Shown piece by piece: positions 1 through 52,354 of a DNA stretch of 52,354 nucleotides. The notes under the pieces are model-generated. The model was not told the DNA's origin, made no database searches, and saw only the letters and a program-made list of their open reading frames with translations. The stretch spans positions 1 through 52,354 of IMG/VR virus record IMGVR_UViG_3300032322_001410. One strand, given 5' to 3'. The DNA comes from a virus. Lineage: Duplodnaviria > Caudoviricetes. The translations under genes were made by a program, and so were the position numbers. How positions within the stretch are numbered: the stretch's first letter is position 1; the number at the start of each line of letters is the position of its first letter.

Positions 1-384
1 AGTTAATGCACGATGTCCTAAACTTTCATCACCTTTATATACTTCGGTCTTACTACGGCGTTCTTCCTCCTCTAATACTGCCATACATTTGTAGAAGTTA
101 TCGTAGTATGTACCTAGTTGTTGGCCTATTTCCGTGTAGATGTTGGTGGTGTCACCACTCTGTTTATTGAGTGCTATGACACGATTTTTTTCTTCAATGA
201 ACTGATTTTTTTCAGCGACAGTTGGTTGACGGTCTTTGAACTTATTATGAAATTGGTCGTCAAGGTCCTTAAGGACATCTTTGACATCCCCGGCAGCTCC
301 TTTAATGTCCTTGTAAAGTTTACATCCTTCCTTTACAAGCTTAACCGCACCATTTGCAAGCGCAAATAGCGTTAGCGGATCCAT
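1..384 (-). CDS. hypothetical helical protein, runs off the window start (3' truncated)
   Basis: Not in the ORF track. Hand-translated open frame MDPLTLFALANGAVKLVKEGCKLYKDIKG... from ATG 384, with AAGGA SD upstream and no stop through base 1. Confidence 0.8.
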   Translation of the reverse strand, partial: MDPLTLFALANGAVKLVKEGCKLYKDIKGAAGDVKDVLKDLDDQFHNKFKDRQPTVAEKNQFIEEKNRVIALNKQSGDTTNIYTEIGQQLGTYYDNFYKCMAVLEEEERRSKTEVYKGDESLGHRALT

Positions 385-445
385 CTTATTTCGTCCTTTC
401 TAAGGATCTTATTATTTTGTTTTTATTATTTTTTGTACTACTGTA

Positions 446-1003
446 TTACAATGGCATCCACATCCAAATGCCTTGGCTCATTAATAAAAAGCCAATTAAA
501 CTTACACCAATACTAGCATAAAACATACTCATGCTTACTGCTAATATACTTGCAGATAACAATACAATTGCTAACTGATAGCTTGTACCTGCAAAAGTCA
601 TCCAAGGACCATGCTTTTTAGCTAAATCACGTTCTTCCTCTAACGCTTTAGCCTTAGCAAATAGTTCCTTCTTACCTTCGCCCTTTTCAGGATCACTCTC
701 ATAACGCTCGATTTTAGCTTTCATTTTCTCAGCTTTGGCTTTGTCACCTCGCACAACTGCATCATCATAACTCATTTCAGCTAATGTTTGCTTGATACTT
801 TTTGCTTGATAGAAAGCCCAAACATCGTTCGCTTTGATAGTGTTATTCAAAACTTTACTGCTAAAACTGTTTGCCATGTAAGTATTTACGGCAAGTAACA
901 ACGCAATAACTGTGATTACCCAACCTGCTTTATCTTTAATTTTAGCTTCCGCTTCGCTGCGAGATAAAACTTTGCCTGTTACTTTGTCAATCATTTGCTT
1001 CAT
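446..1003 (-). CDS. DUF4337-like membrane protein
   Basis: N-terminal TM, WAFYQAKSIK motif, coiled coil, C-terminal QLAIVLLS TM pair; AAGGAG SD. Confidence 0.7.
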   Translation of the reverse strand: MKQMIDKVTGKVLSRSEAEAKIKDKAGWVITVIALLLAVNTYMANSFSSKVLNNTIKANDVWAFYQAKSIKQTLAEMSYDDAVVRGDKAKAEKMKAKIERYESDPEKGEGKKELFAKAKALEEERDLAKKHGPWMTFAGTSYQLAIVLLSASILAVSMSMFYASIGVSLIGFLLMSQGIWMWMPL

Positions 1004-1102
1004 TTATTAGCTCCTTTATTATGATTTTTTTTAAACTAAATAAGTATAGATATTTATCAAGTAAATGTAACCTTACCCTTTAATGTATCATTTTTTAAAA
1101 TT

Positions 1103-2026
1103 ATGAGTGGAATAACCATAGAAGGCGGAGTACTGTTTTCAGGAAATTTGAGATTAAATTTTCCTTCGGCGCCTCCTACCGTTGAACTTTTAGTAGTAGC
1201 GGGCGGCGGTGGAGGTGGAGGAGGCGGCACCGGATTCACTGGGTCAGGAGGAGGCGGCGGCGGCGGTTATAGGACTAATTCTGCTTTTTCAGTTACCGCA
1301 AATATTTCTTATAATATTACGATAGGTTCGGGTGGGGCTAGAGGAACATCATATTCCAATGGTACTAATGGGAATCCTTCAAGTTTTACCAATAGTTCCA
1401 ACGTATCAAATACTTTTGCAAGTAGTGGTGGAGGAGCCGGTGCCACCGGATCAAATGGGTTTTCCGGAGGATCCGGTGGGGGAGCCGGTGGAGGTCAACC
1501 AGGATCGTCTGGCGGCACCGGCAATATTGGTAACTATTCTCCTTCAGAAGGGAACAATGGAGGAAGCAGTAGTTCATCAAGTGGTTCTTACTATCACGGT
1601 GGAGGTGGTGGGGGAAGTGGAGGAATAGGAGGTAGTCCTGGAACCAGTAGTTCACCGGGAACAGGAGGACAACCCACATATTCTTCTATATCAGGTACAT
1701 TTTCTGGTTATTCGGCAGGGGGAGGCGGTGCAGCAGATGCCTATACTAATACATCAGGCGGATCTGGATGGGGTATAGGAGGCACCGGAGCAAATGCTAC
1801 TACCAATGCTACAACTGCATCTCTTAATTCTGGGGGCGGTGGAGGTGGAGGCACAACTGATAATCAAGGAAGAGGTCAAGCAAGTAGCGGCGCATCTGGA
1901 GTAGTTATTTTAAGATATTCAACAAATTACTTACTGCCTACTACCGTTACAGGAAATCCTACTTATTCTTTAGCCAATGGATACCATACATACGTATGGA
2001 CAGGTAACGGAAGCATTAAATTCTAG
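1103..2026 (+). CDS. glycine-rich domain protein (putative virion fibre/surface protein)
   Basis: VELLVVAGGGGGG start, GGX repeats, GASGVVILRY end typical of phage glycine-rich domains. Confidence 0.75.
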   Translation: MSGITIEGGVLFSGNLRLNFPSAPPTVELLVVAGGGGGGGGGTGFTGSGGGGGGGYRTNSAFSVTANISYNITIGSGGARGTSYSNGTNGNPSSFTNSSNVSNTFASSGGGAGATGSNGFSGGSGGGAGGGQPGSSGGTGNIGNYSPSEGNNGGSSSSSSGSYYHGGGGGGSGGIGGSPGTSSSPGTGGQPTYSSISGTFSGYSAGGGGAADAYTNTSGGSGWGIGGTGANATTNATTASLNSGGGGGGGTTDNQGRGQASSGASGVVILRYSTNYLLPTTVTGNPTYSLANGYHTYVWTGNGSIKF

Positions 2027-2073
2027 TTTAAGTATCTTGCTTTATCATTACTTTTAACAAAGTAAATATTTTT

Positions 2074-2096
2074 ATGCCTCTATTAGAGGCATTTTG
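2074..2096 (+). terminator. stem-loop ATGCCTCT-ATT-AGAGGCAT plus T-run (terminator or 5' stabilising hairpin)
   Basis: Perfect 8-bp inverted repeat after the 1103..2026 stop and just after TAAATA at 2063-2068. Confidence 0.5.
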
Positions 2097-2106
2097 GAGA
2101 AAAATC

Positions 2107-2568
2107 GTGAAATATCTTTTGGCAATCGTCCTAAGTATATTTTCTTTAACAGCGGTTGCTAATGAAGAAGAATTTACATTGAGAGTAAATGATGGAGTAG
2201 TAGAAGTTAATATGAGTGACTGGCAATATCTATCCAACGAGGCAACATATCATTTTTATCTAGCTAAGAAAAACATGCATGTTGGTAATGGATTTCATAA
2301 AATTCATAGCATTTCAGAATTTAAAGAACCTGAGGGAAGAATATATTCTGGTTTGTCTGCCCCAGTAAAATACATAATAAGTTTTGGTTATATGGATTGC
2401 AACGATGGCATATTTAATTTAGTCGGGCAATTATTCACAGACAAAAATTATAAGATTATCTATTCATCTAGCTACGAATATGGGGAACACCGAGTAGAAG
2501 TAACTTCTCCGAATACAGCTAGAAACAAAGCCTACACTAAAGTTTGTATGATCGGGCGTGACACATAA
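2107..2568 (+). CDS. secreted/periplasmic hypothetical protein
   Basis: GGAG SD then GTG at 2107 gives MKYLLAIVLSIFSLTAVA, a signal peptide; preferred over the ORF-track start 2074, which lies inside the hairpin. Confidence 0.65.
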   Translation: MKYLLAIVLSIFSLTAVANEEEFTLRVNDGVVEVNMSDWQYLSNEATYHFYLAKKNMHVGNGFHKIHSISEFKEPEGRIYSGLSAPVKYIISFGYMDCNDGIFNLVGQLFTDKNYKIIYSSSYEYGEHRVEVTSPNTARNKAYTKVCMIGRDT

Positions 2569-2592
2569 TAAATATCTTATAAGGAGATATTT

Positions 2593-2805
2593 ATGACAAC
2601 GACTGACATAAATCAAATAATAGACAGAATGAAAAATCTAAGGCAGTTTACGGTTGAAGTAGACCTACCTGAAGATTTTGAACTACGCGGAGTAATGCCG
2701 TTCGACGTTTCAGTAAAGAAAAATAAAGGCTGGTTTAAAGTATATGCATTGACCTTAGAAGAAGCAACAGATAAGGTTAATGAATTTGTTCAAAGTATGC
2801 GATAA
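2593..2805 (+). CDS. hypothetical protein
   Basis: 70-aa ORF with AAGGAG SD; stop overlaps next start (TAATG). Confidence 0.7.
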   Translation: MTTTDINQIIDRMKNLRQFTVEVDLPEDFELRGVMPFDVSVKKNKGWFKVYALTLEEATDKVNEFVQSMR

Positions 2806-3812
2806 TGTCATTCACGTTTACCGGAGGTTTAGTATTAACTGGTGGTTGGACTCTTAATCCACCTGTACCAGTTTACCCAACCTCAGTAGATTACATGGTT
2901 GTAGCAGGTGGCGGTGGTGGTGGAATAGGTACTGATTGGGATAATAATTCCAACGGGGGAGGTGGAGGAGCCGGAGGTTATTTAACTGCCACTGGTGTCT
3001 CTGTATCGTCTGGGGTCACCTACTCTATAACAGTAGGAAATGGCGGCTCCGGAGCTATTGCTAATAGTTCTGGAATAGGTGCAACTGCTACATCGGCTAC
3101 TCAAGGTGGTAATTCATCTATTTCAGGAAGTGGATTCACTACAGTTACAGCAGTAGGTGGAGGTTTTGGTGGATATTATACTCCGATTAATGGTATTCAA
3201 AATGGAGGTGACGGTGGATCCGGTGGAGGAGCAGGTGGTGCCGGCGGTGGCCAAAGTAGAGTAGGTGGTATAGGTGTTTATGTAGGATCTACATATTTGA
3301 ATCAAGCACGACAAGGATATAATGGTGGGGTCAACTTTGGTAATGATTCTACCGGTGCTAGCGGAGGTGGCGGAGGCGCTGGAGCAGTTGGAGCTGCAGG
3401 TGCAGCGTCAGTAGGTGGAAATGGCGGCGCTGGAGTTGTTAATCCCTTTTCAGGTAGCACAGTTGGACAAAATGTAAGTGGTACCTACTGGCTAGCAGGC
3501 GGCGGTGGTGGTACGTATGGTGCAACCAGTACCCAAGGAACAGGGGGCAATGGAGGTGGTGCAGCAGGAAAAACCGCAGCTCTTACAGTGACAACAGGAA
3601 ACGCAGGTACATCTAACACCGGAGGAGGCGGTGGAGGGTTAGCAAGGGCTAATTCAACTTCACAAGCCGGAACAGGTGGTTCGGGGGTAGTAGTAATTAG
3701 ATATGCGATTTCTTTCTCAGAAGCTAGTAGTACAACCGGATCTCCTACAGTAACTACTGACGCTAGTTTTAGATATTATACCTTTACAGGTAATGGAAGC
3801 ATAACATTTTAA
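2805..3812 (+). CDS. glycine-rich domain protein (paralog of 1103..2026)
   Basis: VDYMVVAGGGGGG ... GGSGVVVIRY ... YTFTGNGSITF architecture. Confidence 0.75.
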   Translation: MSFTFTGGLVLTGGWTLNPPVPVYPTSVDYMVVAGGGGGGIGTDWDNNSNGGGGGAGGYLTATGVSVSSGVTYSITVGNGGSGAIANSSGIGATATSATQGGNSSISGSGFTTVTAVGGGFGGYYTPINGIQNGGDGGSGGGAGGAGGGQSRVGGIGVYVGSTYLNQARQGYNGGVNFGNDSTGASGGGGGAGAVGAAGAASVGGNGGAGVVNPFSGSTVGQNVSGTYWLAGGGGGTYGATSTQGTGGNGGGAAGKTAALTVTTGNAGTSNTGGGGGGLARANSTSQAGTGGSGVVVIRYAISFSEASSTTGSPTVTTDASFRYYTFTGNGSITF

Positions 3813-3994
3813 AAAGGTTGTTTATAAATCAAATGCATTTGTTAAAATCTCTGTGTAGTAATATAAAAAAAGCTATATCAAATATACTAGCTTTATTAGA
3901 GGCATATTCATTAATAAGAGTTTTAATAATAATAATTTTGGTTTTAATTTCAATATCAATGCAATGGATTAAATTTTAAGGTTTAAATAGATTT

Positions 3995-6322
3995 ATGCCA
4001 ATTATAGTTCAAGGTGGTGGGATTTCTTTTGATGGTGGTTTTTCTTTAGGACCAACTATACCTCCACCGCCAATTATTGGTACTGCAACATTATCTAATA
4101 CTACTGCGTCTGTTCCATTTACTGCTCCAAACAATGATGGAGGCGAACCTATAACAAGTTATACAGCAGTTTCTAACCCTGGCAACTTAACTAGTACATT
4201 AAACCAATCAGGATCAGGAATTATTACTGTGGCTAATTTGTCATACAGCACTTCGTACACATTTATTGTTTATGCTACTAATATATTAGGAAATAGTGCT
4301 AATAGTAGTCCTAGTAATAGTATTAATGTTCCTACACAATTGCAAACTACTTTGGCTGTTGCAAGCAAAATTACAGTACAAAATGTATCGGACCCATTTA
4401 CACCAGTTACTGCGTCGGGAGGACAACTTCCATACACATTTAGCATAAGTCCTAGCCTCCCGTCTGGTATGAACTTCAATACCGGTAATGGGCAAATTAC
4501 AGGAGCACCTACATCAACTAGTAGTTCGACTTCCTATACTGTAACTGTTACTGATGCTGTGTCTCAAATATCTGATAAAACATTTGCACTACAAGTTAAC
4601 AGTCCAGTAAGTGCTACTTTGGTAATTGCAAGTAAGACATTGAATCAGAATACAGGGGTGGGTACACCGTTCACTCCTGTAACAGGTGCAAATGGTCTAA
4701 CACCTTATGTATATAGTATTTCACCAAGTCTACCATCTGGATTGAGTATTAATACAGGTAATGGAAGTATTTCAGGAACTCCTACAGTTACTCAAACTTC
4801 TACGAATCATACAGTAACTATAACTGATGCATATTCGCAGACAGCAAATAACACATTTACTTTATTAGTTAATACAGAGTTAACTACAACTCAGGCTATT
4901 GCAAGTAGACAGTTAGAACAGAATTACAGTATAAATTTACCATTTACTCCTGTGACGGCGAGTGGAGGAACTACACCGTATACATTTAGTGTAAGCCCAG
5001 CGATTGGTACAGGAACTACAGCAGGATTGTTATTCAATACAGGAAACGGACAAATATCAGGTACGCCAACATCAACATTAGGTACAACCACTTATACTGT
5101 AACTGCGACGGATGACATCGGTGCAACATCAAACAAAACATTTACTCTTAATATAGCCGCAGAATTGACTACAACACAAGCTGTTCCTTCAATTGTTGTG
5201 ACAGTGGATACCGCATTAGCCTCAACTATTCCTGTTACAGCTAGTGGTGGATTTGGAACTAAGACGTTTAGTATTAGTCCTGAGTTACCCACTGGATTGT
5301 CATTTGGTACATCCGATGGTTCTGTATCGGGTACTCCAACAGTACTGTCTAGTTCAACAACGTACACAGTAACAGTAACAGATGATTTGGGAATAACATC
5401 ATCAAAAACATTTACTTTATCAGTTATCGTAGCTTCAGGCGAACAAAGATATACTTCAGCTGGTACGTTTACTTTCACAGTACCTACCGGAGTAACAAGT
5501 GTGTCTGTAGTTGCTTTAGGAGGCGGGGCAAGTGGCGGAGTTACTGGATCAGGGACCGGCCCTACATATTACGGAGGCGGAGGCGGTGGTGGATTAGCCT
5601 ATAGAAATAATGTTTCTGTTACTCCTGGTCAAACTATAAGTGTAGTAGTAGGCGCCGGCGGGGCAAGAGTAGGAGGTACAACTAGAAATCCATCTACAGG
5701 TGCTGCAATAAATTTTATAGGAAACAATGGTACTAATAGTTCAGTTACTATTGCAGGCGTTGCTACTACAGGAACAGGAGGTCTAAGATCTCCGGGAAGT
5801 GCAAGTTCCACCGGAGCCGCAGGAACAGTAGGAGCAGGTGGAGGCCCAGCTGGAACCAGAACAGGAGGAGGTACTGGCGGCAGTGGTGGTGGCAATGGTG
5901 GACAATTATCAGGCTCAGGTGGCGGAGGCGGTGCCGGCTGGAGTGGTACAGCAGGTGCAGGTGGTTATAATTTTAGTCCAGGCGTAGACACTGGCGGTGG
6001 ATTTACCAGTACTGGCAATGGCGGTGGTGGCGGTGGCGGATTTAGATTTTCTCAAGATTCGGGTGGTCGTACAGTTGGTGCACCCGGCGGCGGAGGTGGA
6101 AATCCGGATGGATATTTTGGATTGGGTGGGACTAGAACTAACAAGGGCGAATCTGACAATACAGCAAATAGTATAACAGGTGGTGTATCCAGAGGGGCTG
6201 GAGGAGGGGGCGGTTACGGAACAGGCCCTGCCGATACTAGCATTTTTAGTAGTGCGGGTGAAGGTGGATGTGTTCTTATAGTATGGCCAGGAAACACTAG
6301 ACAGTTCCCTAATTGGCAGTAA
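3995..6322 (+). CDS. FN3 + four putative Ig (He_PIG-like) repeats + glycine-rich domain protein, putative virion adhesin
   Basis: FTAPNNDGGEPITSY FN3 motif; four repeats of PVTASGG..PYTFSISPSLPSGL...G.ISGTPT...YTVTVTD; C-terminal FTVPTGVTSVSVVALGGG glycine-rich domain. Confidence 0.8.
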   Translation: MPIIVQGGGISFDGGFSLGPTIPPPPIIGTATLSNTTASVPFTAPNNDGGEPITSYTAVSNPGNLTSTLNQSGSGIITVANLSYSTSYTFIVYATNILGNSANSSPSNSINVPTQLQTTLAVASKITVQNVSDPFTPVTASGGQLPYTFSISPSLPSGMNFNTGNGQITGAPTSTSSSTSYTVTVTDAVSQISDKTFALQVNSPVSATLVIASKTLNQNTGVGTPFTPVTGANGLTPYVYSISPSLPSGLSINTGNGSISGTPTVTQTSTNHTVTITDAYSQTANNTFTLLVNTELTTTQAIASRQLEQNYSINLPFTPVTASGGTTPYTFSVSPAIGTGTTAGLLFNTGNGQISGTPTSTLGTTTYTVTATDDIGATSNKTFTLNIAAELTTTQAVPSIVVTVDTALASTIPVTASGGFGTKTFSISPELPTGLSFGTSDGSVSGTPTVLSSSTTYTVTVTDDLGITSSKTFTLSVIVASGEQRYTSAGTFTFTVPTGVTSVSVVALGGGASGGVTGSGTGPTYYGGGGGGGLAYRNNVSVTPGQTISVVVGAGGARVGGTTRNPSTGAAINFIGNNGTNSSVTIAGVATTGTGGLRSPGSASSTGAAGTVGAGGGPAGTRTGGGTGGSGGGNGGQLSGSGGGGGAGWSGTAGAGGYNFSPGVDTGGGFTSTGNGGGGGGGFRFSQDSGGRTVGAPGGGGGNPDGYFGLGGTRTNKGESDNTANSITGGVSRGAGGGGGYGTGPADTSIFSSAGEGGCVLIVWPGNTRQFPNWQ

Positions 6323-6688
6323 TTAAAACATCAAGTATACAATAAACAAATAAGTTAATTGATGAAACAATTGGTTTATACCAAAGTGTTTTAAGAACTT
6401 TTCATCACTGTATCTTGTTTGACCATATTTTATACGTAAAAAGTTAATATTGTAATTCAATACAAAATTTAGAAAACCTAAAATAAGCGCATAGATTATG
6501 TATGAAATATCGCTTATAATTAATAAGCAAATTACAGTACCGAGTCCATGTTTTACACTATGCCAAATTAACTCTACGTTACCGTAACTTATTTTATCGG
6601 CAATTTCAAATGTTTTATTTTCAAAGTAATCAAACAACATATGTTTGATTTGTAATAAAACAATCAATAGCAACATTTCTTCAATCAT
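6323..6688 (-). CDS. DUF3307-like membrane protein (degenerate motifs)
   Basis: KHMLFDY, HSVKHG, G.NQLFHQLTY pattern with TM helices. Confidence 0.55.
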   Translation of the reverse strand: MIEEMLLLIVLLQIKHMLFDYFENKTFEIADKISYGNVELIWHSVKHGLGTVICLLIISDISYIIYALILGFLNFVLNYNINFLRIKYGQTRYSDEKFLKHFGINQLFHQLTYLFIVYLMF

Positions 6689-6942
6689 TCAGGTTTCCTC
6701 GGTATATAATCAATGTATGGTTTAGGTGAATAATCTTCCGTTAAGGTATTTCTCAACTCATCCCCATATTTTAGTGTAATGTGAATATCTATTTTATTGC
6801 TTACAGATTTAGCCACTCCAATTCGTAGATGATTTCTCCAACGGATAGTGGTGTCAATAAATTTTTTTACGACCTTATCTGAGAGTATGTCATCAAAATT
6901 GTCATTTTCTCTATAAAAAAGGTAGTATTTCATTTTTTCCAA
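6685..6942 (-). CDS. hypothetical protein
   Basis: ORF overlapping both neighbours, operon-like packing. Confidence 0.65.
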   Translation of the reverse strand: MEKMKYYLFYRENDNFDDILSDKVVKKFIDTTIRWRNHLRIGVAKSVSNKIDIHITLKYGDELRNTLTEDYSPKPYIDYIPRKPE

Positions 6943-7127
6943 ATTAAAAAGTTAATGTAGTCTGCTTCTGAATTAAAACAGAATGTATATAATGTACCAT
7001 TACTTGCAACTTTTTGTGTAAAATCAACTGTCCATTCATCTACACAGTTAACTTCACACCATGATATAAATGGTTTTAGTTTACCATATGGTAAACCTAT
7101 ATCAGTCTTGTAAATTGTGTTGGACAA
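6930..7127 (-). CDS. hypothetical small phage protein
   Basis: ORF in packed operon; WC...F.F..E.D...F..W pattern seen in small phage proteins. Confidence 0.6.
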   Translation of the reverse strand: MSNTIYKTDIGLPYGKLKPFISWCEVNCVDEWTVDFTQKVASNGTLYTFCFNSEADYINFLIWKK

Positions 7128-7545
7128 CCTCTACCCCAGATGCCTTTAAAAAATCTAATCCAGCTATATCTCTATATTCATCTTTATAATATAAAGTTTT
7201 GATGCCACTTTGATAAATCAATTTTGCACACTGCAAACAAGGAGCATGGGTACAAAACATAGTAGCACCTTCGCTAGATTCAGTACTACTTGAAACTTTG
7301 GCTATGGCATTAGTTTCAGCATGTAATACTTCTGCTTTTGTTTCGAGAAATCTTATTTCACCATTGGGCCATTTAAGTTCATGCTCACAGTTATTATCCC
7401 AACCTGCAGGCATTCCATTATATCCAGTGCCTAAAATTTTATTGCCCTTTACTATAACAGCACCTACATGTAATCTTCTAGCATAACTTAACTTACTTGT
7501 TAAGTGTGCTACATCCATGTAATATCGAATAAACTTTTCTTTCAT
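7102..7545 (-). CDS. dCMP deaminase (ComEB-like)
   Basis: VGAVIV, GYNG, HAE and PCxxC zinc motifs. Confidence 0.92.
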   Translation of the reverse strand: MKEKFIRYYMDVAHLTSKLSYARRLHVGAVIVKGNKILGTGYNGMPAGWDNNCEHELKWPNGEIRFLETKAEVLHAETNAIAKVSSSTESSEGATMFCTHAPCLQCAKLIYQSGIKTLYYKDEYRDIAGLDFLKASGVEVVQHNLQD

Positions 7546-7784
7546 TTTACGAATCCATGTTTTTCAATAAAGTCCTTAGCACTATATCCTGATAATCCTT
7601 TTATGATAAAATGATCAATGTTAAATCTTTCACAAAAAGCTTGACCAAATGATATGCCTTTTAATTGGTAAAAAACATACTCCTTACAAAAAATTTCATA
7701 TTCTTGTCGAGATACAATTTCATGTTGATTTTTATCTGTATAAGTTTGTAATGTGTTTACAACGTAATCAAAAACTTTATCCAC
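7542..7784 (-). CDS. hypothetical protein
   Basis: ORF with ATGA overlap to the downstream gene. Confidence 0.6.
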   Translation of the reverse strand: MDKVFDYVVNTLQTYTDKNQHEIVSRQEYEIFCKEYVFYQLKGISFGQAFCERFNIDHFIIKGLSGYSAKDFIEKHGFVK

Positions 7785-7785
7785 G

Positions 7786-8316
7786 TTAATCCCAAAGATT
7801 CATATAATATTTTGCAAATAGATCAATACCTTCTTGTATTTTCTTTTGGTGTAATTCTAATCCTACAATATCTATCCAGTGATCGGTTGGATTCAAATCA
7901 ACCATTTTATACATTGGTTCCATTTGATTAGTAAGAGGATTCAACATTGGATCCGTTTCTTCCCAATCAAACTTTGCTTCACCGTGATAGTATTTGTCTT
8001 CCCAATCTCCGTCTGCTAACTGCTGAAATGACCAAATCATTTTATCTAAAATCTCATCCCAACGTTTGCAAGACTCATCGAATGCTTCTCTATTTGTTTC
8101 TTCATAAAAGTCAAAAGATTGTTGATGAATATAATTTTCACCACCCACATCTGCAAATGATGCAGGAACTCCTTGTTTGTGATTTTTTAACTGCACCAAC
8201 ATTGGGTAGATAATCATTGACAAATCATTATACATGTTCCATGTATCAAACTTGTCAATTTGAATATTGACTTTGCGTTTGTCATTCTTTCCCCATTGTG
8301 TTAATTTAACTTTCAT
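7786..8316 (-). CDS. hypothetical phage protein
   Basis: 176-aa ORF; DTWN, WDEILDKMIWSF, EG..LF.KYY..LWD motifs. Confidence 0.75.
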   Translation of the reverse strand: MKVKLTQWGKNDKRKVNIQIDKFDTWNMYNDLSMIIYPMLVQLKNHKQGVPASFADVGGENYIHQQSFDFYEETNREAFDESCKRWDEILDKMIWSFQQLADGDWEDKYYHGEAKFDWEETDPMLNPLTNQMEPMYKMVDLNPTDHWIDIVGLELHQKKIQEGIDLFAKYYMNLWD

Positions 8317-8689
8317 TTTCTTTGTATTCTTTGGCTTTACCGTTCATAAACACATATACATGCTCACCATGCAACACGTTAGCATATTTTATGTTTTTGT
8401 ATTTTTGAGCAAACTCTGCTAATTCATCCATTGATTTGCCTTGGCATACAAAGTCTTTGGTATTTCTATAGTAGAGATAAATTATGTTTTCTATTTGTTC
8501 CGTTTCTAACGTATGAATTTCTTCAAGGTCATCGTTTAATTTCTGTTGAAGTTTTTCTAATTCTTTGTCAAAATTTACTCCAATATCATTGGATACTTTT
8601 TTTAGGATTTTTCTAAATTGATAGACCGTATAAAGTCTACCGGTCCATATACCTAAACCAAAAACGCAAAGGAATTCTAGCAATGACAT
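8306..8689 (-). CDS. hypothetical protein with N-terminal TM
   Basis: 127-aa ORF, hydrophobic N-terminus. Confidence 0.7.
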   Translation of the reverse strand: MSLLEFLCVFGLGIWTGRLYTVYQFRKILKKVSNDIGVNFDKELEKLQQKLNDDLEEIHTLETEQIENIIYLYYRNTKDFVCQGKSMDELAEFAQKYKNIKYANVLHGEHVYVFMNGKAKEYKENES

Positions 8690-8693
8690 AAGA

Positions 8694-8915
8694 TTATTTA
8701 TTTTTCTCTAATAGTGATAAAACTTCTTCGACTGATTCTTGCACTTGCCAAGTGCCATGCGGTGGACAAAAGACATATGTAATTTTTTCAATCACCCCGT
8801 CAACTTTCTTAGCTGCATTGGTTGGACTTGAATATACAGTTACAATATGGTCAGTATTGATAAGTATACTTTCATCTTTGTATTCTTCTATTGCATTCGT
8901 TAGTTTTATCAACAT
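8694..8915 (-). CDS. FlbD/SwrD-like small protein
   Basis: MLIKLT...ILINTDHI.TV...VQES.EEV pattern of the FlbD family. Confidence 0.5.
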   Translation of the reverse strand: MLIKLTNAIEEYKDESILINTDHIVTVYSSPTNAAKKVDGVIEKITYVFCPPHGTWQVQESVEEVLSLLEKNK

Positions 8916-9442
8916 TAGGATTTCTTTTTCGAAAAGGCTTTCATTGGTTGGACATATCTTTTGTGGTATTCAGTATAATTGTCCAAATAATTTTTATGAT
9001 GAACCCATTTTTCTTTTGTTTTAGATTTGTTGACTAAAAATCCCCATTCACGTTGTCGTGGACCCATAACAAATAGTGTCGTAGCCGGGCCTACACTTTC
9101 ATCTAGTTCTAACCAATGAAAATCTTTTGCTTTTCTAAATAACACACTACCCGGACCACGCCATGTTTGAAAGTCGCCAAACTTTTTACCTTGCTTATTA
9201 AACAATGGTACATGTTCCCAATATCCACCTTTAATAATAATTGTAAAAAAGGGCCAAGGATGATCATGAAAAATAGGATCATCACTTTTAACTATTTTGT
9301 GTAATGTTATATTGAAAGGGAACCATTTACGATTTTTTAAAAATAGATAATATCGGTGCATATACTCTGCACCAGTGTGTCGATCAGGAATCAATCTGTA
9401 TCTTCCTAATTTATCCATTAATTTGTGAAGTATTGTTTTCAT
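8915..9442 (-). CDS. cupin-fold protein
   Basis: HDHPW...GGYWE...H.LEL...TLF..GPR..WGF metal-binding cupin motifs. Confidence 0.75.
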   Translation of the reverse strand: MKTILHKLMDKLGRYRLIPDRHTGAEYMHRYYLFLKNRKWFPFNITLHKIVKSDDPIFHDHPWPFFTIIIKGGYWEHVPLFNKQGKKFGDFQTWRGPGSVLFRKAKDFHWLELDESVGPATTLFVMGPRQREWGFLVNKSKTKEKWVHHKNYLDNYTEYHKRYVQPMKAFSKKKS

Positions 9443-9457
9443 TGCATTATAAATGGT

Positions 9458-9488
9458 AAAGCAGCTTTTTTGCAGAAAGCTGCCAAAA
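9458..9488 (-). terminator. probable intrinsic terminator
   Basis: GCAGCTTT/AAAGCTGC inverted repeat downstream of 9517..9777. Confidence 0.5.
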
Positions 9489-9516
9489 CTGTTATAACAG
9501 TATTTTAGAAAGGAGA

Positions 9517-9777
9517 TTAAACACCGAGTGCTAGTGCGCGGTAACCAGCAGCAATGATTTCGCGGCTAGGAGTACCTAAACGATATTTCGTAAAAGTTTC
9601 TCCGCGATTGTTGGTACGCTTGTTTGCGTAGATAGCGAATCCACTATAACGTAGGTCGCTTACAGTAGCAGTAGGATTGGCAATACCAAAACGCTGCTTG
9701 ATTTGTGCTGCGGTAAGTTGCTCACCATTTTTGAATGCCTCAAGTAGGCGCTCTTGTTTTGTTACGTTCATAATCAA
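9517..9777 (-). CDS. winged helix-turn-helix protein
   Basis: LLEAF..GEQLT..QI..RFGI.NP.A.VSDLR..GFAI HTH pattern. Confidence 0.65.
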   Translation of the reverse strand: MIMNVTKQERLLEAFKNGEQLTAAQIKQRFGIANPTATVSDLRYSGFAIYANKRTNNRGETFTKYRLGTPSREIIAAGYRALALGV

Positions 9778-9817
9778 TTTTCCTTATAAAATGTCGCTGT
9801 TCTCACAACGTGATAAG

Positions 9818-9846
9818 ATTATATAATAAACTTGTTTACTATACAA
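9818..9846 (-). promoter_or_regulatory. sigma70-type promoter TTGTAT-N17-TATAAT
   Basis: Intergenic, 17-nt spacer, upstream of the wHTH gene. Confidence 0.55.
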
Positions 9847-9859
9847 TTAAAAAGGTGAA

Positions 9860-10576
9860 TTAATTTTCAACGTATCGCCCATTTTGTCCAAGCTGTCCTT
9901 TTACACCTACAATTGGAATTTCCTTTACATGTTCTTGTGGGAGTAATAAAAACATTAGGTGTTCAATATCCATGCGCTTTTTTTCTTTAAGTCTGGCCAA
10001 AAATTCTTCAGTTGCCTTGGCATAGAAGGATTTTATTGTTTCGTGATGAGTTTTTGGCCAAGACCAAAGCCTAGACATATATTGAAATGGTACATCCATT
10101 TGTTCTCTTGGGTCGATGAATTGTGTTCTAAAACGCATTGGTACAATAATTTTATCTAAAAATCTTTCATAGATAATTGGATTAAAATTATCGTTGAGTT
10201 CATATCTACCGGAAATTTTGTGTATTCTATCAACACCTTCAAGTAAATTATTATCCTCAATCATTTTTAGTGCTGTATTAAAAGCCAACAATTCTGATAA
10301 GTTTTTAACGATATCCCAGTTCTCTGTGTTTTCTTGGATATGTTTCATTGTTTTATCCCCACTCAGATTAACTATCCAATGGGCAGAATTTTTTAATTCT
10401 GAAAATACATTATCTGGTAATGTTTCGGCAGACGATTCAACAATAATAATCGTACTGTTCGGCAGTCTACTTTTTATACTTTTAATTGTTTGTAGAGTTT
10501 GATTAAGACGTTTATCTTGCTCAAACTTTCCAAATTTGGTTACGATGGCACTGGTTATTAGGAAACAATGTTTCAC
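9860..10576 (-). CDS. hypothetical protein, possibly glycosyltransferase-like
   Basis: ITS.I...R..QT..TI.SI, IIVESS, KISGRY, DIEH motifs recurrent in phage GT-A-like proteins. Confidence 0.45.
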   Translation of the reverse strand: MKHCFLITSAIVTKFGKFEQDKRLNQTLQTIKSIKSRLPNSTIIIVESSAETLPDNVFSELKNSAHWIVNLSGDKTMKHIQENTENWDIVKNLSELLAFNTALKMIEDNNLLEGVDRIHKISGRYELNDNFNPIIYERFLDKIIVPMRFRTQFIDPREQMDVPFQYMSRLWSWPKTHHETIKSFYAKATEEFLARLKEKKRMDIEHLMFLLLPQEHVKEIPIVGVKGQLGQNGRYVEN

Positions 10577-10773
10577 TTTCGGCCTCTTTCTCTCACAGAA
10601 TCCTTTAACATACTTTTTATTATCAGAAGTACCCTATTTTTTTCTCTATCGCTAAGAATTTTTATCATCGCAAGTTTGTCATCATAACTATTTGCATTTT
10701 CTAAAAATTCTTTTGGTACTGCTAATTTTGGTTTTTTTGGTTTGTATTTTTTAAAATCGTTATTGTCGCTCAT
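10573..10773 (-). CDS. hypothetical protein
   Basis: ORF in packed operon. Confidence 0.6.
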   Translation of the reverse strand: MSDNNDFKKYKPKKPKLAVPKEFLENANSYDDKLAMIKILSDREKNRVLLIIKSMLKDSVRERGRK

Positions 10774-10969
10774 TAAAGTAAAGTTCCAATGCTTCTAATT
10801 TGTCCTGGTATTCACTAATACCAGACAACTCTTTTTCAATAGAACCTACTAAATCAGTATGATCATGAATAGCCATTGGATTGTTTAACATAATCTCAAT
10901 GTTTAATCTATGCTTTTCTATTGATGCCTCGAATTGTTTTTTAAGTGAGTTTAAGATTTCTTTCCTCAT
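10760..10969 (-). CDS. hypothetical helical-hairpin phage protein
   Basis: H..NIE..L.NP..I.DH.D....IE.EL pattern common in T4-like phages. Confidence 0.65.
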   Translation of the reverse strand: MRKEILNSLKKQFEASIEKHRLNIEIMLNNPMAIHDHTDLVGSIEKELSGISEYQDKLEALELYFNERQ

Positions 10970-10971
10970 TT

Positions 10972-11817
10972 TTAAATCTCCACGTATTTAAGTTTAAAAT
11001 CATCCGCTTTTTGTTCGTAGTTTATGTAACCACGCGGATTGCATATGATGCGGGTAGTACCGATCATATAATCAAAGTTCTCATGAGTATGACCATGAGT
11101 CCACAGTTTAATTTGTCTACGATCCAAAATAAAATCATCAAGGTTAGTACTATACGCACCATTCATAACAACTTCTTTTTTATATCGTGGATGTGTGCTA
11201 GCTTTACTTGGTGCATGATGTCCAACTACGACAACAGGTAATTTTGGATGTAATGCCAATACCTCATCTAGACCACGCTTAAAGGCACGGTGGTCTTCTA
11301 CAGCATCCTCTGGCATGAAAGTGCTATAATACTTGTCATCGGTTTTGATACCATTCTTAACACAATTAAAGTCATTCATCATGTTGCGAATGCGTAGCAT
11401 GGTGAGTGGATCCTCACCATTCATGTCAGTCCACAATGTGCCACCGTAGAACAACACACCGTTAATGATACGCCATTCTTTATCTAAGAAATAGACATTG
11501 TGGTAGTCACCGAATGTACCACGGATAATGTTAGCACTTGTTTGGAAGTCACCATGATAGTGTTCGTGATTGCCCATAATTAGTATTACGTGCGGAAATC
11601 TTTCTGCACAACGAACAACAAAGTCGTGGTAGCGTTTGCCACGTTCGCGGACACCCGATGTTGCAGACACCTCTGCATCGTAACTTAAATCGGTTAATTC
11701 ATCAGCAATAAAGATATCACCACCGAGGATAAGGACATCTGCGCCTTCTTCGTTATGAAGGTCCAAATCACCGAACTCTAAGTGTACATCACTTGTGATT
11801 GCAATTTTCATACGCAA
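10972..11817 (-). CDS. calcineurin-like metallophosphoesterase
   Basis: All five motifs intact: SDVH, GGD, GNHE, HHAP, HGHTH; C-terminal NPRGY. Confidence 0.92.
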   Translation of the reverse strand: MRMKIAITSDVHLEFGDLDLHNEEGADVLILGGDIFIADELTDLSYDAEVSATSGVRERGKRYHDFVVRCAERFPHVILIMGNHEHYHGDFQTSANIIRGTFGDYHNVYFLDKEWRIINGVLFYGGTLWTDMNGEDPLTMLRIRNMMNDFNCVKNGIKTDDKYYSTFMPEDAVEDHRAFKRGLDEVLALHPKLPVVVVGHHAPSKASTHPRYKKEVVMNGAYSTNLDDFILDRRQIKLWTHGHTHENFDYMIGTTRIICNPRGYINYEQKADDFKLKYVEI

Positions 11818-12047
11818 TAACCGCCTTTAAATTTGTATACGTTACTATCCCATCTTAGCTGTTCATATATCTCATTGTCAACACACTTGTATGGGTCTTT
11901 ATAATTCAATACAGCAAAATAACCTATTCCACCTATCGCTGCCATAAGTATGAGCCAAGGCAGCATTTTTCCAAATGCACCCAATGACTGAAATACTTGC
12001 AATACTAACGGTAGTATTTTTTGTAAATTCTCTAATAGGTTTTTCAT
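11808..12047 (-). CDS. small membrane protein
   Basis: Central TM segment. Confidence 0.6.
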   Translation of the reverse strand: MKNLLENLQKILPLVLQVFQSLGAFGKMLPWLILMAAIGGIGYFAVLNYKDPYKCVDNEIYEQLRWDSNVYKFKGGYCV

Positions 12048-12081
12048 ATTATAGCATAAAAAGATTATTTAGTACATCTTT

Positions 12082-12348
12082 TTATGACCATTTTAATAAA
12101 AACCAAGTTAAGTGTTCTTCACTAGAAAATTCTGCCTCTAACCACGCAGTGTCATATTCTCTACCTGCTGAGTCCATTTTATAGCCTGTGATTATATCTA
12201 CATTGTATTCTTGTTTCCACCACTGTGCAGGAAGGGTATTAGATTCTACCCAAGATAATAATCTCCCATTAGAATGCTTCTCCCACATCACACGGTGCGC
12301 ATTATTAAATGCTGGCTGTATATCATCTATCTTAGCTATTATTCCCAC
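12082..12348 (-). CDS. hypothetical protein
   Basis: ORF ending F..E..LTWFLLKWS, a recurrent small phage protein motif. Confidence 0.6.
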   Translation of the reverse strand: MGIIAKIDDIQPAFNNAHRVMWEKHSNGRLLSWVESNTLPAQWWKQEYNVDIITGYKMDSAGREYDTAWLEAEFSSEEHLTWFLLKWS

Positions 12349-12724
12349 TTAACTCACTCACATGTTTACAGGCTTTGCGGAACTGAAATCCAGGGCAAGT
12401 ACAATCCCAACCCTTGCTATTTTTCGTGACAATATACTTGTTACCTTTACTACCTGCAACTTCGTATACCTTAACATCCGTATCAACATCTTTCATTGAA
12501 CCACTTAGTAATTCGATATCATTTACTAAGTCCATATTGATTACACGGATTTTCATTTGATCGTCACCGGTCATACAAAACTGACGATCATTCAACCATT
12601 TGTAACTAGGAACAACGATCCCCTCAAACACGTGAATATTTGATTGAGGGGGAATCATGCGAGGGCCCTGTGAGTAACGCACAGTGACCTTTACTTTGCT
12701 ATCCTTTGTAGGAACTTGTATCAT
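12332..12724 (-). CDS. SWIM zinc-finger protein
   Basis: V.GSKG..Y.V...W.CTCPGF.FRK.CKH. Confidence 0.8.
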   Translation of the reverse strand: MIQVPTKDSKVKVTVRYSQGPRMIPPQSNIHVFEGIVVPSYKWLNDRQFCMTGDDQMKIRVINMDLVNDIELLSGSMKDVDTDVKVYEVAGSKGNKYIVTKNSKGWDCTCPGFQFRKACKHVSELSGNNS

Positions 12725-12924
12725 TTTTTAGTGACTGTAGATTTAAACAGAATACCAAACAGAATCATCAGACCCCATGCTTGTAGCAAACCAATTTCTT
12801 TAATACCGTCAACTGCTGGAACTAGACAACCATTCCAAAGCAACATGACTGGGTAACTAAACAATAGACCTAGTACAACAACGATACCGACAATCATAAA
12901 AAGTGCTTCAAAAACATCTTTCAT
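12721..12924 (-). CDS. small membrane protein
   Basis: Two TM segments, LWN...P...I...QA.G motif. Confidence 0.7.
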   Translation of the reverse strand: MKDVFEALFMIVGIVVVLGLLFSYPVMLLWNGCLVPAVDGIKEIGLLQAWGLMILFGILFKSTVTKK

Positions 12925-13131
12925 AATTTATGATCCTAACTTATAATTTTATAGTACGAATTCTAAAATCATTCTCGGTCAAACCATTTAATGTGCCGTT
13001 GATACCACCTTGGCTTTGTTTAATTTGTTGCACTCGGTATGAGTTGGCCGTATTTAAATCAGAAAACGGAGACAATGGTTCCCACTTATTATCACCGTAT
13101 CTATATTCAACCATGAATACTGTATTATTCA

Positions 13132-13362
13132 TTATACTTTGTCCAGTTGAATTTGAAGACCTTCCCAAGTGCCTGCGATACCAACCGCTGCAATATTGTC
13201 ACTGCGGCTGAACTCTAGTGCATCAAGTGCCTTTTGTGTAGCAGCATTGAACGTGATAAACTGTCCAACACCCTCACGAATTTGTTTAGCAGTAGCATAG
13301 AAACATGCATTGCCGTTAATAATACGAAACTTTTGTGATTGTTTGAATCGTTTGATAACCAT
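13132..13362 (-). CDS. hypothetical protein
   Basis: TAATG-coupled ORF with AAGGAG SD. Confidence 0.7.
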   Translation of the reverse strand: MVIKRFKQSQKFRIINGNACFYATAKQIREGVGQFITFNAATQKALDALEFSRSDNIAAVGIAGTWEGLQIQLDKV

Positions 13363-13637
13363 TATGCAATCTCCTTACCGTCGGAAGTTACAAGAACCAT
13401 TTCTTCGTTTTCACGTTTTTGCATCATTTCGCTAAGAATAAACTTTGCAATATTAATATTCTTGCGAGCCTGATCAGTAGCCTGCGCATGTCCAAAAGAC
13501 ATAAGTTCCTGTGCATCACTCAAAACACTCATTGCAACCATTTCTAGACCCGACAGTCGGGCAGTGATGGATTGCATGTATTGGTCACGAATATCTTGTG
13601 CAGACATACCATAGCAGTTTTTTTCAAATTCAGTCAT
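13362..13637 (-). CDS. hypothetical early protein (start MTEFEKN)
   Basis: AAGGAG SD before ATG 13637; the ORF-track extension to 13700 runs through the promoter. Confidence 0.75.
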   Translation of the reverse strand: MTEFEKNCYGMSAQDIRDQYMQSITARLSGLEMVAMSVLSDAQELMSFGHAQATDQARKNINIAKFILSEMMQKRENEEMVLVTSDGKEIA

Positions 13638-13667
13638 TTGCTTCTCCTTATCAATCACTATACCGAT

Positions 13668-13696
13668 ATTATATAACCAATTGGATTTATTGTCAA
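13668..13696 (-). promoter_or_regulatory. consensus early sigma70 promoter (repeat copy 1)
   Basis: TTGACA-ATAAATCCAATTGGTTA-TATAAT, 17-nt spacer. Confidence 0.9.
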
Positions 13697-13712
13697 CCAA
13701 AATCGTAAAAAT

Positions 13713-13943
13713 TTATGTTAACAATTTGATAAGTAAACCTATTGTATAAATTGCAAGTAATGTTGCATTAATGACAATAAGACTCCATTCACGCCATGCA
13801 ATTGACACGATTAACCATAGTAATGCACCAAAATTTAATAGTGCAGGACCTAGTGGGTACAGATTGATGCTTGTGCAAACAGCCCCGACAATTGTTACAA
13901 AAGTTGCAACCCATTTGAGATAAAATACGAACTTTTCTTTCAT
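13713..13943 (-). CDS. small multi-TM membrane protein, probably leaderless
   Basis: KW.AT...GA...S...YP pattern, three TM segments; ATG 6 nt after a -10 box. Confidence 0.75.
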   Translation of the reverse strand: MKEKFVFYLKWVATFVTIVGAVCTSINLYPLGPALLNFGALLWLIVSIAWREWSLIVINATLLAIYTIGLLIKLLT

Positions 13944-13949
13944 GTCCGT

Positions 13950-13978
13950 ATTCTATCAAAGTTTGGATTTATTGTCAA
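13950..13978 (-). promoter_or_regulatory. consensus early sigma70 promoter (repeat copy 2)
   Basis: TTGACA-ATAAATCCAAACTTTGA-TAGAAT; the -35 box contains the clpP TGA stop. Confidence 0.85.
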
Positions 13979-14568
13979 CCTTTTCTCTTTTTGACAACTT
14001 CATCAGCAAGCCCATAATCTACAGCCTCTTGGGCGCTCATAAAAAAGTCACGTTCCATATCTCGCTGTAGTTCGACAAAGGTCTTGCCTTTGCTATTATG
14101 ATTTACGTATATTTCAGTTAAGCTTCTTTTCATAGCCAAAATTTCTTTGACTTGAATTTCCATATCAGTCGCCTGACCACGTGCGCCACCGCTTGGTTGG
14201 TGAATCATGTGTCTTGCATTTGTAAGAATATAGCGTTTACCAATAGCTCCTGCATTTGCTAGTAGGCTTCCCATTGAGCAAGCTTGTCCCATAACGATTG
14301 TAGAAACGTCAGGCTTTACAAATTGCATTGCATCGTAAATAGCCATACCTGCTGTTACACTACCGCCGGGACTGTTGATGTACAATTGGATATCTTTCGT
14401 ATCGTCCTCACTTTCTAAAAACAAGAGTTGGGCTACGATAAGATTTGCCATGTGGTCATGAACTTCACCTTCTAGTAAGATAACACGGTCACGCAATAGG
14501 CGACTGTAGATATCATAACTACGTTCACCTTTGCTGGTTTGTTCAATAACGATTGGTACTAAAGACAT
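13975..14568 (-). CDS. clpP: ATP-dependent Clp protease proteolytic subunit
   Basis: [33 protein letters not shown] (catalytic Ser), MIHQP (His), ERD (Asp). Confidence 0.97.
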
Positions 14569-14632
14569 ATTATTCCTTTAAGTTAAATGAATACATTATA
14601 ACAAAAAGAAAATAATTTTTATATGATTTTGG

Positions 14633-16135
14633 TTATTTACGTTTTTCTCTACCTAAGCCAATAGTTTGTTCAGGTTCAGCCTTACGTTTTGGTTCTGTGA
14701 TATCTTTTGCTATATCTTTTAATTCAGGTTCGGGCATAGCGTCATCATCGTCTACTCTAGGTTCATCAGGCTCACTACTTACGTCATCATCGGTTCTACC
14801 CAATTTAAAACTAAATCCGCCGGCGGTTGGCTCACTTGCACTGGATTTGTTCTCTATTGATATATCACCGTCTAGTTTTGCAGGCCATTGTGTGGCAAAA
14901 GTCAACTCTCCGTTAGAGTAATCGGTATACTGTTGTATAAAATTCATTTCTAAAATTTGCAATACTGCTGCACTAAATCCAGGTATAGCATCTCGTTTGT
15001 TTACGGCTTCTGCTACTTCTTTTTTAATTCCATAAATTAATTTGCCACCATCAGTGACTTTACCTTTCGCCTGAATGTCTTGTACAGGAGTAAGATATTG
15101 TTTTGGTAATGGAGTTTTGTTTTTGTAACTATCAATAGCCATACTCATTAGTTTTGGTGATTTAGAACTAAATGGTAAAAACTTACGCCATTTTTGACTG
15201 ATACTATCAGGATAGTTTTCGTAAATAAAATCAATGGCTTTAAATGCTGAAGTAATAGTATTAGGCCCTGACTTATCACTTTCTTGGCAAATTTCGATAA
15301 ATCGTATTGCCTTTGCTAAACCCGGACTACGCTTTAAATCAGGTGGAATTTTAAGACCAGATATTGCAGGTGCTGCTCCTCCACCGGTGCCCTTACTACT
15401 GATATTAATTTTATGATTGCTATTTGGATTTTTTATTTCTGCAAAACTGTCCGCTAAATTTGTGTTCGCCTTGCTAGGAAAATTTAACATCAAATCATCA
15501 ATACTACCGCCTAACCACTGTTCAAATTTTTCTCGTTTAGGGAAACGTGTACGACGATATAATAATGCTAGAACACCTAAATATTCTCCTGCGTAATCAA
15601 CAATTGCTTTACGAACTTTTTCTTTTTTGGCAAACTCGTCAGATAGAACAACTGCTTCCCCTGAAACAATATATTTGGCTAAATTTATAATTTCTTTACC
15701 ATAGTCTGTTTGATTTAGTACAGGATTATTTGCGATAACTTCGTAAAAATCATGTGCAGGCATATCCTTATCTGTTATTCCAATTTGACTAGGTTTTACT
15801 AACATAGCCTCTTTTGTTTCAGCCTTTTCTCCTGCAGCAGGTTGCTGACCACCAAACTCGGACGTTTTTCTTAATGCGCTTAGAGGCACTTCTTGGTCAT
15901 CAATTGTTCGGGCTTTTAAATTGCCCTTAAACATGTCAGACTTATATAAATTCATAAATCTATTTGCTTCTCTAGGATCAATTACAACTTCTTCTCCTTC
16001 TAAGTTTGTAAATGGACTTCTAGATTTAATTTTGTTTATAAAGGTTGAAAAACGTTCCTCACGTTTTAATATTTCACCGGCACTTAGGGAAACGCCCTCA
16101 GTTAGATTGTCAAGAATTGTTAGTAAATCACGCAT
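14633..16135 (-). CDS. large hypothetical protein, possibly virion-internal, weak PD-(D/E)XK-like motif
   Basis: 500-aa ORF; TAAATA 6 nt before ATG; GE..G, LADS, ISSK arrangement. Confidence 0.6.
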   Translation of the reverse strand: MRDLLTILDNLTEGVSLSAGEILKREERFSTFINKIKSRSPFTNLEGEEVVIDPREANRFMNLYKSDMFKGNLKARTIDDQEVPLSALRKTSEFGGQQPAAGEKAETKEAMLVKPSQIGITDKDMPAHDFYEVIANNPVLNQTDYGKEIINLAKYIVSGEAVVLSDEFAKKEKVRKAIVDYAGEYLGVLALLYRRTRFPKREKFEQWLGGSIDDLMLNFPSKANTNLADSFAEIKNPNSNHKINISSKGTGGGAAPAISGLKIPPDLKRSPGLAKAIRFIEICQESDKSGPNTITSAFKAIDFIYENYPDSISQKWRKFLPFSSKSPKLMSMAIDSYKNKTPLPKQYLTPVQDIQAKGKVTDGGKLIYGIKKEVAEAVNKRDAIPGFSAAVLQILEMNFIQQYTDYSNGELTFATQWPAKLDGDISIENKSSASEPTAGGFSFKLGRTDDDVSSEPDEPRVDDDDAMPEPELKDIAKDITEPKRKAEPEQTIGLGREKRK

Positions 16136-16144
16136 AATATGTAT

Positions 16145-16639
16145 TTAGCATTTAAACATGTCTTGATACTTGAACCATTTTTTGATATTGTGATAGGTTT
16201 TAAGTGGGATACCATGTTTATATAATTTTTCTTTGAATCTGAAAAAAGTCGGACCATGGCTCATTAAGCCTGATTTTCCGTGTTTTTTTCTTATTTTAGT
16301 CTCTATGTCCCACTGATGTTGATGCGCCATTTCATGAGCCAAAATTGTGACTAACCATTGGGGACAGTAAAACTTATCCATTAATTCTATTGAACAATAA
16401 CTTCCGGACGGATGAACATCCCATGAACCCACGCACATCCCCCAATATCTCTTTCTATAGGGTTTTATGATTATTTCAGGAACTTCTAATTGATTGCGAA
16501 AAACAGACTCATTGAGTAATTCATATACGTGCAGAACGTCTTGGTAAACAGGCCTGTACATTAACTTTTTCTGATAAGTTAACTTGGGCAGAGGAAGATG
16601 CATTATGTCCTCTAAAGAATACTGTTCCAAATAAGACAT
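16145..16639 (-). CDS. SprT-like zinc metalloprotease
   Basis: Y..LN...F...L, LAHEMAHQ (HExxH), SHGP.F; start at MSYLEQ 5 nt after TAAATA. Confidence 0.85.
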   Translation of the reverse strand: MSYLEQYSLEDIMHLPLPKLTYQKKLMYRPVYQDVLHVYELLNESVFRNQLEVPEIIIKPYRKRYWGMCVGSWDVHPSGSYCSIELMDKFYCPQWLVTILAHEMAHQHQWDIETKIRKKHGKSGLMSHGPTFFRFKEKLYKHGIPLKTYHNIKKWFKYQDMFKC

Positions 16640-16689
16640 ACAAATATTTAGTAAAAAATTGACTTTCACCCGTTTGTTGTCTAAATACA

Positions 16690-17025
16690 ATGAAGGAGAC
16701 TTTTATGTTAAATTTTATCAGAAAAATATTCGGCTTACAAACTAGACCAGATGTACACCCATTGGACGGGGCAACTAGACAAGCACAAGAAGCACCATAT
16801 AAGCTAGAACCTCAACTACAGCCCGTTGAACCTAAACTACAGCCCGTTGAGCCTAGTACACCAATCCAACCCGTAATTTCTAATGTTCTTGATGTTAACA
16901 AAGACGGCAAAGTAGATGTTGAAGATGTTAAGGAAGCTGTCAAGAAAACCAAGAAAAAAGCAAAAGAAGTTACTGATGAGGTTATAGAAAAGGTTAAAAA
17001 ACCTAAAGCAAAGAAAAAACTATAA
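16690..17025 (+). CDS. hypothetical protein with EF-hand-like motif and Lys-rich tail
   Basis: DVNKDGKVDVED Dx[DN]xDG loop; true start may be ATG 16705 after AAGGAG. Confidence 0.7.
   Translation: MKETFMLNFIRKIFGLQTRPDVHPLDGATRQAQEAPYKLEPQLQPVEPKLQPVEPSTPIQPVISNVLDVNKDGKVDVEDVKEAVKKTKKKAKEVTDEVIEKVKKPKAKKKL
16807..16848 (+). repeat. 21-bp in-frame tandem duplication (EP[Q/K]LQPV x2)
   Basis: gaacctcaactacagcccgtt / gaacctaaactacagcccgtt, one mismatch. Confidence 0.9.
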
Positions 17026-17065
17026 TATACATATAGGATCCAAAACCTACAATTATAAATACAAT

Positions 17066-17761
17066 ATGATTTTTGGATTTGATGTAATAAGTGATTTAAA
17101 TTTGGGTCCCGGTGAAGATTTTGATTGGACTGGGCAACCCACCAGCTTGTTCTGTATCATTCCCGGAAACATATCTAGTGATTTAAAAGTAATATATAAA
17201 ACACTACGTCACCTAAGTACTCTATACCACGGTGTTTTTTACATAGATGGCTCGATTGAAAACGATGACATTTATGGAAGAGATATACGTGTTAAGGAAC
17301 TTCAGAAAATTTGTACCAGCTTTAAGAATGTAATCTATCTACACAACAATGTAGTAGTAGTTGACGGGGTAGGATTAGTTGGAATAAATGGTTGGTACAA
17401 TAATTACAACAACAATAGCATTGTAGATGATTTCCATGCTAAGTGTTTTCGCTATAGCGACATTGAATACTTAGAAAAAACTATTGAAAAACTACAACTA
17501 CATCAAGATGTTAAAGCCATTATAATTGTAAGTAACTGTGTTCCCTTTAGAGAATTGTACTTCGGAGAATGTGACATGGGAGATGAAGATGTTAACCCTG
17601 GTTACGTATTGTATAAAGACACCGAACACAAAGTTAAAAAGTGGGTCTACGGAACTTATGATAAAATCGTAGACACCACCGTTAACGGCATTAATTACAT
17701 TAACAATAGTAAGTTCAACAAAAGTCCTTACTTTGCTAAAAGAATTGAAATTACCATTTAA
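17066..17761 (+). CDS. metallophosphoesterase-fold protein with degenerate active site
   Basis: Colinear with 10972..11817 but SDLN, PGN, DGSIE, SNCVP, YGTYD replace the metal motifs; TATAAATA at 17054-17061. Confidence 0.7.
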   Translation: MIFGFDVISDLNLGPGEDFDWTGQPTSLFCIIPGNISSDLKVIYKTLRHLSTLYHGVFYIDGSIENDDIYGRDIRVKELQKICTSFKNVIYLHNNVVVVDGVGLVGINGWYNNYNNNSIVDDFHAKCFRYSDIEYLEKTIEKLQLHQDVKAIIIVSNCVPFRELYFGECDMGDEDVNPGYVLYKDTEHKVKKWVYGTYDKIVDTTVNGINYINNSKFNKSPYFAKRIEITI

Positions 17762-18063
17762 GAATCAGATTCTATTTTAACCTGCAAAGGAAATCCCTCG
17801 TTCCTAGCTTCTAAGGTTACCTCTATTCCCTTTTGTTCTGCAATTTCATATGGAAGCACTGCAACAACTGCACTACCAGATTGATGTATACCTGTTGTTA
17901 TAATTTCTGCGGTATCTGAAGTATAACTAAAATGATCTATTAAGCTTCTAACAACAAAGTCAACTGTAGTATGATTGTCATTAATATAAATTACCTTAAA
18001 CATCGGTGGTTCAGGAATTTTAGTGTTTGGTTTAATTTTTACTCTTGATTCAGGTTGTGACAT
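17758..18063 (-). CDS. clpS: N-degron adaptor ClpS
   Basis: PPMFKVIYINDNHTTVDFVV, IHQSGSAVV...YEIAE.K, GFPL. Confidence 0.92.
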   Translation of the reverse strand: MSQPESRVKIKPNTKIPEPPMFKVIYINDNHTTVDFVVRSLIDHFSYTSDTAEIITTGIHQSGSAVVAVLPYEIAEQKGIEVTLEARNEGFPLQVKIESDS

Positions 18064-18080
18064 TTTTTACCCTTTTGTTG

Positions 18081-18106
18081 AAAGAGAGTAGTTACCTACT
18101 CTCTTT
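18081..18106 (-). terminator. stem-loop with GTAA tetraloop between hsp20 and clpS
   Basis: 11-bp perfect inverted repeat AAAGAGAGTAG/CTACTCTCTTT. Confidence 0.65.
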
Positions 18107-18128
18107 ATATTTAAGAAACTACATTCTA

Positions 18129-18569
18129 TTATTTATTGTAGTTAATTGCAATCTGCTTGGGTTTCTTTTCTTCGGGTACTCTGCGTTCCAAATAGATTGT
18201 AAGAACACCATTGGCAACACTCGCATCCATTACCTCAACAAATTCATTTAATGGAAACTTAAGTGTAAAATTACGACGACTTAAACCACGATGTAGGTAT
18301 TCCCAGTTGTCTGGATCGGTGCGCTGATTCTCACCTGCAATAGTCAATGTTCTATTGTTTAGTGTAATAGAAAGTTCACCTTCATGAAACCCTGCCACAG
18401 CAATTTCTAAAGTAACAGTTTCATCTCCTGTTCTTATAACATTGTGCGGGGGATAATTTCCAGTATTGGCATTTAAACGCATCAATTCATCGAATAATGT
18501 ATCAAACCCGATACCGAATCTACGAATTGTAGGTATATCAATGGAACGTAATGTTAATTCTCTTGTCAT
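18129..18569 (-). CDS. small heat shock protein, Hsp20/IbpA family
   Basis: IGFD, NYPPHN, LEIAVAGF, YLHRGL..R.F, NG.L.I.L; SD AAGGAG before ATG 18569. Confidence 0.93.
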   Translation of the reverse strand: MTRELTLRSIDIPTIRRFGIGFDTLFDELMRLNANTGNYPPHNVIRTGDETVTLEIAVAGFHEGELSITLNNRTLTIAGENQRTDPDNWEYLHRGLSRRNFTLKFPLNEFVEVMDASVANGVLTIYLERRVPEEKKPKQIAINYNK

Positions 18570-18630
18570 TTTTATCTCCTTTAATAAGCAAGAATATGTC
18601 GGGCCTACACCGTGTAGCACCCGACGTTAC
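18570..18630 (-). promoter_or_regulatory. ROSE-like RNA thermometer in the hsp20 leader
   Basis: UCUU(G)CUU-AUUA-AAGGAGA hairpin with bulged G over the SD, preceded by a GUCGGG/CCCGAC hairpin. Confidence 0.7.
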
Positions 18631-18634
18631 AAAA

Positions 18635-20530
18635 TTAAGCGGCTTCCGCTTCTTTTGTCTCTACATCGACTACACCATCATCTTTTGATTTTGTAGCCTC
18701 TTTTTCAGCCTGTTCGGCTTCGTATTTTTTACCAGTGATTGGTCCAAGAGCCTGATACAAATCAGTTACAGACTTGTTGATGGCTTCAATGTCCTCACCT
18801 TTCATAGCCTCTTCAACTGCTTTTAGTGCATCATCAGCTTTTTGTTTTTCTTCGGCAGTAACTTGATCACCATATTTTTCAACATCTTGTTTAAATCCAT
18901 TGTATGTTGATTCGGCGCCATTTCTAGCATTAATGAGTTCTACTAGTTTTTTATCTGCTTCAGCGTTCTCTTCGGCTTCTTTGACCATACGTTCAATTTC
19001 ATTTTCAGTCAAGCCACTATCAGATTTAATGGTAATTTTATTTTCTTTACCAGTATTCTTATCTGTTGCACTGATATGCATAATGCCATTAGCATCAATA
19101 TCAAAAGTAACTTCGATTTGAGGCATACCTCTAGGTGCAGGAGCAATACCATCTAAATTAAACTCACCTAGTTGTTTGTTATACTTATAAAGTTCACGCT
19201 CTCCTTGAGCAACCTTAATAGTAACAGCAGATTGATTATCTGCCGCTGTACTAAACGTTTGGCTTGCTTTAGTAGGAATAGTTGTGTTCTTGTTAATAAC
19301 TTTTGTGAATACGCCACCTAGTGTTTCAATACCCAAACTTAATGGTGTTACATCAAGTAGTAAAACATCTTTACGATCACCTGCAAGAACTGCACCTTGC
19401 ACAGCAGCACCAACTGCAACAGCCTCATCAGGATTTACATCTTTGCGAGGGGCTTTCCCAAAAAGTTTTTCAACTTCTTCTTGAACCTTCGGCATACGTG
19501 TCATACCACCAACAAGAATAACCTCGTCAATGTCACTTGCATTAACACCAGCATCACTTAATGCAATTTTGCAAGGATCAATGCTACGTTGAATTAATTC
19601 TTCCACTAATGCTTCTAATTTAGCACGTGATACTTTTACATTAAGGTGTTTTGGTCCTGTTGCGTCAGCAGTGATATATGGAAGATTTACATCAGTTTGT
19701 GCTGAGTTTGATAATTCAATTTTACATTTTTCAGCAGCATCCTTTAAACGCTGTAATGCAAGAACATCTTTGGTTAGATCAACACCTGTTTCTTTTTTAA
19801 ATTCATCGACCAAATAATCCATTATACGTTGATCAAAATCTTCACCACCTAGGAACGTATCACCATTAGTTGATAGAACTTCAATTTGTTTTTCTCCGTC
19901 GACGTTGGCGATTTCAATAATACTGATATCAAATGTACCACCACCTAGGTCATATACAGCAACCTTTCGGTCTTTCTTGTCCTGCTTATCTACCCCATAT
20001 GCTAGTGCAGCAGCAGTAGGTTCGTTAATAATACGTAGTACCTCTAAACCGGCAATTTTGCCTGCGTCTTTAGTTGCTTGTCTTTGACTATCATTAAAGT
20101 AAGCTGGTACTGTAATAACTGCTTGAGTAACTTCCGTACCCAAATAATCTTCGGCAGTCTTTTTCATTTTACGCAAAACTTCCGCACTAATCTGCGGTGG
20201 TGCATATTTCTTATCATCAACTTGTACCCATGCATCACCATTAGAATTTTCAATAATAGTATAAGGCATTAGGTCAATGTCTTTTTGCACTGCGTTTTCT
20301 TTAAACTTGCGACCAATAAGTCTCTTTGAAGCATAAATTGTATTTTTTGGATTCGTGACTGCTTGGCGCTTTGCACTAGCACCAACTAAGATTTCTTCTG
20401 GTGTATAGGCAACGATTGAAGGAGTAGTTCTTGCACCTTCGCTGTTTTCAATTACTTTGGGATTTCCGTTTTCAATAACGGCTACGCATGAATTTGTGGT
20501 ACCCAAATCGATACCGATGACTTTGCTCAT
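18635..20530 (-). CDS. dnaK: molecular chaperone DnaK
   Basis: [33 protein letters not shown] linker; full length 631 aa. Confidence 0.98.
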
Positions 20531-20599
20531 ATTGTTTTCTCCTTAAATTAAGCAAGATTTATACTTAGACCTACATTGTATAGCGTCTAAGTTTATTTA
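20531..20599 (-). promoter_or_regulatory. TAAATA element plus ROSE-like thermometer in the dnaK leader
   Basis: TAAATA, ACUUAGAC/GUCUAAGU hairpin, then UCUU(G)CUUA-AUU-UAAGGAGA. Confidence 0.65.
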
Positions 20600-20640
20600 T
20601 GTAGTATAGCTCACTACGTAAAATATTTGTATATTTTTGG

Positions 20641-20862
20641 TTAAAATTCTTTTGGTGGTAATTGCTGTGCTTCTATGTATTTTTTCCAACGGTGAATCGC
20701 TTTACTTTTTTTGGTTTTGCGTTTGATAGTAGGTTTGACGAATTCCATGCGCTCCTTAACTTCTTGGAGAACACCCAAGTCTGTTACCTTCTTTTTGAGT
20801 TTTCTTAAAGCTTTTTCGATATTTCCATCTGTTACTAAAACTTTACGTCCTTTTATCGTCAT
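20641..20862 (-). CDS. rpsU: ribosomal protein bS21
   Basis: NIEKALRKLKKKV...GVLQEVKER.EF.KP..KR. Confidence 0.88.
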   Translation of the reverse strand: MTIKGRKVLVTDGNIEKALRKLKKKVTDLGVLQEVKERMEFVKPTIKRKTKKSKAIHRWKKYIEAQQLPPKEF

Positions 20863-22058
20863 AATAATTTTTTGGGTTCAATTACCTGCTCCTTATCTAT
20901 ATTTAGTAGTTTGATCTTATTTTTCTTATAGGTGCGGGCATGGAACATATGAATCATTAGGACTCGTTCTATTTCAGTATGGAGGCCTCTAGCCCCTGTT
21001 TTTAAATTTAGTGTGTTTTCTGCTATTTGCTCCAACGCTTCTTTTGTAAAGGTTAGTTCTATGTCATCTAGCTTGAAAAGATACTTATATTGACTAATGT
21101 AATTATTTTTTACATCTGTTAGGATTTGTATTAGTTGTTCTTTGGTTAATTCACTTATACTTACAGTAGTTGTGAATCTTCCGATAAATTCAGGAATCAT
21201 GCCAAACTTAGTCAAGTCATCCGGAGTTACTTTACTTAAATCTCCTTCTAGTTTAGTGTCTTTAATGTTTGCACTAAACCCAATACTGGTGCCAGTCAGT
21301 CTAGTACCAATTAAATCTTTTAGACCAACAAAGGCACCGCCGGCTATGAACAAAATATTTTTTGTATCAATTTCGTTAACGTCGCTACCGGGGTGCTTAC
21401 GCATACCAGATAAGGACACTCGACAAGTTGTACCTTCTACTAGCTTCAGTAAGGCTTGTTGTACTCCCTCACCACTAACATCTCTTGTGATGCTAGTGCT
21501 TTCACCTTTTCTGGCAATCTTGTCAATCTCATCAATAAAAATAATACCACGTTCTGCAAGATTTTTATCCCCGCCGGCTGCATTGACAAGCATGGTGATC
21601 ATACTTTCAACATCATCACCTACGTACCCTGCCTCAGTTAAACTTGTTGCATCCGCTACTACAAAAGGAACTTTTAAATATTTGGCAGCAGTTTTAGCAA
21701 GTAACGTTTTACCAGATCCAGTGGGACCTACAATTAGTACGTTACCTTTTTGTATATCTAAATCTTTTGGTGGATTAGTAATACGCTTGTAATGATTTGC
21801 AATTGCAACACTTAATACAGTTTTTGCGTCACTCTGACCAATCACATGTTGATCTAAATAATCCTTGATAGCTATAGGATCGTATTCAACCTGTTCTTTG
21901 GTAGAATCCTCATAATCTTCATCAATAATAAGTTCTTGACAAAGTTCAACACAGTCACTACAAATAGCGACTGCGCCTCCAACTACTAATTTCTTAACAT
22001 TGTCTTTGTGCGAACCACAAAAACTGCAATGATTAACCTGTTTAGTTTCTTCTGTCAT
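20859..22058 (-). CDS. clpX: Clp protease ATP-binding subunit ClpX
   Basis: CSFC..ICxxC zinc finger, GPTGSGKT, GYVG, DEIDK, RDVSGEGVQQ, RKH and IGF loops. Confidence 0.97.
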   Translation of the reverse strand: MTEETKQVNHCSFCGSHKDNVKKLVVGGAVAICSDCVELCQELIIDEDYEDSTKEQVEYDPIAIKDYLDQHVIGQSDAKTVLSVAIANHYKRITNPPKDLDIQKGNVLIVGPTGSGKTLLAKTAAKYLKVPFVVADATSLTEAGYVGDDVESMITMLVNAAGGDKNLAERGIIFIDEIDKIARKGESTSITRDVSGEGVQQALLKLVEGTTCRVSLSGMRKHPGSDVNEIDTKNILFIAGGAFVGLKDLIGTRLTGTSIGFSANIKDTKLEGDLSKVTPDDLTKFGMIPEFIGRFTTTVSISELTKEQLIQILTDVKNNYISQYKYLFKLDDIELTFTKEALEQIAENTLNLKTGARGLHTEIERVLMIHMFHARTYKKNKIKLLNIDKEQVIEPKKLL

Positions 22059-22078
22059 TTATTATACTTATCAATAAT

Positions 22079-23098
22079 TTATGATTGTAAATTATTACAA
22101 CCCCCGCGTCTATATGTTAGGTTAATTTTTGTTGATTTTTTAAATGATTCGATATTGGTATTGTTGTTTGGAATTTTAAATTGTATCGCATCTCTATCTT
22201 TCTCATTCCCACGTATGACATAAGGAGATCGTTTATCACTATTGTCATTAAACAAGCCTACAAAAACCATTGGATTGGAACAACTTGTATAAACTTTGTT
22301 ATTTCGCTCATCGACAAGTGATGCGTCTACTGTTATCTTACCTACAAATGTATTTTTAATAAAGTTTGCCCTACGGTCATCATTGAAATAATAACCATCA
22401 GTTGATCCAATAAAACTATCCCTTGGGTTGCTTTGAATAAAAATTGAATGTTGTTGAATTTCCTTTGATTTAGGATCCGATGTTTTTGCTAAAGCCTCAT
22501 TCAATGCCTTTAAATATTTTTGATTCCATTCAAGTTCGTAATATACAGTAAGAATCGAATCACGGTTAGAATTTAAATTATATTCATGACCTGTGACTTT
22601 AATATTAAATGCACGTTCAGGATAGTTATGCAATAGGCTTTTCAATAATTGGTCACCGCTCTCCATATGATCAATATAAGATTCAAACTGAGTAGCATAT
22701 TGATCGCCGTTTACAGATACCTTGTCAGTAAATTTTCCTAAGATTCTATCTTGAATTTTACTGTCTGCAACACGCACTAACATTTCTAAAGAGATTTTTT
22801 TCCCTTCTACCTTTTGATTGAGAATTTGGTAATCATCGACGTAGCCTGCACTATAATTAATAATTTCATTTTTTACTACGTTTTGATTTTTTACTTCCTT
22901 TTCTGAAACTAGAAGTAAACCAACAACATCTTCAATCGCATTTTGAAAACACCGCTTTTTAGCGTTATCTAATGTGTCACCTGTACAATGTACAACAACG
23001 GGAGTATTTTTAATACTCCCTGAAGTTTTAGTGTTTCCCCCAACAGTCGAACATGCTGAGAGAAAACACATAAAACTTAAAATAATGGCCTTATTCAT
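22079..23098 (-). CDS. lipoprotein of unknown function
   Basis: Lipobox LSAC after a short signal peptide. Confidence 0.7.
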   Translation of the reverse strand: MNKAIILSFMCFLSACSTVGGNTKTSGSIKNTPVVVHCTGDTLDNAKKRCFQNAIEDVVGLLLVSEKEVKNQNVVKNEIINYSAGYVDDYQILNQKVEGKKISLEMLVRVADSKIQDRILGKFTDKVSVNGDQYATQFESYIDHMESGDQLLKSLLHNYPERAFNIKVTGHEYNLNSNRDSILTVYYELEWNQKYLKALNEALAKTSDPKSKEIQQHSIFIQSNPRDSFIGSTDGYYFNDDRRANFIKNTFVGKITVDASLVDERNNKVYTSCSNPMVFVGLFNDNSDKRSPYVIRGNEKDRDAIQFKIPNNNTNIESFKKSTKINLTYRRGGCNNLQS

Positions 23099-23110
23099 AA
23101 AAGACCCCTA

Positions 23111-23767
23111 TTAAAACTTCAACATTTCGTTACGAATTTCTCTTGAAGTTGCTTGATCCTTTTTTGACCACTGATAGTATGCCACATAACTTTTACCATC
23201 ATCCTTTAGTGATTCACCAATTTTACGAACACCTACCAGTCGTCCAGATGATGTAACTGATTGCATAACATTAATTACTGTTTCATCAACAATTTTAGCA
23301 TTACGTTTTGCGGTGTTTGATTTCTGACTTTCTTCGCCGTTCTTAGATTTAACATCAGTGGATTCTAAACTATCACTATCGGTTTCGATTGTGCCATCGA
23401 CGGTTTTAAATTTATTACTAGTGATATCACTAGCTTGATCGATTGCACGGCTAATGATTCGTACTCTACGTTCGGTAGATACGTTTTTACCATGCACAAA
23501 TTTTACAAGTTTGTCCATAGCATCTGCTTCTGCAATAATATCGTGATTGCGCTTCCATGCTGGGCTTACACCAATCACTTCGATTCGGTCAAGTTGACCT
23601 GACATAGTGTAATAGATTTTGATACCTTCATCTCGAAATTCTGTAGAAATTTTAGTATCCTTAATTGGCGTAACAGCATCGACAGAAGGCTGTATACCTT
23701 TACCTGACATTGAACTGCAACCAACCATAACTGCTGAAAGTGCGATAACCAAAAGCTTGCGATTCAT
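23111..23767 (-). CDS. lipoprotein of unknown function
   Basis: MNRKLLVIALSAVMVGC lipobox; GAGG SD before ATG 23767. Confidence 0.75.
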   Translation of the reverse strand: MNRKLLVIALSAVMVGCSSMSGKGIQPSVDAVTPIKDTKISTEFRDEGIKIYYTMSGQLDRIEVIGVSPAWKRNHDIIAEADAMDKLVKFVHGKNVSTERRVRIISRAIDQASDITSNKFKTVDGTIETDSDSLESTDVKSKNGEESQKSNTAKRNAKIVDETVINVMQSVTSSGRLVGVRKIGESLKDDGKSYVAYYQWSKKDQATSREIRNEMLKF

Positions 23768-23799
23768 TTTATACCTCAAAAGTAAGTTGAAGAAATAGT

Positions 23800-23828
23800 A
23801 GTATATAATAGATTGGAATTTAGATCAA
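23800..23828 (-). promoter_or_regulatory. sigma70-type promoter TTGATC-N17-TATACT
   Basis: 17-nt spacer TAAATTCCAATCTATTA resembling the repeated promoter spacer. Confidence 0.6.
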
Positions 23829-23837
23829 CGGTTTTGG

Positions 23838-25448
23838 TTAACCATTTTGATTTTGGATAAACTTCTCGATTGCTAGTTGTTCGTTATCAGTAAGCATGTC
23901 CAAATCATATTCACCTGTTGCTATTTTGTTAACTAAAAATTGCAAATAGTCATTTGTTAAATGAGTTTCGGTAATGCCTCGATTTACCTCAATCCATCTG
24001 GCACCGTTGTATTTGAAAATTCTGTTTGGTGTAGCATCTACACGTACAAAGGTATCACTTGTTTTTGGGTTAGTAGGAAACTCTGTGCCAAAATTAGTGC
24101 TACTAGCACGTGCGCCATCCTCTTCTAAGAATAATTCAGGATTTAACGATTTTAGAACTGCAATGTGCATTGACTTGCCTTGATATTCTACAAAGTCACC
24201 TCCTGATTTTATGTATGGTAACACTTTCTTTTGTTGAAATGATGGGCCTGTTTGAACCCATTCTCCATTTTCATCTTTAACACCTTCGAAAGGAGGCCCA
24301 TCATCTTTTGCAATTGTTTCATCTGGTAATAAATTTTCAGTTTCTTCAACAACAGGCAATGGTTCTGGATCGACTGATTGATTTAACTCTGCTAAATCAC
24401 TAGCCATTTCTTCATGCACAGAATTTTCAATTTGTTGTATTTGATCTTCAGTTAATGGACCATCATCGGGTTGATAATTTGCAAGTTCATTGTTTGCTAA
24501 TTCTGCTCGATGTTGTTCATCCATTATGTCAATGGCTCTTGCAGCAAATTTTGCCCTATCAAAGAAGTCTTCCTCTGATTCAATGAATTCAGTTTGTGCA
24601 TCACCTAAGGCTTTGCCTTCTGCATTAGTTGGTGGTTCAGTTACTACATTTGTAGTAGATTCATCTTCGTTGTATAGCCAACCACCCTTACCTTCTTTAG
24701 CCCATTCTAGTTGTTTGTTACCTGCTAGAATTAAACACAATGCTAGCGGATCGAAAACAATAACAATAAGTATAATAACCCAACGTACAGCACGTTCAAG
24801 AACATTTTGGTCGGGATTGTCGCCGTATAATAAAGCTGCAATATATTTGATAGGTCCAACTTCTGCCTCTACCTTTCTAAATTCGGCTGCAAGAGGGGCA
24901 CGTTCTTCTTGCAACTTTTGAATTTCTTTTTGTGATTTTGCTATTTGTGCCTGTAACTCGTTACGTTCTTTTGTTTGATTCTTGCGGATACTTACTGCAC
25001 GTTCTGCACCACGTTCGGTATCACTGCGACCTAACATTTGGTCAACTTGTGCATTCATTTGTTCCATTGCTTTTTTAGCTTGTGCAATGTTTTCTTTTTC
25101 GGTTGCAATCTTCTCATCAAAAATCGCAACCTTACTCATTGCATCACCGCTTACTAAACTTTGATCACTGTGTGCTTTACTTAAGAAACCAAAGATACCC
25201 ATACTAGTCAATAGCATTAAGAATAGTACTGCAGGTATTAGATATAGTTTAAATGCTAAGTTAATTCGTTTCCAGTTATTATGTAACCAAACTGTGGCAA
25301 CTACTTTACCTAATTCAAGTGTCGCACCCATAATCACCACCGGTATTACAGCCGCGGCAAAAATAGCAGTAAGACCTGCAATAGAGTAATAAGCGGCTAC
25401 AGCACTTAACATAAGTGCTGTAAATAAAATTATGAATGCAAAAATCAT
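23838..25448 (-). CDS. membrane protein with periplasmic coiled coil and acidic C-terminus
   Basis: Three N-terminal TM segments, coiled coil, EVGPIKY, VIVFDPLA TM. Confidence 0.75.
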   Translation of the reverse strand: MIFAFIILFTALMLSAVAAYYSIAGLTAIFAAAVIPVVIMGATLELGKVVATVWLHNNWKRINLAFKLYLIPAVLFLMLLTSMGIFGFLSKAHSDQSLVSGDAMSKVAIFDEKIATEKENIAQAKKAMEQMNAQVDQMLGRSDTERGAERAVSIRKNQTKERNELQAQIAKSQKEIQKLQEERAPLAAEFRKVEAEVGPIKYIAALLYGDNPDQNVLERAVRWVIILIVIVFDPLALCLILAGNKQLEWAKEGKGGWLYNEDESTTNVVTEPPTNAEGKALGDAQTEFIESEEDFFDRAKFAARAIDIMDEQHRAELANNELANYQPDDGPLTEDQIQQIENSVHEEMASDLAELNQSVDPEPLPVVEETENLLPDETIAKDDGPPFEGVKDENGEWVQTGPSFQQKKVLPYIKSGGDFVEYQGKSMHIAVLKSLNPELFLEEDGARASSTNFGTEFPTNPKTSDTFVRVDATPNRIFKYNGARWIEVNRGITETHLTNDYLQFLVNKIATGEYDLDMLTDNEQLAIEKFIQNQNG

Positions 25449-25652
25449 ATGAAATATTATTTATCGTCTAACCCAAACATATGACCGTATGTGTTTACAA
25501 ACTCATTGTACGGCATAATTAGTTTTCTGGGTATTGTTTTTGGACCAGAGATATGATAAGTTATAAAAGGTACAATTTCTTCATTCAATTCTCTGTTTTT
25601 TATTTGTATAATTTCGAGTGATGATCCGTCCTCAAAAATATATTTTTTTCCT

Positions 25653-26282
25653 TTAAGGTCTTCCATTTTGTTCTTCTTTCTTTTCTTCTTCACTCATAAG
25701 ATTGTCGAATTCATCTTTAAGTTCTTGTAATGCTTCCTCTAAGACCTCTTCATTATTACGGTTAGATTCTAACTCCCAACGTGCTTGTCGCTCTTTACGT
25801 TGTTCTTCCTCTTTTATGCCTGCCTCTGTTAATTCTGTATCACTTTCGCAATATGGACAAACTTTTCGTGGATCCTCAATTTCGTTTCCTTCTTTATCTA
25901 TCCAAGACCATTCTGCATCGTAACCTTGACCAGTCCATTTACAGTTGGTGCATTTGTGTGTATGTGGTTCATCTTCAGGAGCAGTATACCAACTATTTTC
26001 ATCACCTAATTCATAGGTTACATCATAGCCACCTTTTCTTGATGTCCAATTATCATCGTATTGGTGTTCCCAATCAATGTCAATATCATTATCCCATGCA
26101 TCATTTACTACAGTTTCAACGTCAATATTACCCTCTTCAAGGTCAACTAACATTTGTGTGATTTCTTCTTCACTGAGATCAGGATAAATTTCTGATAAAA
26201 TATCTTCATCAATTTCATATGCAAATTGACTATCTACTTGATGCCATTCGTGTTTAACTATTGTTACCATCAGTCTCTCCAA
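25653..26282 (-). CDS. acidic protein with CxxC...CxxC zinc ribbon
   Basis: CTNC and CPYC in a 209-aa ORF. Confidence 0.7.
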   Translation of the reverse strand: MERLMVTIVKHEWHQVDSQFAYEIDEDILSEIYPDLSEEEITQMLVDLEEGNIDVETVVNDAWDNDIDIDWEHQYDDNWTSRKGGYDVTYELGDENSWYTAPEDEPHTHKCTNCKWTGQGYDAEWSWIDKEGNEIEDPRKVCPYCESDTELTEAGIKEEEQRKERQARWELESNRNNEEVLEEALQELKDEFDNLMSEEEKKEEQNGRP

Positions 26283-26445
26283 AAAGATATGCAGTCATTT
26301 TTCGTTCAGTAGTTTCTGGATTCTTCATTGCACATTCAATACATATTTGTTCATCGTTAGGACCATATGGTCTACACTCATCAATTATTCCACACAATTG
26401 ACAAACCTGTGGTAATTCTTCGGCAATGTATCCTCTACCACTCAT
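26254..26445 (-). CDS. small zinc-finger protein
   Basis: CQLC...RPYG...ICIEC. Confidence 0.7.
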   Translation of the reverse strand: MSGRGYIAEELPQVCQLCGIIDECRPYGPNDEQICIECAMKNPETTERKMTAYLFGETDGNNS

Positions 26446-26462
26446 AACTGATCCTTAAAATT

Positions 26463-26651
26463 TTATTCTAACACAAGATGACGATATAACATAAAGAATT
26501 GGAAAAGCCCAGTGATGAACATAAACAATGCCATGAAGTATTGAGTAAGAGAAACTGTATACCCATATACGTTATCTGTGAATATGCTGCCTAACCACAT
26601 ACCTGATAGCAACAAACTACTGATCCCTAAAATTATGTAAACATATGCCAT
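26463..26651 (-). CDS. small membrane protein
   Basis: Two TM segments. Confidence 0.55.
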   Translation of the reverse strand: MAYVYIILGISSLLLSGMWLGSIFTDNVYGYTVSLTQYFMALFMFITGLFQFFMLYRHLVLE

Positions 26652-26782
26652 AGGTTAAAAAAATCCTAAATAAATTAAACTTCCAACTAATGATGCAATT
26701 AGACCATTATTACCAAAAAATTTATGTGCTAATACACATTGTAGCGTAAAGTAAACCATGTATAATTGTAAAGATTCAACAC

Positions 26783-28114
26783 TCATTTGTCATCTCTAAA
26801 ACGTACAAAGCGAGGGAATCGCAAACTGTAACTACCGTCTTGATTCTGAGTAACAGCATCACACAAAATTTCTGCTGTACGCCCAATAATTAAAGATTGG
26901 TTAGCCCAATAATCGTCACGATCCTCATCACTAAAACCACTACCAACATTAACAGTAATATACTTACCATCATCTTCGCCCTCGCACACAAGTGCGCCTA
27001 GTCTGTCACTATTACGACCAGTGCCTTGTTCAATTGCAATAACAGTAAGATCCACAGTAATAGTTGGTTTCCATTTCATCCAAAAGGTATTACGTTTACA
27101 TTCATAAGGACTATCAATGTCCTTAATCATAATACCTTCATATCCTAAGTTGACCATATCTTTTGCATAACGATTAAGTTGATCATGACCTTCACCTAAA
27201 TCCAAATCAACCATTATGTGAGATAATAGTTCAACGTGTCTCATATTATCAATTATATGGCGAAGGTTTTCAAGTATTTCAATACGTTTATGTAATTGAG
27301 AATTCCAATAACCACGACGGAAATCATCTAGAGGAATAATATCAAAAACATGAAAAACACTATCCTCTGCCTTCACATTTTCTTTACGCCTTGCTTGACG
27401 CATTAATTGTTGAAAACTTGTACCTACTACTTCACCATCTAAAACGAATCCCGGTTTTAACAAACGCGGATATTTTTTAAATATATCTTTAATATTTCTT
27501 TCTACTTCTTCTTCAATATGGGTAAAATTCTCGAACAGTTTACCGTTGCGACTAAAACAAACTGTTGTACAACTTGTATCTGTGGGAATTACCATTAACA
27601 ACACACGTACACCGTCAAGCTTTGGCTCAAGGCGTTTTACTCCCTTCATTTCAGGACGACCTTCACTATTAGTAGCAAGTTGGCATCCGAAAGTAGGAAT
27701 TTCATAATCTGTTTTCTTGCAGATTTTATTTATTGTTTTGTCCGAAATACCCGCACGTAGGTCTCGTCTAAGTACAGGCGCCAAAAATGTATTCCATTCT
27801 TCACTATCAAAACGTTGGCTAATTTCAATAATGGCATCACGTGCGGCATGTCCAGTCAATCTACGTTGACTTAATTGCACCATTAACTCATTGAAATCTT
27901 CCCAAGGATTTTCTGCATTAGTAATACCTTCAGTGTTTGGGATTTGCTTTACACCAAATGTAACGTATGGGTTATAACAAGCTTTAGTAAAGCCTAAAAA
28001 AATCTTGCTATTGACACTTCCTAGTGTTGCCGCTTCAAGAGCTTGCAGGATAACGTCCTCTTTGTGTAAGCGGCTATCTGATTCATTGAGTTTGTGTATC
28101 CACGATGCAGACAT
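26783..28114 (-). CDS. ATP-dependent DNA ligase
   Basis: EPKLDGVR adenylation motif, LDGE, FDII, EGIMIK, KWK, VGSGF, SLRFPRF. Confidence 0.95.
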   Translation of the reverse strand: MSASWIHKLNESDSRLHKEDVILQALEAATLGSVNSKIFLGFTKACYNPYVTFGVKQIPNTEGITNAENPWEDFNELMVQLSQRRLTGHAARDAIIEISQRFDSEEWNTFLAPVLRRDLRAGISDKTINKICKKTDYEIPTFGCQLATNSEGRPEMKGVKRLEPKLDGVRVLLMVIPTDTSCTTVCFSRNGKLFENFTHIEEEVERNIKDIFKKYPRLLKPGFVLDGEVVGTSFQQLMRQARRKENVKAEDSVFHVFDIIPLDDFRRGYWNSQLHKRIEILENLRHIIDNMRHVELLSHIMVDLDLGEGHDQLNRYAKDMVNLGYEGIMIKDIDSPYECKRNTFWMKWKPTITVDLTVIAIEQGTGRNSDRLGALVCEGEDDGKYITVNVGSGFSDEDRDDYWANQSLIIGRTAEILCDAVTQNQDGSYSLRFPRFVRFRDDK

Positions 28115-28122
28115 ATTATTTC

Positions 28123-28533
28123 CTACCAACTTGAATTATAGAATACTTTTTGTCCTAGGAAAAGCCTAGACTTTGCCTCGTACACAAATTCAAGGTCTTG
28201 TGCTTTGTAATAATCATCACTATTACTACCAAAAAAGCATCCTGAAGTTGCAGGAAGATTTCCATTTCTAATATCTTTTTCCAACTGTACAATATCATCA
28301 AAGGTCAACTCAAGTTCAACACCGTTGAACATTGGATCATCAACATCATGTTGATTTGTTTTATCACGCCAAAGACGTTCCATCCAACCTTGCAGATTGG
28401 GATGTTTGCGCCAATATGCTAGTTCGATTGTGGGGTCAACTGCATCGGCATTACCACGCTCATATTTTTCTTCGTAGTATTCATCCTTTGCATTAGCCTT
28501 TGCTGCTGCGTATGCGTATTGGTCTAGTCCCAT
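28123..28533 (-). CDS. conserved hypothetical phage protein
   Basis: MGLD.Y...YWRKH..L.GW...FFG...Y.SSW family pattern. Confidence 0.8.
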   Translation of the reverse strand: MGLDQYAYAAAKANAKDEYYEEKYERGNADAVDPTIELAYWRKHPNLQGWMERLWRDKTNQHDVDDPMFNGVELELTFDDIVQLEKDIRNGNLPATSGCFFGSNSDDYYKAQDLEFVYEAKSRLFLGQKVFYNSSW

Positions 28534-28661
28534 TATTTTGCTCCTTCTGTTGCTATTTCTTTAGTTTTTTGTACACCGTTGTCTAGAATCTTAGCAATAC
28601 CTGTAAAGCCTACTGTTGCTACTACGATGCCAAAAATTGTTCCAAATATAAAGTTTTTCAA
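28533..28661 (-). CDS. 42-aa membrane peptide (below ORF-track cutoff)
   Basis: GAGGT SD, TTG start, MKNFIFGTIFGIVVATVGFTGIAKILDNGVQKTKEIATEGAK; overlaps both neighbours. Confidence 0.65.
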   Translation of the reverse strand: MKNFIFGTIFGIVVATVGFTGIAKILDNGVQKTKEIATEGAK

Positions 28662-28825
28662 AATACCACCTCACGGCAATCTTTGTCAAATAGTGCATTG
28701 TTCAATTGTGCTTCCAATGCATCTGCTCTTGTAGAATAATCGGACACTAAAATTTCTGCAAGTTTTTGCATGTCCGAGTTATTAAGGAATGCAATTTCAT
28801 TTGCAAGCAATTCGAGCTTATTCAT
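28658..28825 (-). CDS. 55-aa hypothetical protein (below cutoff)
   Basis: GGAGG SD, TAATG coupling, MNKLELLANEIAFL... Confidence 0.65.
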   Translation of the reverse strand: MNKLELLANEIAFLNNSDMQKLAEILVSDYSTRADALEAQLNNALFDKDCREVVF

Positions 28826-29100
28826 TATACCACCTCCAACATGTTTGCGGGCACTCGCCAGTTAGTAAAACCTGCATTTACAATCACATTTTTTGTTTTA
28901 ATTGAAGTAACCTTACCGAGTACATATTGACCAGTACGGCTGTTTACAAATTTAACATCACTGCCAATTGTAAGACTACGGCGATTTTGTTTGGTCAATT
29001 GTTCGCGGGCAAACTTAATGGACATTGCAATTGAACTAAGTTGGTCGTTAGTAAATTGACCTGAAATAATTGCTTGATTGATTTCATTAATAGTAGGCAT
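28825..29100 (-). CDS. small SH3/KOW-like protein
   Basis: L.IG..VKF.....G.V..IK.K.V.V.....WRVP...L. Confidence 0.6.
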   Translation of the reverse strand: MPTINEINQAIISGQFTNDQLSSIAMSIKFAREQLTKQNRRSLTIGSDVKFVNSRTGQYVLGKVTSIKTKNVIVNAGFTNWRVPANMLEVV

Positions 29101-29288
29101 TATACAGTCTCCTCGTTAGTGATATCGTTACCATTTTCATCTTCAATGCTTAGAAGTTCATATTCTTGATAGTCAAGATCACCGTTCAGTGGATCCATTT
29201 CTTCCACTTTTTCATATGCGGTGAGTTCGTTTTCTGCTTCAACCGAAACATAGCAGGTCACAATAGTTTTGAAAATATAAGTTTTCAT
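29100..29288 (-). CDS. hypothetical early protein
   Basis: VEAENE..A.E motif; directly downstream of a consensus promoter. Confidence 0.7.
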   Translation of the reverse strand: MKTYIFKTIVTCYVSVEAENELTAYEKVEEMDPLNGDLDYQEYELLSIEDENGNDITNEETV

Positions 29289-29318
29289 ATCTGATTCCTA
29301 ATCAATCACAATACAGAC

Positions 29319-29347
29319 ATTATATACCCAAACGGATTTATTGTCAA
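29319..29347 (-). promoter_or_regulatory. consensus early sigma70 promoter (repeat copy 3)
   Basis: TTGACA-ATAAATCCGTTTGGGTA-TATAAT; -35 contains the upstream TGA stop. Confidence 0.9.
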
Positions 29348-29559
29348 ACTTTTCTTGAAGGAAATTTGGTACACCATAGACATTTAGTGCTTGCTTTGTT
29401 GTAAAAATAGAAACTAGTGTCAAAAAATTTATTTTTGCAATTTTTGCAAGTAAAAATTTTTAAAGGTATTTCTTTTTCAACAACTTTTGTTGTTTGCTTT
29501 TTAGCAACTTTTTTAGTCGTTGGTTTCTTTGATACTGTAGGTTTTTTTGATGAGGCCAT
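29344..29559 (-). CDS. basic zinc-finger protein
   Basis: Lys-rich N-terminus, CKNC...CLWC. Confidence 0.65.
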   Translation of the reverse strand: MASSKKPTVSKKPTTKKVAKKQTTKVVEKEIPLKIFTCKNCKNKFFDTSFYFYNKASTKCLWCTKFPSRKV

Positions 29560-29683
29560 GTAATCTATCCGCGCAATCTCTTATATCCTCGCTTAACTGT
29601 CCGTTGCCAATTTGTGTTTCAATTAGCCTTGCAATATTATGCAATTCTATAACCGACATGTCCAAACTCTGATAATCCTTCAT
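29513..29683 (-). CDS. 56-aa hypothetical protein (below cutoff)
   Basis: MKDYQSLDMSVIELHNIARLIE..., TAATG-coupled to the upstream ORF. Confidence 0.55.
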   Translation of the reverse strand: MKDYQSLDMSVIELHNIARLIETQIGNGQLSEDIRDCADRLHGLIKKTYSIKETND

Positions 29684-29835
29684 TATTGAAATTCCATTAG
29701 GTCAATCATATCTGCTTCCATTACTGCATCTTGATAGTTAGTTGCATCTAATACTACAACTTCACCGTCAGCAAATTCGGCAACATAAGCATTATAAAGT
29801 TCATCAAACTTAATATCGATAATGAAATTTTCCAT
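29683..29835 (-). CDS. 50-aa acidic hypothetical protein (below cutoff)
   Basis: MENFIIDIKFDELYNAYVAEFADG..., TAATG-coupled on both sides. Confidence 0.6.
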   Translation of the reverse strand: MENFIIDIKFDELYNAYVAEFADGEVVVLDATNYQDAVMEADMIDLMEFQ

Positions 29836-30032
29836 TATAGTTTCCCCTTAATATAAGTAATTACTTCATTGGCTTGTTTCATATCACTTAGTGCTACTGC
29901 CTCTTCAATCATTTGCATATGCATATTATGCAAATCCTCTAAAGTTTTATCAATGATTTGACGTTTACGATTAAGCCCACCGAAGGTGACACGGTAATTA
30001 AAATTTTTGTAATCACCCATAATTAATCCCAA
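29835..30032 (-). CDS. hypothetical protein
   Basis: ORF in a coupled chain. Confidence 0.6.
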   Translation of the reverse strand: MGLIMGDYKNFNYRVTFGGLNRKRQIIDKTLEDLHNMHMQMIEEAVALSDMKQANEVITYIKGKL

Positions 30033-30274
30033 TCTTTCTTGTCACCAAATTTTTCGTTGTCATCATATCCTGCCATGTATTCTGTAATCTCCTCACTTGT
30101 GAGATTGGTTACTCTAGCACCATGTCCAGTACCTTCAGGATACCAATGTGGACTGCGGCTACGTCTGTAATAACTATCAGCACGGCCTCGATCATACAAA
30201 CTACCGTGACGGTCACGTTGAAATTGAGGTTGGTCTTTAAGAATACGAATGATTTTTTCTACTGTGACTTCCAT
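30023..30274 (-). CDS. hypothetical phage protein
   Basis: HGS.YDRG.ADSYY.R...EY..GY motif; GGAG SD. Confidence 0.75.
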   Translation of the reverse strand: MEVTVEKIIRILKDQPQFQRDRHGSLYDRGRADSYYRRSRSPHWYPEGTGHGARVTNLTSEEITEYMAGYDDNEKFGDKKDWD

Positions 30275-30275
30275 A

Positions 30276-30470
30276 TTAGTCTCCTAGATAAACATTCTGA
30301 CGGCGCTCAAGTTCCCATTGACGGTGCAAACGCTTGAGCAACCATTGTGTAAAATCTTTGACTGCGCCGAACTGCTGGACGCACTTCTTGTGATTTTGGC
30401 GAACTACCTTTTCATTTGCAGGATCTTCGCCTAGTGCCTTGAACAGTGATAGTTGCTTTTCTGTTAACAT
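30276..30470 (-). CDS. hypothetical early protein
   Basis: AGGAG SD, downstream of a consensus promoter. Confidence 0.7.
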   Translation of the reverse strand: MLTEKQLSLFKALGEDPANEKVVRQNHKKCVQQFGAVKDFTQWLLKRLHRQWELERRQNVYLGD

Positions 30471-30500
30471 GTATTGCTCCTGTTGATTTACTATAACGAT

Positions 30501-30529
30501 AGTATATCACCAAACGGATTTATTGTCAA
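30501..30529 (-). promoter_or_regulatory. consensus early sigma70 promoter (repeat copy 4)
   Basis: TTGACA-ATAAATCCGTTTGGTGA-TATACT. Confidence 0.88.
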
Positions 30530-30606
30530 CCATTATCCCCTGAGGATTTACTTGCTATTTTAGCAACACCCTGGTTGTACGTGGGGTTTGGAATTTATGA
30601 AACACT

Positions 30607-30849
30607 TTAATAATCAGCAACAATCGTTCCATCATCAAGGGTTTTAACAAAAAGCTTACCGTATGCCCAAGTACCTTCTGTACTATCACGGTAAATAAAC
30701 TTGTAACAAAAATCACCACCATTGGTGATACCCAAAAACTGACGATCCATTACCCGTTCGAACATTGTATAACCAGCATTAGACAGGGCTTGATTGAGGC
30801 CTGCACTTGACAAGTTTGACAATTTGTTAATTTTTTCAGCAGTTATCAT
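30607..30849 (-). CDS. hypothetical protein (start MITAEK)
   Basis: AAGGAGGT SD before ATG 30849. Confidence 0.7.
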   Translation of the reverse strand: MITAEKINKLSNLSSAGLNQALSNAGYTMFERVMDRQFLGITNGGDFCYKFIYRDSTEGTWAYGKLFVKTLDDGTIVADY

Positions 30850-30860
30850 TTTGGACCTCC

Positions 30861-31178
30861 TTATGCCCAAACAAGTTCTTTTGCTGGAAATTCAATCTTA
30901 CCTTCGTACTCAAGTTGGTCACGCTCAAACTGTGTGAGGTAGTCATCGTCAACCAACTCCCAATCAACGATAGTTTCAGTAAAATAATCGTTGGCTTTCT
31001 CAATTTGGTCACGCAGAGCCATTACAGCGGTAGTGGCTTCTTCTTGATCCCAAATACCAGTGACTACGTATTCATCACCACCCTTCGCTTTCCAATATGC
31101 ATCGGGACCTTTACCGATAGTACCATCTTCGTTCCATGCATAGTTTTCGTAAACTTGGGTGTAAATGACTACTTTCAT
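30861..31178 (-). CDS. hypothetical early protein (start MKVVIYTQ)
   Basis: TQ..ENY...YWK.KGG..Y motif; AGGAG SD; the ORF-track extension is the promoter. Confidence 0.75.
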   Translation of the reverse strand: MKVVIYTQVYENYAWNEDGTIGKGPDAYWKAKGGDEYVVTGIWDQEEATTAVMALRDQIEKANDYFTETIVDWELVDDDYLTQFERDQLEYEGKIEFPAKELVWA

Positions 31179-31208
31179 ATTGTGCTCCTGTTGTTTGACT
31201 ATACCGAT

Positions 31209-31237
31209 ATTATAGCAAAGTTTGGATTTATTGTCAA
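31209..31237 (-). promoter_or_regulatory. consensus early sigma70 promoter (repeat copy 5)
   Basis: TTGACA-ATAAATCCAAACTTTGC-TATAAT. Confidence 0.9.
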
Positions 31238-31250
31238 CCAAAAAGTGTTA

Positions 31251-31481
31251 TCAATCTAGCAACGTCATGTAAGCTTCTGCATTATTCTCAATGAACCAAT
31301 TGATGCCCTTACGAACACCGTTGTAATCACCCAACATTTCGCAGCCCTTAAGATAGTCATAAACTGCAACTTCCTCAGGGGTTAGTACGCAGGTCTCACC
31401 CGAGAACGGATTACGAACTTCAACAGGTGCTTCGTCCATAATTGCGATACCGGGGAAAAGTTGAAAAATTGACTTAGACAT
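31251..31481 (-). CDS. hypothetical early protein
   Basis: NPFSGE...LT.EE.AVYD...G.E...AYMTLLD; AAGGAG SD. Confidence 0.8.
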   Translation of the reverse strand: MSKSIFQLFPGIAIMDEAPVEVRNPFSGETCVLTPEEVAVYDYLKGCEMLGDYNGVRKGINWFIENNAEAYMTLLD

Positions 31482-31511
31482 TTATTACTCCTTGTTATTG
31501 ACTATACCGTT

Positions 31512-31540
31512 ATTATATGACCGTTTGGATTTATTGTCAA
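31512..31540 (-). promoter_or_regulatory. consensus early sigma70 promoter (repeat copy 6)
   Basis: TTGACA-ATAAATCCAAACGGTCA-TATAAT. Confidence 0.9.
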
Positions 31541-31542
31541 CC

Positions 31543-31571
31543 AAAAAAATAGCCCCTTTCGGAGCCATTTT
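31543..31571 (-). terminator. intrinsic terminator
   Basis: ATGGCTCC-GAAA-GGGGCTAT followed by a T-run, just upstream of promoter copy 6. Confidence 0.8.
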
Positions 31572-31587
31572 GTTGTCATTTTGCTAA

Positions 31588-31857
31588 TTACTTTTTAGCA
31601 ACATTATTACTTTGGTTTACAAAATCATACATTTTTTGTGCGGTTTCTAAAACCTTGTCAAGACCAGGATACTCGGGCATACCTACTTTAGTGACTAGAT
31701 TGCCTTTGTCATCTTTTTGCTGAGATACTTCCCAGCCCATATACTTTGCATGAAACTCTTCACCAACTAATTGCTTAGCCATTGTTAGAATTTCTGTACG
31801 AATTTCATAACCGTTTTTATTGAATTTTACTTCTGGTAGTTTTGTAAACTCTGTCAT
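31588..31857 (-). CDS. hypothetical phage protein
   Basis: NGYEIR.EIL.MAK...P....VL..A..MY.FV; GGAG SD. Confidence 0.75.
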   Translation of the reverse strand: MTEFTKLPEVKFNKNGYEIRTEILTMAKQLVGEEFHAKYMGWEVSQQKDDKGNLVTKVGMPEYPGLDKVLETAQKMYDFVNQSNNVAKK

Positions 31858-31877
31858 GTTAGTCTCCGTAATTATAA

Positions 31878-32153
31878 TTAAGCTGCACTACTTGCTTTTT
31901 TACTTTGTTTTTGAAATAGCTTGTCTGTAGTTGTTTCGGTTACAAATTTTGCCATGTCCATTGTGTTACTAACCAAAACTTTTGCAAATGCAGTTTGCGC
32001 ATCGATATATGTATTCACCGCTTTGTTTAGTGTTTTGTCTAAAATAACTTTGTCTGTTATTAATTTTTGACTATTATGGAAACTATCAATATAAAACTCA
32101 GGTGAGTAAAAATTGCTTAGATAGTTGTTATCTGAATTGTAAATGTTAAACAT
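31878..32153 (-). CDS. amphipathic helical protein (possibly phasin-like)
   Basis: AAGGAG SD; YID.F...QK, YIDAQT.FAK helices; family call tentative. Confidence 0.5.
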   Translation of the reverse strand: MFNIYNSDNNYLSNFYSPEFYIDSFHNSQKLITDKVILDKTLNKAVNTYIDAQTAFAKVLVSNTMDMAKFVTETTTDKLFQKQSKKASSAA

Positions 32154-32226
32154 CGTTTTCTCCTTGTCTGTGTGTAAAAGTGAGGTTTTTACAGAACCTC
32201 ATAACTGTAAAACTATTTATGCTATG

Positions 32227-32403
32227 TTACTTTTTGCTGCTTTTTTTGCTTGCTTTTTTGGGTTGTTCTGCTGGCTTGCTATGATCCTTCTTTTTAGCTA
32301 ACATTAGATTACCCTTTTTGACTGGTGCATTTGGTGTGTCTGCTGCAAATACTGGCGGCACTGTTAGTATTGAAACTAGTGCTAATATTACTAAGTAGTT
32401 CAT
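32227..32403 (-). CDS. 58-aa secreted Lys-rich peptide (below cutoff)
   Basis: MNYLVILALVSILTVPPVFA signal peptide; ATGA overlap with the upstream ORF. Confidence 0.6.
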   Translation of the reverse strand: MNYLVILALVSILTVPPVFAADTPNAPVKKGNLMLAKKKDHSKPAEQPKKASKKSSKK

Positions 32404-32558
32404 CTTCCTCTCCCTGTTTTCCTCACTACATTTGCCCCACTAAATCCTTTATTTGGTTTAGGGCTTTTTGCTGGCTGCTGATTAGAGAAACTATTATTTT
32501 TCTTTGCAGCATTAGCCATATTTATGAATGGATTTTTACTTTTCTTTTCTTCTGACAT
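32400..32558 (-). CDS. 52-aa basic peptide (below cutoff)
   Basis: MSEEKKSKNPFINMANAAKK...RKTGRGR fills the gap in the minus-strand operon. Confidence 0.6.
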   Translation of the reverse strand: MSEEKKSKNPFINMANAAKKNNSFSNQQPAKSPKPNKGFSGANVVRKTGRGR

Positions 32559-32559
32559 A

Positions 32560-32958
32560 TTACACCTTTATAGAATTTAAATAAGATTCTAAGTCTCCAT
32601 ACAAGTTTAACATCATAGAAATTCTACTGTCATAAAGTCTTATGTAGGGTTTTTTCTCTGCATTGTCTACGTCAAGATAGTATGGACATTTAATTTTCTT
32701 TTCTATTTCTAACACAAATTGATAGTAATTTGATTTTATTAGATTTTTAAAACTTAGTATGTGTGTATAACTTTCTAATTTTGCATATCTAAATTCTAAA
32801 TCACCCACAAGTGTTAGTCTTAGTCCACCATCTTTTCTTGGGTTAGCCCACCAAGACTGCATAGCTCTTTCATAGTTCCAATATGTTTTGTCAGCATATT
32901 CTAATACTAACTTTGTAACTTGTTCTTTGTAGCGATACCTATTCATCTGGATAAACAC
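32560..32958 (-). CDS. hypothetical protein
   Basis: WW.NPR..GGLRLT..G motif; operon packing. Confidence 0.7.
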   Translation of the reverse strand: MFIQMNRYRYKEQVTKLVLEYADKTYWNYERAMQSWWANPRKDGGLRLTLVGDLEFRYAKLESYTHILSFKNLIKSNYYQFVLEIEKKIKCPYYLDVDNAEKKPYIRLYDSRISMMLNLYGDLESYLNSIKV

Positions 32959-33232
32959 GTGTCCCGTTATTCATAAACACGACACTAAACTTATCAGTTT
33001 TAAATTGTGCGTTTAGTTTACGACACAGATTTCTTGCATGGCCTGGATTACTAAAACTTGTTTTTTTATACTTAGGAACTGCCTCATTATCTAAGTAATG
33101 TTGGCTTTTAAAGTTAATTGGTTGCCCGTCATAGAACACTGCCCATATACCTGCTGCTTCAACTATTTGATCGCATTTATATGTTTGTTTGTCAACAATT
33201 TCTAAAATAACTTTGGGCTGTGTTCTACTCAT
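32939..33232 (-). CDS. conserved hypothetical phage protein
   Basis: WAVFY.G.P, KYKKTSFSNPGHA.NL..KLN. Confidence 0.75.
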   Translation of the reverse strand: MSRTQPKVILEIVDKQTYKCDQIVEAAGIWAVFYDGQPINFKSQHYLDNEAVPKYKKTSFSNPGHARNLCRKLNAQFKTDKFSVVFMNNGTRVYPDE

Positions 33233-33235
33233 TGT

Positions 33236-33424
33236 TTACCATTTTCCACCATTCACTACTATTTCAACAACTTCGTCTGATTGTGGTTTTTGCTGCTTGT
33301 CCAATATCAATTTCATTACTTCATCACGTAATTCTTTGGCTTCGGTAATGGGCATTAAAACTTCTCTTAACTGTCTACCCTCAGCATTAGCTACCCGATC
33401 AATAAATTTCTTAATTTGGCTCAT
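33236..33424 (-). CDS. hypothetical protein
   Basis: TAAATA 4 nt before ATG; ends GGKW. Confidence 0.7.
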   Translation of the reverse strand: MSQIKKFIDRVANAEGRQLREVLMPITEAKELRDEVMKLILDKQQKPQSDEVVEIVVNGGKW

Positions 33425-33876
33425 AGACTATTTATGCTATTATTTACTTCCTCATTTGTCATAAATGGACCAAAATATTCGTATCTTTGGACAAAGATAT
33501 ACTTAGGACAAAATACGGGAACAAACTTGTCATTCTGTTTAATAGCGAACCAGCCCGCTACATGATAGCATTTGCTTTTGGCGGTCTTAGTAAAGACATG
33601 CAATTTTCTCTTAACATCATAATAATTATTATGAGTTCTGTTTGTAGTTGGGTAAACAGCAAAAGAAGGGTTAGTCTGTGTGTTAGGTTTTTCAATTTTT
33701 TCAAAAACTATTTTTTTAGTTTTTTCAATTTCTTTTGTGTTTGTGTATGTCTCTTTTTTATTATCTAAAATAACTTTATAGTCACTACCTTCGTGAATAA
33801 CATTACCTACTTTTTTCTTTCCGTCAGTGACTACCCAATATTCATTCTTGATAATAGGTTTTGCAGTTAAATTCAT
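33421..33876 (-). CDS. hypothetical protein
   Basis: GGAGG SD; FTKT.KSK...AGW...FCPK...Y.Y.GPF. Confidence 0.75.
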   Translation of the reverse strand: MNLTAKPIIKNEYWVVTDGKKKVGNVIHEGSDYKVILDNKKETYTNTKEIEKTKKIVFEKIEKPNTQTNPSFAVYPTTNRTHNNYYDVKRKLHVFTKTAKSKCYHVAGWFAIKQNDKFVPVFCPKYIFVQRYEYFGPFMTNEEVNNSINSL

Positions 33877-33894
33877 TTATCCTCCTAATTACAA

Positions 33895-34905
33895 TTATGT
33901 TTGATTTGTTTCTAGTTGCCCTAAATAAGGTGCATTCAACCATTTTGCATAAGTTTCTGCTTGTTCTGAAATTTTAGTGAGTTCGTATTTGCCGCAGAAT
34001 TTTAGAAATTGCGCGCCAACTTGTGGAGTCACTGTTTTCCTAACACCTTCACGTATCGCATTATCAACCTTTTGTTTGATATCGTCTGGTTGTGCATTTA
34101 AATCAATTAGTATACGATTACGTTCATAATCGTCACGCACTCTATGTTCTACATTATCATGATCTACCCAACGTTGCAACATTAGATTATTCCAAACAAA
34201 TCCTTGTTGATGCCTATCTTGATATGCCTCTGTCAAGCCTACTTTGTTTTTACTACCTTTTGTTCTAACACCAGGATATGCACTAAACACATTATCAGTT
34301 GCATCACCTCGCATACATTTCTCAAATAACAAAAACTCTGGATCACCTAATAGTTTAGGCTCTTTTGTTTTTTTGTCTATAACTTGACGCCCCTTATCGT
34401 CAAGGTATCCTTGGGGGGTGAGGAGTTGATTGGTAATCCCGTTATATTGGTAGACACGATCAGATATAAGCTGGTTATAATCAGTGTCGCTAGAAATAAT
34501 ATATATTTGATCATTTGGATGTAAAGTAATAAAACGTGCGATAATGTCATCTGCTTCAGCATTCTCATGTCGTATAACTGAAACGTTAGTTTTTTCACGA
34601 AGGTAATTGGTAAACAATTCATATGTTTCCCAAAACATGGTATTTTCTTCTTGCTCTGCCTCAGTCATTGCTTGTTGCGCTACTGCACGATTCGCTTTGT
34701 AAGGCTTGTAAAACTCCTTACGCCACGATCTTCCCTCCAGTGCAAATACTGAGTGGTCAATTCCATATTTACGAACAACTTGATTTACACTTGCAAATGT
34801 AAGATGCAATGCCATTCCAATTTTTTCCCACGTATCTGAATTTCGGCTAGCAACGTGTCGTGCGCGGAAAAAAGTATTTGCTGTGTCTATGAGTGCGTAG
34901 TTCAT
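33895..34905 (-). CDS. 5'-3' exonuclease / T4 RNase H-like flap nuclease
   Basis: LID..N, SWRK..Y..YK.NR, EADD, SSD.D..QL, GD..DN. Confidence 0.9.
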   Translation of the reverse strand: MNYALIDTANTFFRARHVASRNSDTWEKIGMALHLTFASVNQVVRKYGIDHSVFALEGRSWRKEFYKPYKANRAVAQQAMTEAEQEENTMFWETYELFTNYLREKTNVSVIRHENAEADDIIARFITLHPNDQIYIISSDTDYNQLISDRVYQYNGITNQLLTPQGYLDDKGRQVIDKKTKEPKLLGDPEFLLFEKCMRGDATDNVFSAYPGVRTKGSKNKVGLTEAYQDRHQQGFVWNNLMLQRWVDHDNVEHRVRDDYERNRILIDLNAQPDDIKQKVDNAIREGVRKTVTPQVGAQFLKFCGKYELTKISEQAETYAKWLNAPYLGQLETNQT

Positions 34906-34984
34906 ACGGAAAAGTATATATGAAGTTAATATACGTATAATATACTACTATTTTGAGTAAAAAGCAATACTTTTGGGTATAAAT

Positions 34985-35395
34985 TTAACCTACCTCAGTC
35001 CTACCGTTTCCGATATCTTTGGAGTATATGGAACGCATGTTTCTATAGTCTGGGTCGGCCTCTTTTTGGTCATATAGTTCTAAAGCCACATTTCTACAGG
35101 TATTGGTAAACCAACGTTCTACTATCTCTTTATCTGTATCTGAATCTTTAAATTTATAGCCTGCCCTAATTAGGTTGATAACAAATTTTTCGTTCCAATC
35201 TAATTCAAACGCACCATCATTAATATTGTCTGGATTTATTTCAATACTAATTATGCCTACGTAAGGTTCGCCCGCTAATGTGGCTTTTTCTTTTTCAGAG
35301 AGTATCTTTTCTTTTTTTGGTTTAGGTTCTTTTTTTGGTTCTACTTTAACTGGCTCTTCAGGCTTCGCAAAGTATTTTTTTATCTTGTTTAACAT
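34985..35395 (-). CDS. conserved hypothetical phage protein
   Basis: GAGGAG SD before MLNKIK; KE.AT..GEPY, G.FELDWN..F..L..AGY. Confidence 0.7.
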   Translation of the reverse strand: MLNKIKKYFAKPEEPVKVEPKKEPKPKKEKILSEKEKATLAGEPYVGIISIEINPDNINDGAFELDWNEKFVINLIRAGYKFKDSDTDKEIVERWFTNTCRNVALELYDQKEADPDYRNMRSIYSKDIGNGRTEVG

Positions 35396-36410
35396 TTTTA
35401 CTCTCCTCATATAATGCAAAGCTTGCTAGATTTTTAGCCTTGCTTTCGCACATGATATCAAATTTATTATTAAAACTCAATGCCCATTCATTACATGCCT
35501 TGTTCCAATAATAATCGCTGTGCGCTCGTAATTTTTGTTTATTAAAACCTTGTTCCTTTAATGTAACCATGCAGGGCATAGCACTAGAGTCATGTCCAAT
35601 CAGTATATCTTCTCTAGATACGGAGTAGTGCATAGCAGGACGGACACCGCGCCAGCTATCAAGAACCCGTGCAACTCGGGAATCATCAGGAGTGATATAT
35701 TCCCCCTCACGAATCCAATGATGATGAATGTCAAGTACAATAGGTAGCAGATCGCCAAGGCTGAGACAATCATCCAATCCATAACTCATCTCCTCGTTTT
35801 CGATAGTGATACCATTCCTTGCTTCAGGGCTAAGTCTTTTGTAGGCTTCTCTGATACCTTGTGGACCTTGCCTACCGCTGATGTGGACATTGATTTTAAT
35901 GTCCTGAAACGCAGAGCCGTAGCCCATCCATCTTGCCATATCCGCATGATACTCAAACTCCTCTATAGATTTATTTACTACCTCAGGACGATCACTTGCA
36001 AGAACTACAAATTGATCAGGGTGAAAACTAACACGTACATCATTACTACGGGCAGTCTCGCCTAGTGGCTTGAACCAGTGTTCAAGTTGTTTTTGAATAT
36101 CACTAGATTTCCAAAAGCCCTGCCAATCTTCATGTGTATAGAAACTTAGCATGTCACTGGTAATACGCAACATACGCAATTCGTTGGGTAGTGTGGCTAC
36201 CTTTTTGATAAGCGCATGAGTATTCATGATATTGCGTTTAGCAACATCAATGATTTTTTCTTCCGCTACTCTACGACTTTGACGATTAGCCCATGCCATA
36301 GTGGTACCGCCAGTGTTCAGTCCTTCAACGCTAGCAATCTCACCCTTTTTGTTAATCTCTGCAAACTTGCAAGCAAAGCCGATGCGATTTACATTTTGGT
36401 TAAATGTCAT
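35358..36410 (-). CDS. uvsE: UV damage endonuclease (UvdE/UvsE)
   Basis: RIGFAC, R.SFHP.QF.VL, N.H, IEN.E, VLDIHHH, HYS, AHSD, DIMCE.K.K. Confidence 0.92.
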   Translation of the reverse strand: MTFNQNVNRIGFACKFAEINKKGEIASVEGLNTGGTTMAWANRQSRRVAEEKIIDVAKRNIMNTHALIKKVATLPNELRMLRITSDMLSFYTHEDWQGFWKSSDIQKQLEHWFKPLGETARSNDVRVSFHPDQFVVLASDRPEVVNKSIEEFEYHADMARWMGYGSAFQDIKINVHISGRQGPQGIREAYKRLSPEARNGITIENEEMSYGLDDCLSLGDLLPIVLDIHHHWIREGEYITPDDSRVARVLDSWRGVRPAMHYSVSREDILIGHDSSAMPCMVTLKEQGFNKQKLRAHSDYYWNKACNEWALSFNNKFDIMCESKAKNLASFALYEESKNVKQDKKILCEA

Positions 36411-36625
36411 AGATATTTTAATTTTAAGTAAGTTTCAAATTTAGAATCTTCAGTTGTTAACATCCAGATACCTTGTGTTCTTTTTACTTCCCAACCTTCG
36501 CCACCAAATCTATTATGAAAATAATATCTTCTTGGTGATATGTTTTTTCGACACCACCAATCTATAATACTTAAGTCAGAATAAGGCACAGATATCATTG
36601 TACAATATTTTTTAATTATTGTCAA
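36407..36625 (-). CDS. hypothetical protein
   Basis: ORF overlapping both neighbours. Confidence 0.6.
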   Translation of the reverse strand: MTIIKKYCTMISVPYSDLSIIDWWCRKNISPRRYYFHNRFGGEGWEVKRTQGIWMLTTEDSKFETYLKLKYL

Positions 36626-37439
36626 TTTTTAGCAAATCCTCTAGAGAATATAGCTTATTCATGTATTTGCTAGGAGTATCCAAAACACTAGATTCCATAT
36701 CGCCCGGCCTTCTAGAACCATATTTTGTTTCAAATTTAACATTGTTTGTTTCTTTGAAAAGATTTACCATTTCTAATACAGTATGACCTTTACCATGACC
36801 CAAATGTTCGATAGAATTACTTGGCTTTTCTACTGCATACATTAAAGCAGTGCATATTTCGTTTACATGAACATAATCACGCACACAAGTGCCATCCTTT
36901 GTGTTGTAGTCATCACCAAAAATAGTAAAGTAACCAATATTGGGTGCTAACTTTAAATTGTAAAACAAACCATCAGGATTAGTGGGTTCAACAACATTAC
37001 CTCCTATGATATTAAAAAATCTGAAAATAGTATAATCAATGTTATTGCTCTTACAATGTGCTAGCACACAATCTTCTGCTGCACGTTTACTTAAACCATA
37101 TGGGCTAACCATACCCACTGCTGCACCAGTACTAGCAAAAATAAAGTTTTTTGTTTTAATTCCATTCAAAACATTTACAGTACCGTTAATGTTTGTTGTA
37201 TAATAATTACTAGGTTTATATACACTTTCACTTACATTTACTAACGCTGCAAGATGAATGACCGCATCAAATTCTATATCGATACCAATTGGCATTCTAA
37301 TATCTACATTCACAAAGTTTTTAGTTTCTATTTTTGGCTCTTGAAAATCCAAACAATACACTTCATGTTTATGTTTTTCTAACATAACCTGTAAGTGTGA
37401 GCCAATATATCCTGAACTACCTGTAATTAAAATTTTCAT
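36612..37439 (-). CDS. NAD-dependent NDP-sugar epimerase/dehydratase (GalE-like)
   Basis: GSSGYIG, HLAA, ASTG, YGLSK, DGTCVRDYVHV, RRPGD. Confidence 0.9.
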   Translation of the reverse strand: MKILITGSSGYIGSHLQVMLEKHKHEVYCLDFQEPKIETKNFVNVDIRMPIGIDIEFDAVIHLAALVNVSESVYKPSNYYTTNINGTVNVLNGIKTKNFIFASTGAAVGMVSPYGLSKRAAEDCVLAHCKSNNIDYTIFRFFNIIGGNVVEPTNPDGLFYNLKLAPNIGYFTIFGDDYNTKDGTCVRDYVHVNEICTALMYAVEKPSNSIEHLGHGKGHTVLEMVNLFKETNNVKFETKYGSRRPGDMESSVLDTPSKYMNKLYSLEDLLKIDNN

Positions 37440-38779
37440 TATAATCCTTCAAAAAGTACGAAAGGTTCTTCTTCCTCAATAGGAGTAAAAAGCGAATCTT
37501 TGCTTAAATATGTATTGGTATCCGTATATGTACAAGTATATTTGTGTTTATTTGCTAACACACTTTTTGTATCATCTATACAAATAACTTTTCTATTTAA
37601 ATTTGTTATATAGTCACTGTATTTTACTGTCTCACTTTGTAAAATTTTTGCCGTATTAGATTGGCTCTGTTTAGGTCTGAACCATTCAAAACATAAATTC
37701 CATTTATCAAAGACTTTTGATTCTTGTAAGTTGTTATAATGTAGAGAGCCTTTATTATACCATTCAGTCGCAGTAACAAACATATTGTATGCACCTAATA
37801 CATCTTGTGACATATCTTTTTTGTTTGTCTTAAAAAAGAACTGCCCTTCAAAATTATCTGTCCAGCGTTGGTTTTCTAAGCAGAAAGTCGGTAATTGAAT
37901 GAGTTGTTCATAAAAAGCCATACCATAACTTTCTACTGTGCTTGGATTAAATGCAACACGACAACTGGTGATGAAATCTACTTTCTCTTGTCCAATAATA
38001 CTAATTTTAATTTGATAGTCAACACCCAACTCTTTTAATCGTGCTTCAAATTTTTTAGCACCATTCGCATTGGTCATTACACGTGCCGGAAGTTTAGTTT
38101 CTTCAATGAGTTTTAAATATAGTTCTGGGTTCTTACCTTCTTCCCAACGACCAATAAACAACACACCTTCACGATCTTTATGATATTCATTTAGTAAAGC
38201 AGGTTCAGTAATGGGAATAGGCAAATGCCATGCATTCTCATCAAACTTATTACAATTAAACTCGCTTTGTGTGCCGATAGTGATGCCACCCATCTTTAAT
38301 TGCAGTCGCATCATTTCATTAACACTATTAAGAAATGGATTGTGTAATGTATTGGGGAATATTTGACTTTCTAAGTGAGTATATGCAATAACCTGTATTA
38401 CATCTTCAAGGCCCATCGTGCTTGCAACTTGTACAGTCTCATAGGTATTACAAATTAATGCATCATACAAATTATCTTCTAATGCCCTAATAATCGAATT
38501 ACGAAAGTTTGCCATTCGTTCATAGCAATAGCTATCGCCATACATAAAAATAGCACTGTGGTTTGTGTAAACATACGATTCTTCGGGATAGATAATATTG
38601 GTGTTTAGTGATTTTACAAATTCATTGTCTTGCGGTTTTTTGTCAGTAATAATATCAACTTTAACACCGTTTTCTTCCATTAGTCTAATAAAGCTTTTTG
38701 TGAACTGCCCGATACCACCATGTGGCACTAATGTTTGATAACTTACTAAAAATCCAATTCGTTTTTTATATATTTTCAT
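37439..38779 (-). CDS. GT-B glycosyltransferase (GT4-like)
   Basis: PHGGIG, FIGRWEEGKN, PSTVESYGMAFYE. Confidence 0.85.
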   Translation of the reverse strand: MKIYKKRIGFLVSYQTLVPHGGIGQFTKSFIRLMEENGVKVDIITDKKPQDNEFVKSLNTNIIYPEESYVYTNHSAIFMYGDSYCYERMANFRNSIIRALEDNLYDALICNTYETVQVASTMGLEDVIQVIAYTHLESQIFPNTLHNPFLNSVNEMMRLQLKMGGITIGTQSEFNCNKFDENAWHLPIPITEPALLNEYHKDREGVLFIGRWEEGKNPELYLKLIEETKLPARVMTNANGAKKFEARLKELGVDYQIKISIIGQEKVDFITSCRVAFNPSTVESYGMAFYEQLIQLPTFCLENQRWTDNFEGQFFFKTNKKDMSQDVLGAYNMFVTATEWYNKGSLHYNNLQESKVFDKWNLCFEWFRPKQSQSNTAKILQSETVKYSDYITNLNRKVICIDDTKSVLANKHKYTCTYTDTNTYLSKDSLFTPIEEEEPFVLFEGL

Positions 38780-39033
38780 TGCTTCATTAATTCAAAAATA
38801 TGTGATTCGGTTGTGCGCCAAATAATAAAAACAGGATCCATATAATCACCCACTCTCGAAATGCCCCGGTAAGCATATTTTAACCAAATGCGTTTATCCG
38901 TCAATTGACACTTATGTGGTAACCATGCAAAAGTCCATTCCCAATGTGCGTTATTAATTAGGTATTTGTCAAACTCTGCCATTTTAATACCTTTAGGAGG
39001 AAGATAACTCATGCCCCACATTATGTTCCCCAT
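38776..39033 (-). CDS. hypothetical protein
   Basis: W...FAWLP.KC......IWL..AY motif. Confidence 0.6.
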   Translation of the reverse strand: MGNIMWGMSYLPPKGIKMAEFDKYLINNAHWEWTFAWLPHKCQLTDKRIWLKYAYRGISRVGDYMDPVFIIWRTTESHIFELMKQ

Positions 39034-39869
39034 TCGTTTTTAAAAAGTGGTACTTGTAATCTATCACTATAACGCAAACCATGTTTCATTGCAAGTTCTG
39101 CGACAGTTCTGTTGTTTAATGCATACACATTTTCAACACCACCAACGGGCATTAAGTATACATGACCACCAAACCCTTCTTTCTTATATAGTTCAATCAC
39201 TTCCAATGCTTCATCAACATCTTCTTTTGTTGCAACTACAAATTTTAGATATGTATGACCCAAATCTTCATACTCTCTAACAATATCTGGGCGAATAGCT
39301 TCTTCTCTAAGTTCACCACTAACACTTAGTTTTGGGCTGACACTGAATGTTAGATTATGATAACCCTTTTTTTGTGTCCATTTATACAAAAATAACTTAA
39401 AGTCTGGTTGAAGTTTTTGTGTTCCATTAGTTTCAAATGTAATGTCATTACATTTTTTCATTCTAGGGTTATCTAACAATTCAGGATACGCTCGTTGCCA
39501 GCCTAATAATGGTTCGCCTCCAGTAATAACTAAATGCTCATTGCGCCATTCTTTAAATGGTAATGAACCGATGATGGCTTCAACTATTACATCAATATCA
39601 TACATTGCACTAAGGTCTTTGAATGCAGGATGCCAACTTGCATAACTATCGCATCCTGTAGTTACAAGCGGTAATTCATGATAGAATTTGAATTCACTAA
39701 CTCGTTTTGCTATGTCATCAGCTTCAGTGCTACAGTTACCTTTAGGCATACCGAAGCCACTACACGTGAAATTGCAACCATAAGTACGAAGGAAGATACT
39801 AGACACCCCCATGAATCTTCCCTCACCTTGTATACTATAAAATAATTCTGCTACTTTAATTTTACTCAT
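39021..39869 (-). CDS. queE: 7-carboxy-7-deazaguanine synthase (radical SAM)
   Basis: E.FYSIQGEG..G..SIFLR..GCN..C, CDS, ITGGEPL, ETNGT, VSPK, LMP, RLQ. Confidence 0.9.
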   Translation of the reverse strand: MSKIKVAELFYSIQGEGRFMGVSSIFLRTYGCNFTCSGFGMPKGNCSTEADDIAKRVSEFKFYHELPLVTTGCDSYASWHPAFKDLSAMYDIDVIVEAIIGSLPFKEWRNEHLVITGGEPLLGWQRAYPELLDNPRMKKCNDITFETNGTQKLQPDFKLFLYKWTQKKGYHNLTFSVSPKLSVSGELREEAIRPDIVREYEDLGHTYLKFVVATKEDVDEALEVIELYKKEGFGGHVYLMPVGGVENVYALNNRTVAELAMKHGLRYSDRLQVPLFKNEWGT

Positions 39870-40140
39870 AGATTTTTGACCAAATTTTAAGTTTGTCTTT
39901 TTTGTTTTGTTTGTACGTATCAAGTCTAGATTGTTCCAATATACCTTGCTCTAGTAAAATATCAACTAATGCTAATACATCTCCGATTTCCATTTCTAGC
40001 ATTGCTCTATGAGTATGTTGCATATCTGATTTATAATGTGCCGTTTCTAAACCAAATCTACGAATCTTACTCACTTCGACAATTATTTCTGCGCATTCTT
40101 CTTGCAGTATGCCCAATGCTTCTTCTGTTTTTGAATTCAT
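39862..40140 (-). CDS. MazG-like nucleotide pyrophosphohydrolase
   Basis: QEECAE...SK..RFG...LE.EIGDV. Confidence 0.8.
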   Translation of the reverse strand: MNSKTEEALGILQEECAEIIVEVSKIRRFGLETAHYKSDMQHTHRAMLEMEIGDVLALVDILLEQGILEQSRLDTYKQNKKDKLKIWSKIYE

Positions 40141-40347
40141 TTATTCACTCTCAAAATTAAAATGTTGAAGAATAATTTTGTCAAAACTACTCCAACAACC
40201 TGGTGCAGGATGACCTACAATTTTTGCACATTCATTTACAATTAATTTTGCAAATTCTATATTATATTGTTTAATCCAATTATCAACATCTAACCCTGCA
40301 GGAACTTTATTCTTTGCTTGATTTGAAAATTCTTGAATAAGATTCAT
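40141..40347 (-). CDS. hypothetical protein
   Basis: EFAKLIV.ECA motif; operon packing. Confidence 0.65.
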   Translation of the reverse strand: MNLIQEFSNQAKNKVPAGLDVDNWIKQYNIEFAKLIVNECAKIVGHPAPGCWSSFDKIILQHFNFESE

Positions 40348-40355
40348 ATAATGTT

Positions 40356-40601
40356 TTAATTTTCCAGTAAAGTTTTATTTTGAATATCCCAAAAAACTTC
40401 AATAGCTGTTTTGGCATGTTCTATTGAAATATATTGACCTAAATGTTTTTCGTCATTTAGAGTAAATGTATATTGTCCAGTATATACAATGCCAAAGAAT
40501 ACTTCTTGTAAGGCAATTTTACTAGCCATGCCTACAATTTTTCCTGTAACAGCATCATAATAATAGTATCTATCAGATACACTTTTCCAATCATATTTCA
40601 T
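40356..40601 (-). CDS. hypothetical protein
   Basis: ATGA overlap with the queD stop. Confidence 0.65.
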   Translation of the reverse strand: MKYDWKSVSDRYYYYDAVTGKIVGMASKIALQEVFFGIVYTGQYTFTLNDEKHLGQYISIEHAKTAIEVFWDIQNKTLLEN

Positions 40602-41113
40602 GTAAATAAGTCCTCATTCCATTCTCTGTGACCTTCTCTGAAAGCCATATTGCTTTGTGTTTCACGTACCTCTACACGATAGCACCAAAGTCTTTCTGCT
40701 TCGCCTGGCCCCCACATATCAGGAATATACACTCCATTGACATATTTGTAAAGCATATCGGCAAGACCCTCACAACCTAATCGTGGTAAAATGGTTAGTT
40801 TAGCCATTTTCTTTTCTTGCAATAATTTAAATGTTTCTAGTTCTGGGTCATCTTGTGCTACCAATAATGTATGATCAAATTGATCTTCTAGTATCTTCTT
40901 TAATTCTTTTAGACCACCATAATCAGCAGCCCAATTACGAACATCTAGATTATCAGTACCAAAATAAAACTTCATTGAAAACGAATATCCATGAATTAAG
41001 TTACAGTGACTATCGGCACGCCACTGACGATACGCACATGGAAAACTATCATGATATTCTTTGGTACTAGTATATTTGTAAACTCTAGGTGGGTAAATCT
41101 CTTTTAAGTACAT
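40598..41113 (-). CDS. queD: 6-carboxytetrahydropterin synthase (QueD/PTPS family)
   Basis: HCNLIHGY, W..DYG.LK, FDH, GCE..A, V.V.ET; AAGGAG SD before ATG 41113. Confidence 0.85.
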   Translation of the reverse strand: MYLKEIYPPRVYKYTSTKEYHDSFPCAYRQWRADSHCNLIHGYSFSMKFYFGTDNLDVRNWAADYGGLKELKKILEDQFDHTLLVAQDDPELETFKLLQEKKMAKLTILPRLGCEGLADMLYKYVNGVYIPDMWGPGEAERLWCYRVEVRETQSNMAFREGHREWNEDLFT

Positions 41114-41180
41114 TTTTGTCTCCTTTATTAGCAAGACATGCAGAATTTAATATAGCGGGATGAATGTCACAGGCCGCTTG
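41114..41180 (-). ncRNA. candidate preQ1-I-like riboswitch / cis-regulatory RNA in the queD leader
   Basis: P1 AGCGG/CCGCU, 15-nt loop ending CAUC, AU-rich tail, loop GACAU complementary to downstream AUGUC, SD-sequestering hairpin. Confidence 0.5.
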
Positions 41181-41376
41181 TGCTTACTCTTTTGTTCCAA
41201 TTATTTATTGCATCGTCACCTGAAGAACCTAAAATAGATGCACTGCATCCCCCAGTTTCTTCAGCACAGTTTACTGACCATATAGTTTTTTGTTTATCGA
41301 TTGGATAAACTGTTTCATGCCATAAATCTTGTTGATTTAAATCATGTCCACAAAAAGGACAAGGTTTTAATTTCAT
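41167..41376 (-). CDS. Lar-like (restriction alleviation family) zinc ribbon protein
   Basis: LKPCPFCG...V.C.....C......AI..WN.R. Confidence 0.75.
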   Translation of the reverse strand: MKLKPCPFCGHDLNQQDLWHETVYPIDKQKTIWSVNCAEETGGCSASILGSSGDDAINNWNKRVSTSGL

Positions 41377-41846
41377 TGATTCAATACATTAATTATTTGG
41401 GCATCAGCTACACGTTTGCGTAAACTGCTAGAACTAAAGCTGTGGTCACGACCATTAAATATTATAGCAATGTTGCGACTCCAACAAGCTTCGTCACCAG
41501 TGAATCTTTTATCTTCATACTCAACACCTAGTATACGCACATCTAATGGCAAAATCAATAGTAAATCAATCAAATCTTGTTCAGTTTGATATACAACAAC
41601 TTCATCAACATATCGACATGCCGCTAGTTGTATTTGCCTTTCTACAATACTTTGAACAGGTTTATTTTTGGTATCTGGTCTATCAATTGTTGGGTCAGTT
41701 TGTAATCCCGCAATTAAATAATCACAATGATTTTTAGCTTCAGCAAGCATAGCAACATGTCCCGCATGAAATAAATCAAAGGTACTAAACGTGATACCTA
41801 TTTTTAATCCTTTAGCCTTTAGGTCTTTAACTTTATTGAATATCAT
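41373..41846 (-). CDS. cytidylyltransferase (TagD-like HxGH nucleotidyltransferase)
   Basis: TFDLFHAGH, YVDEV, G.EY, R...FSSS.LR. Confidence 0.88.
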   Translation of the reverse strand: MIFNKVKDLKAKGLKIGITFSTFDLFHAGHVAMLAEAKNHCDYLIAGLQTDPTIDRPDTKNKPVQSIVERQIQLAACRYVDEVVVYQTEQDLIDLLLILPLDVRILGVEYEDKRFTGDEACWSRNIAIIFNGRDHSFSSSSLRKRVADAQIINVLNQ

Positions 41847-41991
41847 TTTTATCTTTTTTATCTTTTTTAAGTGGGCAATCACATTCATATCTACCTTGAT
41901 TGCAATTACCAGTACATCCAGGTATATTCATTGTAACGTATATTCCTAAGTATACAATAACTAAGCCAAGAATTATTAATACTATAGTCAT
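41833..41991 (-). CDS. 52-aa membrane-anchored Cys-rich peptide (below cutoff)
   Basis: ATG overlaps folE stop; MTIVLIILGLVIVYLGIYVTMNIPGCTGNCNQGRYECDCP... Confidence 0.6.
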   Translation of the reverse strand: MTIVLIILGLVIVYLGIYVTMNIPGCTGNCNQGRYECDCPLKKDKKDKNDIQ

Positions 41992-42665
41992 TTCCCCATC
42001 CTTGCAATACTTAGAAATTCATTTCTTGCTGCTGGGTCTGTTTTAAATCCACCACCTAGTCGAACTGTCACAGTAGAACTACCTGTATCCTCTACACCAC
42101 GACTCTTAACACAATAATGTTGTGCGTCAATCATAACCGCAACATCTTCTGTTTCGAGAATGTAACATAGTGTGTGAAAAATTTGTTCAGTTAATCGTTC
42201 TTGTATCTGTGGGCGTTTGCTGAAATATTCAACAATACGATTAATCTTACTAAGACCTAATACCTTTTGCTTAGGTACATATGCAACTGTGGCAAGTCCG
42301 TCAATGATAACAAAGTGATGTTCGCAATTACTTTGTACACTTACATTGCGGTCGCACACCATTTCATTGTAATGCATTTTGTTATCAACTGTTGTACATT
42401 TAGGGAATGCCTCATAATCAAGTCCCCAAAAGATTTCATTGACATACATTTTTGCTACACGTTTTGGTGTTTCTGCTAGACTATCATCATCTAAATCAAG
42501 TCCTAGAACTTGCATGATATATTTGAAATGTTTTTCAATCTCATTGATCTTGTCTTTTCTATCCATGTTAATATTGGTAGTAGGAGTTTCAACTCCCATT
42601 TTGACAAGATATTCATGAACCTTTTTACCTAGTTCAGGGTCTGTTTTTGTTTTATTGTAACTCAT
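41988..42665 (-). CDS. folE: GTP cyclohydrolase I
   Basis: TPKRVAK, CEHH, GLSKINR, RPQIQERLT, H.C...RGV. Confidence 0.96.
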   Translation of the reverse strand: MSYNKTKTDPELGKKVHEYLVKMGVETPTTNINMDRKDKINEIEKHFKYIMQVLGLDLDDDSLAETPKRVAKMYVNEIFWGLDYEAFPKCTTVDNKMHYNEMVCDRNVSVQSNCEHHFVIIDGLATVAYVPKQKVLGLSKINRIVEYFSKRPQIQERLTEQIFHTLCYILETEDVAVMIDAQHYCVKSRGVEDTGSSTVTVRLGGGFKTDPAARNEFLSIARMGK

Positions 42666-42667
42666 CT

Positions 42668-42732
42668 TGATAACCCTCCGTTGTGATGGTTTGTTTTTGA
42701 AGTTTGCAACCGTTGTGTTGCATAATTATTTA
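42668..42732 (-). promoter_or_regulatory. TAAATA plus tandem CACAACGG hairpins in the folE leader
   Basis: UGCAAC-ACAACG-GUUGCA hairpin, then AACC-AUCACAACGGAG-GGUU overlapping the SD. Confidence 0.55.
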
Positions 42733-42932
42733 TCTTTAGTTGTAGTCTCTGCATTTTTCTTACTGGGGAGTGGCTGGTAATCAACAAACATTCCGGTCCA
42801 CTTCCAATTAACGGGCTTCCAATATTTTGCAAACATGTTGTTAATAAAAATTACAACGATGGTCACTACGCAGAAACCCAATCCAATAAGTATTGTTTCT
42901 ACTAAAAAACTTGCTGCACTATTAATTTCCAT
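42726..42932 (-). CDS. small membrane protein
   Basis: TM segment followed by INN.F.KYWKP. Confidence 0.65.
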   Translation of the reverse strand: MEINSAASFLVETILIGLGFCVVTIVVIFINNMFAKYWKPVNWKWTGMFVDYQPLPSKKNAETTTKDK

Positions 42933-42933
42933 T

Positions 42934-44133
42934 TTAGTATTTGCCTTCTTTTGTGTGTTTTCTATAATCCGTACTCATACGTAAATACTGTTCACCTTGC
43001 CCAGTAATCACATCACAAATACGATCAATTGTTTTATCATTATAATCACTTATTTTACCCATATTGATATGTGGGTGCTTTAGTAATTTAAACAACTTAT
43101 TTAATGCATCATGAATTGACCAAGGAATGTAAAGCCTATCGCTGTCATTAGCAAAAGTTTCAGGAAAGCTGCGATAAGCAGGATAAAGCACATTGCAGCC
43201 CAAAGTGTCTGCCTCTGATACAGTATTACTGACCCAGTCTTGTAAAGCACAGTTAAACAATACCCTAGTATCATTAAGTAAATTATAGTAATCATTTTTT
43301 TCTAAATCTTCATATACAACTAATTTGCCTTCGTCTACTAGACGCTTTGTTCTTTCCATATAACTACTATTGTTTGATTTTAATTTGCTACCACTGAATA
43401 GAGCAAATTCAATTTCATCTTGTTCGTAGCCTTCCCAATATGCCATCTTACTAAGACGATGAAATTCTTCAATCAAGTCCATATAGAAGTCAGGTTGTTT
43501 TTCTTGATCCCAACGTGCTGCGAAACCTACACGTAGTTTACGTTGATGAAAAGGTTTTAATTCTTTTACTCTACTACGAACCTCATCTTTACCAAATGCT
43601 AAACCAGAAATATTATAGATAGGAGCAGTCCATCCAGCAATACGCATATGAGCAACCATTTCCTCGTTTGAGGCGAGAACTCCGGTAACAAACTCATTGA
43701 CCATGCTTTCGTAATATCCCATCCACTTCGCCATGCCCCATACATGAACAAAGTCATCAGGATCAATGGACTGAGCAAGACACCTAACAAAAACACGGGG
43801 ACGCTTATCAGCAGGGACTTGGTTAAATATGTAAGGTAAGCTTTCGATACCGGGTTGAAACATGTCCTCAAAGTAGATAACATCCTCATTACTAATTTCT
43901 CCGTTTTTATGACAACGTACAAGATTCATCATTTGGCTCATACCAAAGTAACTACGACCATGTGCATCTAGTACTTGTCCTGTAACTATATCTTGGCTAG
44001 TCGTAAGTGTTTCACCATGCATTAAACAATAAGTAAAATTTCTTTTATCGAATACACGTTCATTCCATTCTGTTAATTGTAATGTATACCGTGCCTTGTA
44101 TGGTTCAAGGCCCATATAATACAGTTTACGCAT
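42934..44133 (-). CDS. GT-B glycosyltransferase
   Basis: FAARWDQEKQP, LFNCALQDWVSNTVSEA..LGC....P....FPE. Confidence 0.8.
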   Translation of the reverse strand: MRKLYYMGLEPYKARYTLQLTEWNERVFDKRNFTYCLMHGETLTTSQDIVTGQVLDAHGRSYFGMSQMMNLVRCHKNGEISNEDVIYFEDMFQPGIESLPYIFNQVPADKRPRVFVRCLAQSIDPDDFVHVWGMAKWMGYYESMVNEFVTGVLASNEEMVAHMRIAGWTAPIYNISGLAFGKDEVRSRVKELKPFHQRKLRVGFAARWDQEKQPDFYMDLIEEFHRLSKMAYWEGYEQDEIEFALFSGSKLKSNNSSYMERTKRLVDEGKLVVYEDLEKNDYYNLLNDTRVLFNCALQDWVSNTVSEADTLGCNVLYPAYRSFPETFANDSDRLYIPWSIHDALNKLFKLLKHPHINMGKISDYNDKTIDRICDVITGQGEQYLRMSTDYRKHTKEGKY

Positions 44134-44515
44134 CCTCTTCCCTTTTTGTAATTTCCAAATCACAATCAATGATCATTTCACAATCACTAAAAAGCCAACC
44201 ATGTTCTTCAAGGTCTAACCAACTATTACCTTCCTCAAAGAATTCTTCTAGCCAAGCTTGAGCTTCCTCGTCTACTTCATCATACTCACGTTCTTCCCAA
44301 CAACCATCGTCGGTTTCCACTAATTCAGTTTCATAACCGCAGTTATAAATATCTACACCTGCTTCAATATCAGGAGGATTATCGTCCTCAGTGTATACAA
44401 TAAATTCTCCCCAACGCCAACCAGTTTCAACAATAAGAGTATTATCGTCTTTTGTAATATGTTGACGTTCGATAATAGATTTTTTCCAAGTGGGTTTAAC
44501 TGTCCAAGTCGCCAT
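44126..44515 (-). CDS. acidic hypothetical protein
   Basis: ETGWRWG motif; operon packing. Confidence 0.75.
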   Translation of the reverse strand: MATWTVKPTWKKSIIERQHITKDDNTLIVETGWRWGEFIVYTEDDNPPDIEAGVDIYNCGYETELVETDDGCWEEREYDEVDEEAQAWLEEFFEEGNSWLDLEEHGWLFSDCEMIIDCDLEITKREEDA

Positions 44516-44517
44516 AA

Positions 44518-44724
44518 TTATGCCTTTGAATCTTCTATCCAGTTGTCTTTAGGGTGTTTTCCTGCTAGCTGTTTTGTATGTTGTCTATATGCAAATTGTC
44601 GCATATCATACAAGTGTGCTTCATCAAACTTGTATCCATAGTCTACACAAAAATCCTTATATTTTTCCAGATCGTCGAAAATTTGACGTACTTTAGGGTT
44701 AGGTTGAAAATTGTATTTCTTCAT
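44518..44724 (-). CDS. hypothetical protein
   Basis: AAGGA SD before MKKYNF; IFDDL..Y..FC..YGY.FDE..LY. Confidence 0.7.
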   Translation of the reverse strand: MKKYNFQPNPKVRQIFDDLEKYKDFCVDYGYKFDEAHLYDMRQFAYRQHTKQLAGKHPKDNWIEDSKA

Positions 44725-44734
44725 TTTATTTCCT

Positions 44735-45169
44735 TTAAATTTCAAGTTGTTGATAAGGTTTAGTTAAATTATAATGAATTTCGCATCCGTTTTCATCATC
44801 TTCGGACACATTGATTATTACATTTCGGTTTGGATACCGATCTGCAATTCTTAAGTACAAGTCATCGGCAATCATCTCGCATGATTTGTAGTCCAATGAC
44901 AGACAATTTTGTTCCCCTGAATACAATGCTTCCAAGTATCGCTTGAACTGGATGAACTCGATATCACGGTCATTGTGGTATACGTCGATTGACACCCTGA
45001 AGTGAAAAATATGGCGATGGGGATAACCAAGAAAGCTAACATCACTGAGTTTAGGTTCTTCCAATGCTGCAGGATATTTGTGTATACCTTCTTTCTGAAA
45101 AGTAACCCATATCTGTCTTTTTGCCTCATGTTTAATTCTTTCAATTTTTTCTCGTTCACTTTGGATCAT
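44735..45169 (-). CDS. second QueD/PTPS-like T-fold protein
   Basis: F..EG.H, HRH.FHF.V.I, D.EF..FK, SCE.IA, V.V.ED.ENG layout matches the PTPS fold. Confidence 0.6.
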   Translation of the reverse strand: MIQSEREKIERIKHEAKRQIWVTFQKEGIHKYPAALEEPKLSDVSFLGYPHRHIFHFRVSIDVYHNDRDIEFIQFKRYLEALYSGEQNCLSLDYKSCEMIADDLYLRIADRYPNRNVIINVSEDDENGCEIHYNLTKPYQQLEI

Positions 45170-45375
45170 CTATCATCCCCGTAATCTAAATGTTCATGTT
45201 CGTATTCCCATTGCAACTTGTTTAGCCTACTTATTTCATCTTTATATTTCAGTTTTTGTTTTTTCATTTCTGAAATTTTATCCTTGTCATAGGTTGGATT
45301 TTTTTCAGCATCAGCAATTTGCTTATCTAACAAACGGTGTGTTTCGGTTAATGTTGCAATTCTATTTTTGTACAT
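45166..45375 (-). CDS. DUF465/YdcH-like small coiled-coil protein
   Basis: H..LD.QI......MKKQKL..KDEI. Confidence 0.75.
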   Translation of the reverse strand: MYKNRIATLTETHRLLDKQIADAEKNPTYDKDKISEMKKQKLKYKDEISRLNKLQWEYEHEHLDYGDDR

Positions 45376-45387
45376 AAATGAACTCCT

Positions 45388-46950
45388 TTAATCAAATGAA
45401 ACAAATTGGTCAATTGTAGAATCAATAGTAGAACTTTTTTCTTTTTTAGGTTTTTGTTTTTTTGTGTTTGATATTAGATTTTGCTGAGTTTCTTCTTCAA
45501 CTAGTTTGTTATACATTGTTCTTGCATTGACCGTTTTTTTACCACTAAACCCTTGACTACCTGCCTGCATTTGTTCCCAAAGTTTGCTATACTTTTCTAC
45601 AACATCTAAACTTTCTTGTTTTGTTTTTTGAGCAAAAACTTCATTAATTATTTCTTTAAATTTTTTTTCAATAAATTTATGTCTTATCATTGCGGGTATA
45701 ATATCGTTATCATACCTTCTATTTGCTTCTTGCACCGCTGCTATATGTTGATAAACATTATGTGCTTGTATAAGTGTGTAACTTAGTGTGTCCCAACTTG
45801 TTTTTGTTTCTTTTCCATGTTGCCCAATAAAACCAACACCCCTGTAACATACGTCTTTAATCAATAGTTTATCAACAATAGGACTATTTGTAAATACATT
45901 ATGGACTTTATCGTCCAAAACAGCATCAACAAATTTCCTATTATCTATTGCATATTTTTTATCTTCTGCCGTTTTAGACATTCTATAAGACCATTTACTA
46001 TCGTGTTCAATACTTGTTTCACAATATGCAAGACCTTTTGCAGCACTGAAAAACGGACTGGCGCAATCAAATGTAATTTGTAATTTTGAGTTATGATATT
46101 TTCTAATGGCTTTTTGTATGTCTGTAAACAATACAGCATATTCCAAAATACTTACGCCCAAACAGTGAATCAAATCATGCTTGCCTTCTTGTAATAGTCC
46201 ATCATAGATAATATCAATTAATCTAATAAGTGTTAAATGTATATCAATCTTTGTTTGACCACCAAAAGCCCAACCGTTGAAATGTTTCTCAGGGTATAAA
46301 TTTGGATCACAATATTTTTTCATTTCTTCATACCATTCATAACTTTCAGTATGATTTGTTCCTTGTAGAACATTTAGAAATTTACATTTACCACTACGGT
46401 TATTAATAAAATATTCGTTATTAATATGTGTAGCAGTTATAGCATCTTGAATATTGTGAATGTTATGCAATGGTATAGCATCTGTGTTTAAGAAACTTTG
46501 ACTAGGTACATCTAAACACATACCATAATCCATGTATGTGTCCATCCATTGTAGTACAGCCTTACGTTTCTCTAACGCTTTAGGACAATTAGGATCTTTC
46601 CAATCAGCTGGCCATTGACCTTTTAAAATCTGAAATCCACCACTATCACCTAATAAGAAAGTGCCACTCTCTCTTTCATAAACAATACTCTCACTATTGC
46701 CTTGCTTTTTAGGATCAAGTTCAGCATGTCCTGCGCTATATAATGCCCACTTATATGGAAACAATGCCTTTTGACTGTTTAGAAAATTTAATGATTCTAA
46801 GTCAGAAATACCTTGAGGTATACGATCACTAGGAAAATAGTTTTCACCCTTACGTTGCTTACCCAATCCAGTAATATAAAACGTACTGAGTGCAGGTAAG
46901 AATAGTGCCCAATCGGGATTTTGTTTTTCTGTTAAATTATCTTTTTCCAT
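45388..46950 (-). CDS. TGT-superfamily guanine transglycosylase (DpdA-like)
   Basis: DSGGFQ, LDVP, VLQG, AFGG, H.LG, FDCASP TGT barrel motifs; sits with folE/queD/queE. Confidence 0.8.
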   Translation of the reverse strand: MEKDNLTEKQNPDWALFLPALSTFYITGLGKQRKGENYFPSDRIPQGISDLESLNFLNSQKALFPYKWALYSAGHAELDPKKQGNSESIVYERESGTFLLGDSGGFQILKGQWPADWKDPNCPKALEKRKAVLQWMDTYMDYGMCLDVPSQSFLNTDAIPLHNIHNIQDAITATHINNEYFINNRSGKCKFLNVLQGTNHTESYEWYEEMKKYCDPNLYPEKHFNGWAFGGQTKIDIHLTLIRLIDIIYDGLLQEGKHDLIHCLGVSILEYAVLFTDIQKAIRKYHNSKLQITFDCASPFFSAAKGLAYCETSIEHDSKWSYRMSKTAEDKKYAIDNRKFVDAVLDDKVHNVFTNSPIVDKLLIKDVCYRGVGFIGQHGKETKTSWDTLSYTLIQAHNVYQHIAAVQEANRRYDNDIIPAMIRHKFIEKKFKEIINEVFAQKTKQESLDVVEKYSKLWEQMQAGSQGFSGKKTVNARTMYNKLVEEETQQNLISNTKKQKPKKEKSSTIDSTIDQFVSFD

Positions 46951-47342
46951 TAGATTGCTTGCATCGCCACAGGTTCATCACTATGTGATTCTTTTTTAAT
47001 CAACGATTTAATCATTTCAAGTTGATTTTGTTTCTCTTTGATTTGATTTACTAAATCATTGACAGCATGGTTAGTTTTAGCAAGTTCTTCTAACTCCATT
47101 TCTTCATGCATTTTTTTATTTGCCCATTCAATTATTTTTTTAGTGTTAGAATCTAAATCTACTTGAACAACATTATTTGGTATACTGTGCCATGCCATTC
47201 CATCACTAACTGCGAAACCTTGCGCCATAGAATCCCACTTAATCATACCTGCTCCGGAGAAAGTATTATTAATTTGGGGCATATGTTGATTTGTATTAGA
47301 CACAGTGATATGACTGCTACCTGAATATATGTTTTTAATCAT
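46950..47342 (-). CDS. hypothetical protein
   Basis: 130-aa ORF coupled to both neighbours. Confidence 0.7.
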   Translation of the reverse strand: MIKNIYSGSSHITVSNTNQHMPQINNTFSGAGMIKWDSMAQGFAVSDGMAWHSIPNNVVQVDLDSNTKKIIEWANKKMHEEMELEELAKTNHAVNDLVNQIKEKQNQLEMIKSLIKKESHSDEPVAMQAI

Positions 47343-48073
47343 TTTTGTTGTGCTGGAATCAAATAAGTATAGACTGCTAATCCTGTGTCAACTACAATTT
47401 CACAGGCACCCTGATTACTAATTCTCATTTTCTTGTCACCTACCAAACTAAGGATGTTACTGATTTCTTTAACTGGCCACTTCCATCCATGTGTAAGTAC
47501 ATTATCAACATTGCTTTGAAAAACAAAACTACCATTATGAGTAGAAGGGTCACCAAAATAAACTTTTAACTCGTTATTCTCAGTAATCATTCTAAACTTA
47601 TCTTCTTCACTGTTAGCTGATGCTTGCTTTTTCAAACGCATAATGCCATTTACCGCTGGTTCAAATTCTAACTGATATGTTGGTTTATGTAATTTAAAGT
47701 TTTTAACCTTTTCTTGAATAATCGATTCTGACATTAAACGATATTCATTTTTAAAGTCTTTAGTTGCTGTGTGAAAAGAAATGCTTTCTGGAACTAATTT
47801 TCCATTCTCGTCTGTTTTCTTGTTAACCATAATGATAGACGCATCATCGTATTCCTCAAAACTTAAAATAGTTTTTAGTTTTCCTAAATTAGGCATACCG
47901 AATGTACCTATAAATTCAGGATGAGGAGTTTTGAATACACCAGTAATAACCAAAGTTTTGTCAGCAGAAACCGCATGAATTTCTGTTACTGTGTCTGAAC
48001 CTAATATTTTTATTTGCTCAATCGTTTCAATTACTGAAACGTTTTTAATAATGTCATTTAAAATGTTTTTCAT
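47339..48073 (-). CDS. putative DNA polymerase sliding clamp
   Basis: 244 aa, alternating beta/alpha pattern ending Y.YLIP, directly downstream of polB; fold call is inferred. Confidence 0.55.
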   Translation of the reverse strand: MKNILNDIIKNVSVIETIEQIKILGSDTVTEIHAVSADKTLVITGVFKTPHPEFIGTFGMPNLGKLKTILSFEEYDDASIIMVNKKTDENGKLVPESISFHTATKDFKNEYRLMSESIIQEKVKNFKLHKPTYQLEFEPAVNGIMRLKKQASANSEEDKFRMITENNELKVYFGDPSTHNGSFVFQSNVDNVLTHGWKWPVKEISNILSLVGDKKMRISNQGACEIVVDTGLAVYTYLIPAQQK

Positions 48074-48151
48074 GTTTATCCTTTAAGTTTGAATATTTAA
48101 ATTGCGTCATTACGTATAATAATGGAATTTATTGCAAAAAGCAACATTATT

Positions 48152-50860
48152 TTACCCGAAGGTAATAAAAGATTCAAATGTTGACCTTATATTAGTACTA
48201 TCTCGTATGTTCCAATCTAGCACCCCCAATAAATTGTCTATCTTCTCATCTACAAGTGTTGTTTCCATTGCTTCATCATCAAATGGAAGTTCAACAAACC
48301 ATTTAGGTAGTCTTAACTCGTCTGTCGGATACGCAATACTTGTAAAGTTTAATGGATTACTTCTAAGTTTACATACAACAATTTTCATACCATCAACAAT
48401 TTTCTGACTGTAATTGTCACCATGTACTTTGCGTAGATAGTTCCAATTCAATGCGGCTCTAACATGACCAGGCATATTTGCTTTACCTGTTGCGCTAGTA
48501 GCTTCTTTTTCACCATACATAGTTAAATTGTTTACTGATTTAGGACTACCCTTTGTCCAACTATCTTGTTCACTTAGTTTAGTTTTAAAAGTTTTTACTA
48601 CTTCAACAATTTCATTACGGTCTTTACCTGCCAAAACCATTTCTAAAACTTGCATCAGAAAATCTTGAACTTGTTTAGGAGTATCAGCACGTTTTAGGTC
48701 TAGACCCATTGCTTTAATCTTACCCATGCTGCCATTAGTATCTAGACGTTTTCCTTCTTTGTCATAGATATTAATAGCATAACGTTTTTTAGTAATGAAT
48801 AATGTTCTGTCACCGATCAATTCACGTCCAGCTTTAATAATCGAACCATTCTTTCTCGGACAATGAAATGCACGTTCCATAAATGATGGGAAGCTATCAT
48901 TAATTTGATCTGCGATATTATCGTAAAGTGTTATGCATAGTTCTTTACTCCAGTTAATTTCACCTTTCGCAATATCATCTTTGAGTACAGGTAAGGCACT
49001 GAAATAACAACTATCAGTATCTCCATATACGATTGCAGTGCCATCATGGTTGTATTCACCTGCAATACATTCATTTATTTGGCTCATCATATGTTTTGTA
49101 ATCTGACGACCACTTAATGTAACGCTTTGACCAATACGTTTATCATAAAATCTACAATGCTCATTTAATAGTGCGCCATATGCAGAGTTGAGTAGAATCT
49201 TTCGGACTAATTGACGTTTATCCCAATACTCTTTGTCATAGTCGGTTGTTGATTCTTTTAGTTTCTTCTGCATATCTTTACGATCACTATACCAACGTGT
49301 GAGTAGTCCGGGAATCACGCCTTCTTGCTCGTAAGTAAAGATAGTACCATTAGCACTTAGTATGTATGGATTGTTACTATCAAAAACAAATTTCCATATT
49401 TCTGCCGCACTCATTTCTATGCTACGACCATCTTCATAATCAATGGTTAGCATTGTACCACGTTCTTGGTTCATGATTGCTGCGTATTCTAAACTACCAA
49501 ACAATCCTTCCCACAAGATACTACCAGTAACGCCTTCATCTTCGTTCTTTCTGCGTTTCTTTTCTTTTGCCAAACGCATACTTTTTTCATACATGTATTG
49601 ATTAGTTAAGGTTTGTCTAACTTGTCCGACAATGGTTTCTGGCGCCATGTTAAGAGCGCGGATCGCTGACGGGTAGAGACTGTTGATATCGACTGCCCCA
49701 ACGTATTCGTGAATGCCCCTTTTGGGCGTAGCAACATAGGCACCTGCTGCTTGCTGTTCGTCATCTGTTTCCTTTCGTAATTTATCAGGTACAACAACAC
49801 CTCGTTCATGTGCTTCATTAAAAATTGCCATTTCAATCATTGCCACCGAACCCATAACAGTCGGAAGCAACACAGTATTTTCATGTGCAAGTGCGTTAGC
49901 TAAATCTAAAAATTTTAATTTATTATGAATCTTAACCAACAGCATTGTATCTTGTCGATTGTATTCTAAGAATTTTTTAAAATCTTTATTATAAAGTTGG
50001 TCTAATGTGCCTTCATATTGAGTTTTATTTTCACCAACTTCCATTTCACCAATGAAATCTAGCTTGTAACTATGTCTGGATTCGTAGTTATACTTTTTAT
50101 ATAACTGCAAATAGTCCATATGTATTCGCCCAATTAAATCATATGTGGTTTCTTCTTTACCAAATCGTTCATATGTACGTGCTTTAGGCAATTGACCGAG
50201 CAGACAAAATTTACGTGTATCATCTTTGCTCATTACTCTAGTGACACGATTTACCATATATGGAATATCATATCCTTCTGAGTTCCAACCAGTCAATACA
50301 TCTGCATCTTCAATCAACTGAAAAAATGTTTCGAACATTTCTACTTCTGTTTTGAACGACAAACAATTTTCAAACTCATTTGTTATTTCTTGTGCAGTTT
50401 CAACACTCATATGTTTCGGCTTGATACACAATGTAATCAATTGGTCTAGCCAATCAAGATACATTGATATTGCTGTTACCATATTGAATGGATCACTAGT
50501 TGGACTAAACCCTTTGTCAGGATCAAAGTCAACTTCAATATCAAAGAAACATGTATGTAACTTTGGAGCTTCTACATTAAGATAATTTTCACTCAAACAA
50601 CGAAAAACTACATTAACATCACTTTCAAATAATTTTTTATTTGAATGTATTCGTCGCTCTTTTTCAAACTCGCTACGTTTACGTGTACTGAACCTACTAA
50701 CAGGATCGCCATACATACTACGATGCTTACCTTTTAGGTCACTATAGTAAAATACATAATTGGCAGGATATTCACGATAGGCTCGTTTGCCCTCAGGCGT
50801 TCGTTCTACGACATAGATTTTATCACCATCTCTGTCGTGCAATGCATCAACGTATGACAT
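48152..50860 (-). CDS. family B DNA polymerase
   Basis: Exonuclease FDIE, WN...YD, YN..D; polymerase DINSLYPS, K..LNS.YG, YGDTDS, KKRY. Confidence 0.97.
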   Translation of the reverse strand: MSYVDALHDRDGDKIYVVERTPEGKRAYREYPANYVFYYSDLKGKHRSMYGDPVSRFSTRKRSEFEKERRIHSNKKLFESDVNVVFRCLSENYLNVEAPKLHTCFFDIEVDFDPDKGFSPTSDPFNMVTAISMYLDWLDQLITLCIKPKHMSVETAQEITNEFENCLSFKTEVEMFETFFQLIEDADVLTGWNSEGYDIPYMVNRVTRVMSKDDTRKFCLLGQLPKARTYERFGKEETTYDLIGRIHMDYLQLYKKYNYESRHSYKLDFIGEMEVGENKTQYEGTLDQLYNKDFKKFLEYNRQDTMLLVKIHNKLKFLDLANALAHENTVLLPTVMGSVAMIEMAIFNEAHERGVVVPDKLRKETDDEQQAAGAYVATPKRGIHEYVGAVDINSLYPSAIRALNMAPETIVGQVRQTLTNQYMYEKSMRLAKEKKRRKNEDEGVTGSILWEGLFGSLEYAAIMNQERGTMLTIDYEDGRSIEMSAAEIWKFVFDSNNPYILSANGTIFTYEQEGVIPGLLTRWYSDRKDMQKKLKESTTDYDKEYWDKRQLVRKILLNSAYGALLNEHCRFYDKRIGQSVTLSGRQITKHMMSQINECIAGEYNHDGTAIVYGDTDSCYFSALPVLKDDIAKGEINWSKELCITLYDNIADQINDSFPSFMERAFHCPRKNGSIIKAGRELIGDRTLFITKKRYAINIYDKEGKRLDTNGSMGKIKAMGLDLKRADTPKQVQDFLMQVLEMVLAGKDRNEIVEVVKTFKTKLSEQDSWTKGSPKSVNNLTMYGEKEATSATGKANMPGHVRAALNWNYLRKVHGDNYSQKIVDGMKIVVCKLRSNPLNFTSIAYPTDELRLPKWFVELPFDDEAMETTLVDEKIDNLLGVLDWNIRDSTNIRSTFESFITFG

Positions 50861-51120
50861 TAAATAGTTTTACCTACTGTGGTAAGAATATTTTCTAATA
50901 GTTCTTGTTCTTGTTGAGTTTTACTGAATTCTGCTTTGTGTGCAACACGAATGGCTTTTTTGAGTACGCTTGGCTTTACTTCTAGTTCTTCTGCTACTGC
51001 TTTAATGGTATCACTAAGTCCACCATTTAATGTTTCAACTTCATTCATGACCTGCATTCCTTCATTAATGAGTTGGGTTAGTTTTAATTTTTGATCTGCG
51101 GAAAAGGTTCTGTTGTCCAA
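50860..51120 (-). CDS. DsbA-like (T4 dsDNA-binding) small helical protein
   Basis: INEG......E.L......I..VAEEL...P..LKK.I...HK; AGGAG SD with TTG start. Confidence 0.6.
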   Translation of the reverse strand: MDNRTFSADQKLKLTQLINEGMQVMNEVETLNGGLSDTIKAVAEELEVKPSVLKKAIRVAHKAEFSKTQQEQELLENILTTVGKTI

Positions 51121-51143
51121 TTTGAACTCCTATAAAATGAATA

Positions 51144-51770
51144 TTAATTATACACATCACTTGTAGTAAATGCAAGTTTTTGTTTATCCAATACTAGCTT
51201 TTTAACTAGTTTTGGTAATCCTGGGTTAACATGTAAAGCATGTGGCATCAACTCATGTCTGATATAATTGCGAATGTATTTGGTATCCGTATTAGATTGG
51301 TCTTCGATCCAACCACATTCGTGTCGTTCTGCCCAATCGATTAAATCATGTTTAGTTGTAGTAAGAAATGGGCGTAATACATTGTTTCGTTGTGCAGGGA
51401 TAACTTTTGGATTACCATGCATACATGACCAAATATATGTTTCAACACAATCATCTAAATGATGCGCAGTAACAACTGGATCTTTAAACGATTCTAAAAA
51501 TTTATATCGCTCATCTCTCCAAAACTCTTGACTACTCACACCATCGGGATAATCTTTAGTAAGATGACCAACTACTAATGGCAATTCTCTAGCACTAGCA
51601 AAGTCTTGTACAAACCGATGTGCCAATTCACTTGTTTTTGTACCATGATGAAAGAATGCCAATGTGACATCGTGTTTTCTATGCAAGAAATCGGCAATGG
51701 CTACACTATCCACGCCACCGCTAAATGCGATAACTAATTTTTTGGGTAGTGGGAAGAGTAATTTGATCAT
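51144..51770 (-). CDS. tilS: tRNA(Ile)-lysidine synthase, catalytic domain only
   Basis: SGGVDS PP-loop, R..RY.F, TAHHLDD..ET, RPFL, D.SN....Y.RN.IRH. Confidence 0.88.
   Translation of the reverse strand: MIKLLFPLPKKLVIAFSGGVDSVAIADFLHRKHDVTLAFFHHGTKTSELAHRFVQDFASARELPLVVGHLTKDYPDGVSSQEFWRDERYKFLESFKDPVVTAHHLDDCVETYIWSCMHGNPKVIPAQRNNVLRPFLTTTKHDLIDWAERHECGWIEDQSNTDTKYIRNYIRHELMPHALHVNPGLPKLVKKLVLDKQKLAFTTSDVYN
51147..51175 (-). promoter_or_regulatory. sigma70-type promoter TTGCAT-N17-TATAAT upstream of dsbA-like/polB
   Basis: 17-nt spacer, located in the 3' end of tilS. Confidence 0.55.
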
Positions 51771-51776
51771 CTATAT

Positions 51777-51805
51777 ATTATAGCATAGATGTGTAAAATA
51801 AACAA
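51777..51805 (-). promoter_or_regulatory. sigma70-type promoter giving a probable leaderless tilS mRNA
   Basis: TTGTTT-N17-TATAAT with extended TG, ATG 6 nt downstream, no SD. Confidence 0.6.
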
Positions 51806-51816
51806 CTAGTTTGGAT

Positions 51817-52353
51817 TTAGATAAATCCTGTATCCAGTGCCTCTAAATTCTTTTCTAATTGCCAACGATTTTTAGGAAATTTATTGATGTAAGCATCAAG
51901 CATATTTTCCCAGCTATCGCCCATTCTTGTAATAATGGTTGGGCCTGCTACAGGATTATCTCGCTCATCCATTATTTGACCATATTCAAAATCTATATCC
52001 AAATCATCGGAATCGGCCACTTCATCCCAATCGTAACCAGCATAGTCACTTGATTGGCGGGCATAATCCATAGCATCATCATCGTTTCTTACTGGCTGAT
52101 CATCAATAGATATACCAAAGTGAAATTGATATTTTTCTCCTGGATATTTAGGCTTTTTAGGTATTGCAATAAGTAATGGTGCGATGCCATAATAATATTT
52201 GAACATATTATTACCTTTAGTAGCAGCAGTGCACCAGCGTGTGCCTTGTCCATAGTAACATGAAGCATGTACATCTTCTGGTACAATTACACGCCAATTT
52301 TCATCATCATATAATGTAAATGCACGACCTTTATCTTTTAGTTCTGCTTTATC
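51817..52353 (-). CDS. hypothetical large-phage protein with ASCYYGQGTRWCTA motif, 5' truncated by window end
   Basis: The 51817..52206 frame stays open to the window edge: ...WRVIVPEDVHASCYYGQGTRWCTAATKGNNMF..., KYQFHF. Confidence 0.75.
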   Translation of the reverse strand, partial: DKAELKDKGRAFTLYDDENWRVIVPEDVHASCYYGQGTRWCTAATKGNNMFKYYYGIAPLLIAIPKKPKYPGEKYQFHFGISIDDQPVRNDDDAMDYARQSSDYAGYDWDEVADSDDLDIDFEYGQIMDERDNPVAGPTIITRMGDSWENMLDAYINKFPKNRWQLEKNLEALDTGFI

Positions 52354-52354
52354 A

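Follow-up and report, generated by a model that had tools for sequence, protein, structure and literature searches.

A probable QueC-independent 7-deazaguanine DNA-modification module with conserved sugar genes in an uncultured jumbo phage

A minus-strand run of genes at 36612-46950 encodes FolE, QueD, QueE, a TGT-fold transglycosylase, DpdL, two GT-B-type glycosyltransferases, an epimerase and a nucleotidyltransferase. We read this run as a DpdL-type, QueC-independent 7-deazaguanine DNA-modification module that an uncultured jumbo phage carries in its replication region. The queC-free deazaguanine pathway is already known, and it is the sugar part that looks undescribed. The window, meaning the whole stretch analysed, is an entire IMG/VR record of 52,354 b from a freshwater giant phage. 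CheckV gives a completeness of 15 (~15% of the genome), so a gene missing from the window alone says nothing about the whole genome. The genes discussed are these:

51144..51770, minus: PP-loop ATPase, TilS/TtcA-type (PF01171, 1.8e-33)
48152..50860, minus: family B DNA polymerase (polB), heading the module (8.2e-43; synteny in relatives)
47339..48073, minus: clamp-like protein (29% identity, 3e-29, to a Phosso protein labelled sliding clamp by its depositor)
45388..46950, minus: DpdA-like DNA-guanine transglycosylase, TGT superfamily (AF2 fold, Foldseek, hhalign, invariant Asp)
44735..45169, minus: DpdL, a QueD paralog and proposed 7-carboxy-7-deazaguanine decarboxylase (motif, tblastn, alignment, PHROG)
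44518..44745, minus: conserved protein of 75 aa, encoded between DpdL and the glycosyltransferase (in 75 of 80 related loci)
42934..44133 (ORF to 44169), minus: GT-B glycosyltransferase of 411 aa, GT411 family (AF2 fold; homologs start at Met13)
41988..42665, minus: FolE, GTP cyclohydrolase I (Pfam 1.2e-60; NCBIfam equivalog 324.7 bits, cut-off 202)
41373..41888, minus: cytidylyltransferase-like nucleotidyltransferase, candidate for sugar or polyol activation (PF01467, 2.9e-11)
40598..41134, minus: QueD, CPH4 synthase with a CxxxHGY variant motif (PTPS 9.6e-16; PHROG QueD-like 8.3e-37)
39862..40140, minus: possible MazG-like pyrophosphohydrolase (weak; 0.0019, 18.9 bits, under the cut-off of 22)
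39021..39923, minus: QueE, divergent radical-SAM CDG synthase (PHROG QueE-like 2.8e-52)
37439..38779, minus: GT446, a second, accessory GT-B-like glycosyltransferase (weak, consistent sequence matches)
36612..37439, minus: GalE-like NAD-dependent nucleotide-sugar epimerase (Pfam 4.9e-34)

The first-pass annotation had named most of these genes, and the ORF list places them on the minus strand at the coordinates it gave. Its FolE, QueD, epimerase and polB calls agree with Pfam, NCBIfam and PHROG matches. The QueE call is borne out by the PHROG match; Pfam Radical_SAM scores just 19.4 bits and all NCBIfam QueE models fall under cut-off. The supposed MazG has only the weak match given above; a MazG-like gene occurs in 9/80 related loci, and the cluster of Cellulophaga phage phiST likewise holds one. 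The supposed clamp has no Pfam match, and its assignment follows the similarity to the Phosso protein. The 75-aa protein matches no family. Against PHROGs, the PP-loop ATPase gives weak, N-terminal-only matches to QueC-like and PAPS-reductase families; its gene is conserved among relatives of the window, and it is a possible member of the pathway.

The second QueD-like protein, at 44735-45169, was correctly recognized earlier and is here named DpdL, an identity that had been missed. It carries L-GYP-HRH-I-F at residue 47, which is the published LxxxHRHxF signature. By tblastn it matches ACP17 (57% identity, 1e-39) and phiST gp040 (33.6%, 2e-8). Alignment A3 sets it apart from QueD, and it matches phrog_17812 (2.6e-38). 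DpdL is present in 77 of the 80 related loci, and the other three are incomplete upstream. In the published account, phages with the LxxxHRHxF signature of DpdL carry DpdA, FolE, QueD and QueE and lack QueC (PMC10516641). The same account proposes DpdL as a CDG decarboxylase on a queC-independent route to 2'-deoxy-7-deazaguanine, dDG (Cui et al. 2023; PMC10516641). Such a pathway explains the missing queC. From the missing queC it had been inferred earlier that CDG or a derivative is inserted; with a gene for the proposed CDG decarboxylase in the run, CDG as the inserted base is not borne out.

Profile searches agree with the earlier statement that neither QueC nor QueF is encoded in the window. 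For QueC (PF06508) nothing exceeded the cut-off there, and beyond the window none was found in the complete PA5oct and Phosso genomes or in relative G004 (374,314 b, rated 100% complete). QueF was not found in the window, G004, PA5oct, BUCT-ZZ01 or ACP17; its sole match in the window is sub-threshold, at 17.9 bits, and lies inside FolE. FolE, QueD and QueE together yield 7-carboxy-7-deazaguanine (CDG), which is established pathway chemistry.

The TGT-like protein belongs to a divergent 520-aa type common to PA5oct and Phosso. It has no sequence match in Pfam, PHROG, NCBIfam or PDB and passes no curated family threshold. Its AF2 model (pLDDT 89.4, pTM 0.86) retrieves tRNA-guanine transglycosylases in Foldseek as 50/50 among the matches listed (best E 3.2e-7), and VIA aligns it to 2ash with a Z of 20.3 and an rmsd of 4.4 over 307 residues. 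An hhalign comparison with E. coli Tgt (86% probability, E 4.9e-6) matches DSGGFQ, LD-V-P and FDC to the catalytic Asp motifs of that enzyme. D102, D147 and D295 are invariant in 55 homologs, and the three catalytic Asp are kept. In the alignment with Tgt, a gap falls where Tgt has the segment lining its 7-substituent pocket. No CxCxxC zinc motif is present, the cysteines lying at 122, 145, 189, 214, 263, 296, 310 and 368. By hhalign the protein is also linked to the ACP17 enzyme (96.3%, E 1.5e-9) and the BUCT-ZZ01 enzyme (93.4%, E 2.5e-7), which group with the DpdA2 of VH7D and nt-1. In E. coli, DpdA2 places deazaguanines in DNA. The TGT-like gene of the window comes after polB and the clamp-like gene, as it does in related loci that reach far enough upstream, with polB in 64/80 and the clamp in 66/80. 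Structure and catalytic residues confirm the earlier TGT-family call, comparison with known enzymes adds the DpdA2 link to a fold matched at Z ~20, and the claim of a deazaguanine DNA-modification module with such an enzyme in the replication module is supported.

Of the two GT-B calls made earlier, the one at 42934-44169 is upheld by its fold, while the one at 37439-38779 has weak, mutually consistent matches. The GT411 model (pLDDT 78.2) finds retaining GT4/GT5 enzymes as its best Foldseek matches. In a wide VIA search PimA has the top score of the list (Z 22.5, rmsd 3.6, 317 aligned), followed at lower scores by 5zer, the UDP-glucose:tetrahydrobiopterin glucosyltransferase of Synechococcus PCC 7942 (Z 20.3, rmsd 3.6, 312 aligned), and T4 alpha-glucosyltransferase (Z 18.5). 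The T4 and pterin enzymes are within generic GT-B scores, and the modelled fold does not tell DNA from small-molecule or glycan acceptors. The BUCT-ZZ01 ortholog of GT411 exceeds the Pfam Glyco_trans_1_4 cut-off. GT446 matches Glycos_transf_1 at 3.2e-4, under cut-off, and its profile against the PDB finds TreT (0.018) and WlaC (0.053). It has an ortholog (39% identity) inside the deazaguanine operon of BUCT-ZZ01. The epimerase scores 163.7 bits with the galE model, under the cut-off of 262.3. The supposed TagD-like cytidylyltransferase does belong to the nucleotidyltransferase family, but TagD itself (53.4 bits), like rfaE-II (75.5 bits), is far under cut-off.

The sugar genes had been taken as part of the cluster, and 80 IMG/VR loci with a GT411 relative, together with cultured phages, support this over chance proximity. 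The TGT-like gene and DpdL were both present in 67/67 loci with at least 3.5 kb upstream. Where at least 9 kb downstream of GT411 was available (n=37), the epimerase was found in 33 loci and QueE in 35. GT446 is found in 2/5 large relatives and is missing from the complete G004. GT446 and the nucleotidyltransferase are both missing in 19 of the 37 and are dispensable within the clade; the latter gene occurs in 30/80 loci. A tblastn search of 50,697 phage records with GT411 matched five, all among the 29 DpdL-positive records. Six of the 13 cultured DpdL lineages have the family, and the A2 profile places it a few kb from DpdL in PA5oct, ACP17, X1 (X1/BUDD lineage), BCSR5, Phosso and BUCT-ZZ01, without matching the other glycosyltransferase of the same loci. 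The PA5oct protein is also found by hhalign (96.6%, E 5e-10). No GT411-family gene was seen in the other seven lineages, five searched as whole records and phiST and Roos at the locus only. In PA5oct the TGT-like, glycosyltransferase and DpdL homologs adjoin one another, and the cluster includes an epimerase-domain gene. BUCT-ZZ01 has a tight operon of QueE, PRTase, QueD, FolE, GT, DpdA, DpdL and GT, with both glycosyltransferase orthologs inside. PRTase genes, which the clusters of PA5oct and BUCT-ZZ01 both contain, may indicate that some lineages use a route at the nucleotide level.

We propose the following pathway. FolE, QueD and QueE would make CDG (step 1), and DpdL, following its published putative activity, would strip or otherwise process the carboxyl group (step 2). 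The 520-aa enzyme would then exchange guanine for the deazapurine in phage DNA after replication (step 3), as its fold, catalytic residues, genomic context and homology to DpdA2 lead us to infer. GT411 may add a sugar, supplied as a UDP-sugar by the GalE-like epimerase, to the deaza base or its precursor (step 4). In the window variant, GT446 and the nucleotidyltransferase may add a further residue (step 5). The steps as far as base insertion are highly probable. That the sugar step acts on the deazaguanine pathway has at best an even chance, and the whole explanation, module and sugar step together, is held tentatively, at slightly below even.

The strongest competitor is plain dDG, with sugar genes that serve another base, virion proteins or envelope glycans and ride along in the early/replication module; we consider it rather unlikely. 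Its precedent is phiST, whose DNA is reported by LC-MS to be fully dDG, at 302,000 per 10^6 nucleotides, with FolE, QueD, QueE, DpdL and DpdA3 (PMC10516641). No GT411 homolog was seen in the 12.3-kb phiST locus, so DpdL systems work without the sugar step. In structure GT411 resembles retaining O-glycosyltransferases, ordinary enzymes of glycans and small molecules. At C7, 7-deazaguanine bears neither a hydroxyl nor a carboxyl group, and the plain base therefore leaves the proposed decoration without a defined acceptor. The variability of GT446 and the nucleotidyltransferase also fits plain dDG, as does a single thymidylate-synthase-family gene in each of G004, G005 and PA5oct, in principle a hydroxymethylase. 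However, these genes score like ordinary ThyA (258-354 bits with the model for thymidylate synthase), and ACP17 and BUCT-ZZ01 have no gene of this family for hydroxymethyl-pyrimidine acceptors. Against riding along, GT411 lies at or near DpdL in six cultured lineages with differing DpdA types and hosts, is beside it in all 67 informative metagenomic loci, and by tblastn matched DpdL-positive records only. Cui et al. report that ACP17 dpdL and dpdA alone gave no dDG in E. coli and proposed extra enzymes, a failure that we count for the sugar link.

Insertion of CDG itself, with its carboxyl decorated as a glycosyl ester or as an amide with help from the PP-loop ATPase, is improbable. The carboxylate is a chemically usable handle, DpdA2 is reported to insert CDG at low efficiency, and the window clade, X1 and BCSR5 have PP-loop/PAPS-reductase-like genes within or close to their clusters (PAPS-reductase-like in the latter two). 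None of the GT4-like enzymes that GT411 resembles is known to form esters. The PP-loop protein matches PF01171 and not QueC, and none was found near DpdL in PA5oct, ACP17 or BUCT-ZZ01. In favour of CDG insertion, DpdL decarboxylation is presented in the published account as a proposal; against it, carboxyl removal is the sole role proposed for DpdL, which the related loci retain wherever they reach far enough upstream.

There is similarly little probability that the sugar step precedes DNA, on a pterin or deazapurine metabolite or through a PRTase nucleotide route and the polymerase, leaving a DNA base that may be sugar-free. FolE and T-fold enzymes also belong to the pterin pathway, GT411 is structurally close to 5zer, PRTase genes occur in two cultured clusters, and the window has the MazG-like gene. 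However, the 5zer score is inside the generic GT-B range, Pfam-type family searches found no PRTase in the window cluster, and phages of Pseudomonas, Acidovorax and Xanthomonas would have no obvious need for a pterin glycoside. Conservation of the DpdA-like gene in every informative locus speaks for an exchange of bases in DNA. Action of the TGT-like enzyme on host or phage tRNA is very improbable: its best solved structural matches are all tRNA-guanine transglycosylases, but the window has no tRNA gene, the gene is placed in the replication module and associated with DpdL, PA5oct DNA resists restriction at G-containing sites, and both the pocket-lining segment and the zinc motif of Tgt are missing.

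The preferred reading remains base exchange in DNA followed or preceded by a sugar step. Of the new glycosylated base proposed earlier, the sugar link has been strengthened by comparative genomics, but dCDG and dDG are already known from viral DNA (PMC10516641). A glycosylated deazaguanine in DNA is plausible, with the balance tilting somewhat against it. The sugar genes, built into the queC-free pathway of many unrelated phages, suggest a sugar-bearing base; the expected product would be a so far undescribed DNA base that may protect these phages against restriction.

The minus-strand run at 36612-46950 was described in the first-pass annotation as deazaguanine synthesis interleaved with sugar-transfer genes. 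Open reading frames and family models bear out that inventory, with gene order and strand as described. Family models confirm FolE, QueD, QueE, the epimerase, the cytidylyltransferase-like protein, and PolB. The MazG match is sub-threshold, and the clamp assignment is based on 29% identity to a protein that its depositor annotated as a clamp. The principal genes are as follows.

36612-37439, minus strand, epimerase
37439-38779, minus strand, GT446, the second, accessory glycosyltransferase (GT)
39021-39923, minus strand, QueE
40598-41134, minus strand, QueD
41373-41888, minus strand, nucleotidyltransferase (cytidylyltransferase-like)
41988-42665, minus strand, FolE
42934-44133, minus strand, GT411, a GT in a 411-aa ORF that reaches 44169
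44735-45169, minus strand, DpdL
45388-46950, minus strand, transglycosylase (TGT)-like protein of 520 aa
47339-48073, clamp-like protein
48152-50860, polB

The core of this cluster is of a known kind, the DpdL-type deazaguanine replacement of G. DpdL is a QueD paralog in which CxxxHGH is changed to LxxxHRHxF (Cui et al., NAR 2023, PMC10516641). The 144-aa protein at 44735-45169 has LGYPHRHIF at residue 47 in place of the QueD motif, and this signature together with homology to named DpdLs identifies it, at the level of sequence, as a DpdL. With this protein as a tblastn query, 29 phage records matched in all, PA5oct and Phosso among them; identity was 57% for ACP17 DpdL (1e-39) and 33.6% for phiST DpdL (2e-8). 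In an alignment it groups with DpdLs, apart from the phage QueDs, which have CxxxHGY. The gene context is also that of a DpdL, with DpdA, FolE, QueD, and QueE present and QueC absent in the window, itself a fragment. DpdL has been proposed to decarboxylate 7-carboxy-7-deazaguanine (CDG) to 7-deazaguanine, an activity presented as unproven in the same paper, which reports that all dG of phiST is replaced by 2'-deoxy-7-deazaguanine (dDG) (PMC10516641). Both dCDG and dDG in viral DNA are published (PMC10516641). In two other phages DpdL forms the C-terminal part of a longer protein, of 383 aa in Bakedbeans (gp176; locus L015, 7227-8378) and 293 aa in MA9V-3 (locus L018, 7473-8354). The N-terminal extensions were rejected as DpdA3-like, since BLAST against phiST DpdA3 gave E values of 0.69 and 0.56.

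It had been proposed at first pass that, with no queC, CDG is the base inserted. The absence of queC stands. QueC (PF06508) has no match in complete PA5oct (286,783 b) or Phosso (469,473 b), and no above-cut-off match in the related contig G004 (374,314 b, 100% complete), where QueE is present. The CDG proposal, however, is superseded by DpdL: with this protein present, the lack of queC marks a known pathway and is not evidence of CDG as the final base. Three QueC candidates in related contigs were rejected. All score below the 22-bit cut-off. One, in G003 (12.3 bits), sits in a PP-loop gene upstream of polB, and the others, in G005 and G007 (17.1 and 16.7 bits), cover the C-terminal 50 positions only, in two ORFs of ~220 aa. 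The G003 gene is a homolog of window 51144-51770 (minus strand), which lies just upstream of polB and encodes a 208-aa PP-loop ATPase of the TilS/TtcA type (PF01171, 1.8e-33; 85% identity in relatives). This ATPase is of the same enzyme class as QueC but is not QueC. PAPS-reductase-like PP-loop genes lie inside the deazaguanine clusters of X1 and BCSR5. QueF is absent from the window, G004, PA5oct, BUCT-ZZ01, and ACP17; a 17.9-bit match was rejected, as it falls inside FolE, a related fold. In G005 (79541-80398) and G007 (222857-223714) the QueE match falls in a frame of 648 aa that reads through one internal TAA and probably comprises two neighbouring genes that share a frame.

The transglycosylase is more divergent. 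By sequence, the 520-aa protein has no useful match in Pfam, PHROGs, NCBIfam, or the PDB, including searches with a profile of 55 family sequences. The window protein has no match to PF01702 and does not reach its gathering score; 3 of the 55 family members match weakly (best E 0.042), and none of the 120 members listed has a Pfam domain. The family is large, with 7178 of the 8000 scored candidates passing E 1e-3 and at least 819 clusters at 50% identity. Its fold was established by structure, where sequence searches alone gave none. An AlphaFold model (pLDDT 89.4, pTM 0.86; residues 467-520 disordered) was compared with known structures, and all 50 Foldseek matches listed are tRNA-guanine transglycosylases. 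VIA-align gave Z of ~19-20 over ~300 residues, the 50 matches listed all being tRNA-guanine or archaeosine transglycosylases; for 2ash, Z was 20.3 with an rmsd of 4.4 and 307/361 residues aligned. Against E. coli Tgt, hhalign (86% probability, E 4.9e-6) places DSGGFQ, LDVP, and FDC on the Tgt catalytic Asp motifs. D102, D147, and D295 align with the corresponding Tgt motifs and are invariant in the 55 homologs; we take them to be the catalytic or substrate aspartates (DSGG, FD-E-type, and FDC nucleophile motifs). The profile alignment has a gap at the LAVGE segment, which lines the Tgt pocket for the 7-substituent. Transglycosylases acting on tRNA guanine proper have a CxCxxC...H zinc site; no such spacing occurs among the eight Cys of the window protein, and no Cys is invariant in the family alignment. 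The protein belongs to the TGT superfamily and is not a canonical tRNA TGT, and it passes no curated sequence threshold. The earlier TGT call for 45388-46950 is right at the superfamily level, on structure and conserved Asp motifs. In relative G002 (locus L006, 7565-9110) the gene is broken up into overlapping ORFs, 7565-8281 and 8235-9110, perhaps through a frameshift or an error of assembly.

As the target of this enzyme, the evidence favours DNA over tRNA. In the window, in PA5oct, and wherever one of the 80 related loci extends far enough upstream, its gene comes directly after polB, the clamp-like gene, and a small conserved gene. Comparison with the DpdA subfamilies gave profile-level links to DpdA2-like enzymes and a weak one to DpdA3. 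DpdA2 enzymes (Vibrio nt-1 and VH7D; ACP17, X1, and BUCT-ZZ01 by similarity) have the TGT fold, the DSGG motif, and DNA as substrate, and have been shown to insert deazaguanines into DNA (PMC10516641). tblastn of the window protein against nt-1/VH7D DpdA2 gave no match, and its likeness to these enzymes is at the profile level only: over ~170 columns hhalign links it to a 424-aa ACP17 protein (E 1.5e-9) and a 416-aa BUCT-ZZ01 protein (E 2.5e-7), which group with the annotated X1 transglycosylase and VH7D/nt-1 DpdA2. The ACP17, X1, and BUCT-ZZ01 enzymes are associated with DpdL and the GT411 family, as in the window. Foldseek also matched the model to an nt-1 protein (E 2.7e-9) that may be nt-1 DpdA2. 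The link to phiST DpdA3 (CGPG_00065, gp042) is weak (hhalign 64.6% over 81 columns; Foldseek E 1.2e-2). PA5oct DNA resists five restriction enzymes, and modified G was inferred there from QueE and a PTPS gene (PMC12191111, 2025 preprint). That preprint appears to give no PA5oct nucleoside analysis, and the TGT-like, DpdL, and GT genes apparently went unnoticed in it; in the literature searched, modified G in PA5oct came up only in the END-nuclease preprint. From context only, we infer that the window enzyme puts a 7-deazaguanine into DNA.

The dDG system of Cellulophaga phage phiST (FolE, QueD, QueE, DpdL, DpdA3, and MazG; PMC10516641) shares the queC-free enzyme logic of the window and has a DpdL of the same family, and its cluster likewise adjoins the replicative polymerase, with a MazG-like gene nearby. 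Its transglycosylase, however, is the 259-aa DpdA3, whereas that of the window is of the divergent 520-aa type, and the 12.3-kb phiST locus has a small ATPase gene instead of a GT411-family gene. The Pseudomonas jumbo phage PA5oct (Wroclawvirus; EST35_0316-0322) has a TGT-like protein of the same 520-540-aa family (34% identity). There, polB and the clamp-like gene are followed by the TGT-like gene, then directly by a GT411-family GT, DpdL (54% identity), an epimerase-domain gene, and QueE, with no QueC. PA5oct differs from the window by a PRTase within its cluster and by the lack of GT446 and of a full-length epimerase match, and nothing in its 25-kb locus matched the nucleotidyltransferase of the window.

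What is new is a family of GT-B enzymes specific to viruses, mostly together with an epimerase, that is embedded in such systems across unrelated phage lineages and two DpdA types. GT411 probably starts at Met13 of its ORF (homologs have about 391-400 aa), and its predicted structure (pLDDT 78.2) is of the GT-B (two-Rossmann) fold. Glycogen synthase, PimA, BshA, and MshA top the Foldseek matches (E ~1e-8 to 1e-9, best 3e-9). The wide VIA search gave PimA at Z 22.5 and BshA at Z 21.6, and, among other generic matches, a cyanobacterial pterin glucosyltransferase at Z 20.3 and T4 alpha-GT (1y6f) at Z 18.5. Atlas neighbours are viral GT1/GT4 clusters. GT411 of the window has no match to the Pfam GT1-type C-terminal domain; a GT1-type domain is found in the BUCT-ZZ01 ortholog (28.3 bits against a cut-off of 27), and PF00534 in 2 of the 120 homologs listed. 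Of the E-x7-E motif of GT4-like enzymes, the window ORF has the form D-x7-E, at residue 311, and the PA5oct homolog shows E-x7-E in the hhalign alignment. The other sugar proteins are assigned more generally. GT446, in a 446-aa ORF, gives weak GT1/GT4 signals only. The epimerase, short at 275 aa, matches Pfam Epimerase and scores 163.7 bits against the NCBIfam GalE equivalog, whose cut-off is 262.3. The nucleotidyltransferase passes only the general PF01467/TIGR00125 models, at 53.4 bits for TagD (cut-off 165.4) and 75.5 for RfaE domain II (181.5).

A search for related loci with the GT411 family alignment yielded at least 557 relatives of GT411, and the comparison was made on 80 IMG/VR loci. 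The TGT-like gene and DpdL are both present in every locus with at least 3.5 kb upstream of GT411 (67/67), and the nine loci without one or both are all incomplete. Among the 37 loci that extend at least 9 kb downstream, QueE is found in 35 and the epimerase in 33. In these 37, the nucleotidyltransferase and GT446 are both present in 16 and both absent in 19, which indicates one-GT and two-GT variants within the clade. The window is of the two-GT variant and the complete G004 of the one-GT variant, in which the epimerase often lies between the GT and FolE (e.g. L034, L044, L045, and L052). Besides the cytidylyltransferase-like ORF after FolE, loci L004 (8596-9342) and L006 (9992-10738) have a second one, between a 75-aa gene and the acidic-protein gene.

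Cultured phages extend this association. tblastn with GT411 matched only five cultured-phage records, all DpdL-positive. With the family profile, GT411 relatives were located no more than a few kb from DpdL in PA5oct, ACP17, X1, BCSR5, Phosso, and BUCT-ZZ01, the other GT of the same loci being unmatched; the PA5oct member is EST35_0317 (hhalign 96.6%, E 5e-10) and the ACP17 member ASD50404. When the 29 DpdL-positive records were grouped into 13 lineages, six had the GT411 family. It is absent from the whole records of RHph_I1_18, Bakedbeans, Ahp1, D479, and MA9V-3, and from the loci searched in phiST and Roos. A tight operon of BUCT-ZZ01 contains orthologs of GT411 (60% identity) and GT446 (39%) along with QueE, a PRTase, QueD, FolE, a DpdA2-like gene, and DpdL. 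The PA5oct cluster has both an epimerase-domain gene and a PRTase, and in X1 a gene of the cytidylyltransferase family lies 8 kb downstream. The PRTase genes lie at 15946-16380 of the PA5oct locus L001 (PF00156, 2e-11) and 16303-16764 of the BUCT-ZZ01 locus L010 (annotated xanthine-guanine PRTase), whereas a PRTase gene was not seen in the cluster of the window.

The window spans a whole linear IMG/VR record of 52,354 b, with a GC content of ~35%. Its CheckV completeness of 15 implies a piece of a jumbo phage genome of roughly 350 kb; the largest related contig, G004, has 374,314 b and is rated 100% complete. Assembled metagenome runs labelled lake or freshwater contain the window DNA or close relatives: among the 21 runs listed, shares of 0.24-0.47 were seen for nine in addition to the probable source, with runs below 0.2 left out. 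Megablast of the whole minus-strand gene run against phage records gave no match. DNA repair and replication genes flank the cluster on the minus strand (33895-36410 and 26783-28129), namely a UvdE UV endonuclease (6.8e-37), a 5'-3' exonuclease/FEN (9.4e-20), and an ATP-dependent DNA ligase (PHROG, 1.6e-94). Farther away are a cysteine-dioxygenase-like protein (8915-9442, minus strand; PHROG, 3.8e-38) and two paralogous proteins (1103-2026 and 2805-3812, plus strand), each matching the middle of phrog_2295, a functionally unannotated family. Within the cluster, 44126-44515 (minus strand) encodes a very acidic 129-aa protein of no family (39 D/E against 9 K/R), and 41167-41376 (minus strand) a 69-aa protein that resembles Lar restriction-alleviation proteins, with 28.1 bits falling just short of the 28.6 cut-off. 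Both could be anti-restriction factors.

A hydroxymethyl-pyrimidine acceptor for the GT, made by a thymidylate-synthase-family enzyme, is unavailable in ACP17 and BUCT-ZZ01, since neither has such a gene. The simplest reading is a sugar on the final DNA base of GT-bearing phages, which, judged from gene content, we would put at slightly below an even chance. The sugar-decorated deazaguanine suggested at first pass is strengthened by the co-occurrence of GT411 with DpdL and the TGT-like gene. A sugar-bearing base would also explain why dpdL and dpdA of ACP17 gave no dDG in E. coli (PMC10516641). Several points speak against it: phiST functions without the GT, 7-deazaguanine has no obvious acceptor group, and a GT-B fold fits a DNA or a small-molecule acceptor alike. 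In addition, the PRTases in the PA5oct and BUCT-ZZ01 clusters hint that some steps may act on free bases or nucleotides.

Precedents exist for parts of a sugar-bearing base. In T-even glucosylation of hydroxymethylcytosine, a GT-B enzyme acts on an already modified base, and T4 alpha-GT is a structural match to GT411. The T-even base, however, is derived from C and that of the window from G, with no evident hydroxymethyl handle. T-even DNAs occur mono- and diglucosylated, which the one-GT and two-GT variants recall. Animal tRNA has mannosyl- and galactosyl-Q, a sugar on a 7-deazaguanine derivative, and one of the enzymes is reportedly GT-B/GT4-like. There, the substrate is RNA and the sugar sits on the cyclopentenediol hydroxyls of Q, which needs preQ1 and QueA-type steps that are absent from the window cluster. 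To our knowledge, sugars on DNA bases are so far confined to pyrimidine derivatives. Cui et al. list eight deazaguanine bases of DNA, none of which bears a sugar (PMC10516641). The literature searched describes no glycosylated deazaguanine in DNA and no nucleoside chemistry for any GT-positive phage. In it, DpdL is named together with deazaguanine in PMC10516641 alone, and BUCT-ZZ01 comes up in a single review. The supplementary tables of Cui et al., which cover the DpdL and DpdA phages with their flanking genes, may note some of these neighbours.

The linkage of the GT with DpdL and DpdA in phages that are unrelated to one another points to a ninth and bulkier deazaguanine derivative. This might, with a chance we place a little under one half, be a glycosylated 7-deazaguanine made by a DpdA-like enzyme, DpdL, and a dedicated GT-B in a widespread set of phages, namely abundant freshwater jumbo phages, PA5oct-like Pseudomonas jumbo phages, ACP17, X1/BUDD, Phosso, BCSR5, and the cyanophage BUCT-ZZ01. 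It would have mono- and diglycosyl variants through the second GT and the nucleotidyltransferase, and would be the first sugar-bearing purine-derived DNA base. Metagenomes are very rich in both the TGT-like and the GT411 family, neither of which has a Pfam model. Several GT carriers are cultured, and PA5oct is under study for therapy. Whether the base carries a sugar bears on restriction and CRISPR evasion, on the targets of END-family and other modification-dependent nucleases, and on the sequencing and engineering of these phages.

Follow-up and report, generated by a model that had tools for sequence, protein, structure and literature searches.

In the add adenine riboswitch, a translational ON switch, a strand of the aptamer doubles as the anti-Shine–Dalgarno (anti-SD) sequence. 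H-type pseudoknots act as protein operators in T-even phages, and the leader of T4 gene 32 contains an H-type pseudoknot that serves as a protein nucleation site and is not known to have a competing helix over the SD. The class I preQ1 riboswitches (preQ1-I, RF00522) are also H-type knots, in which UC or AC precedes the 3′ strand of the first helix (P1) and the C pairs with the ligand (PMC11625349). This C is the specificity base, found as UC in type I and as AC in types II and III, whereas in types I and III the P1 5′ strand is topped by UU; loop L3 is A-rich and the second helix (P2) is short, with four steps in the Tte aptamer (PMC11625349). The available part of this source describes preQ1 riboswitches solely with ligand-bound gene-off states, and presents preQ1-II and preQ1-III, which are likewise pseudoknots controlling translation of queuosine-related genes, as folds of greater size, with an embedded hairpin or an HLout knot, in which ligand binding buries the SD (PMC11625349).

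Here, we report a cis-acting element with an H-type pseudoknot fold, probably an aptamer, located in the 5′ leader of a phage PTPS/QueD-family gene. It lies in a stretch of 52,354 nucleotides that was analysed as a whole (the window), corresponding to positions 1-52,354 of IMG/VR record IMGVR_UViG_3300032322_001410 (Duplodnaviria; Caudoviricetes). The window is a fragment of a jumbo phage genome, with a completeness of ~15% (CheckV), and also encodes a family-B DNA polymerase, an ATP-dependent ligase and UvdE, as well as a full-length DnaK/Hsp70 (E 4e-260; 18635-20530, minus strand) and a ClpX-like ATPase with a zinc finger (20859-22058, minus strand). All the genes flanking the queD-like leader are on the minus strand:

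42665-41988, minus strand: FolE (NF006824, 325 bits)
listed between FolE and the Lar-like ORF, minus strand: cytidylyl/adenylyl-transferase-like gene
41376-41167, minus strand: Lar-like ORF of 69 aa, whose stop codon TGA (41169-41167) is within the pseudoknot loop
40598-41113, minus strand: PTPS/QueD-family gene of 171 aa, the regulated gene (start codon AUG at 41113-41111; PF01242, E 8.5e-16)
listed between the queD-like and QueE-like genes, minus strand: three small ORFs
39923-39021, minus strand: QueE-like radical-SAM gene, whose top five NCBIfam matches are all QueE models, all far under their cut-offs
listed after the QueE-like gene, minus strand: sugar-nucleotide and glycosyltransferase genes

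The FolE, QueD and QueE genes thus sit amid sugar-nucleotide genes (window 36612-44169, minus strand), which include a GalE-like epimerase, an RfaE-domain-II-like nucleotidyltransferase and glycosyltransferase-like ORFs. Inspection of the ORFs of a related locus, L089, revealed a similar neighbourhood, with glycosyltransferase-like, epimerase/dehydratase-like and aminotransferase-like ORFs. These surroundings hint at a glycosylated product.

The leader element spans 41178-41111 (minus strand), immediately 5′ of the queD-like start codon, and has the following parts:

41174-41178, minus strand: P1 5′ strand (AGCGG), pairing with 41154-41158
41169-41173, minus strand: loop L1 (CCUGU), overlapping the Lar-like stop codon in the window
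41161-41168, minus strand: P2 5′ strand, formed by GACAU (P2a, 41168-41164), a mismatched U and CA (P2b)
41159-41160, minus strand: loop L2 (UC), whose C (41159) is invariant and immediately precedes the P1 3′ strand
41154-41158, minus strand: P1 3′ strand (CCGCU), the complement of AGCGG
41143-41153, minus strand: loop L3 (AUAUUAAAUUC), A-rich, 11 nt in the window and 10 nt in most relatives
41135-41142, minus strand: P2 3′ strand, formed by UG (P2b), a mismatched C and AUGUC (P2a, 41139-41135)
41117-41138, minus strand: SD-sequestering hairpin, UGUCUU (41138-41133) with GAGACA (41122-41117), present in both the MFE and the centroid structures
41120-41124, minus strand: Shine–Dalgarno sequence AGGAG, 6 nt 5′ of the AUG

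The sequestering hairpin and P2 have four nucleotides in common (UGUC, 41135-41138). The three pairings proposed in an earlier, sequence-only reading of this DNA (P1, GACAU with AUGUC, and UGUCUU with the SD) are all found at these positions, and the P1 and P2 helices covary, as described below. That reading had also assigned to the element the layout of a class I preQ1 riboswitch, which holds down to the C just 5′ of the P1 3′ strand. Its description of the loop and tail was right in part: the loop end CAUC is present but belongs partly to a helix, as its CA pairs with UG, and the AU-rich tail is indeed an A-rich segment, but one that forms the 10-11-nt loop L3 and not a free tail.

IMG/VR was searched with the QueD protein alone, which gave at least 589 confirmed relatives, and the best 80 loci were kept. 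Their QueD proteins are 88-97% identical, and their upstream regions share the motif despite differing preceding genes and promoters. A sequence pattern derived from the motif yielded at least 120 further stretches. From 193 regex-defined instances we obtained 139 unique cores, two of which were false and were removed, and the remaining 137 were aligned (alignment A1, MAFFT). Perfect P1 pairing was required when choosing sequences, which is why P1 is 100% paired in this set. Compensatory changes are found in three of the five P1 pairs (11 cells), a result equalled in 0/500 shuffles, although here, as in the P2 test below, the P1-based selection and the relatedness of the sequences make the shuffle tests overstate independence. 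The changes are of the types C:G to U:A or A:U, G:C to C:G, and A:U to U:A, and the P1 variants of the relatives (AGUGG/CCACU, AGAGG/CCUCU, ACCGG/CCGGU and UGCGG/CCGCA) come mainly from the QueD-anchored set.

Because some P2 bases are misplaced in A1, this helix was tested on a gap-free subset of 90 unique segments (A2), in which L2 has 2 nt and L3 has 10 nt, so that the 11-nt-L3 type of the window is left out. In A2, 73.7% of the P2 cells are paired, versus 58.3% after shuffling (0/500 shuffles equal, with the same overstatement), and the covariation score is 0.413, compared with 0.182 for shuffled alignments and 0.076-0.116 for registers displaced by one to three columns. Each of the five P2a pairs occurs as 3-6 standard pair types. 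The CA of the loop pairs with the UG of an invariant UCUGC, its A position being A:U in 83 and G:C in 7 of the 90 sequences and never unpaired; since this pairing covaries, P2 has eight positions with one conserved U.C mismatch. The check for covariation among queD leaders that the sequence-only reading had pointed to is therefore positive for both P1 and GACAU/AUGUC. The element is almost certainly a conserved functional RNA structure. As a single sequence it is no more stable than expected by chance (nested MFE -15.6 kcal/mol, z = -0.47).

The unpaired positions are also strongly conserved. L1 starts with a conserved YCU (Y/A, C, U), the C and U being present in 134/137 sequences (A1 columns 9-10), followed in relatives by 0-8 variable bases. 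The C just before the P1 3′ strand (column 27) is found in 137/137 sequences, and the base preceding it (column 26) is U in 114, C in 17 and A in 6. In L3, three A's and the terminal UC are invariant, and the C that separates P2b from P2a in the P2 3′ strand is invariant or near-invariant. L3 is probably placed in the groove of P1. Position 4 of L3 is an A in 7/7 sequences whose third P1 pair is U:A or A:U, versus 3/130 of those with C:G (Fisher p ~8e-10, without correction for relatedness), a sequence association that suggests an L3-to-P1 base triple.

A covariance model encoding P1 only (R1), with the window's own sequence among its 137, gives 53.5 bits (E 1.4e-15) at the leader of the window, the runner-up in the 52 kb scoring 8.4 bits. 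A full R1 match is present 5′ of queD in 79/80 QueD-anchored loci, and in the 80th (L030) the contig end cuts the motif, leaving only its 3′ part. Among the pattern-anchored loci, 94 of the 100 searched have a full match, and the rest correspond to five chance pattern matches and one weak partial match. Five related records, three of which are 98-100% complete (353-364 kb), contain exactly one R1 match each, located in all five 75-90 nt 5′ of the sole PTPS match. Phages with this motif number in the hundreds, and the DNA datasets containing the locus are lake-water and freshwater metagenomes. In a collection of isolated phages (50,697 records), megablast with the locus gave no match, and blastn with a typical leader gave only chance-level matches (E 0.3-0.9). 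R1 has no match either in the queD regions of phages ACP17, vB_DshS-R5C and X1, whose QueD proteins are 50-54% identical; in these phages queD starts less than ~30 nt from the preceding annotated gene, or overlaps it, leaving no leader.

The link of the motif to one enzyme family is tight. Of 157 unique proteins encoded by the first ORF after the motif, 151 fall into three PTPS clusters (126, 14 and 11 members), which share 37-41% identity with one another; every cluster matches PF01242. All the motif-linked PTPS/QueD proteins (window 40598-41113, minus strand, and the three clusters) have C-x3-HGY where the usual QueD/PTPS motif is C-x3-HGH, and a Y or F at the presumed first zinc histidine. 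The other six first ORFs are a 282-aa ORF (two copies), a methyltransferase, a cupin, an 85-aa ORF and a 243-aa ORF whose start is doubtful. In L014 at least and, as judged from a PTPS domain, in L120, queD is located further downstream or is fused. In L014 it is a 276-aa methyltransferase that stands between the motif and queD. The 282-aa ORF, which has no Pfam match, is found where queD would be expected in L183 (4955-5800) and L193, and is possibly an inserted mobile gene.

With regard to the pathway, the QueD-like protein of the window scores 35 bits against the QueD model TIGR03367, far under its cut-off (89 bits), and with scores so far below this equivalog cut-off the reaction catalysed may differ. 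FolE is present in 5/5 related records, and the QueE-like protein is strong in 4/5, the fifth having a weak N-terminal match adjoining queD. A Pfam TGT domain was found in 0/5 of these records, and QueC is above cut-off in only 1/5, where the match is partial (profile positions 4-68), which fits the earlier suggestion of a pathway that stops short of preQ1. Cellulophaga phage phiST has FolE, QueD and QueE without QueC, and its DNA has G replaced by 7-deazaguanine; the same source also reports that DpdA homologues are undetected in some phages with modified DNA (PMC10516641). As DpdA homologues can escape detection, the TGT result counts as weak evidence. A set of phages without TGT, and mostly without QueC, argues for a ligand other than preQ1, to which we give roughly even chances.

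The comparison with preQ1-I bears on whether the leader could be a divergent member of that family, binding preQ1 or preQ0 and repressing queD translation. Much of the architecture would fit such a relationship: both are minimal H-type pseudoknots in which G-C pairs close a 5-bp P1 and the loop pairs with the tail as P2. Both have an A-rich L3, which in the leader probably runs along P1, and a C that adjoins the P1 3′ strand on its 5′ side, in the leader mostly after U as in type I, and both are placed 5′ of a queuosine-type biosynthesis gene. The differences, however, are numerous. P2 of the leader has 7-8 positions with a conserved U.C mismatch, about twice as long as the short class I helix; L3 is longer (10-11 nt) and ends in an invariant UC; and YCU replaces the UU of preQ1-I after the P1 5′ strand. 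The SD of the leader is outside the knot, with P2 located 13-45 nt 5′ of it and containing no SD nucleotides. In addition, the P2 3′ strand shows complementarity with the SD or the AUG and would act as an anti-SD, so that ligand-stabilised folding should activate, the opposite of the OFF design. The leader motif was found only in uncultivated lake-water phages when IMG/VR and isolated phages were searched, and the lack of TGT and, mostly, of QueC in these phages does not favour preQ1 as ligand. Considering these points, we find repression by a divergent preQ1-I member to be quite improbable.

The covariance models lead to the same view of family membership. Checking the resemblance noted in the sequence-only reading with the Rfam PreQ1 model RF00522 (gathering threshold 39 bits) gave no match at the leader with E<=10 in any of six records (G000, G001, G002, G003, G005 and G006), and over the whole records there were only weak matches, none at the leader. 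The best RF00522 match in the window (28555-28587, minus strand; 15.5 bits, E 0.04) is located at the end of a coding frame and was taken as chance. The 4227 covariance models of Rfam 15 gave no match in the whole window at gathering threshold, and those of preQ1-II and preQ1-III did not match in it; within 40900-41500 (601 bases), a search at E<=10 gave only chance-level eukaryotic or sRNA matches (E 1.6-8.7) and no preQ1 family. The leader motif is not a member of the preQ1-I family as curated; it resembles a preQ1-I-type aptamer in its working and may descend from one. A search of mostly non-subscription literature found no queD-leader riboswitch, phage 7-deazaguanine riboswitch or fourth preQ1 class, which makes this a candidate riboswitch class absent from Rfam 15 and from the literature searched.

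Downstream of the knot, the 159 unique leaders have four platform designs, accounting for 108, 34, 6 and 4 leaders, plus seven others. The first pairs CCUAUG with CAUAGGAG (108 leaders); the second, GUCRUC...GAUGGC, covers the AUG (34 leaders); the third, UGUCUUG...GAGACA, is that of the window (6 leaders); and the fourth is GCCAUUG...CAAUGGC (4 leaders). Whatever the design, the final 2-5 bases of the P2 3′ strand double as the beginning of a helix that covers the SD or the start codon. With 5-6 bp these sequestor hairpins are short, and their helices can form in 15/17 distinct SD-type and 9/9 distinct AUG-type arm pairs. The competition between P2 and the SD that had been proposed from the window alone is thus repeated, between the P2 3′ strand and the ribosome-binding site, in four unrelated platforms.

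The effect of the knot was mimicked in partition-function folds by barring both P2 strands from pairing elsewhere. The mean predicted probability of the SD being unpaired then goes from 0.28 to 0.57 over the 159 leaders, a gain that is partly by construction because neighbouring bases are forbidden to pair; it increases by more than 0.05 in 132 leaders and decreases in 4, and with only the P2 5′ strand blocked it is 0.275. In the two AUG-type designs, blocking the P2 strands is predicted to open the start codon from 0.06 to 0.30 and from 0.0 to 0.44. This modelled competition between P2 and the sequestor fits a switch that turns translation ON, in which the P2 3′ strand would be the anti-SD.

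The mechanism that we propose is as follows. When the ligand is absent, the P2 3′ strand would pair with the SD, or with the start codon in some relatives, blocking initiation. A small molecule with a guanine-like face would stabilise P2 and so occupy the anti-SD strand, exposing the ribosome-binding site and allowing QueD synthesis. The binding pocket would lie between P1 and P2, lined by the invariant C and by the conserved YCU and UC...UGC bases. By analogy with preQ1-I, this C suggests a ligand with a guanine-like Watson–Crick face, a property shared by 7-deazaguanines, guanine and pterins. The candidates are guanine itself, a 7-deazaguanine and a pterin, for which the QueD substrate is an example. 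As in the add adenine riboswitch, ligand-stabilised folding of the aptamer would free the ribosome-binding site, but add has a three-way junction, another ligand and a cellular host. The element also has one general mark of riboswitches, namely a conserved, structured putative aptamer combined with variable platforms and genes of one pathway across lineages. The conserved fold, its covariation, its exclusive link to PTPS/QueD-family genes and the competing pairings are seen in the sequences themselves, whereas we infer that a ligand binds, which one it is and that the direction is ON. On balance we favour a ligand-sensing translational ON switch, and a candidate new riboswitch class, as the probable reading. 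A point against it is that ON control of a biosynthetic gene independent of its product would be unusual.

A different reading of the same fold is that it is constitutive and senses nothing, serving for example to enhance translation, to stabilise the mRNA or to insulate folding. In favour of such a role, the element is at the transcript 5′ end and its pseudoknot could form ligand-free. However, the competition of P2 with the SD or AUG sequestor is conserved in four designs, which implies two alternative states, and a constitutive structure would leave the strict link to one enzyme family unexplained. We therefore regard a purely structural role as improbable.

The sequences 5′ of the motif indicate where its RNA begins. 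The box ATAA[AG]TA is found in 92/161 unique 45-nt upstream segments, mostly 5-12 nt 5′ of P1 (for example in L099 and L095), compared with a background rate of 0.55% of windows; we take it to resemble the T4 late promoter. A further 13 upstream segments have a sigma-70-like -35/-10 pair (TTGAC-N-TAnAWT). With promoter-like boxes just 5′ of P1, the RNA would start at about P1 in most relatives, whereas in the window the Lar-like ORF runs into L1, and the leader may be read through from upstream. A second type of box, TGnTAnnnT, is found in the loop of the SD-sequestering hairpin in 98/108 CCUAUG-type leaders (e.g. L086:1275-1300), and in 45 of these 98 loops it is the perfect extended -10 box TGCTATAAT, 15-21 nt 5′ of the start codon. 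This loop could be a second, riboswitch-independent promoter, or merely AU-rich.

These features bring up the possibility that conservation acts on the DNA, as a promoter, operator or recombination site, or reflects coding overlap with the Lar-like ORF. The 5′ 12 nt of the motif do overlap this ORF in the window, and the TGnTAnnnT box is present in many platform hairpins. Neither explanation accounts for compensatory changes in two helices or for strand-specific G:U pairs, and the motif is unchanged while the upstream genes differ among relatives. Because both upstream genes and promoters differ between relatives, which carry the motif behind other genes, the end of the Lar-like gene, named in the sequence-only reading as a possible cause of conservation, does not explain it. 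Given the covariation and the variety of upstream contexts, DNA-level or coding conservation is effectively refuted, and we consider it highly improbable.

A more serious alternative to a ligand-sensing switch is a translational operator bound by a phage protein, which might be a global repressor or even QueD, with no small molecule involved. The T-even precedent, and in particular the T4 gene 32 leader, which by description is likewise an H-type pseudoknot at a phage mRNA 5′ end controlling translation, gives weight to this idea, as do the T4-late-like promoter boxes of these phages and the fact that the ligand is only a candidate here. Against it, the unpaired bases are near-invariant across three PTPS clusters that are only 37-41% identical, and they cluster at the helix junction, like small-molecule pockets. 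The motif occurs in one copy per genome and in front of this gene only, which argues against a global repressor, and interchangeable expression platforms are typical of riboswitches. A protein operator is in our view unlikely.

Returning to the ligand-sensing switch, its most specific form is one that we put forward tentatively, as possible rather than probable. It would be a new class with a preQ1-I-like fold, the first natural activator of that architecture, and its ligand would be an intermediate with a guanine face from the phage's own FolE-QueD-QueE route, such as dihydroneopterin triphosphate, CDG or 7-deazaguanine. With it, jumbo phages of lake bacteria would time or meter how GTP-derived pterin is diverted into a 7-deazaguanine product short of preQ0. 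If confirmed, the known riboswitches would gain a class that is common but restricted to uncultivated phages, in which the preQ1-I type knot, the smallest riboswitch fold, has been converted from an OFF into an ON design, with the SD relocated outside the knot and a P2 strand serving as anti-SD. It would also mark the PTPS/QueD step as a controlled branch point of the pathway, offer an experimental handle on phage regulation of 7-deazaguanine or pterin metabolism, and provide a compact natural ON switch of ~45 nt, usable as a tool.

One locus, L089, carries a second, degenerate copy of the motif (L089:6-53; 36.4 bits), with ACCAG/CUGGU as P1 and with the P2 complementarity lost. This copy precedes a 309-aa methyltransferase-like gene (L089:68-994), directly 5′ of the intact copy and queD.

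Follow-up and report, generated by a model that had tools for sequence, protein, structure and literature searches.

The stretch of DNA analysed (the window, 52,354 nucleotides) is a fragment of a jumbo phage. Its minus strand codes for a family-B DNA polymerase (polB), a 244-aa protein, a 130-aa protein and a 520-aa protein. The polymerase (48152..50860(-), 902 aa) is of the T4/RB69 gp43 type: it matches Pfam DNA_pol_B (8.2e-43), DNA_pol_B_exo1 (3.6e-21) and phrog_262 (2.8e-197), its best PDB sequence matches are the RB69 and T4 polymerases (E 1.2e-62), and it is 26.6% identical to T4 gp43 over 733 columns and equal in length to the homologous T4/RB69 proteins (898-903 aa). Its C-terminal end is ...IRSTFESFITFG, of which STFESFITFG (48155..48184(-)) is the presumed clamp-interaction peptide; the clade consensus is STFDDLFSFG (30 distinct tails). 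T4 gp43 ends in ...ASLDFLFG, and both tails are hydrophobic-aromatic with an F-G ending. The PIP-like tail of gp43 binds gp45 and is an established clamp-binding element (PMC3012046).

The earlier note named the 244-aa protein (47339..48073(-)) as a candidate for the sliding clamp, and its predicted structure bears this out. The AF2 model, made from a 45-row alignment, is confident (pLDDT 91.0, pTM 0.87) and has a PCNA/gp45 fold. In Foldseek searches, the top PDB matches are PCNA chains over the full length (E 2.9e-11, probability 1.00, TM 0.67/0.65), and BFVD gives T4-like phage 'sliding clamp' entries and viral PCNAs, for example that of Aeromonas phage 65.2 (E 5.8e-10, TM 0.70/0.73). Like T4/RB69 gp45, it is a ring subunit built of two domains, about 230-245 aa long. 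However, it shows no sequence similarity to T4 gp45: searches at the sequence level found no match to PDB clamps or to gp45 (hhalign 0.3%), so the binding pocket is assumed from the fold. In phage PA5oct, the homologue of this clamp carries the virion annotation 'structural protein (ESI-MS/MS)'.

The clamp gene lies two genes upstream of that for the 520-aa protein, with start and stop codons overlapping from gene to gene. The gene between them (46950..47342(-)) codes for the conserved 130-aa protein, to which Pfam, PHROGs and NCBIfam assign no family; its homologues occupy the same place in related loci (69 BLAST matches). The order polymerase, clamp, small ORFs and enzyme is found also in PA5oct and Vibrio phage 2.275.O, in both of which the block lies beside 7-deazaguanine genes. 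Linkage of the enzyme and clamp genes with overlapping start and stop codons is thus seen in three lineages.

The 520-aa protein (45388..46950(-)) had been called TGT-like, a label that holds only at the level of profile-profile comparison, the standard searches being blank. Pfam, PHROGs and NCBIfam gave no match to it, Pfam TGT matches one of 81 family members (E 0.0087), and HMM searches of PDB returned no TGT. With hhalign, the 81-sequence family profile matches E. coli Tgt (91.5%, E 8.6e-7, 182 columns) and a 'TGT domain' protein of Vibrio phage GR7B (98.7%, E 2.9e-16). Three Asp motifs, DSGGFQ, LDxP and FDxxxP, align to E. coli Tgt, and D102, D147 and D295 are invariant across the 81 sequences. 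DSGGFQ (residues 102-107, 46630..46647(-)) aligns to TDSGGFQ, and in FDCASPF (residues 294-300, 46051..46071(-)) D295 aligns to the Asp of MFDCVMPT. The zinc motif CxCxxC is replaced, and its cysteines are absent. Membership is thus read from the one 91.5% match plus these motifs, by which the protein appears to be a divergent member of the TGT superfamily without zinc cysteines; it is called the transglycosylase below.

The phage DpdA proteins (bDpdA, DpdA1-4), especially DpdA3 of Cellulophaga phage phiST and Campylobacter phage CP220, are remote TGT relatives also (PMC10516641), and insertion of 7-deazaguanine into DNA is expected of them, as of the 520-aa protein. The context in the window is DpdA3-like: genes for FolE, QueD, QueE, a DpdL-like protein, MazG and the polymerase are close, and no QueC gene is nearby. 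The proteins themselves differ. DpdA3 of phiST is half as long (259 aa vs 520 aa) and has no polymerase-like tail, and the phiST polymerase is Pol III alpha. The 520-aa family aligns to phiST DpdA3 at 75.9% over 82 columns (hhalign), and tblastn with an E limit as loose as 10 brought up no DpdA3 phage. Searches of literature listings found no published link between any DpdA and a clamp.

The neighbouring genes would supply a base for such an enzyme. All on the minus strand, they code for a DpdL-like T-fold protein, a candidate 7-carboxy-7-deazaguanine decarboxylase (44735..45169, 144 aa, phrog_17812); GTP cyclohydrolase I FolE (41988..42665, NF006824 2.3e-97); a QueD-like 6-carboxytetrahydropterin synthase (40598..41134, phrog_2389 8.3e-37, with TIGR03367 at 1.4e-8, under its cut-off); a MazG-like nucleoside triphosphate pyrophosphohydrolase (39862..40140, phrog_4856 2.2e-16); and a QueE-like radical-SAM 7-carboxy-7-deazaguanine synthase (39021..39923), which several NCBIfam QueE models match (best 2.3e-15), all under their curated cut-offs. 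In tblastn, the DpdL-like gene matches phiST at 31750-32076 (E 2e-8), beside the phiST MazG gene; matching of locus tags by position suggests that this is the phiST gene named DpdL (PMC10516641). Most likely, the 520-aa protein swaps guanine in DNA for a 7-deazaguanine base, which FolE, QueD, QueE and the DpdL-like protein would make.

Could the 520-aa protein be something other than a DNA base-exchange enzyme? It might be a TGT that modifies tRNA, or else a relative that is inactive or has a different catalytic activity, for example a glycosylase-like or DNA-binding factor. In either case, its tail would put it at the fork for some other purpose. Its escape from standard profiles and its missing zinc site fit such a view, as does a TilS-N-like PP-loop protein encoded in the window, which indicates that tRNA-related functions are present. 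Moreover, the remote DpdA subfamilies are unproven, and a trial of DpdA3 and DpdA4 in E. coli failed (PMC10516641). Against this stand the invariant Asp motifs aligned to Tgt, the position of the gene among the FolE, QueD, QueE and DpdL-like genes, and PA5oct, which shares the gene order and whose pattern of resistance to restriction enzymes suggests a modified G (PMC12191111). We regard this alternative as very unlikely, and as the least probable of those considered here. The gene order in three lineages, the adjoining precursor genes and the PA5oct evidence together favour DNA over tRNA as substrate, as had been proposed; that the substrate is DNA, and which base is inserted, we infer from them.

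The C-termini of the polymerase, the 520-aa protein and a glycosyltransferase (GT) read as the earlier note had them. The transglycosylase ends in ...NTKKQKPKKEKSSTIDSTIDQFVSFD, that is, a Lys-rich linker (residues 487-511, 45418..45492(-)) and then STIDQFVSFD, whose last nine residues (512-520, 45391..45417(-)) form the polymerase-like tail. A 9-position matrix made from the 30 distinct polB tails of related loci, the window's own among them, was used to rank 157 window ORFs (at least 60 aa, all six frames): polB came first at 23.1 bits, this tail second at 7.2 and the next ORF at -5.4. Of 200,000 random tails with matching composition, only 19 reached 7.2 bits. The likeness to the polB tail therefore exceeds chance. 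The window copy is weak all the same, with I and V replacing the consensus F and F (T-I-D-Q-F-V-S-F-D for [ST]-x-F-[DN]-x-L-F-x-F).

Conservation of the tails, which the earlier note had named as a check, is found in both enzymes. In a set of 73 distinct relatives, from 83 loci plus the window, 67 have a polymerase-like F-[DN]-x-L-F-type motif within 45 residues of the C-terminus, as have 118 of 120 top database relatives. The pattern used was [FYLIM]-[DNESGKTAQ]-x-[LMF]-F, which about 10% of 45-aa protein-body windows also carry. Of 117 full-length representatives (28-50% identity), 20 have Phi-x-x-[LMF]-F in the last 10 aa, vs 36 of 4994 body windows, and 43 have it in the last 45 aa, vs 40 of 1063. 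Of the 2925 ORFs in the loci, a strict tail pattern picks out 112, made up of 82 polB, 20 transglycosylases and 10 others, nine of which are short antisense ORFs. That the motif forms the very C-terminus holds for the window protein but not for most clade relatives, in which it is internal and followed by a conserved acidic tail (...IEDSDDAMSEVLGE). The form seen in the window is in the minority: a degenerate first motif, RTMYNKLVEE (residues 477-486, 45493..45522(-)), precedes a basic linker and a terminal second motif; at the position of the first, short-form relatives have their C-terminal end, TKFNELFSF-x, and medium forms have TMFDQLF.

The likeness might arise without a common partner: such short hydrophobic-acidic endings could be accidental, could stem from local gene conversion, or could be signals that govern stability, turnover or localisation. 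The motif is short, the strict form is absent from the last 45 aa of 74 of the 117 distant relatives, the window copy is degenerate, and two loci are discordant (L003, LF in polB and FF in the enzyme; L068, the reverse). However, the random-tail frequency speaks against chance, the motif persists although the surrounding linker is unalignable, and in several distant lineages it tracks the polymerase tail of its own genome. The window pair is FESFITF (polB) and IDQFVSF (transglycosylase). In a near relative (L002), polB ends in STLSTFIKFG and the transglycosylase in TTLDQFISFK; L017 has FDNFFTF and FNEFFKF, and most other loci have F..LF.F in both. Outside these, PA5oct has HFDSLFGW and SFNSLFDV, Vibrio phage 2.275.O has NNTDLFDW and NNNDLFGW, and Phosso has FNDLFTF and VEGLF. 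Relatedness inflates such counts, and the concordant variants within the clade amount to about three independent events. Given the random-tail frequency, the persistence of the motif, its tracking of the polymerase tail and the near-universal ending of polB and GT described below, we consider a likeness without a common partner very unlikely.

The GT (37439..38779(-), 446 aa) is GT-B-like, with a match to Glycos_transf_1 (3.2e-4) under the Pfam cut-off. It ends in a conserved acidic stretch and LF tail (EEEEPFVLFEGL, 37442..37477(-)). Since the window GT tail does not score on the 9-mer polB matrix, support for it comes from its homologues. An LF or FF tail ends all 80 complete homologues (67 of 67 distinct sequences), as in FDDLFEFQ, GFDLFSFT and GLSLFEGL. 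Among 102 protein clusters, only polB (66/68) and the GT (67/67) nearly always have [LMF]F in the last 6 aa. The QueD-like protein ends in EWNEDLFT, and this tail is present in 14 of 29 distinct homologues.

Docking of the tail on the clamp trimer was predicted from three clamp copies and residues 484-520 of the 520-aa protein. The complex passed the mark, with a score of 0.46 (runs 0.44, 0.46 and 0.50) against 0.00-0.03 for controls, at least 50% of contacts agreeing between runs and a partner pLDDT of at least 42. The score lies in the weak range and so lends weak support to the binding proposed earlier. In calibration, 58 of 80 solved complexes reached the mark, as did 2 of 110 mismatched pairs; only 7 of the 80 scored 0.60 or less, and so did both of these mismatched pairs. 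At 0.46, the tool rates a prediction as wrong more often than not, except where the pairing was probable in advance. The calibration is only rough here because of a custom alignment and the use of copies, and the pass may partly reflect likeness to solved PCNA-peptide complexes.

The weak score, together with conserved and similar tails on three proteins, would suit docking on another replisome hub, namely the clamp loader, single-strand-binding protein, helicase-primase or a replication-factory scaffold. The polymerase and the two enzymes would then also meet at the fork, but off the ring. Many tail copies adjoin acidic stretches, as in the GT and in the acidic tails of relatives. SSB proteins have acidic-hydrophobic tips, which a tail with an acidic stretch resembles. 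In Phosso, the enzyme gene adjoins primase and helicase genes and not the clamp gene. On the other side, the polymerase matches its homologue gp43 in length, and the tail of gp43 is the established clamp binder (PMC3012046); enzyme and clamp genes are linked in three lineages; and the controls scored close to zero. We consider another hub unlikely.

The reading we prefer, with a probability of roughly two in three, is that the modification enzymes work at the replication fork through a tether to the clamp and that the 520-aa protein is a DNA base-exchange enzyme. Such tethering and its coupling to replication, as first proposed, are supported by the clamp fold and the conserved tails, from which we infer that the transglycosylase and GT tails bind the clamp. 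The transglycosylase would consist of a catalytic body and a flexible tail with a short linear motif copying the polB C-terminal peptide. By homology to T4/RB69 gp43, the latter would dock in a hydrophobic pocket of the trimeric clamp. The transglycosylase would take a vacant pocket of a clamp that stays behind on new duplex DNA or moves along with it; so tethered, the enzyme would remain on the nascent DNA of the phage, and base exchange would be coupled to replication. The GT, with its like tail, would be recruited likewise. The shared polymerase-type tail thus suggests that the DNA is modified while being copied.

There is a precedent in T4 for a modification enzyme linked to the clamp. T4 alpha-glucosyltransferase co-purifies with gp45, a finding of Sommer et al. 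2004 that has been confirmed (PMC13216743). In T4, there is thus a physical link between the sliding clamp and an enzyme that modifies the phage DNA, and modification alongside replication has been proposed. The same study, of 2026, concludes that the T4 glucosylation ratio is determined mainly by something other than clamp binding, and the text available from it names no polymerase-like terminal peptide for the enzyme (PMC13216743). The clamp-binding motifs named for T4 in the part of a review consulted are those of the polymerase and RNase H (PMC3012046), whereas in the window the polymerase-type peptide is also on two DNA-modifying enzymes. With its polymerase-like tail, the GT of the window would correspond directly to the T4 enzyme, but its GT-B profile match is weak, and the main enzyme of the window is a base-exchange transglycosylase and not a sugar transferase.

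In eukaryotes, DNMT1 and UNG2 are DNA-modifying and repair enzymes that interact with PCNA through a PIP-box. The logic is similar: a peptide in a flexible tail brings a DNA-modifying enzyme to the clamp, and new DNA is processed at once. The window differs from these in being viral, in its base-exchange chemistry and in its motif, which is without the conserved Gln.

The window represents part of a jumbo phage genome. It is AT-rich (GC 0.32-0.42), a protein identical to its clamp candidate occurs on six contigs, the longest of 300,542 bases, and among cultured phages its genes are most closely related to those of jumbo phages, namely the PA5oct group, Sinorhizobium phage Phosso, Vibrio phage 2.275.O and Rak2-like phages. 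The listed minus-strand order begins with a TilS-N-like PP-loop protein (51144..51770) and an 86-aa protein, followed by the family-B DNA polymerase (polB, 48152..50860), the 244-aa clamp candidate (47339..48073), a 130-aa protein (46950..47342), the 520-aa presumed transglycosylase (45388..46950) and a DUF465 protein. Next are a 144-aa T-fold protein (44735..45169, phrog_17812), a family-less glycosyltransferase-like (GT-like) protein (42934..44169), FolE, a cytidylyltransferase-like protein (41373..41888), a QueD-like protein, a MazG-like pyrophosphohydrolase, a QueE-like protein, a 446-aa glycosyltransferase (GT, 37439..38779) and a nucleotide-sugar epimerase (36612..37439), all on the same strand. 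From the clamp gene through the 130-aa to the 520-aa gene, each stop codon overlaps the next start codon, suggesting that the three are expressed jointly. The 130-aa protein has no family match, its C-terminal half is coiled-coil-like and related loci have a homologue at the equivalent place (69 BLAST hits); a role as adaptor or regulator for the clamp and the enzyme is conceivable. The PP-loop protein matches TIGR02432 (TilS N-terminal domain) at 3.5e-33, above the curated cut-off; the remainder of TilS is absent, and the gene is conserved directly upstream of polB in related loci.

The C-termini of polB (STFESFITFG), the 520-aa protein (STIDQFVSFD) and the GT are exactly as given in the earlier note, which proposed that the enzyme, and perhaps the GT, ride on the clamp through polymerase-like tails. 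Among solved structures, polB is closest to the RB69 and T4 polymerases (E 1.2e-62); with T4 gp43 it shares 26.6% identity over 733 columns, and the two are almost equally long. The gp43 C-terminus reads ...ASLDFLFG. This tail is described as a PIP-like motif that docks in a mainly hydrophobic pocket of gp45 (PDB 1b8h), where two basic residues lie opposite acidic groups of the gp43 peptide (PMC3012046). In a survey of 83 loci gathered from viral contigs, the polB tail is near-invariant (STFDDLFSFG, 30 distinct versions) and of the same kind as the gp43 tail. By homology, it is probably a clamp-binding element. In PA5oct (locus L001, 1..4831), a Hef-like homing endonuclease gene splits polB into two annotated polymerase ORFs.

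The proposed binding partner of the tails is nearly invisible to sequence searches. The clamp candidate matches phrog_12062, a PHROG with no assigned function, and has no Pfam or NCBIfam family; its HMM yields spurious matches alone in the PDB (E ≥ 0.13), with no clamp among them, and hhalign against T4 gp45 gives 0.3%, that is, no sequence similarity. Two of its relatives are annotated as PCNA or sliding clamp. Folded without an alignment, the protein gives an unusable model (pLDDT 35.8), and with a 45-row alignment pLDDT reaches 91.0 and pTM 0.87. The top Foldseek match of this model in the PDB is PCNA (6e49_C) over the full length, with E 2.9e-11, probability 1.00 and TM 0.67/0.65. At least 500 matches have E ≤ 0.001, and all 49 of those listed are PCNA, as single chains or in complexes, with TM 0.62-0.71. 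In BFVD, a viral library, the model is matched by T4-like phage sliding clamps and giant-virus PCNAs. Structure prediction thus bears out the clamp assignment of 47339..48073, the model being a two-domain beta-alpha-beta clamp fold over its full length. The confident model, together with the PCNA and phage clamp matches, indicates that the 244-aa protein has the sliding-clamp fold; its size is that of the two-domain subunits usual in trimeric clamps. For the PA5oct homologue the annotation is virion structural protein, based on mass spectrometry.

The 520-aa protein probably belongs to a DpdA-like lineage that standard annotation misses. It has no match of use in Pfam, PHROGs or NCBIfam. A six-frame search of the window with Pfam TGT (PF01702) returns nothing at E up to 10, the control genomes matching in 14/14 cases, and HMM searches of the PDB with two transglycosylase profiles find no TGT. 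Pfam TGT matches just one of 81 diverse family members (E 0.0087). The family is very large, with at least 7178 proteins at E ≤ 0.001 among 8000 scored candidates and 819 representatives at 50% clustering. The profile of the 81 members has nine invariant positions (S72, D102, S103, G105, D147, P149, H262, G265 and D295), and aligns by hhalign with E. coli Tgt over 182 columns (91.5% probability, E 8.6e-7), pairing GDSGGFQ with TDSGGFQ, LDxP with FDEC, LNVLQG with FGIIQG, and FDxxSPF with MFDCVMPT. D102, D147 and D295, invariant in the 81 sequences, fall on TDSGGFQ, FDEC and MFDCV, respectively. We take the paired motifs to carry the three functional aspartates of Tgt as in the Z. mobilis and E. 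coli enzymes, namely the Asp of DSGGFQ, the Asp that binds substrate and the nucleophile Asp of the FDC-type motif. The match to a 'TGT domain' protein of Vibrio phage GR7B is stronger (98.7%); that protein itself scores 24.1 bits on Pfam TGT, where the cut-off is 26.3. In the one alignment with GR7B, the CxCxxC zinc motif is replaced, C-N-C-P-V-C of GR7B facing T-N-S-P-I-V of the window protein; the family consensus there is P-f-.-S-p-I, and the downstream HN motif is retained. In the ESM Atlas, a lead for the 520-aa protein is the cluster at rank 14 (score 0.93), of whose members 17% carry PF01702.

An assignment to DpdA3 is rejected. The comparison is with phiST gp042 (259 aa), presumably DpdA3 from its gene position and the description in PMC10516641; hhalign gives 75.9% over just 82 columns, and the relatives of the 520-aa protein, in 39 records at E up to 10, include no Cellulophaga or Campylobacter phage. 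Given the matches to Tgt and the GR7B protein, the replaced zinc motif and the poor phiST alignment, we file the protein as a putative separate zinc-less lineage within the TGT/DpdA superfamily. At L005 (7589..9113), the transglycosylase gene is broken into ORFs of 231 and 289 aa, by a frameshift or an assembly error.

The tail of the 520-aa protein is a short hydrophobic-aromatic motif that follows an unalignable charged linker. Scored with a 9-position matrix built from the 30 distinct polB tails, it reaches 7.2 bits, second of the 157 ORFs of the window, behind polB itself (23.1 bits) and ahead of an ORF at -5.4; 19 of 200,000 random tails score 7.2 or more. Across the related loci, the transglycosylase comes in three forms. 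The short form (487-495 aa) ends directly in ...GKKTVNALTKFNELFSF-x. The medium form (about 511-530 aa) has TMFDQLF-x-V at the position of the short-form motif, followed by a conserved acidic tail (...IEDSDDAMSEVLGE). In the long form (about 518-524 aa) the first motif is weakened; an acidic stretch and then a linker lead from it to a second motif, which closes the protein with a sequence such as KFNELFSFN, ALDALFTFN or VLNNLFTFG. The window enzyme is of the long form, with a degenerate first motif (RTMYNKLVEE) and a Lys-rich linker instead of the acidic stretch. The acidic peptide ending in IEDSDDAMSEVLGE terminates most clade transglycosylases after the polymerase-like motif (L003 6167-7717, L016, L022 and most loci) and is absent from the window; its DSDDAM stretch is internal in the long forms.

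The conservation that the proposal implies is found among homologues. A relaxed motif, [FYLIM]-[DNESGKTAQ]-x-[LMF]-F, was sought in the final 45 aa; 67 of the 73 distinct sequences from the loci and the window have it there (body windows, 67/716), as do 118 of the 120 top database relatives (body windows, 119/1162). In a distant set of 117 full-length 50%-cluster representatives, 28-50% identical, Phi-x-x-[LMF]-F is present in the last 10 aa of 20 (body windows, 36/4994) and in the last 45 aa of 43 (40/1063), and is missing from the last 45 aa of the other 74.

Within the clade, the enzyme motif tends to vary with the polymerase tail. When polB tails are paired with enzyme motifs, 62 distinct combinations result; the polB core departs from L-F in five, and in four of these five the enzyme motif is changed the same way. 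The polB and enzyme motifs read FESFITF and IDQFVSF in the window, LSTFIKF and LDQFISF in L002, FDNFFTF and FNEFFKF in L017, and FDDFFSI and FDKFFDM in L048; L068 and L003 are discordant. The concordant variants correspond to no more than about three independent events. The likeness across lineages is the stronger evidence. In Vibrio phage 2.275.O, polB ends ...NNTDLFDW and the enzyme ...NNNDLFGW. In PA5oct, polB ends ...AAHFDSLFGW, and the enzyme has ...NSFNSLFDV followed by 28 mostly acidic residues. In Phosso, the endings are ...TTFNDLFTF and ...IVEGLF. The TGT-domain protein of GR7B has a Lys-rich C-terminal tail from which the motif is absent, and DpdA3 of phiST has no such tail.

The motif is concentrated in few genes. 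A strict terminal pattern is found in 112 of 2925 ORFs from the first 85 records. Of these, 82 are polB and 20 the transglycosylase; the others are 9 short ORFs in antisense and a single ORF of 137 aa. The last, at L011 10970..11383(+), ends ...EEHFNSLFDIV and is the sole same-strand strict match besides polB and the transglycosylase. When 3719 ORFs of 164 records are grouped into 102 clusters with at least five distinct sequences, [LMF]F within the last six residues is near-universal in the GT (67/67) and polB (66/68, plus 6/6 fragments). The next real genes are QueD (14/29) and the transglycosylase (20/73, the others having it internally); one cluster of antisense ORFs has it in 18/37. Complete GT homologues were obtained from 80 further loci, and all 80 end in an acidic stretch and an LF/FF tail, most commonly GLSLFEGL and in some cases near-identical to the polymerase tail (TNVFDDLFEFQ, GFDLFSFT, GESLFSFE). 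Because every complete homologue is tailed, the extension to the GT, originally put forward with a 'perhaps', is as well supported by conservation as the claim for the transglycosylase.

Other candidate carriers fare differently. The GT-like protein at 42934..44169(-) ends ...DYRKHTKEGKY, its listed complete homologues are alike in lacking the motif, and it is rejected as a tail carrier, as are the FEN/RNase H (33895..34905) and the DNA ligase (26783..28129), which have no C-terminal motif in the window. T4 RNase H carries an N-terminal motif of this kind. The QueD C-terminus (40601..40624(-)) reads ...EWNEDLFT, and among 29 distinct homologues 14 end ...EDLF-x. The ending may be coincidental, or the tail may recur here in weak form on an enzyme of precursor synthesis. 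Searching jumbo phages for the tail motif could reveal further clamp clients.

Docking of the enzyme tail was modelled with three clamp copies and enzyme residues 484-520. The three runs score 0.44, 0.46 and 0.50 (median 0.46) and the controls 0.00, 0.00 and 0.03, the prediction having its own alignment and copies, unlike the calibration set. In that set, 58 of 80 solved complexes and 2 of 110 mismatched pairs reach the mark; scores no higher than 0.60 occur in just 7 of the 80 solved complexes and in both mismatches. At least 50% of contacts are common to the runs, pLDDT being 90 for the clamp chains and 43-55 for the partner. The model's memory of solved PCNA-peptide complexes may lie behind the score. 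The prediction supports the proposed docking weakly, and its score is best seen as a small increment on a prior already raised by conservation.

The surrounding genes bear on the substrate. FolE (2.3e-97), the QueD-like and QueE-like proteins, the MazG-like pyrophosphohydrolase and the T-fold protein form a cluster, and no QueC was found in the window. The T-fold protein (44735..45169) matches the phiST gene adjoining MazG (E 2e-8), which is named DpdL and described as a candidate CDG decarboxylase (PMC10516641). The presence of a DpdL-like gene suggests that the inserted base would be 7-deazaguanine or a derivative, not preQ0. The gene set as a whole resembles that of phiST, which is linked to 7-deazaguanine in DNA (PMC10516641). 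The T-fold protein has homologues in 29 phage records, among them those of PA5oct, Phosso and Acidovorax phage ACP17. PA5oct has the same gene order as the window, with polB, clamp, a small ORF, transglycosylase, GT-like and DpdL-like genes, and QueE further on. Its DNA is reported to resist several restriction enzymes in a pattern that points to modified G, and it has QueE and PTPS genes (PMC12191111). In Vibrio phage 2.275.O the order is polB, clamp, two small ORFs and transglycosylase, then QueF, a YhhQ-like transporter, QueC and FolE. Between the deazaguanine genes of the window stand those for an epimerase, a cytidylyltransferase-like protein and the GT-like protein without a family, which hints that the base may be further glycosylated in DNA. 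The preference of the earlier note for DNA over tRNA as substrate of the 520-aa protein fits this setting, and we infer DNA to be the likely substrate.

The tail observation is confirmed, and clamp-coupled modification is supported by the clamp fold, conservation, lineage-specific mimicry and gene order, binding and substrate being inferred from these. Recruitment of DNA modification by a clamp is known: T4 alpha-glucosyltransferase co-purifies with gp45, as first reported in 2004 and since confirmed, the glucosylation ratio being described as set by expression level and not by clamp binding (PMC13216743). What would be new is a DpdA-like lineage in that role, carrying this single phage precedent to a different chemistry. 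In full-text searches pairing DpdA with a sliding clamp or with jumbo phages, no paper named both in its title or abstract, and a search on phage DNA modification found none with the term clamp-binding motif.

In its full form, the proposal is that the sliding clamp is an assembly line for DNA hypermodification in a very large group of jumbo phages, most of them uncultured, and we give this roughly one chance in three. The clamp peptide of the polymerase would be copied by a glycosyltransferase and by a DpdA-like subfamily that is zinc-less and had not been classified before, as the precursor enzyme QueD may also do, half of its homologues ending ...EDLF. Base exchange at guanine, perhaps followed by further decoration, would then take place on nascent DNA right behind the polymerase, and the alternation of terminal motifs, tandem motifs and internal motifs that precede an acidic tail would tune occupancy of the three-pocket clamp against the polymerase. 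Phages with DpdA3 replace all G, by an insertion proposed to be post-replicative (PMC10516641). Transglycosylases put 7-deazaguanine modifications into DNA after synthesis and yet every G is replaced in some phages, with an efficiency that this source leaves unexplained (PMC10516641). If the proposal is true, near-complete replacement by a formally post-replicative base exchange would be explained, a clamp-docking peptide on the transglycosylase being a concrete and directly testable mechanism for it. PA5oct, which is cultured and combines a window-like gene order with modified G in its DNA, makes the idea testable at the bench.

Two further features of the window may be mentioned. Inside the modification cluster, 41167..41376(-) encodes a 69-aa zinc-ribbon-like protein that weakly resembles Lar-like restriction alleviation proteins (phrog_599, 7.9e-7). 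Also encoded are ClpP, DnaK (Hsp70, 4e-260), ClpX and a UvdE UV-endonuclease, at 13975..14568, 18635..20530, 20859..22058 and 35358..36410 (-), respectively.
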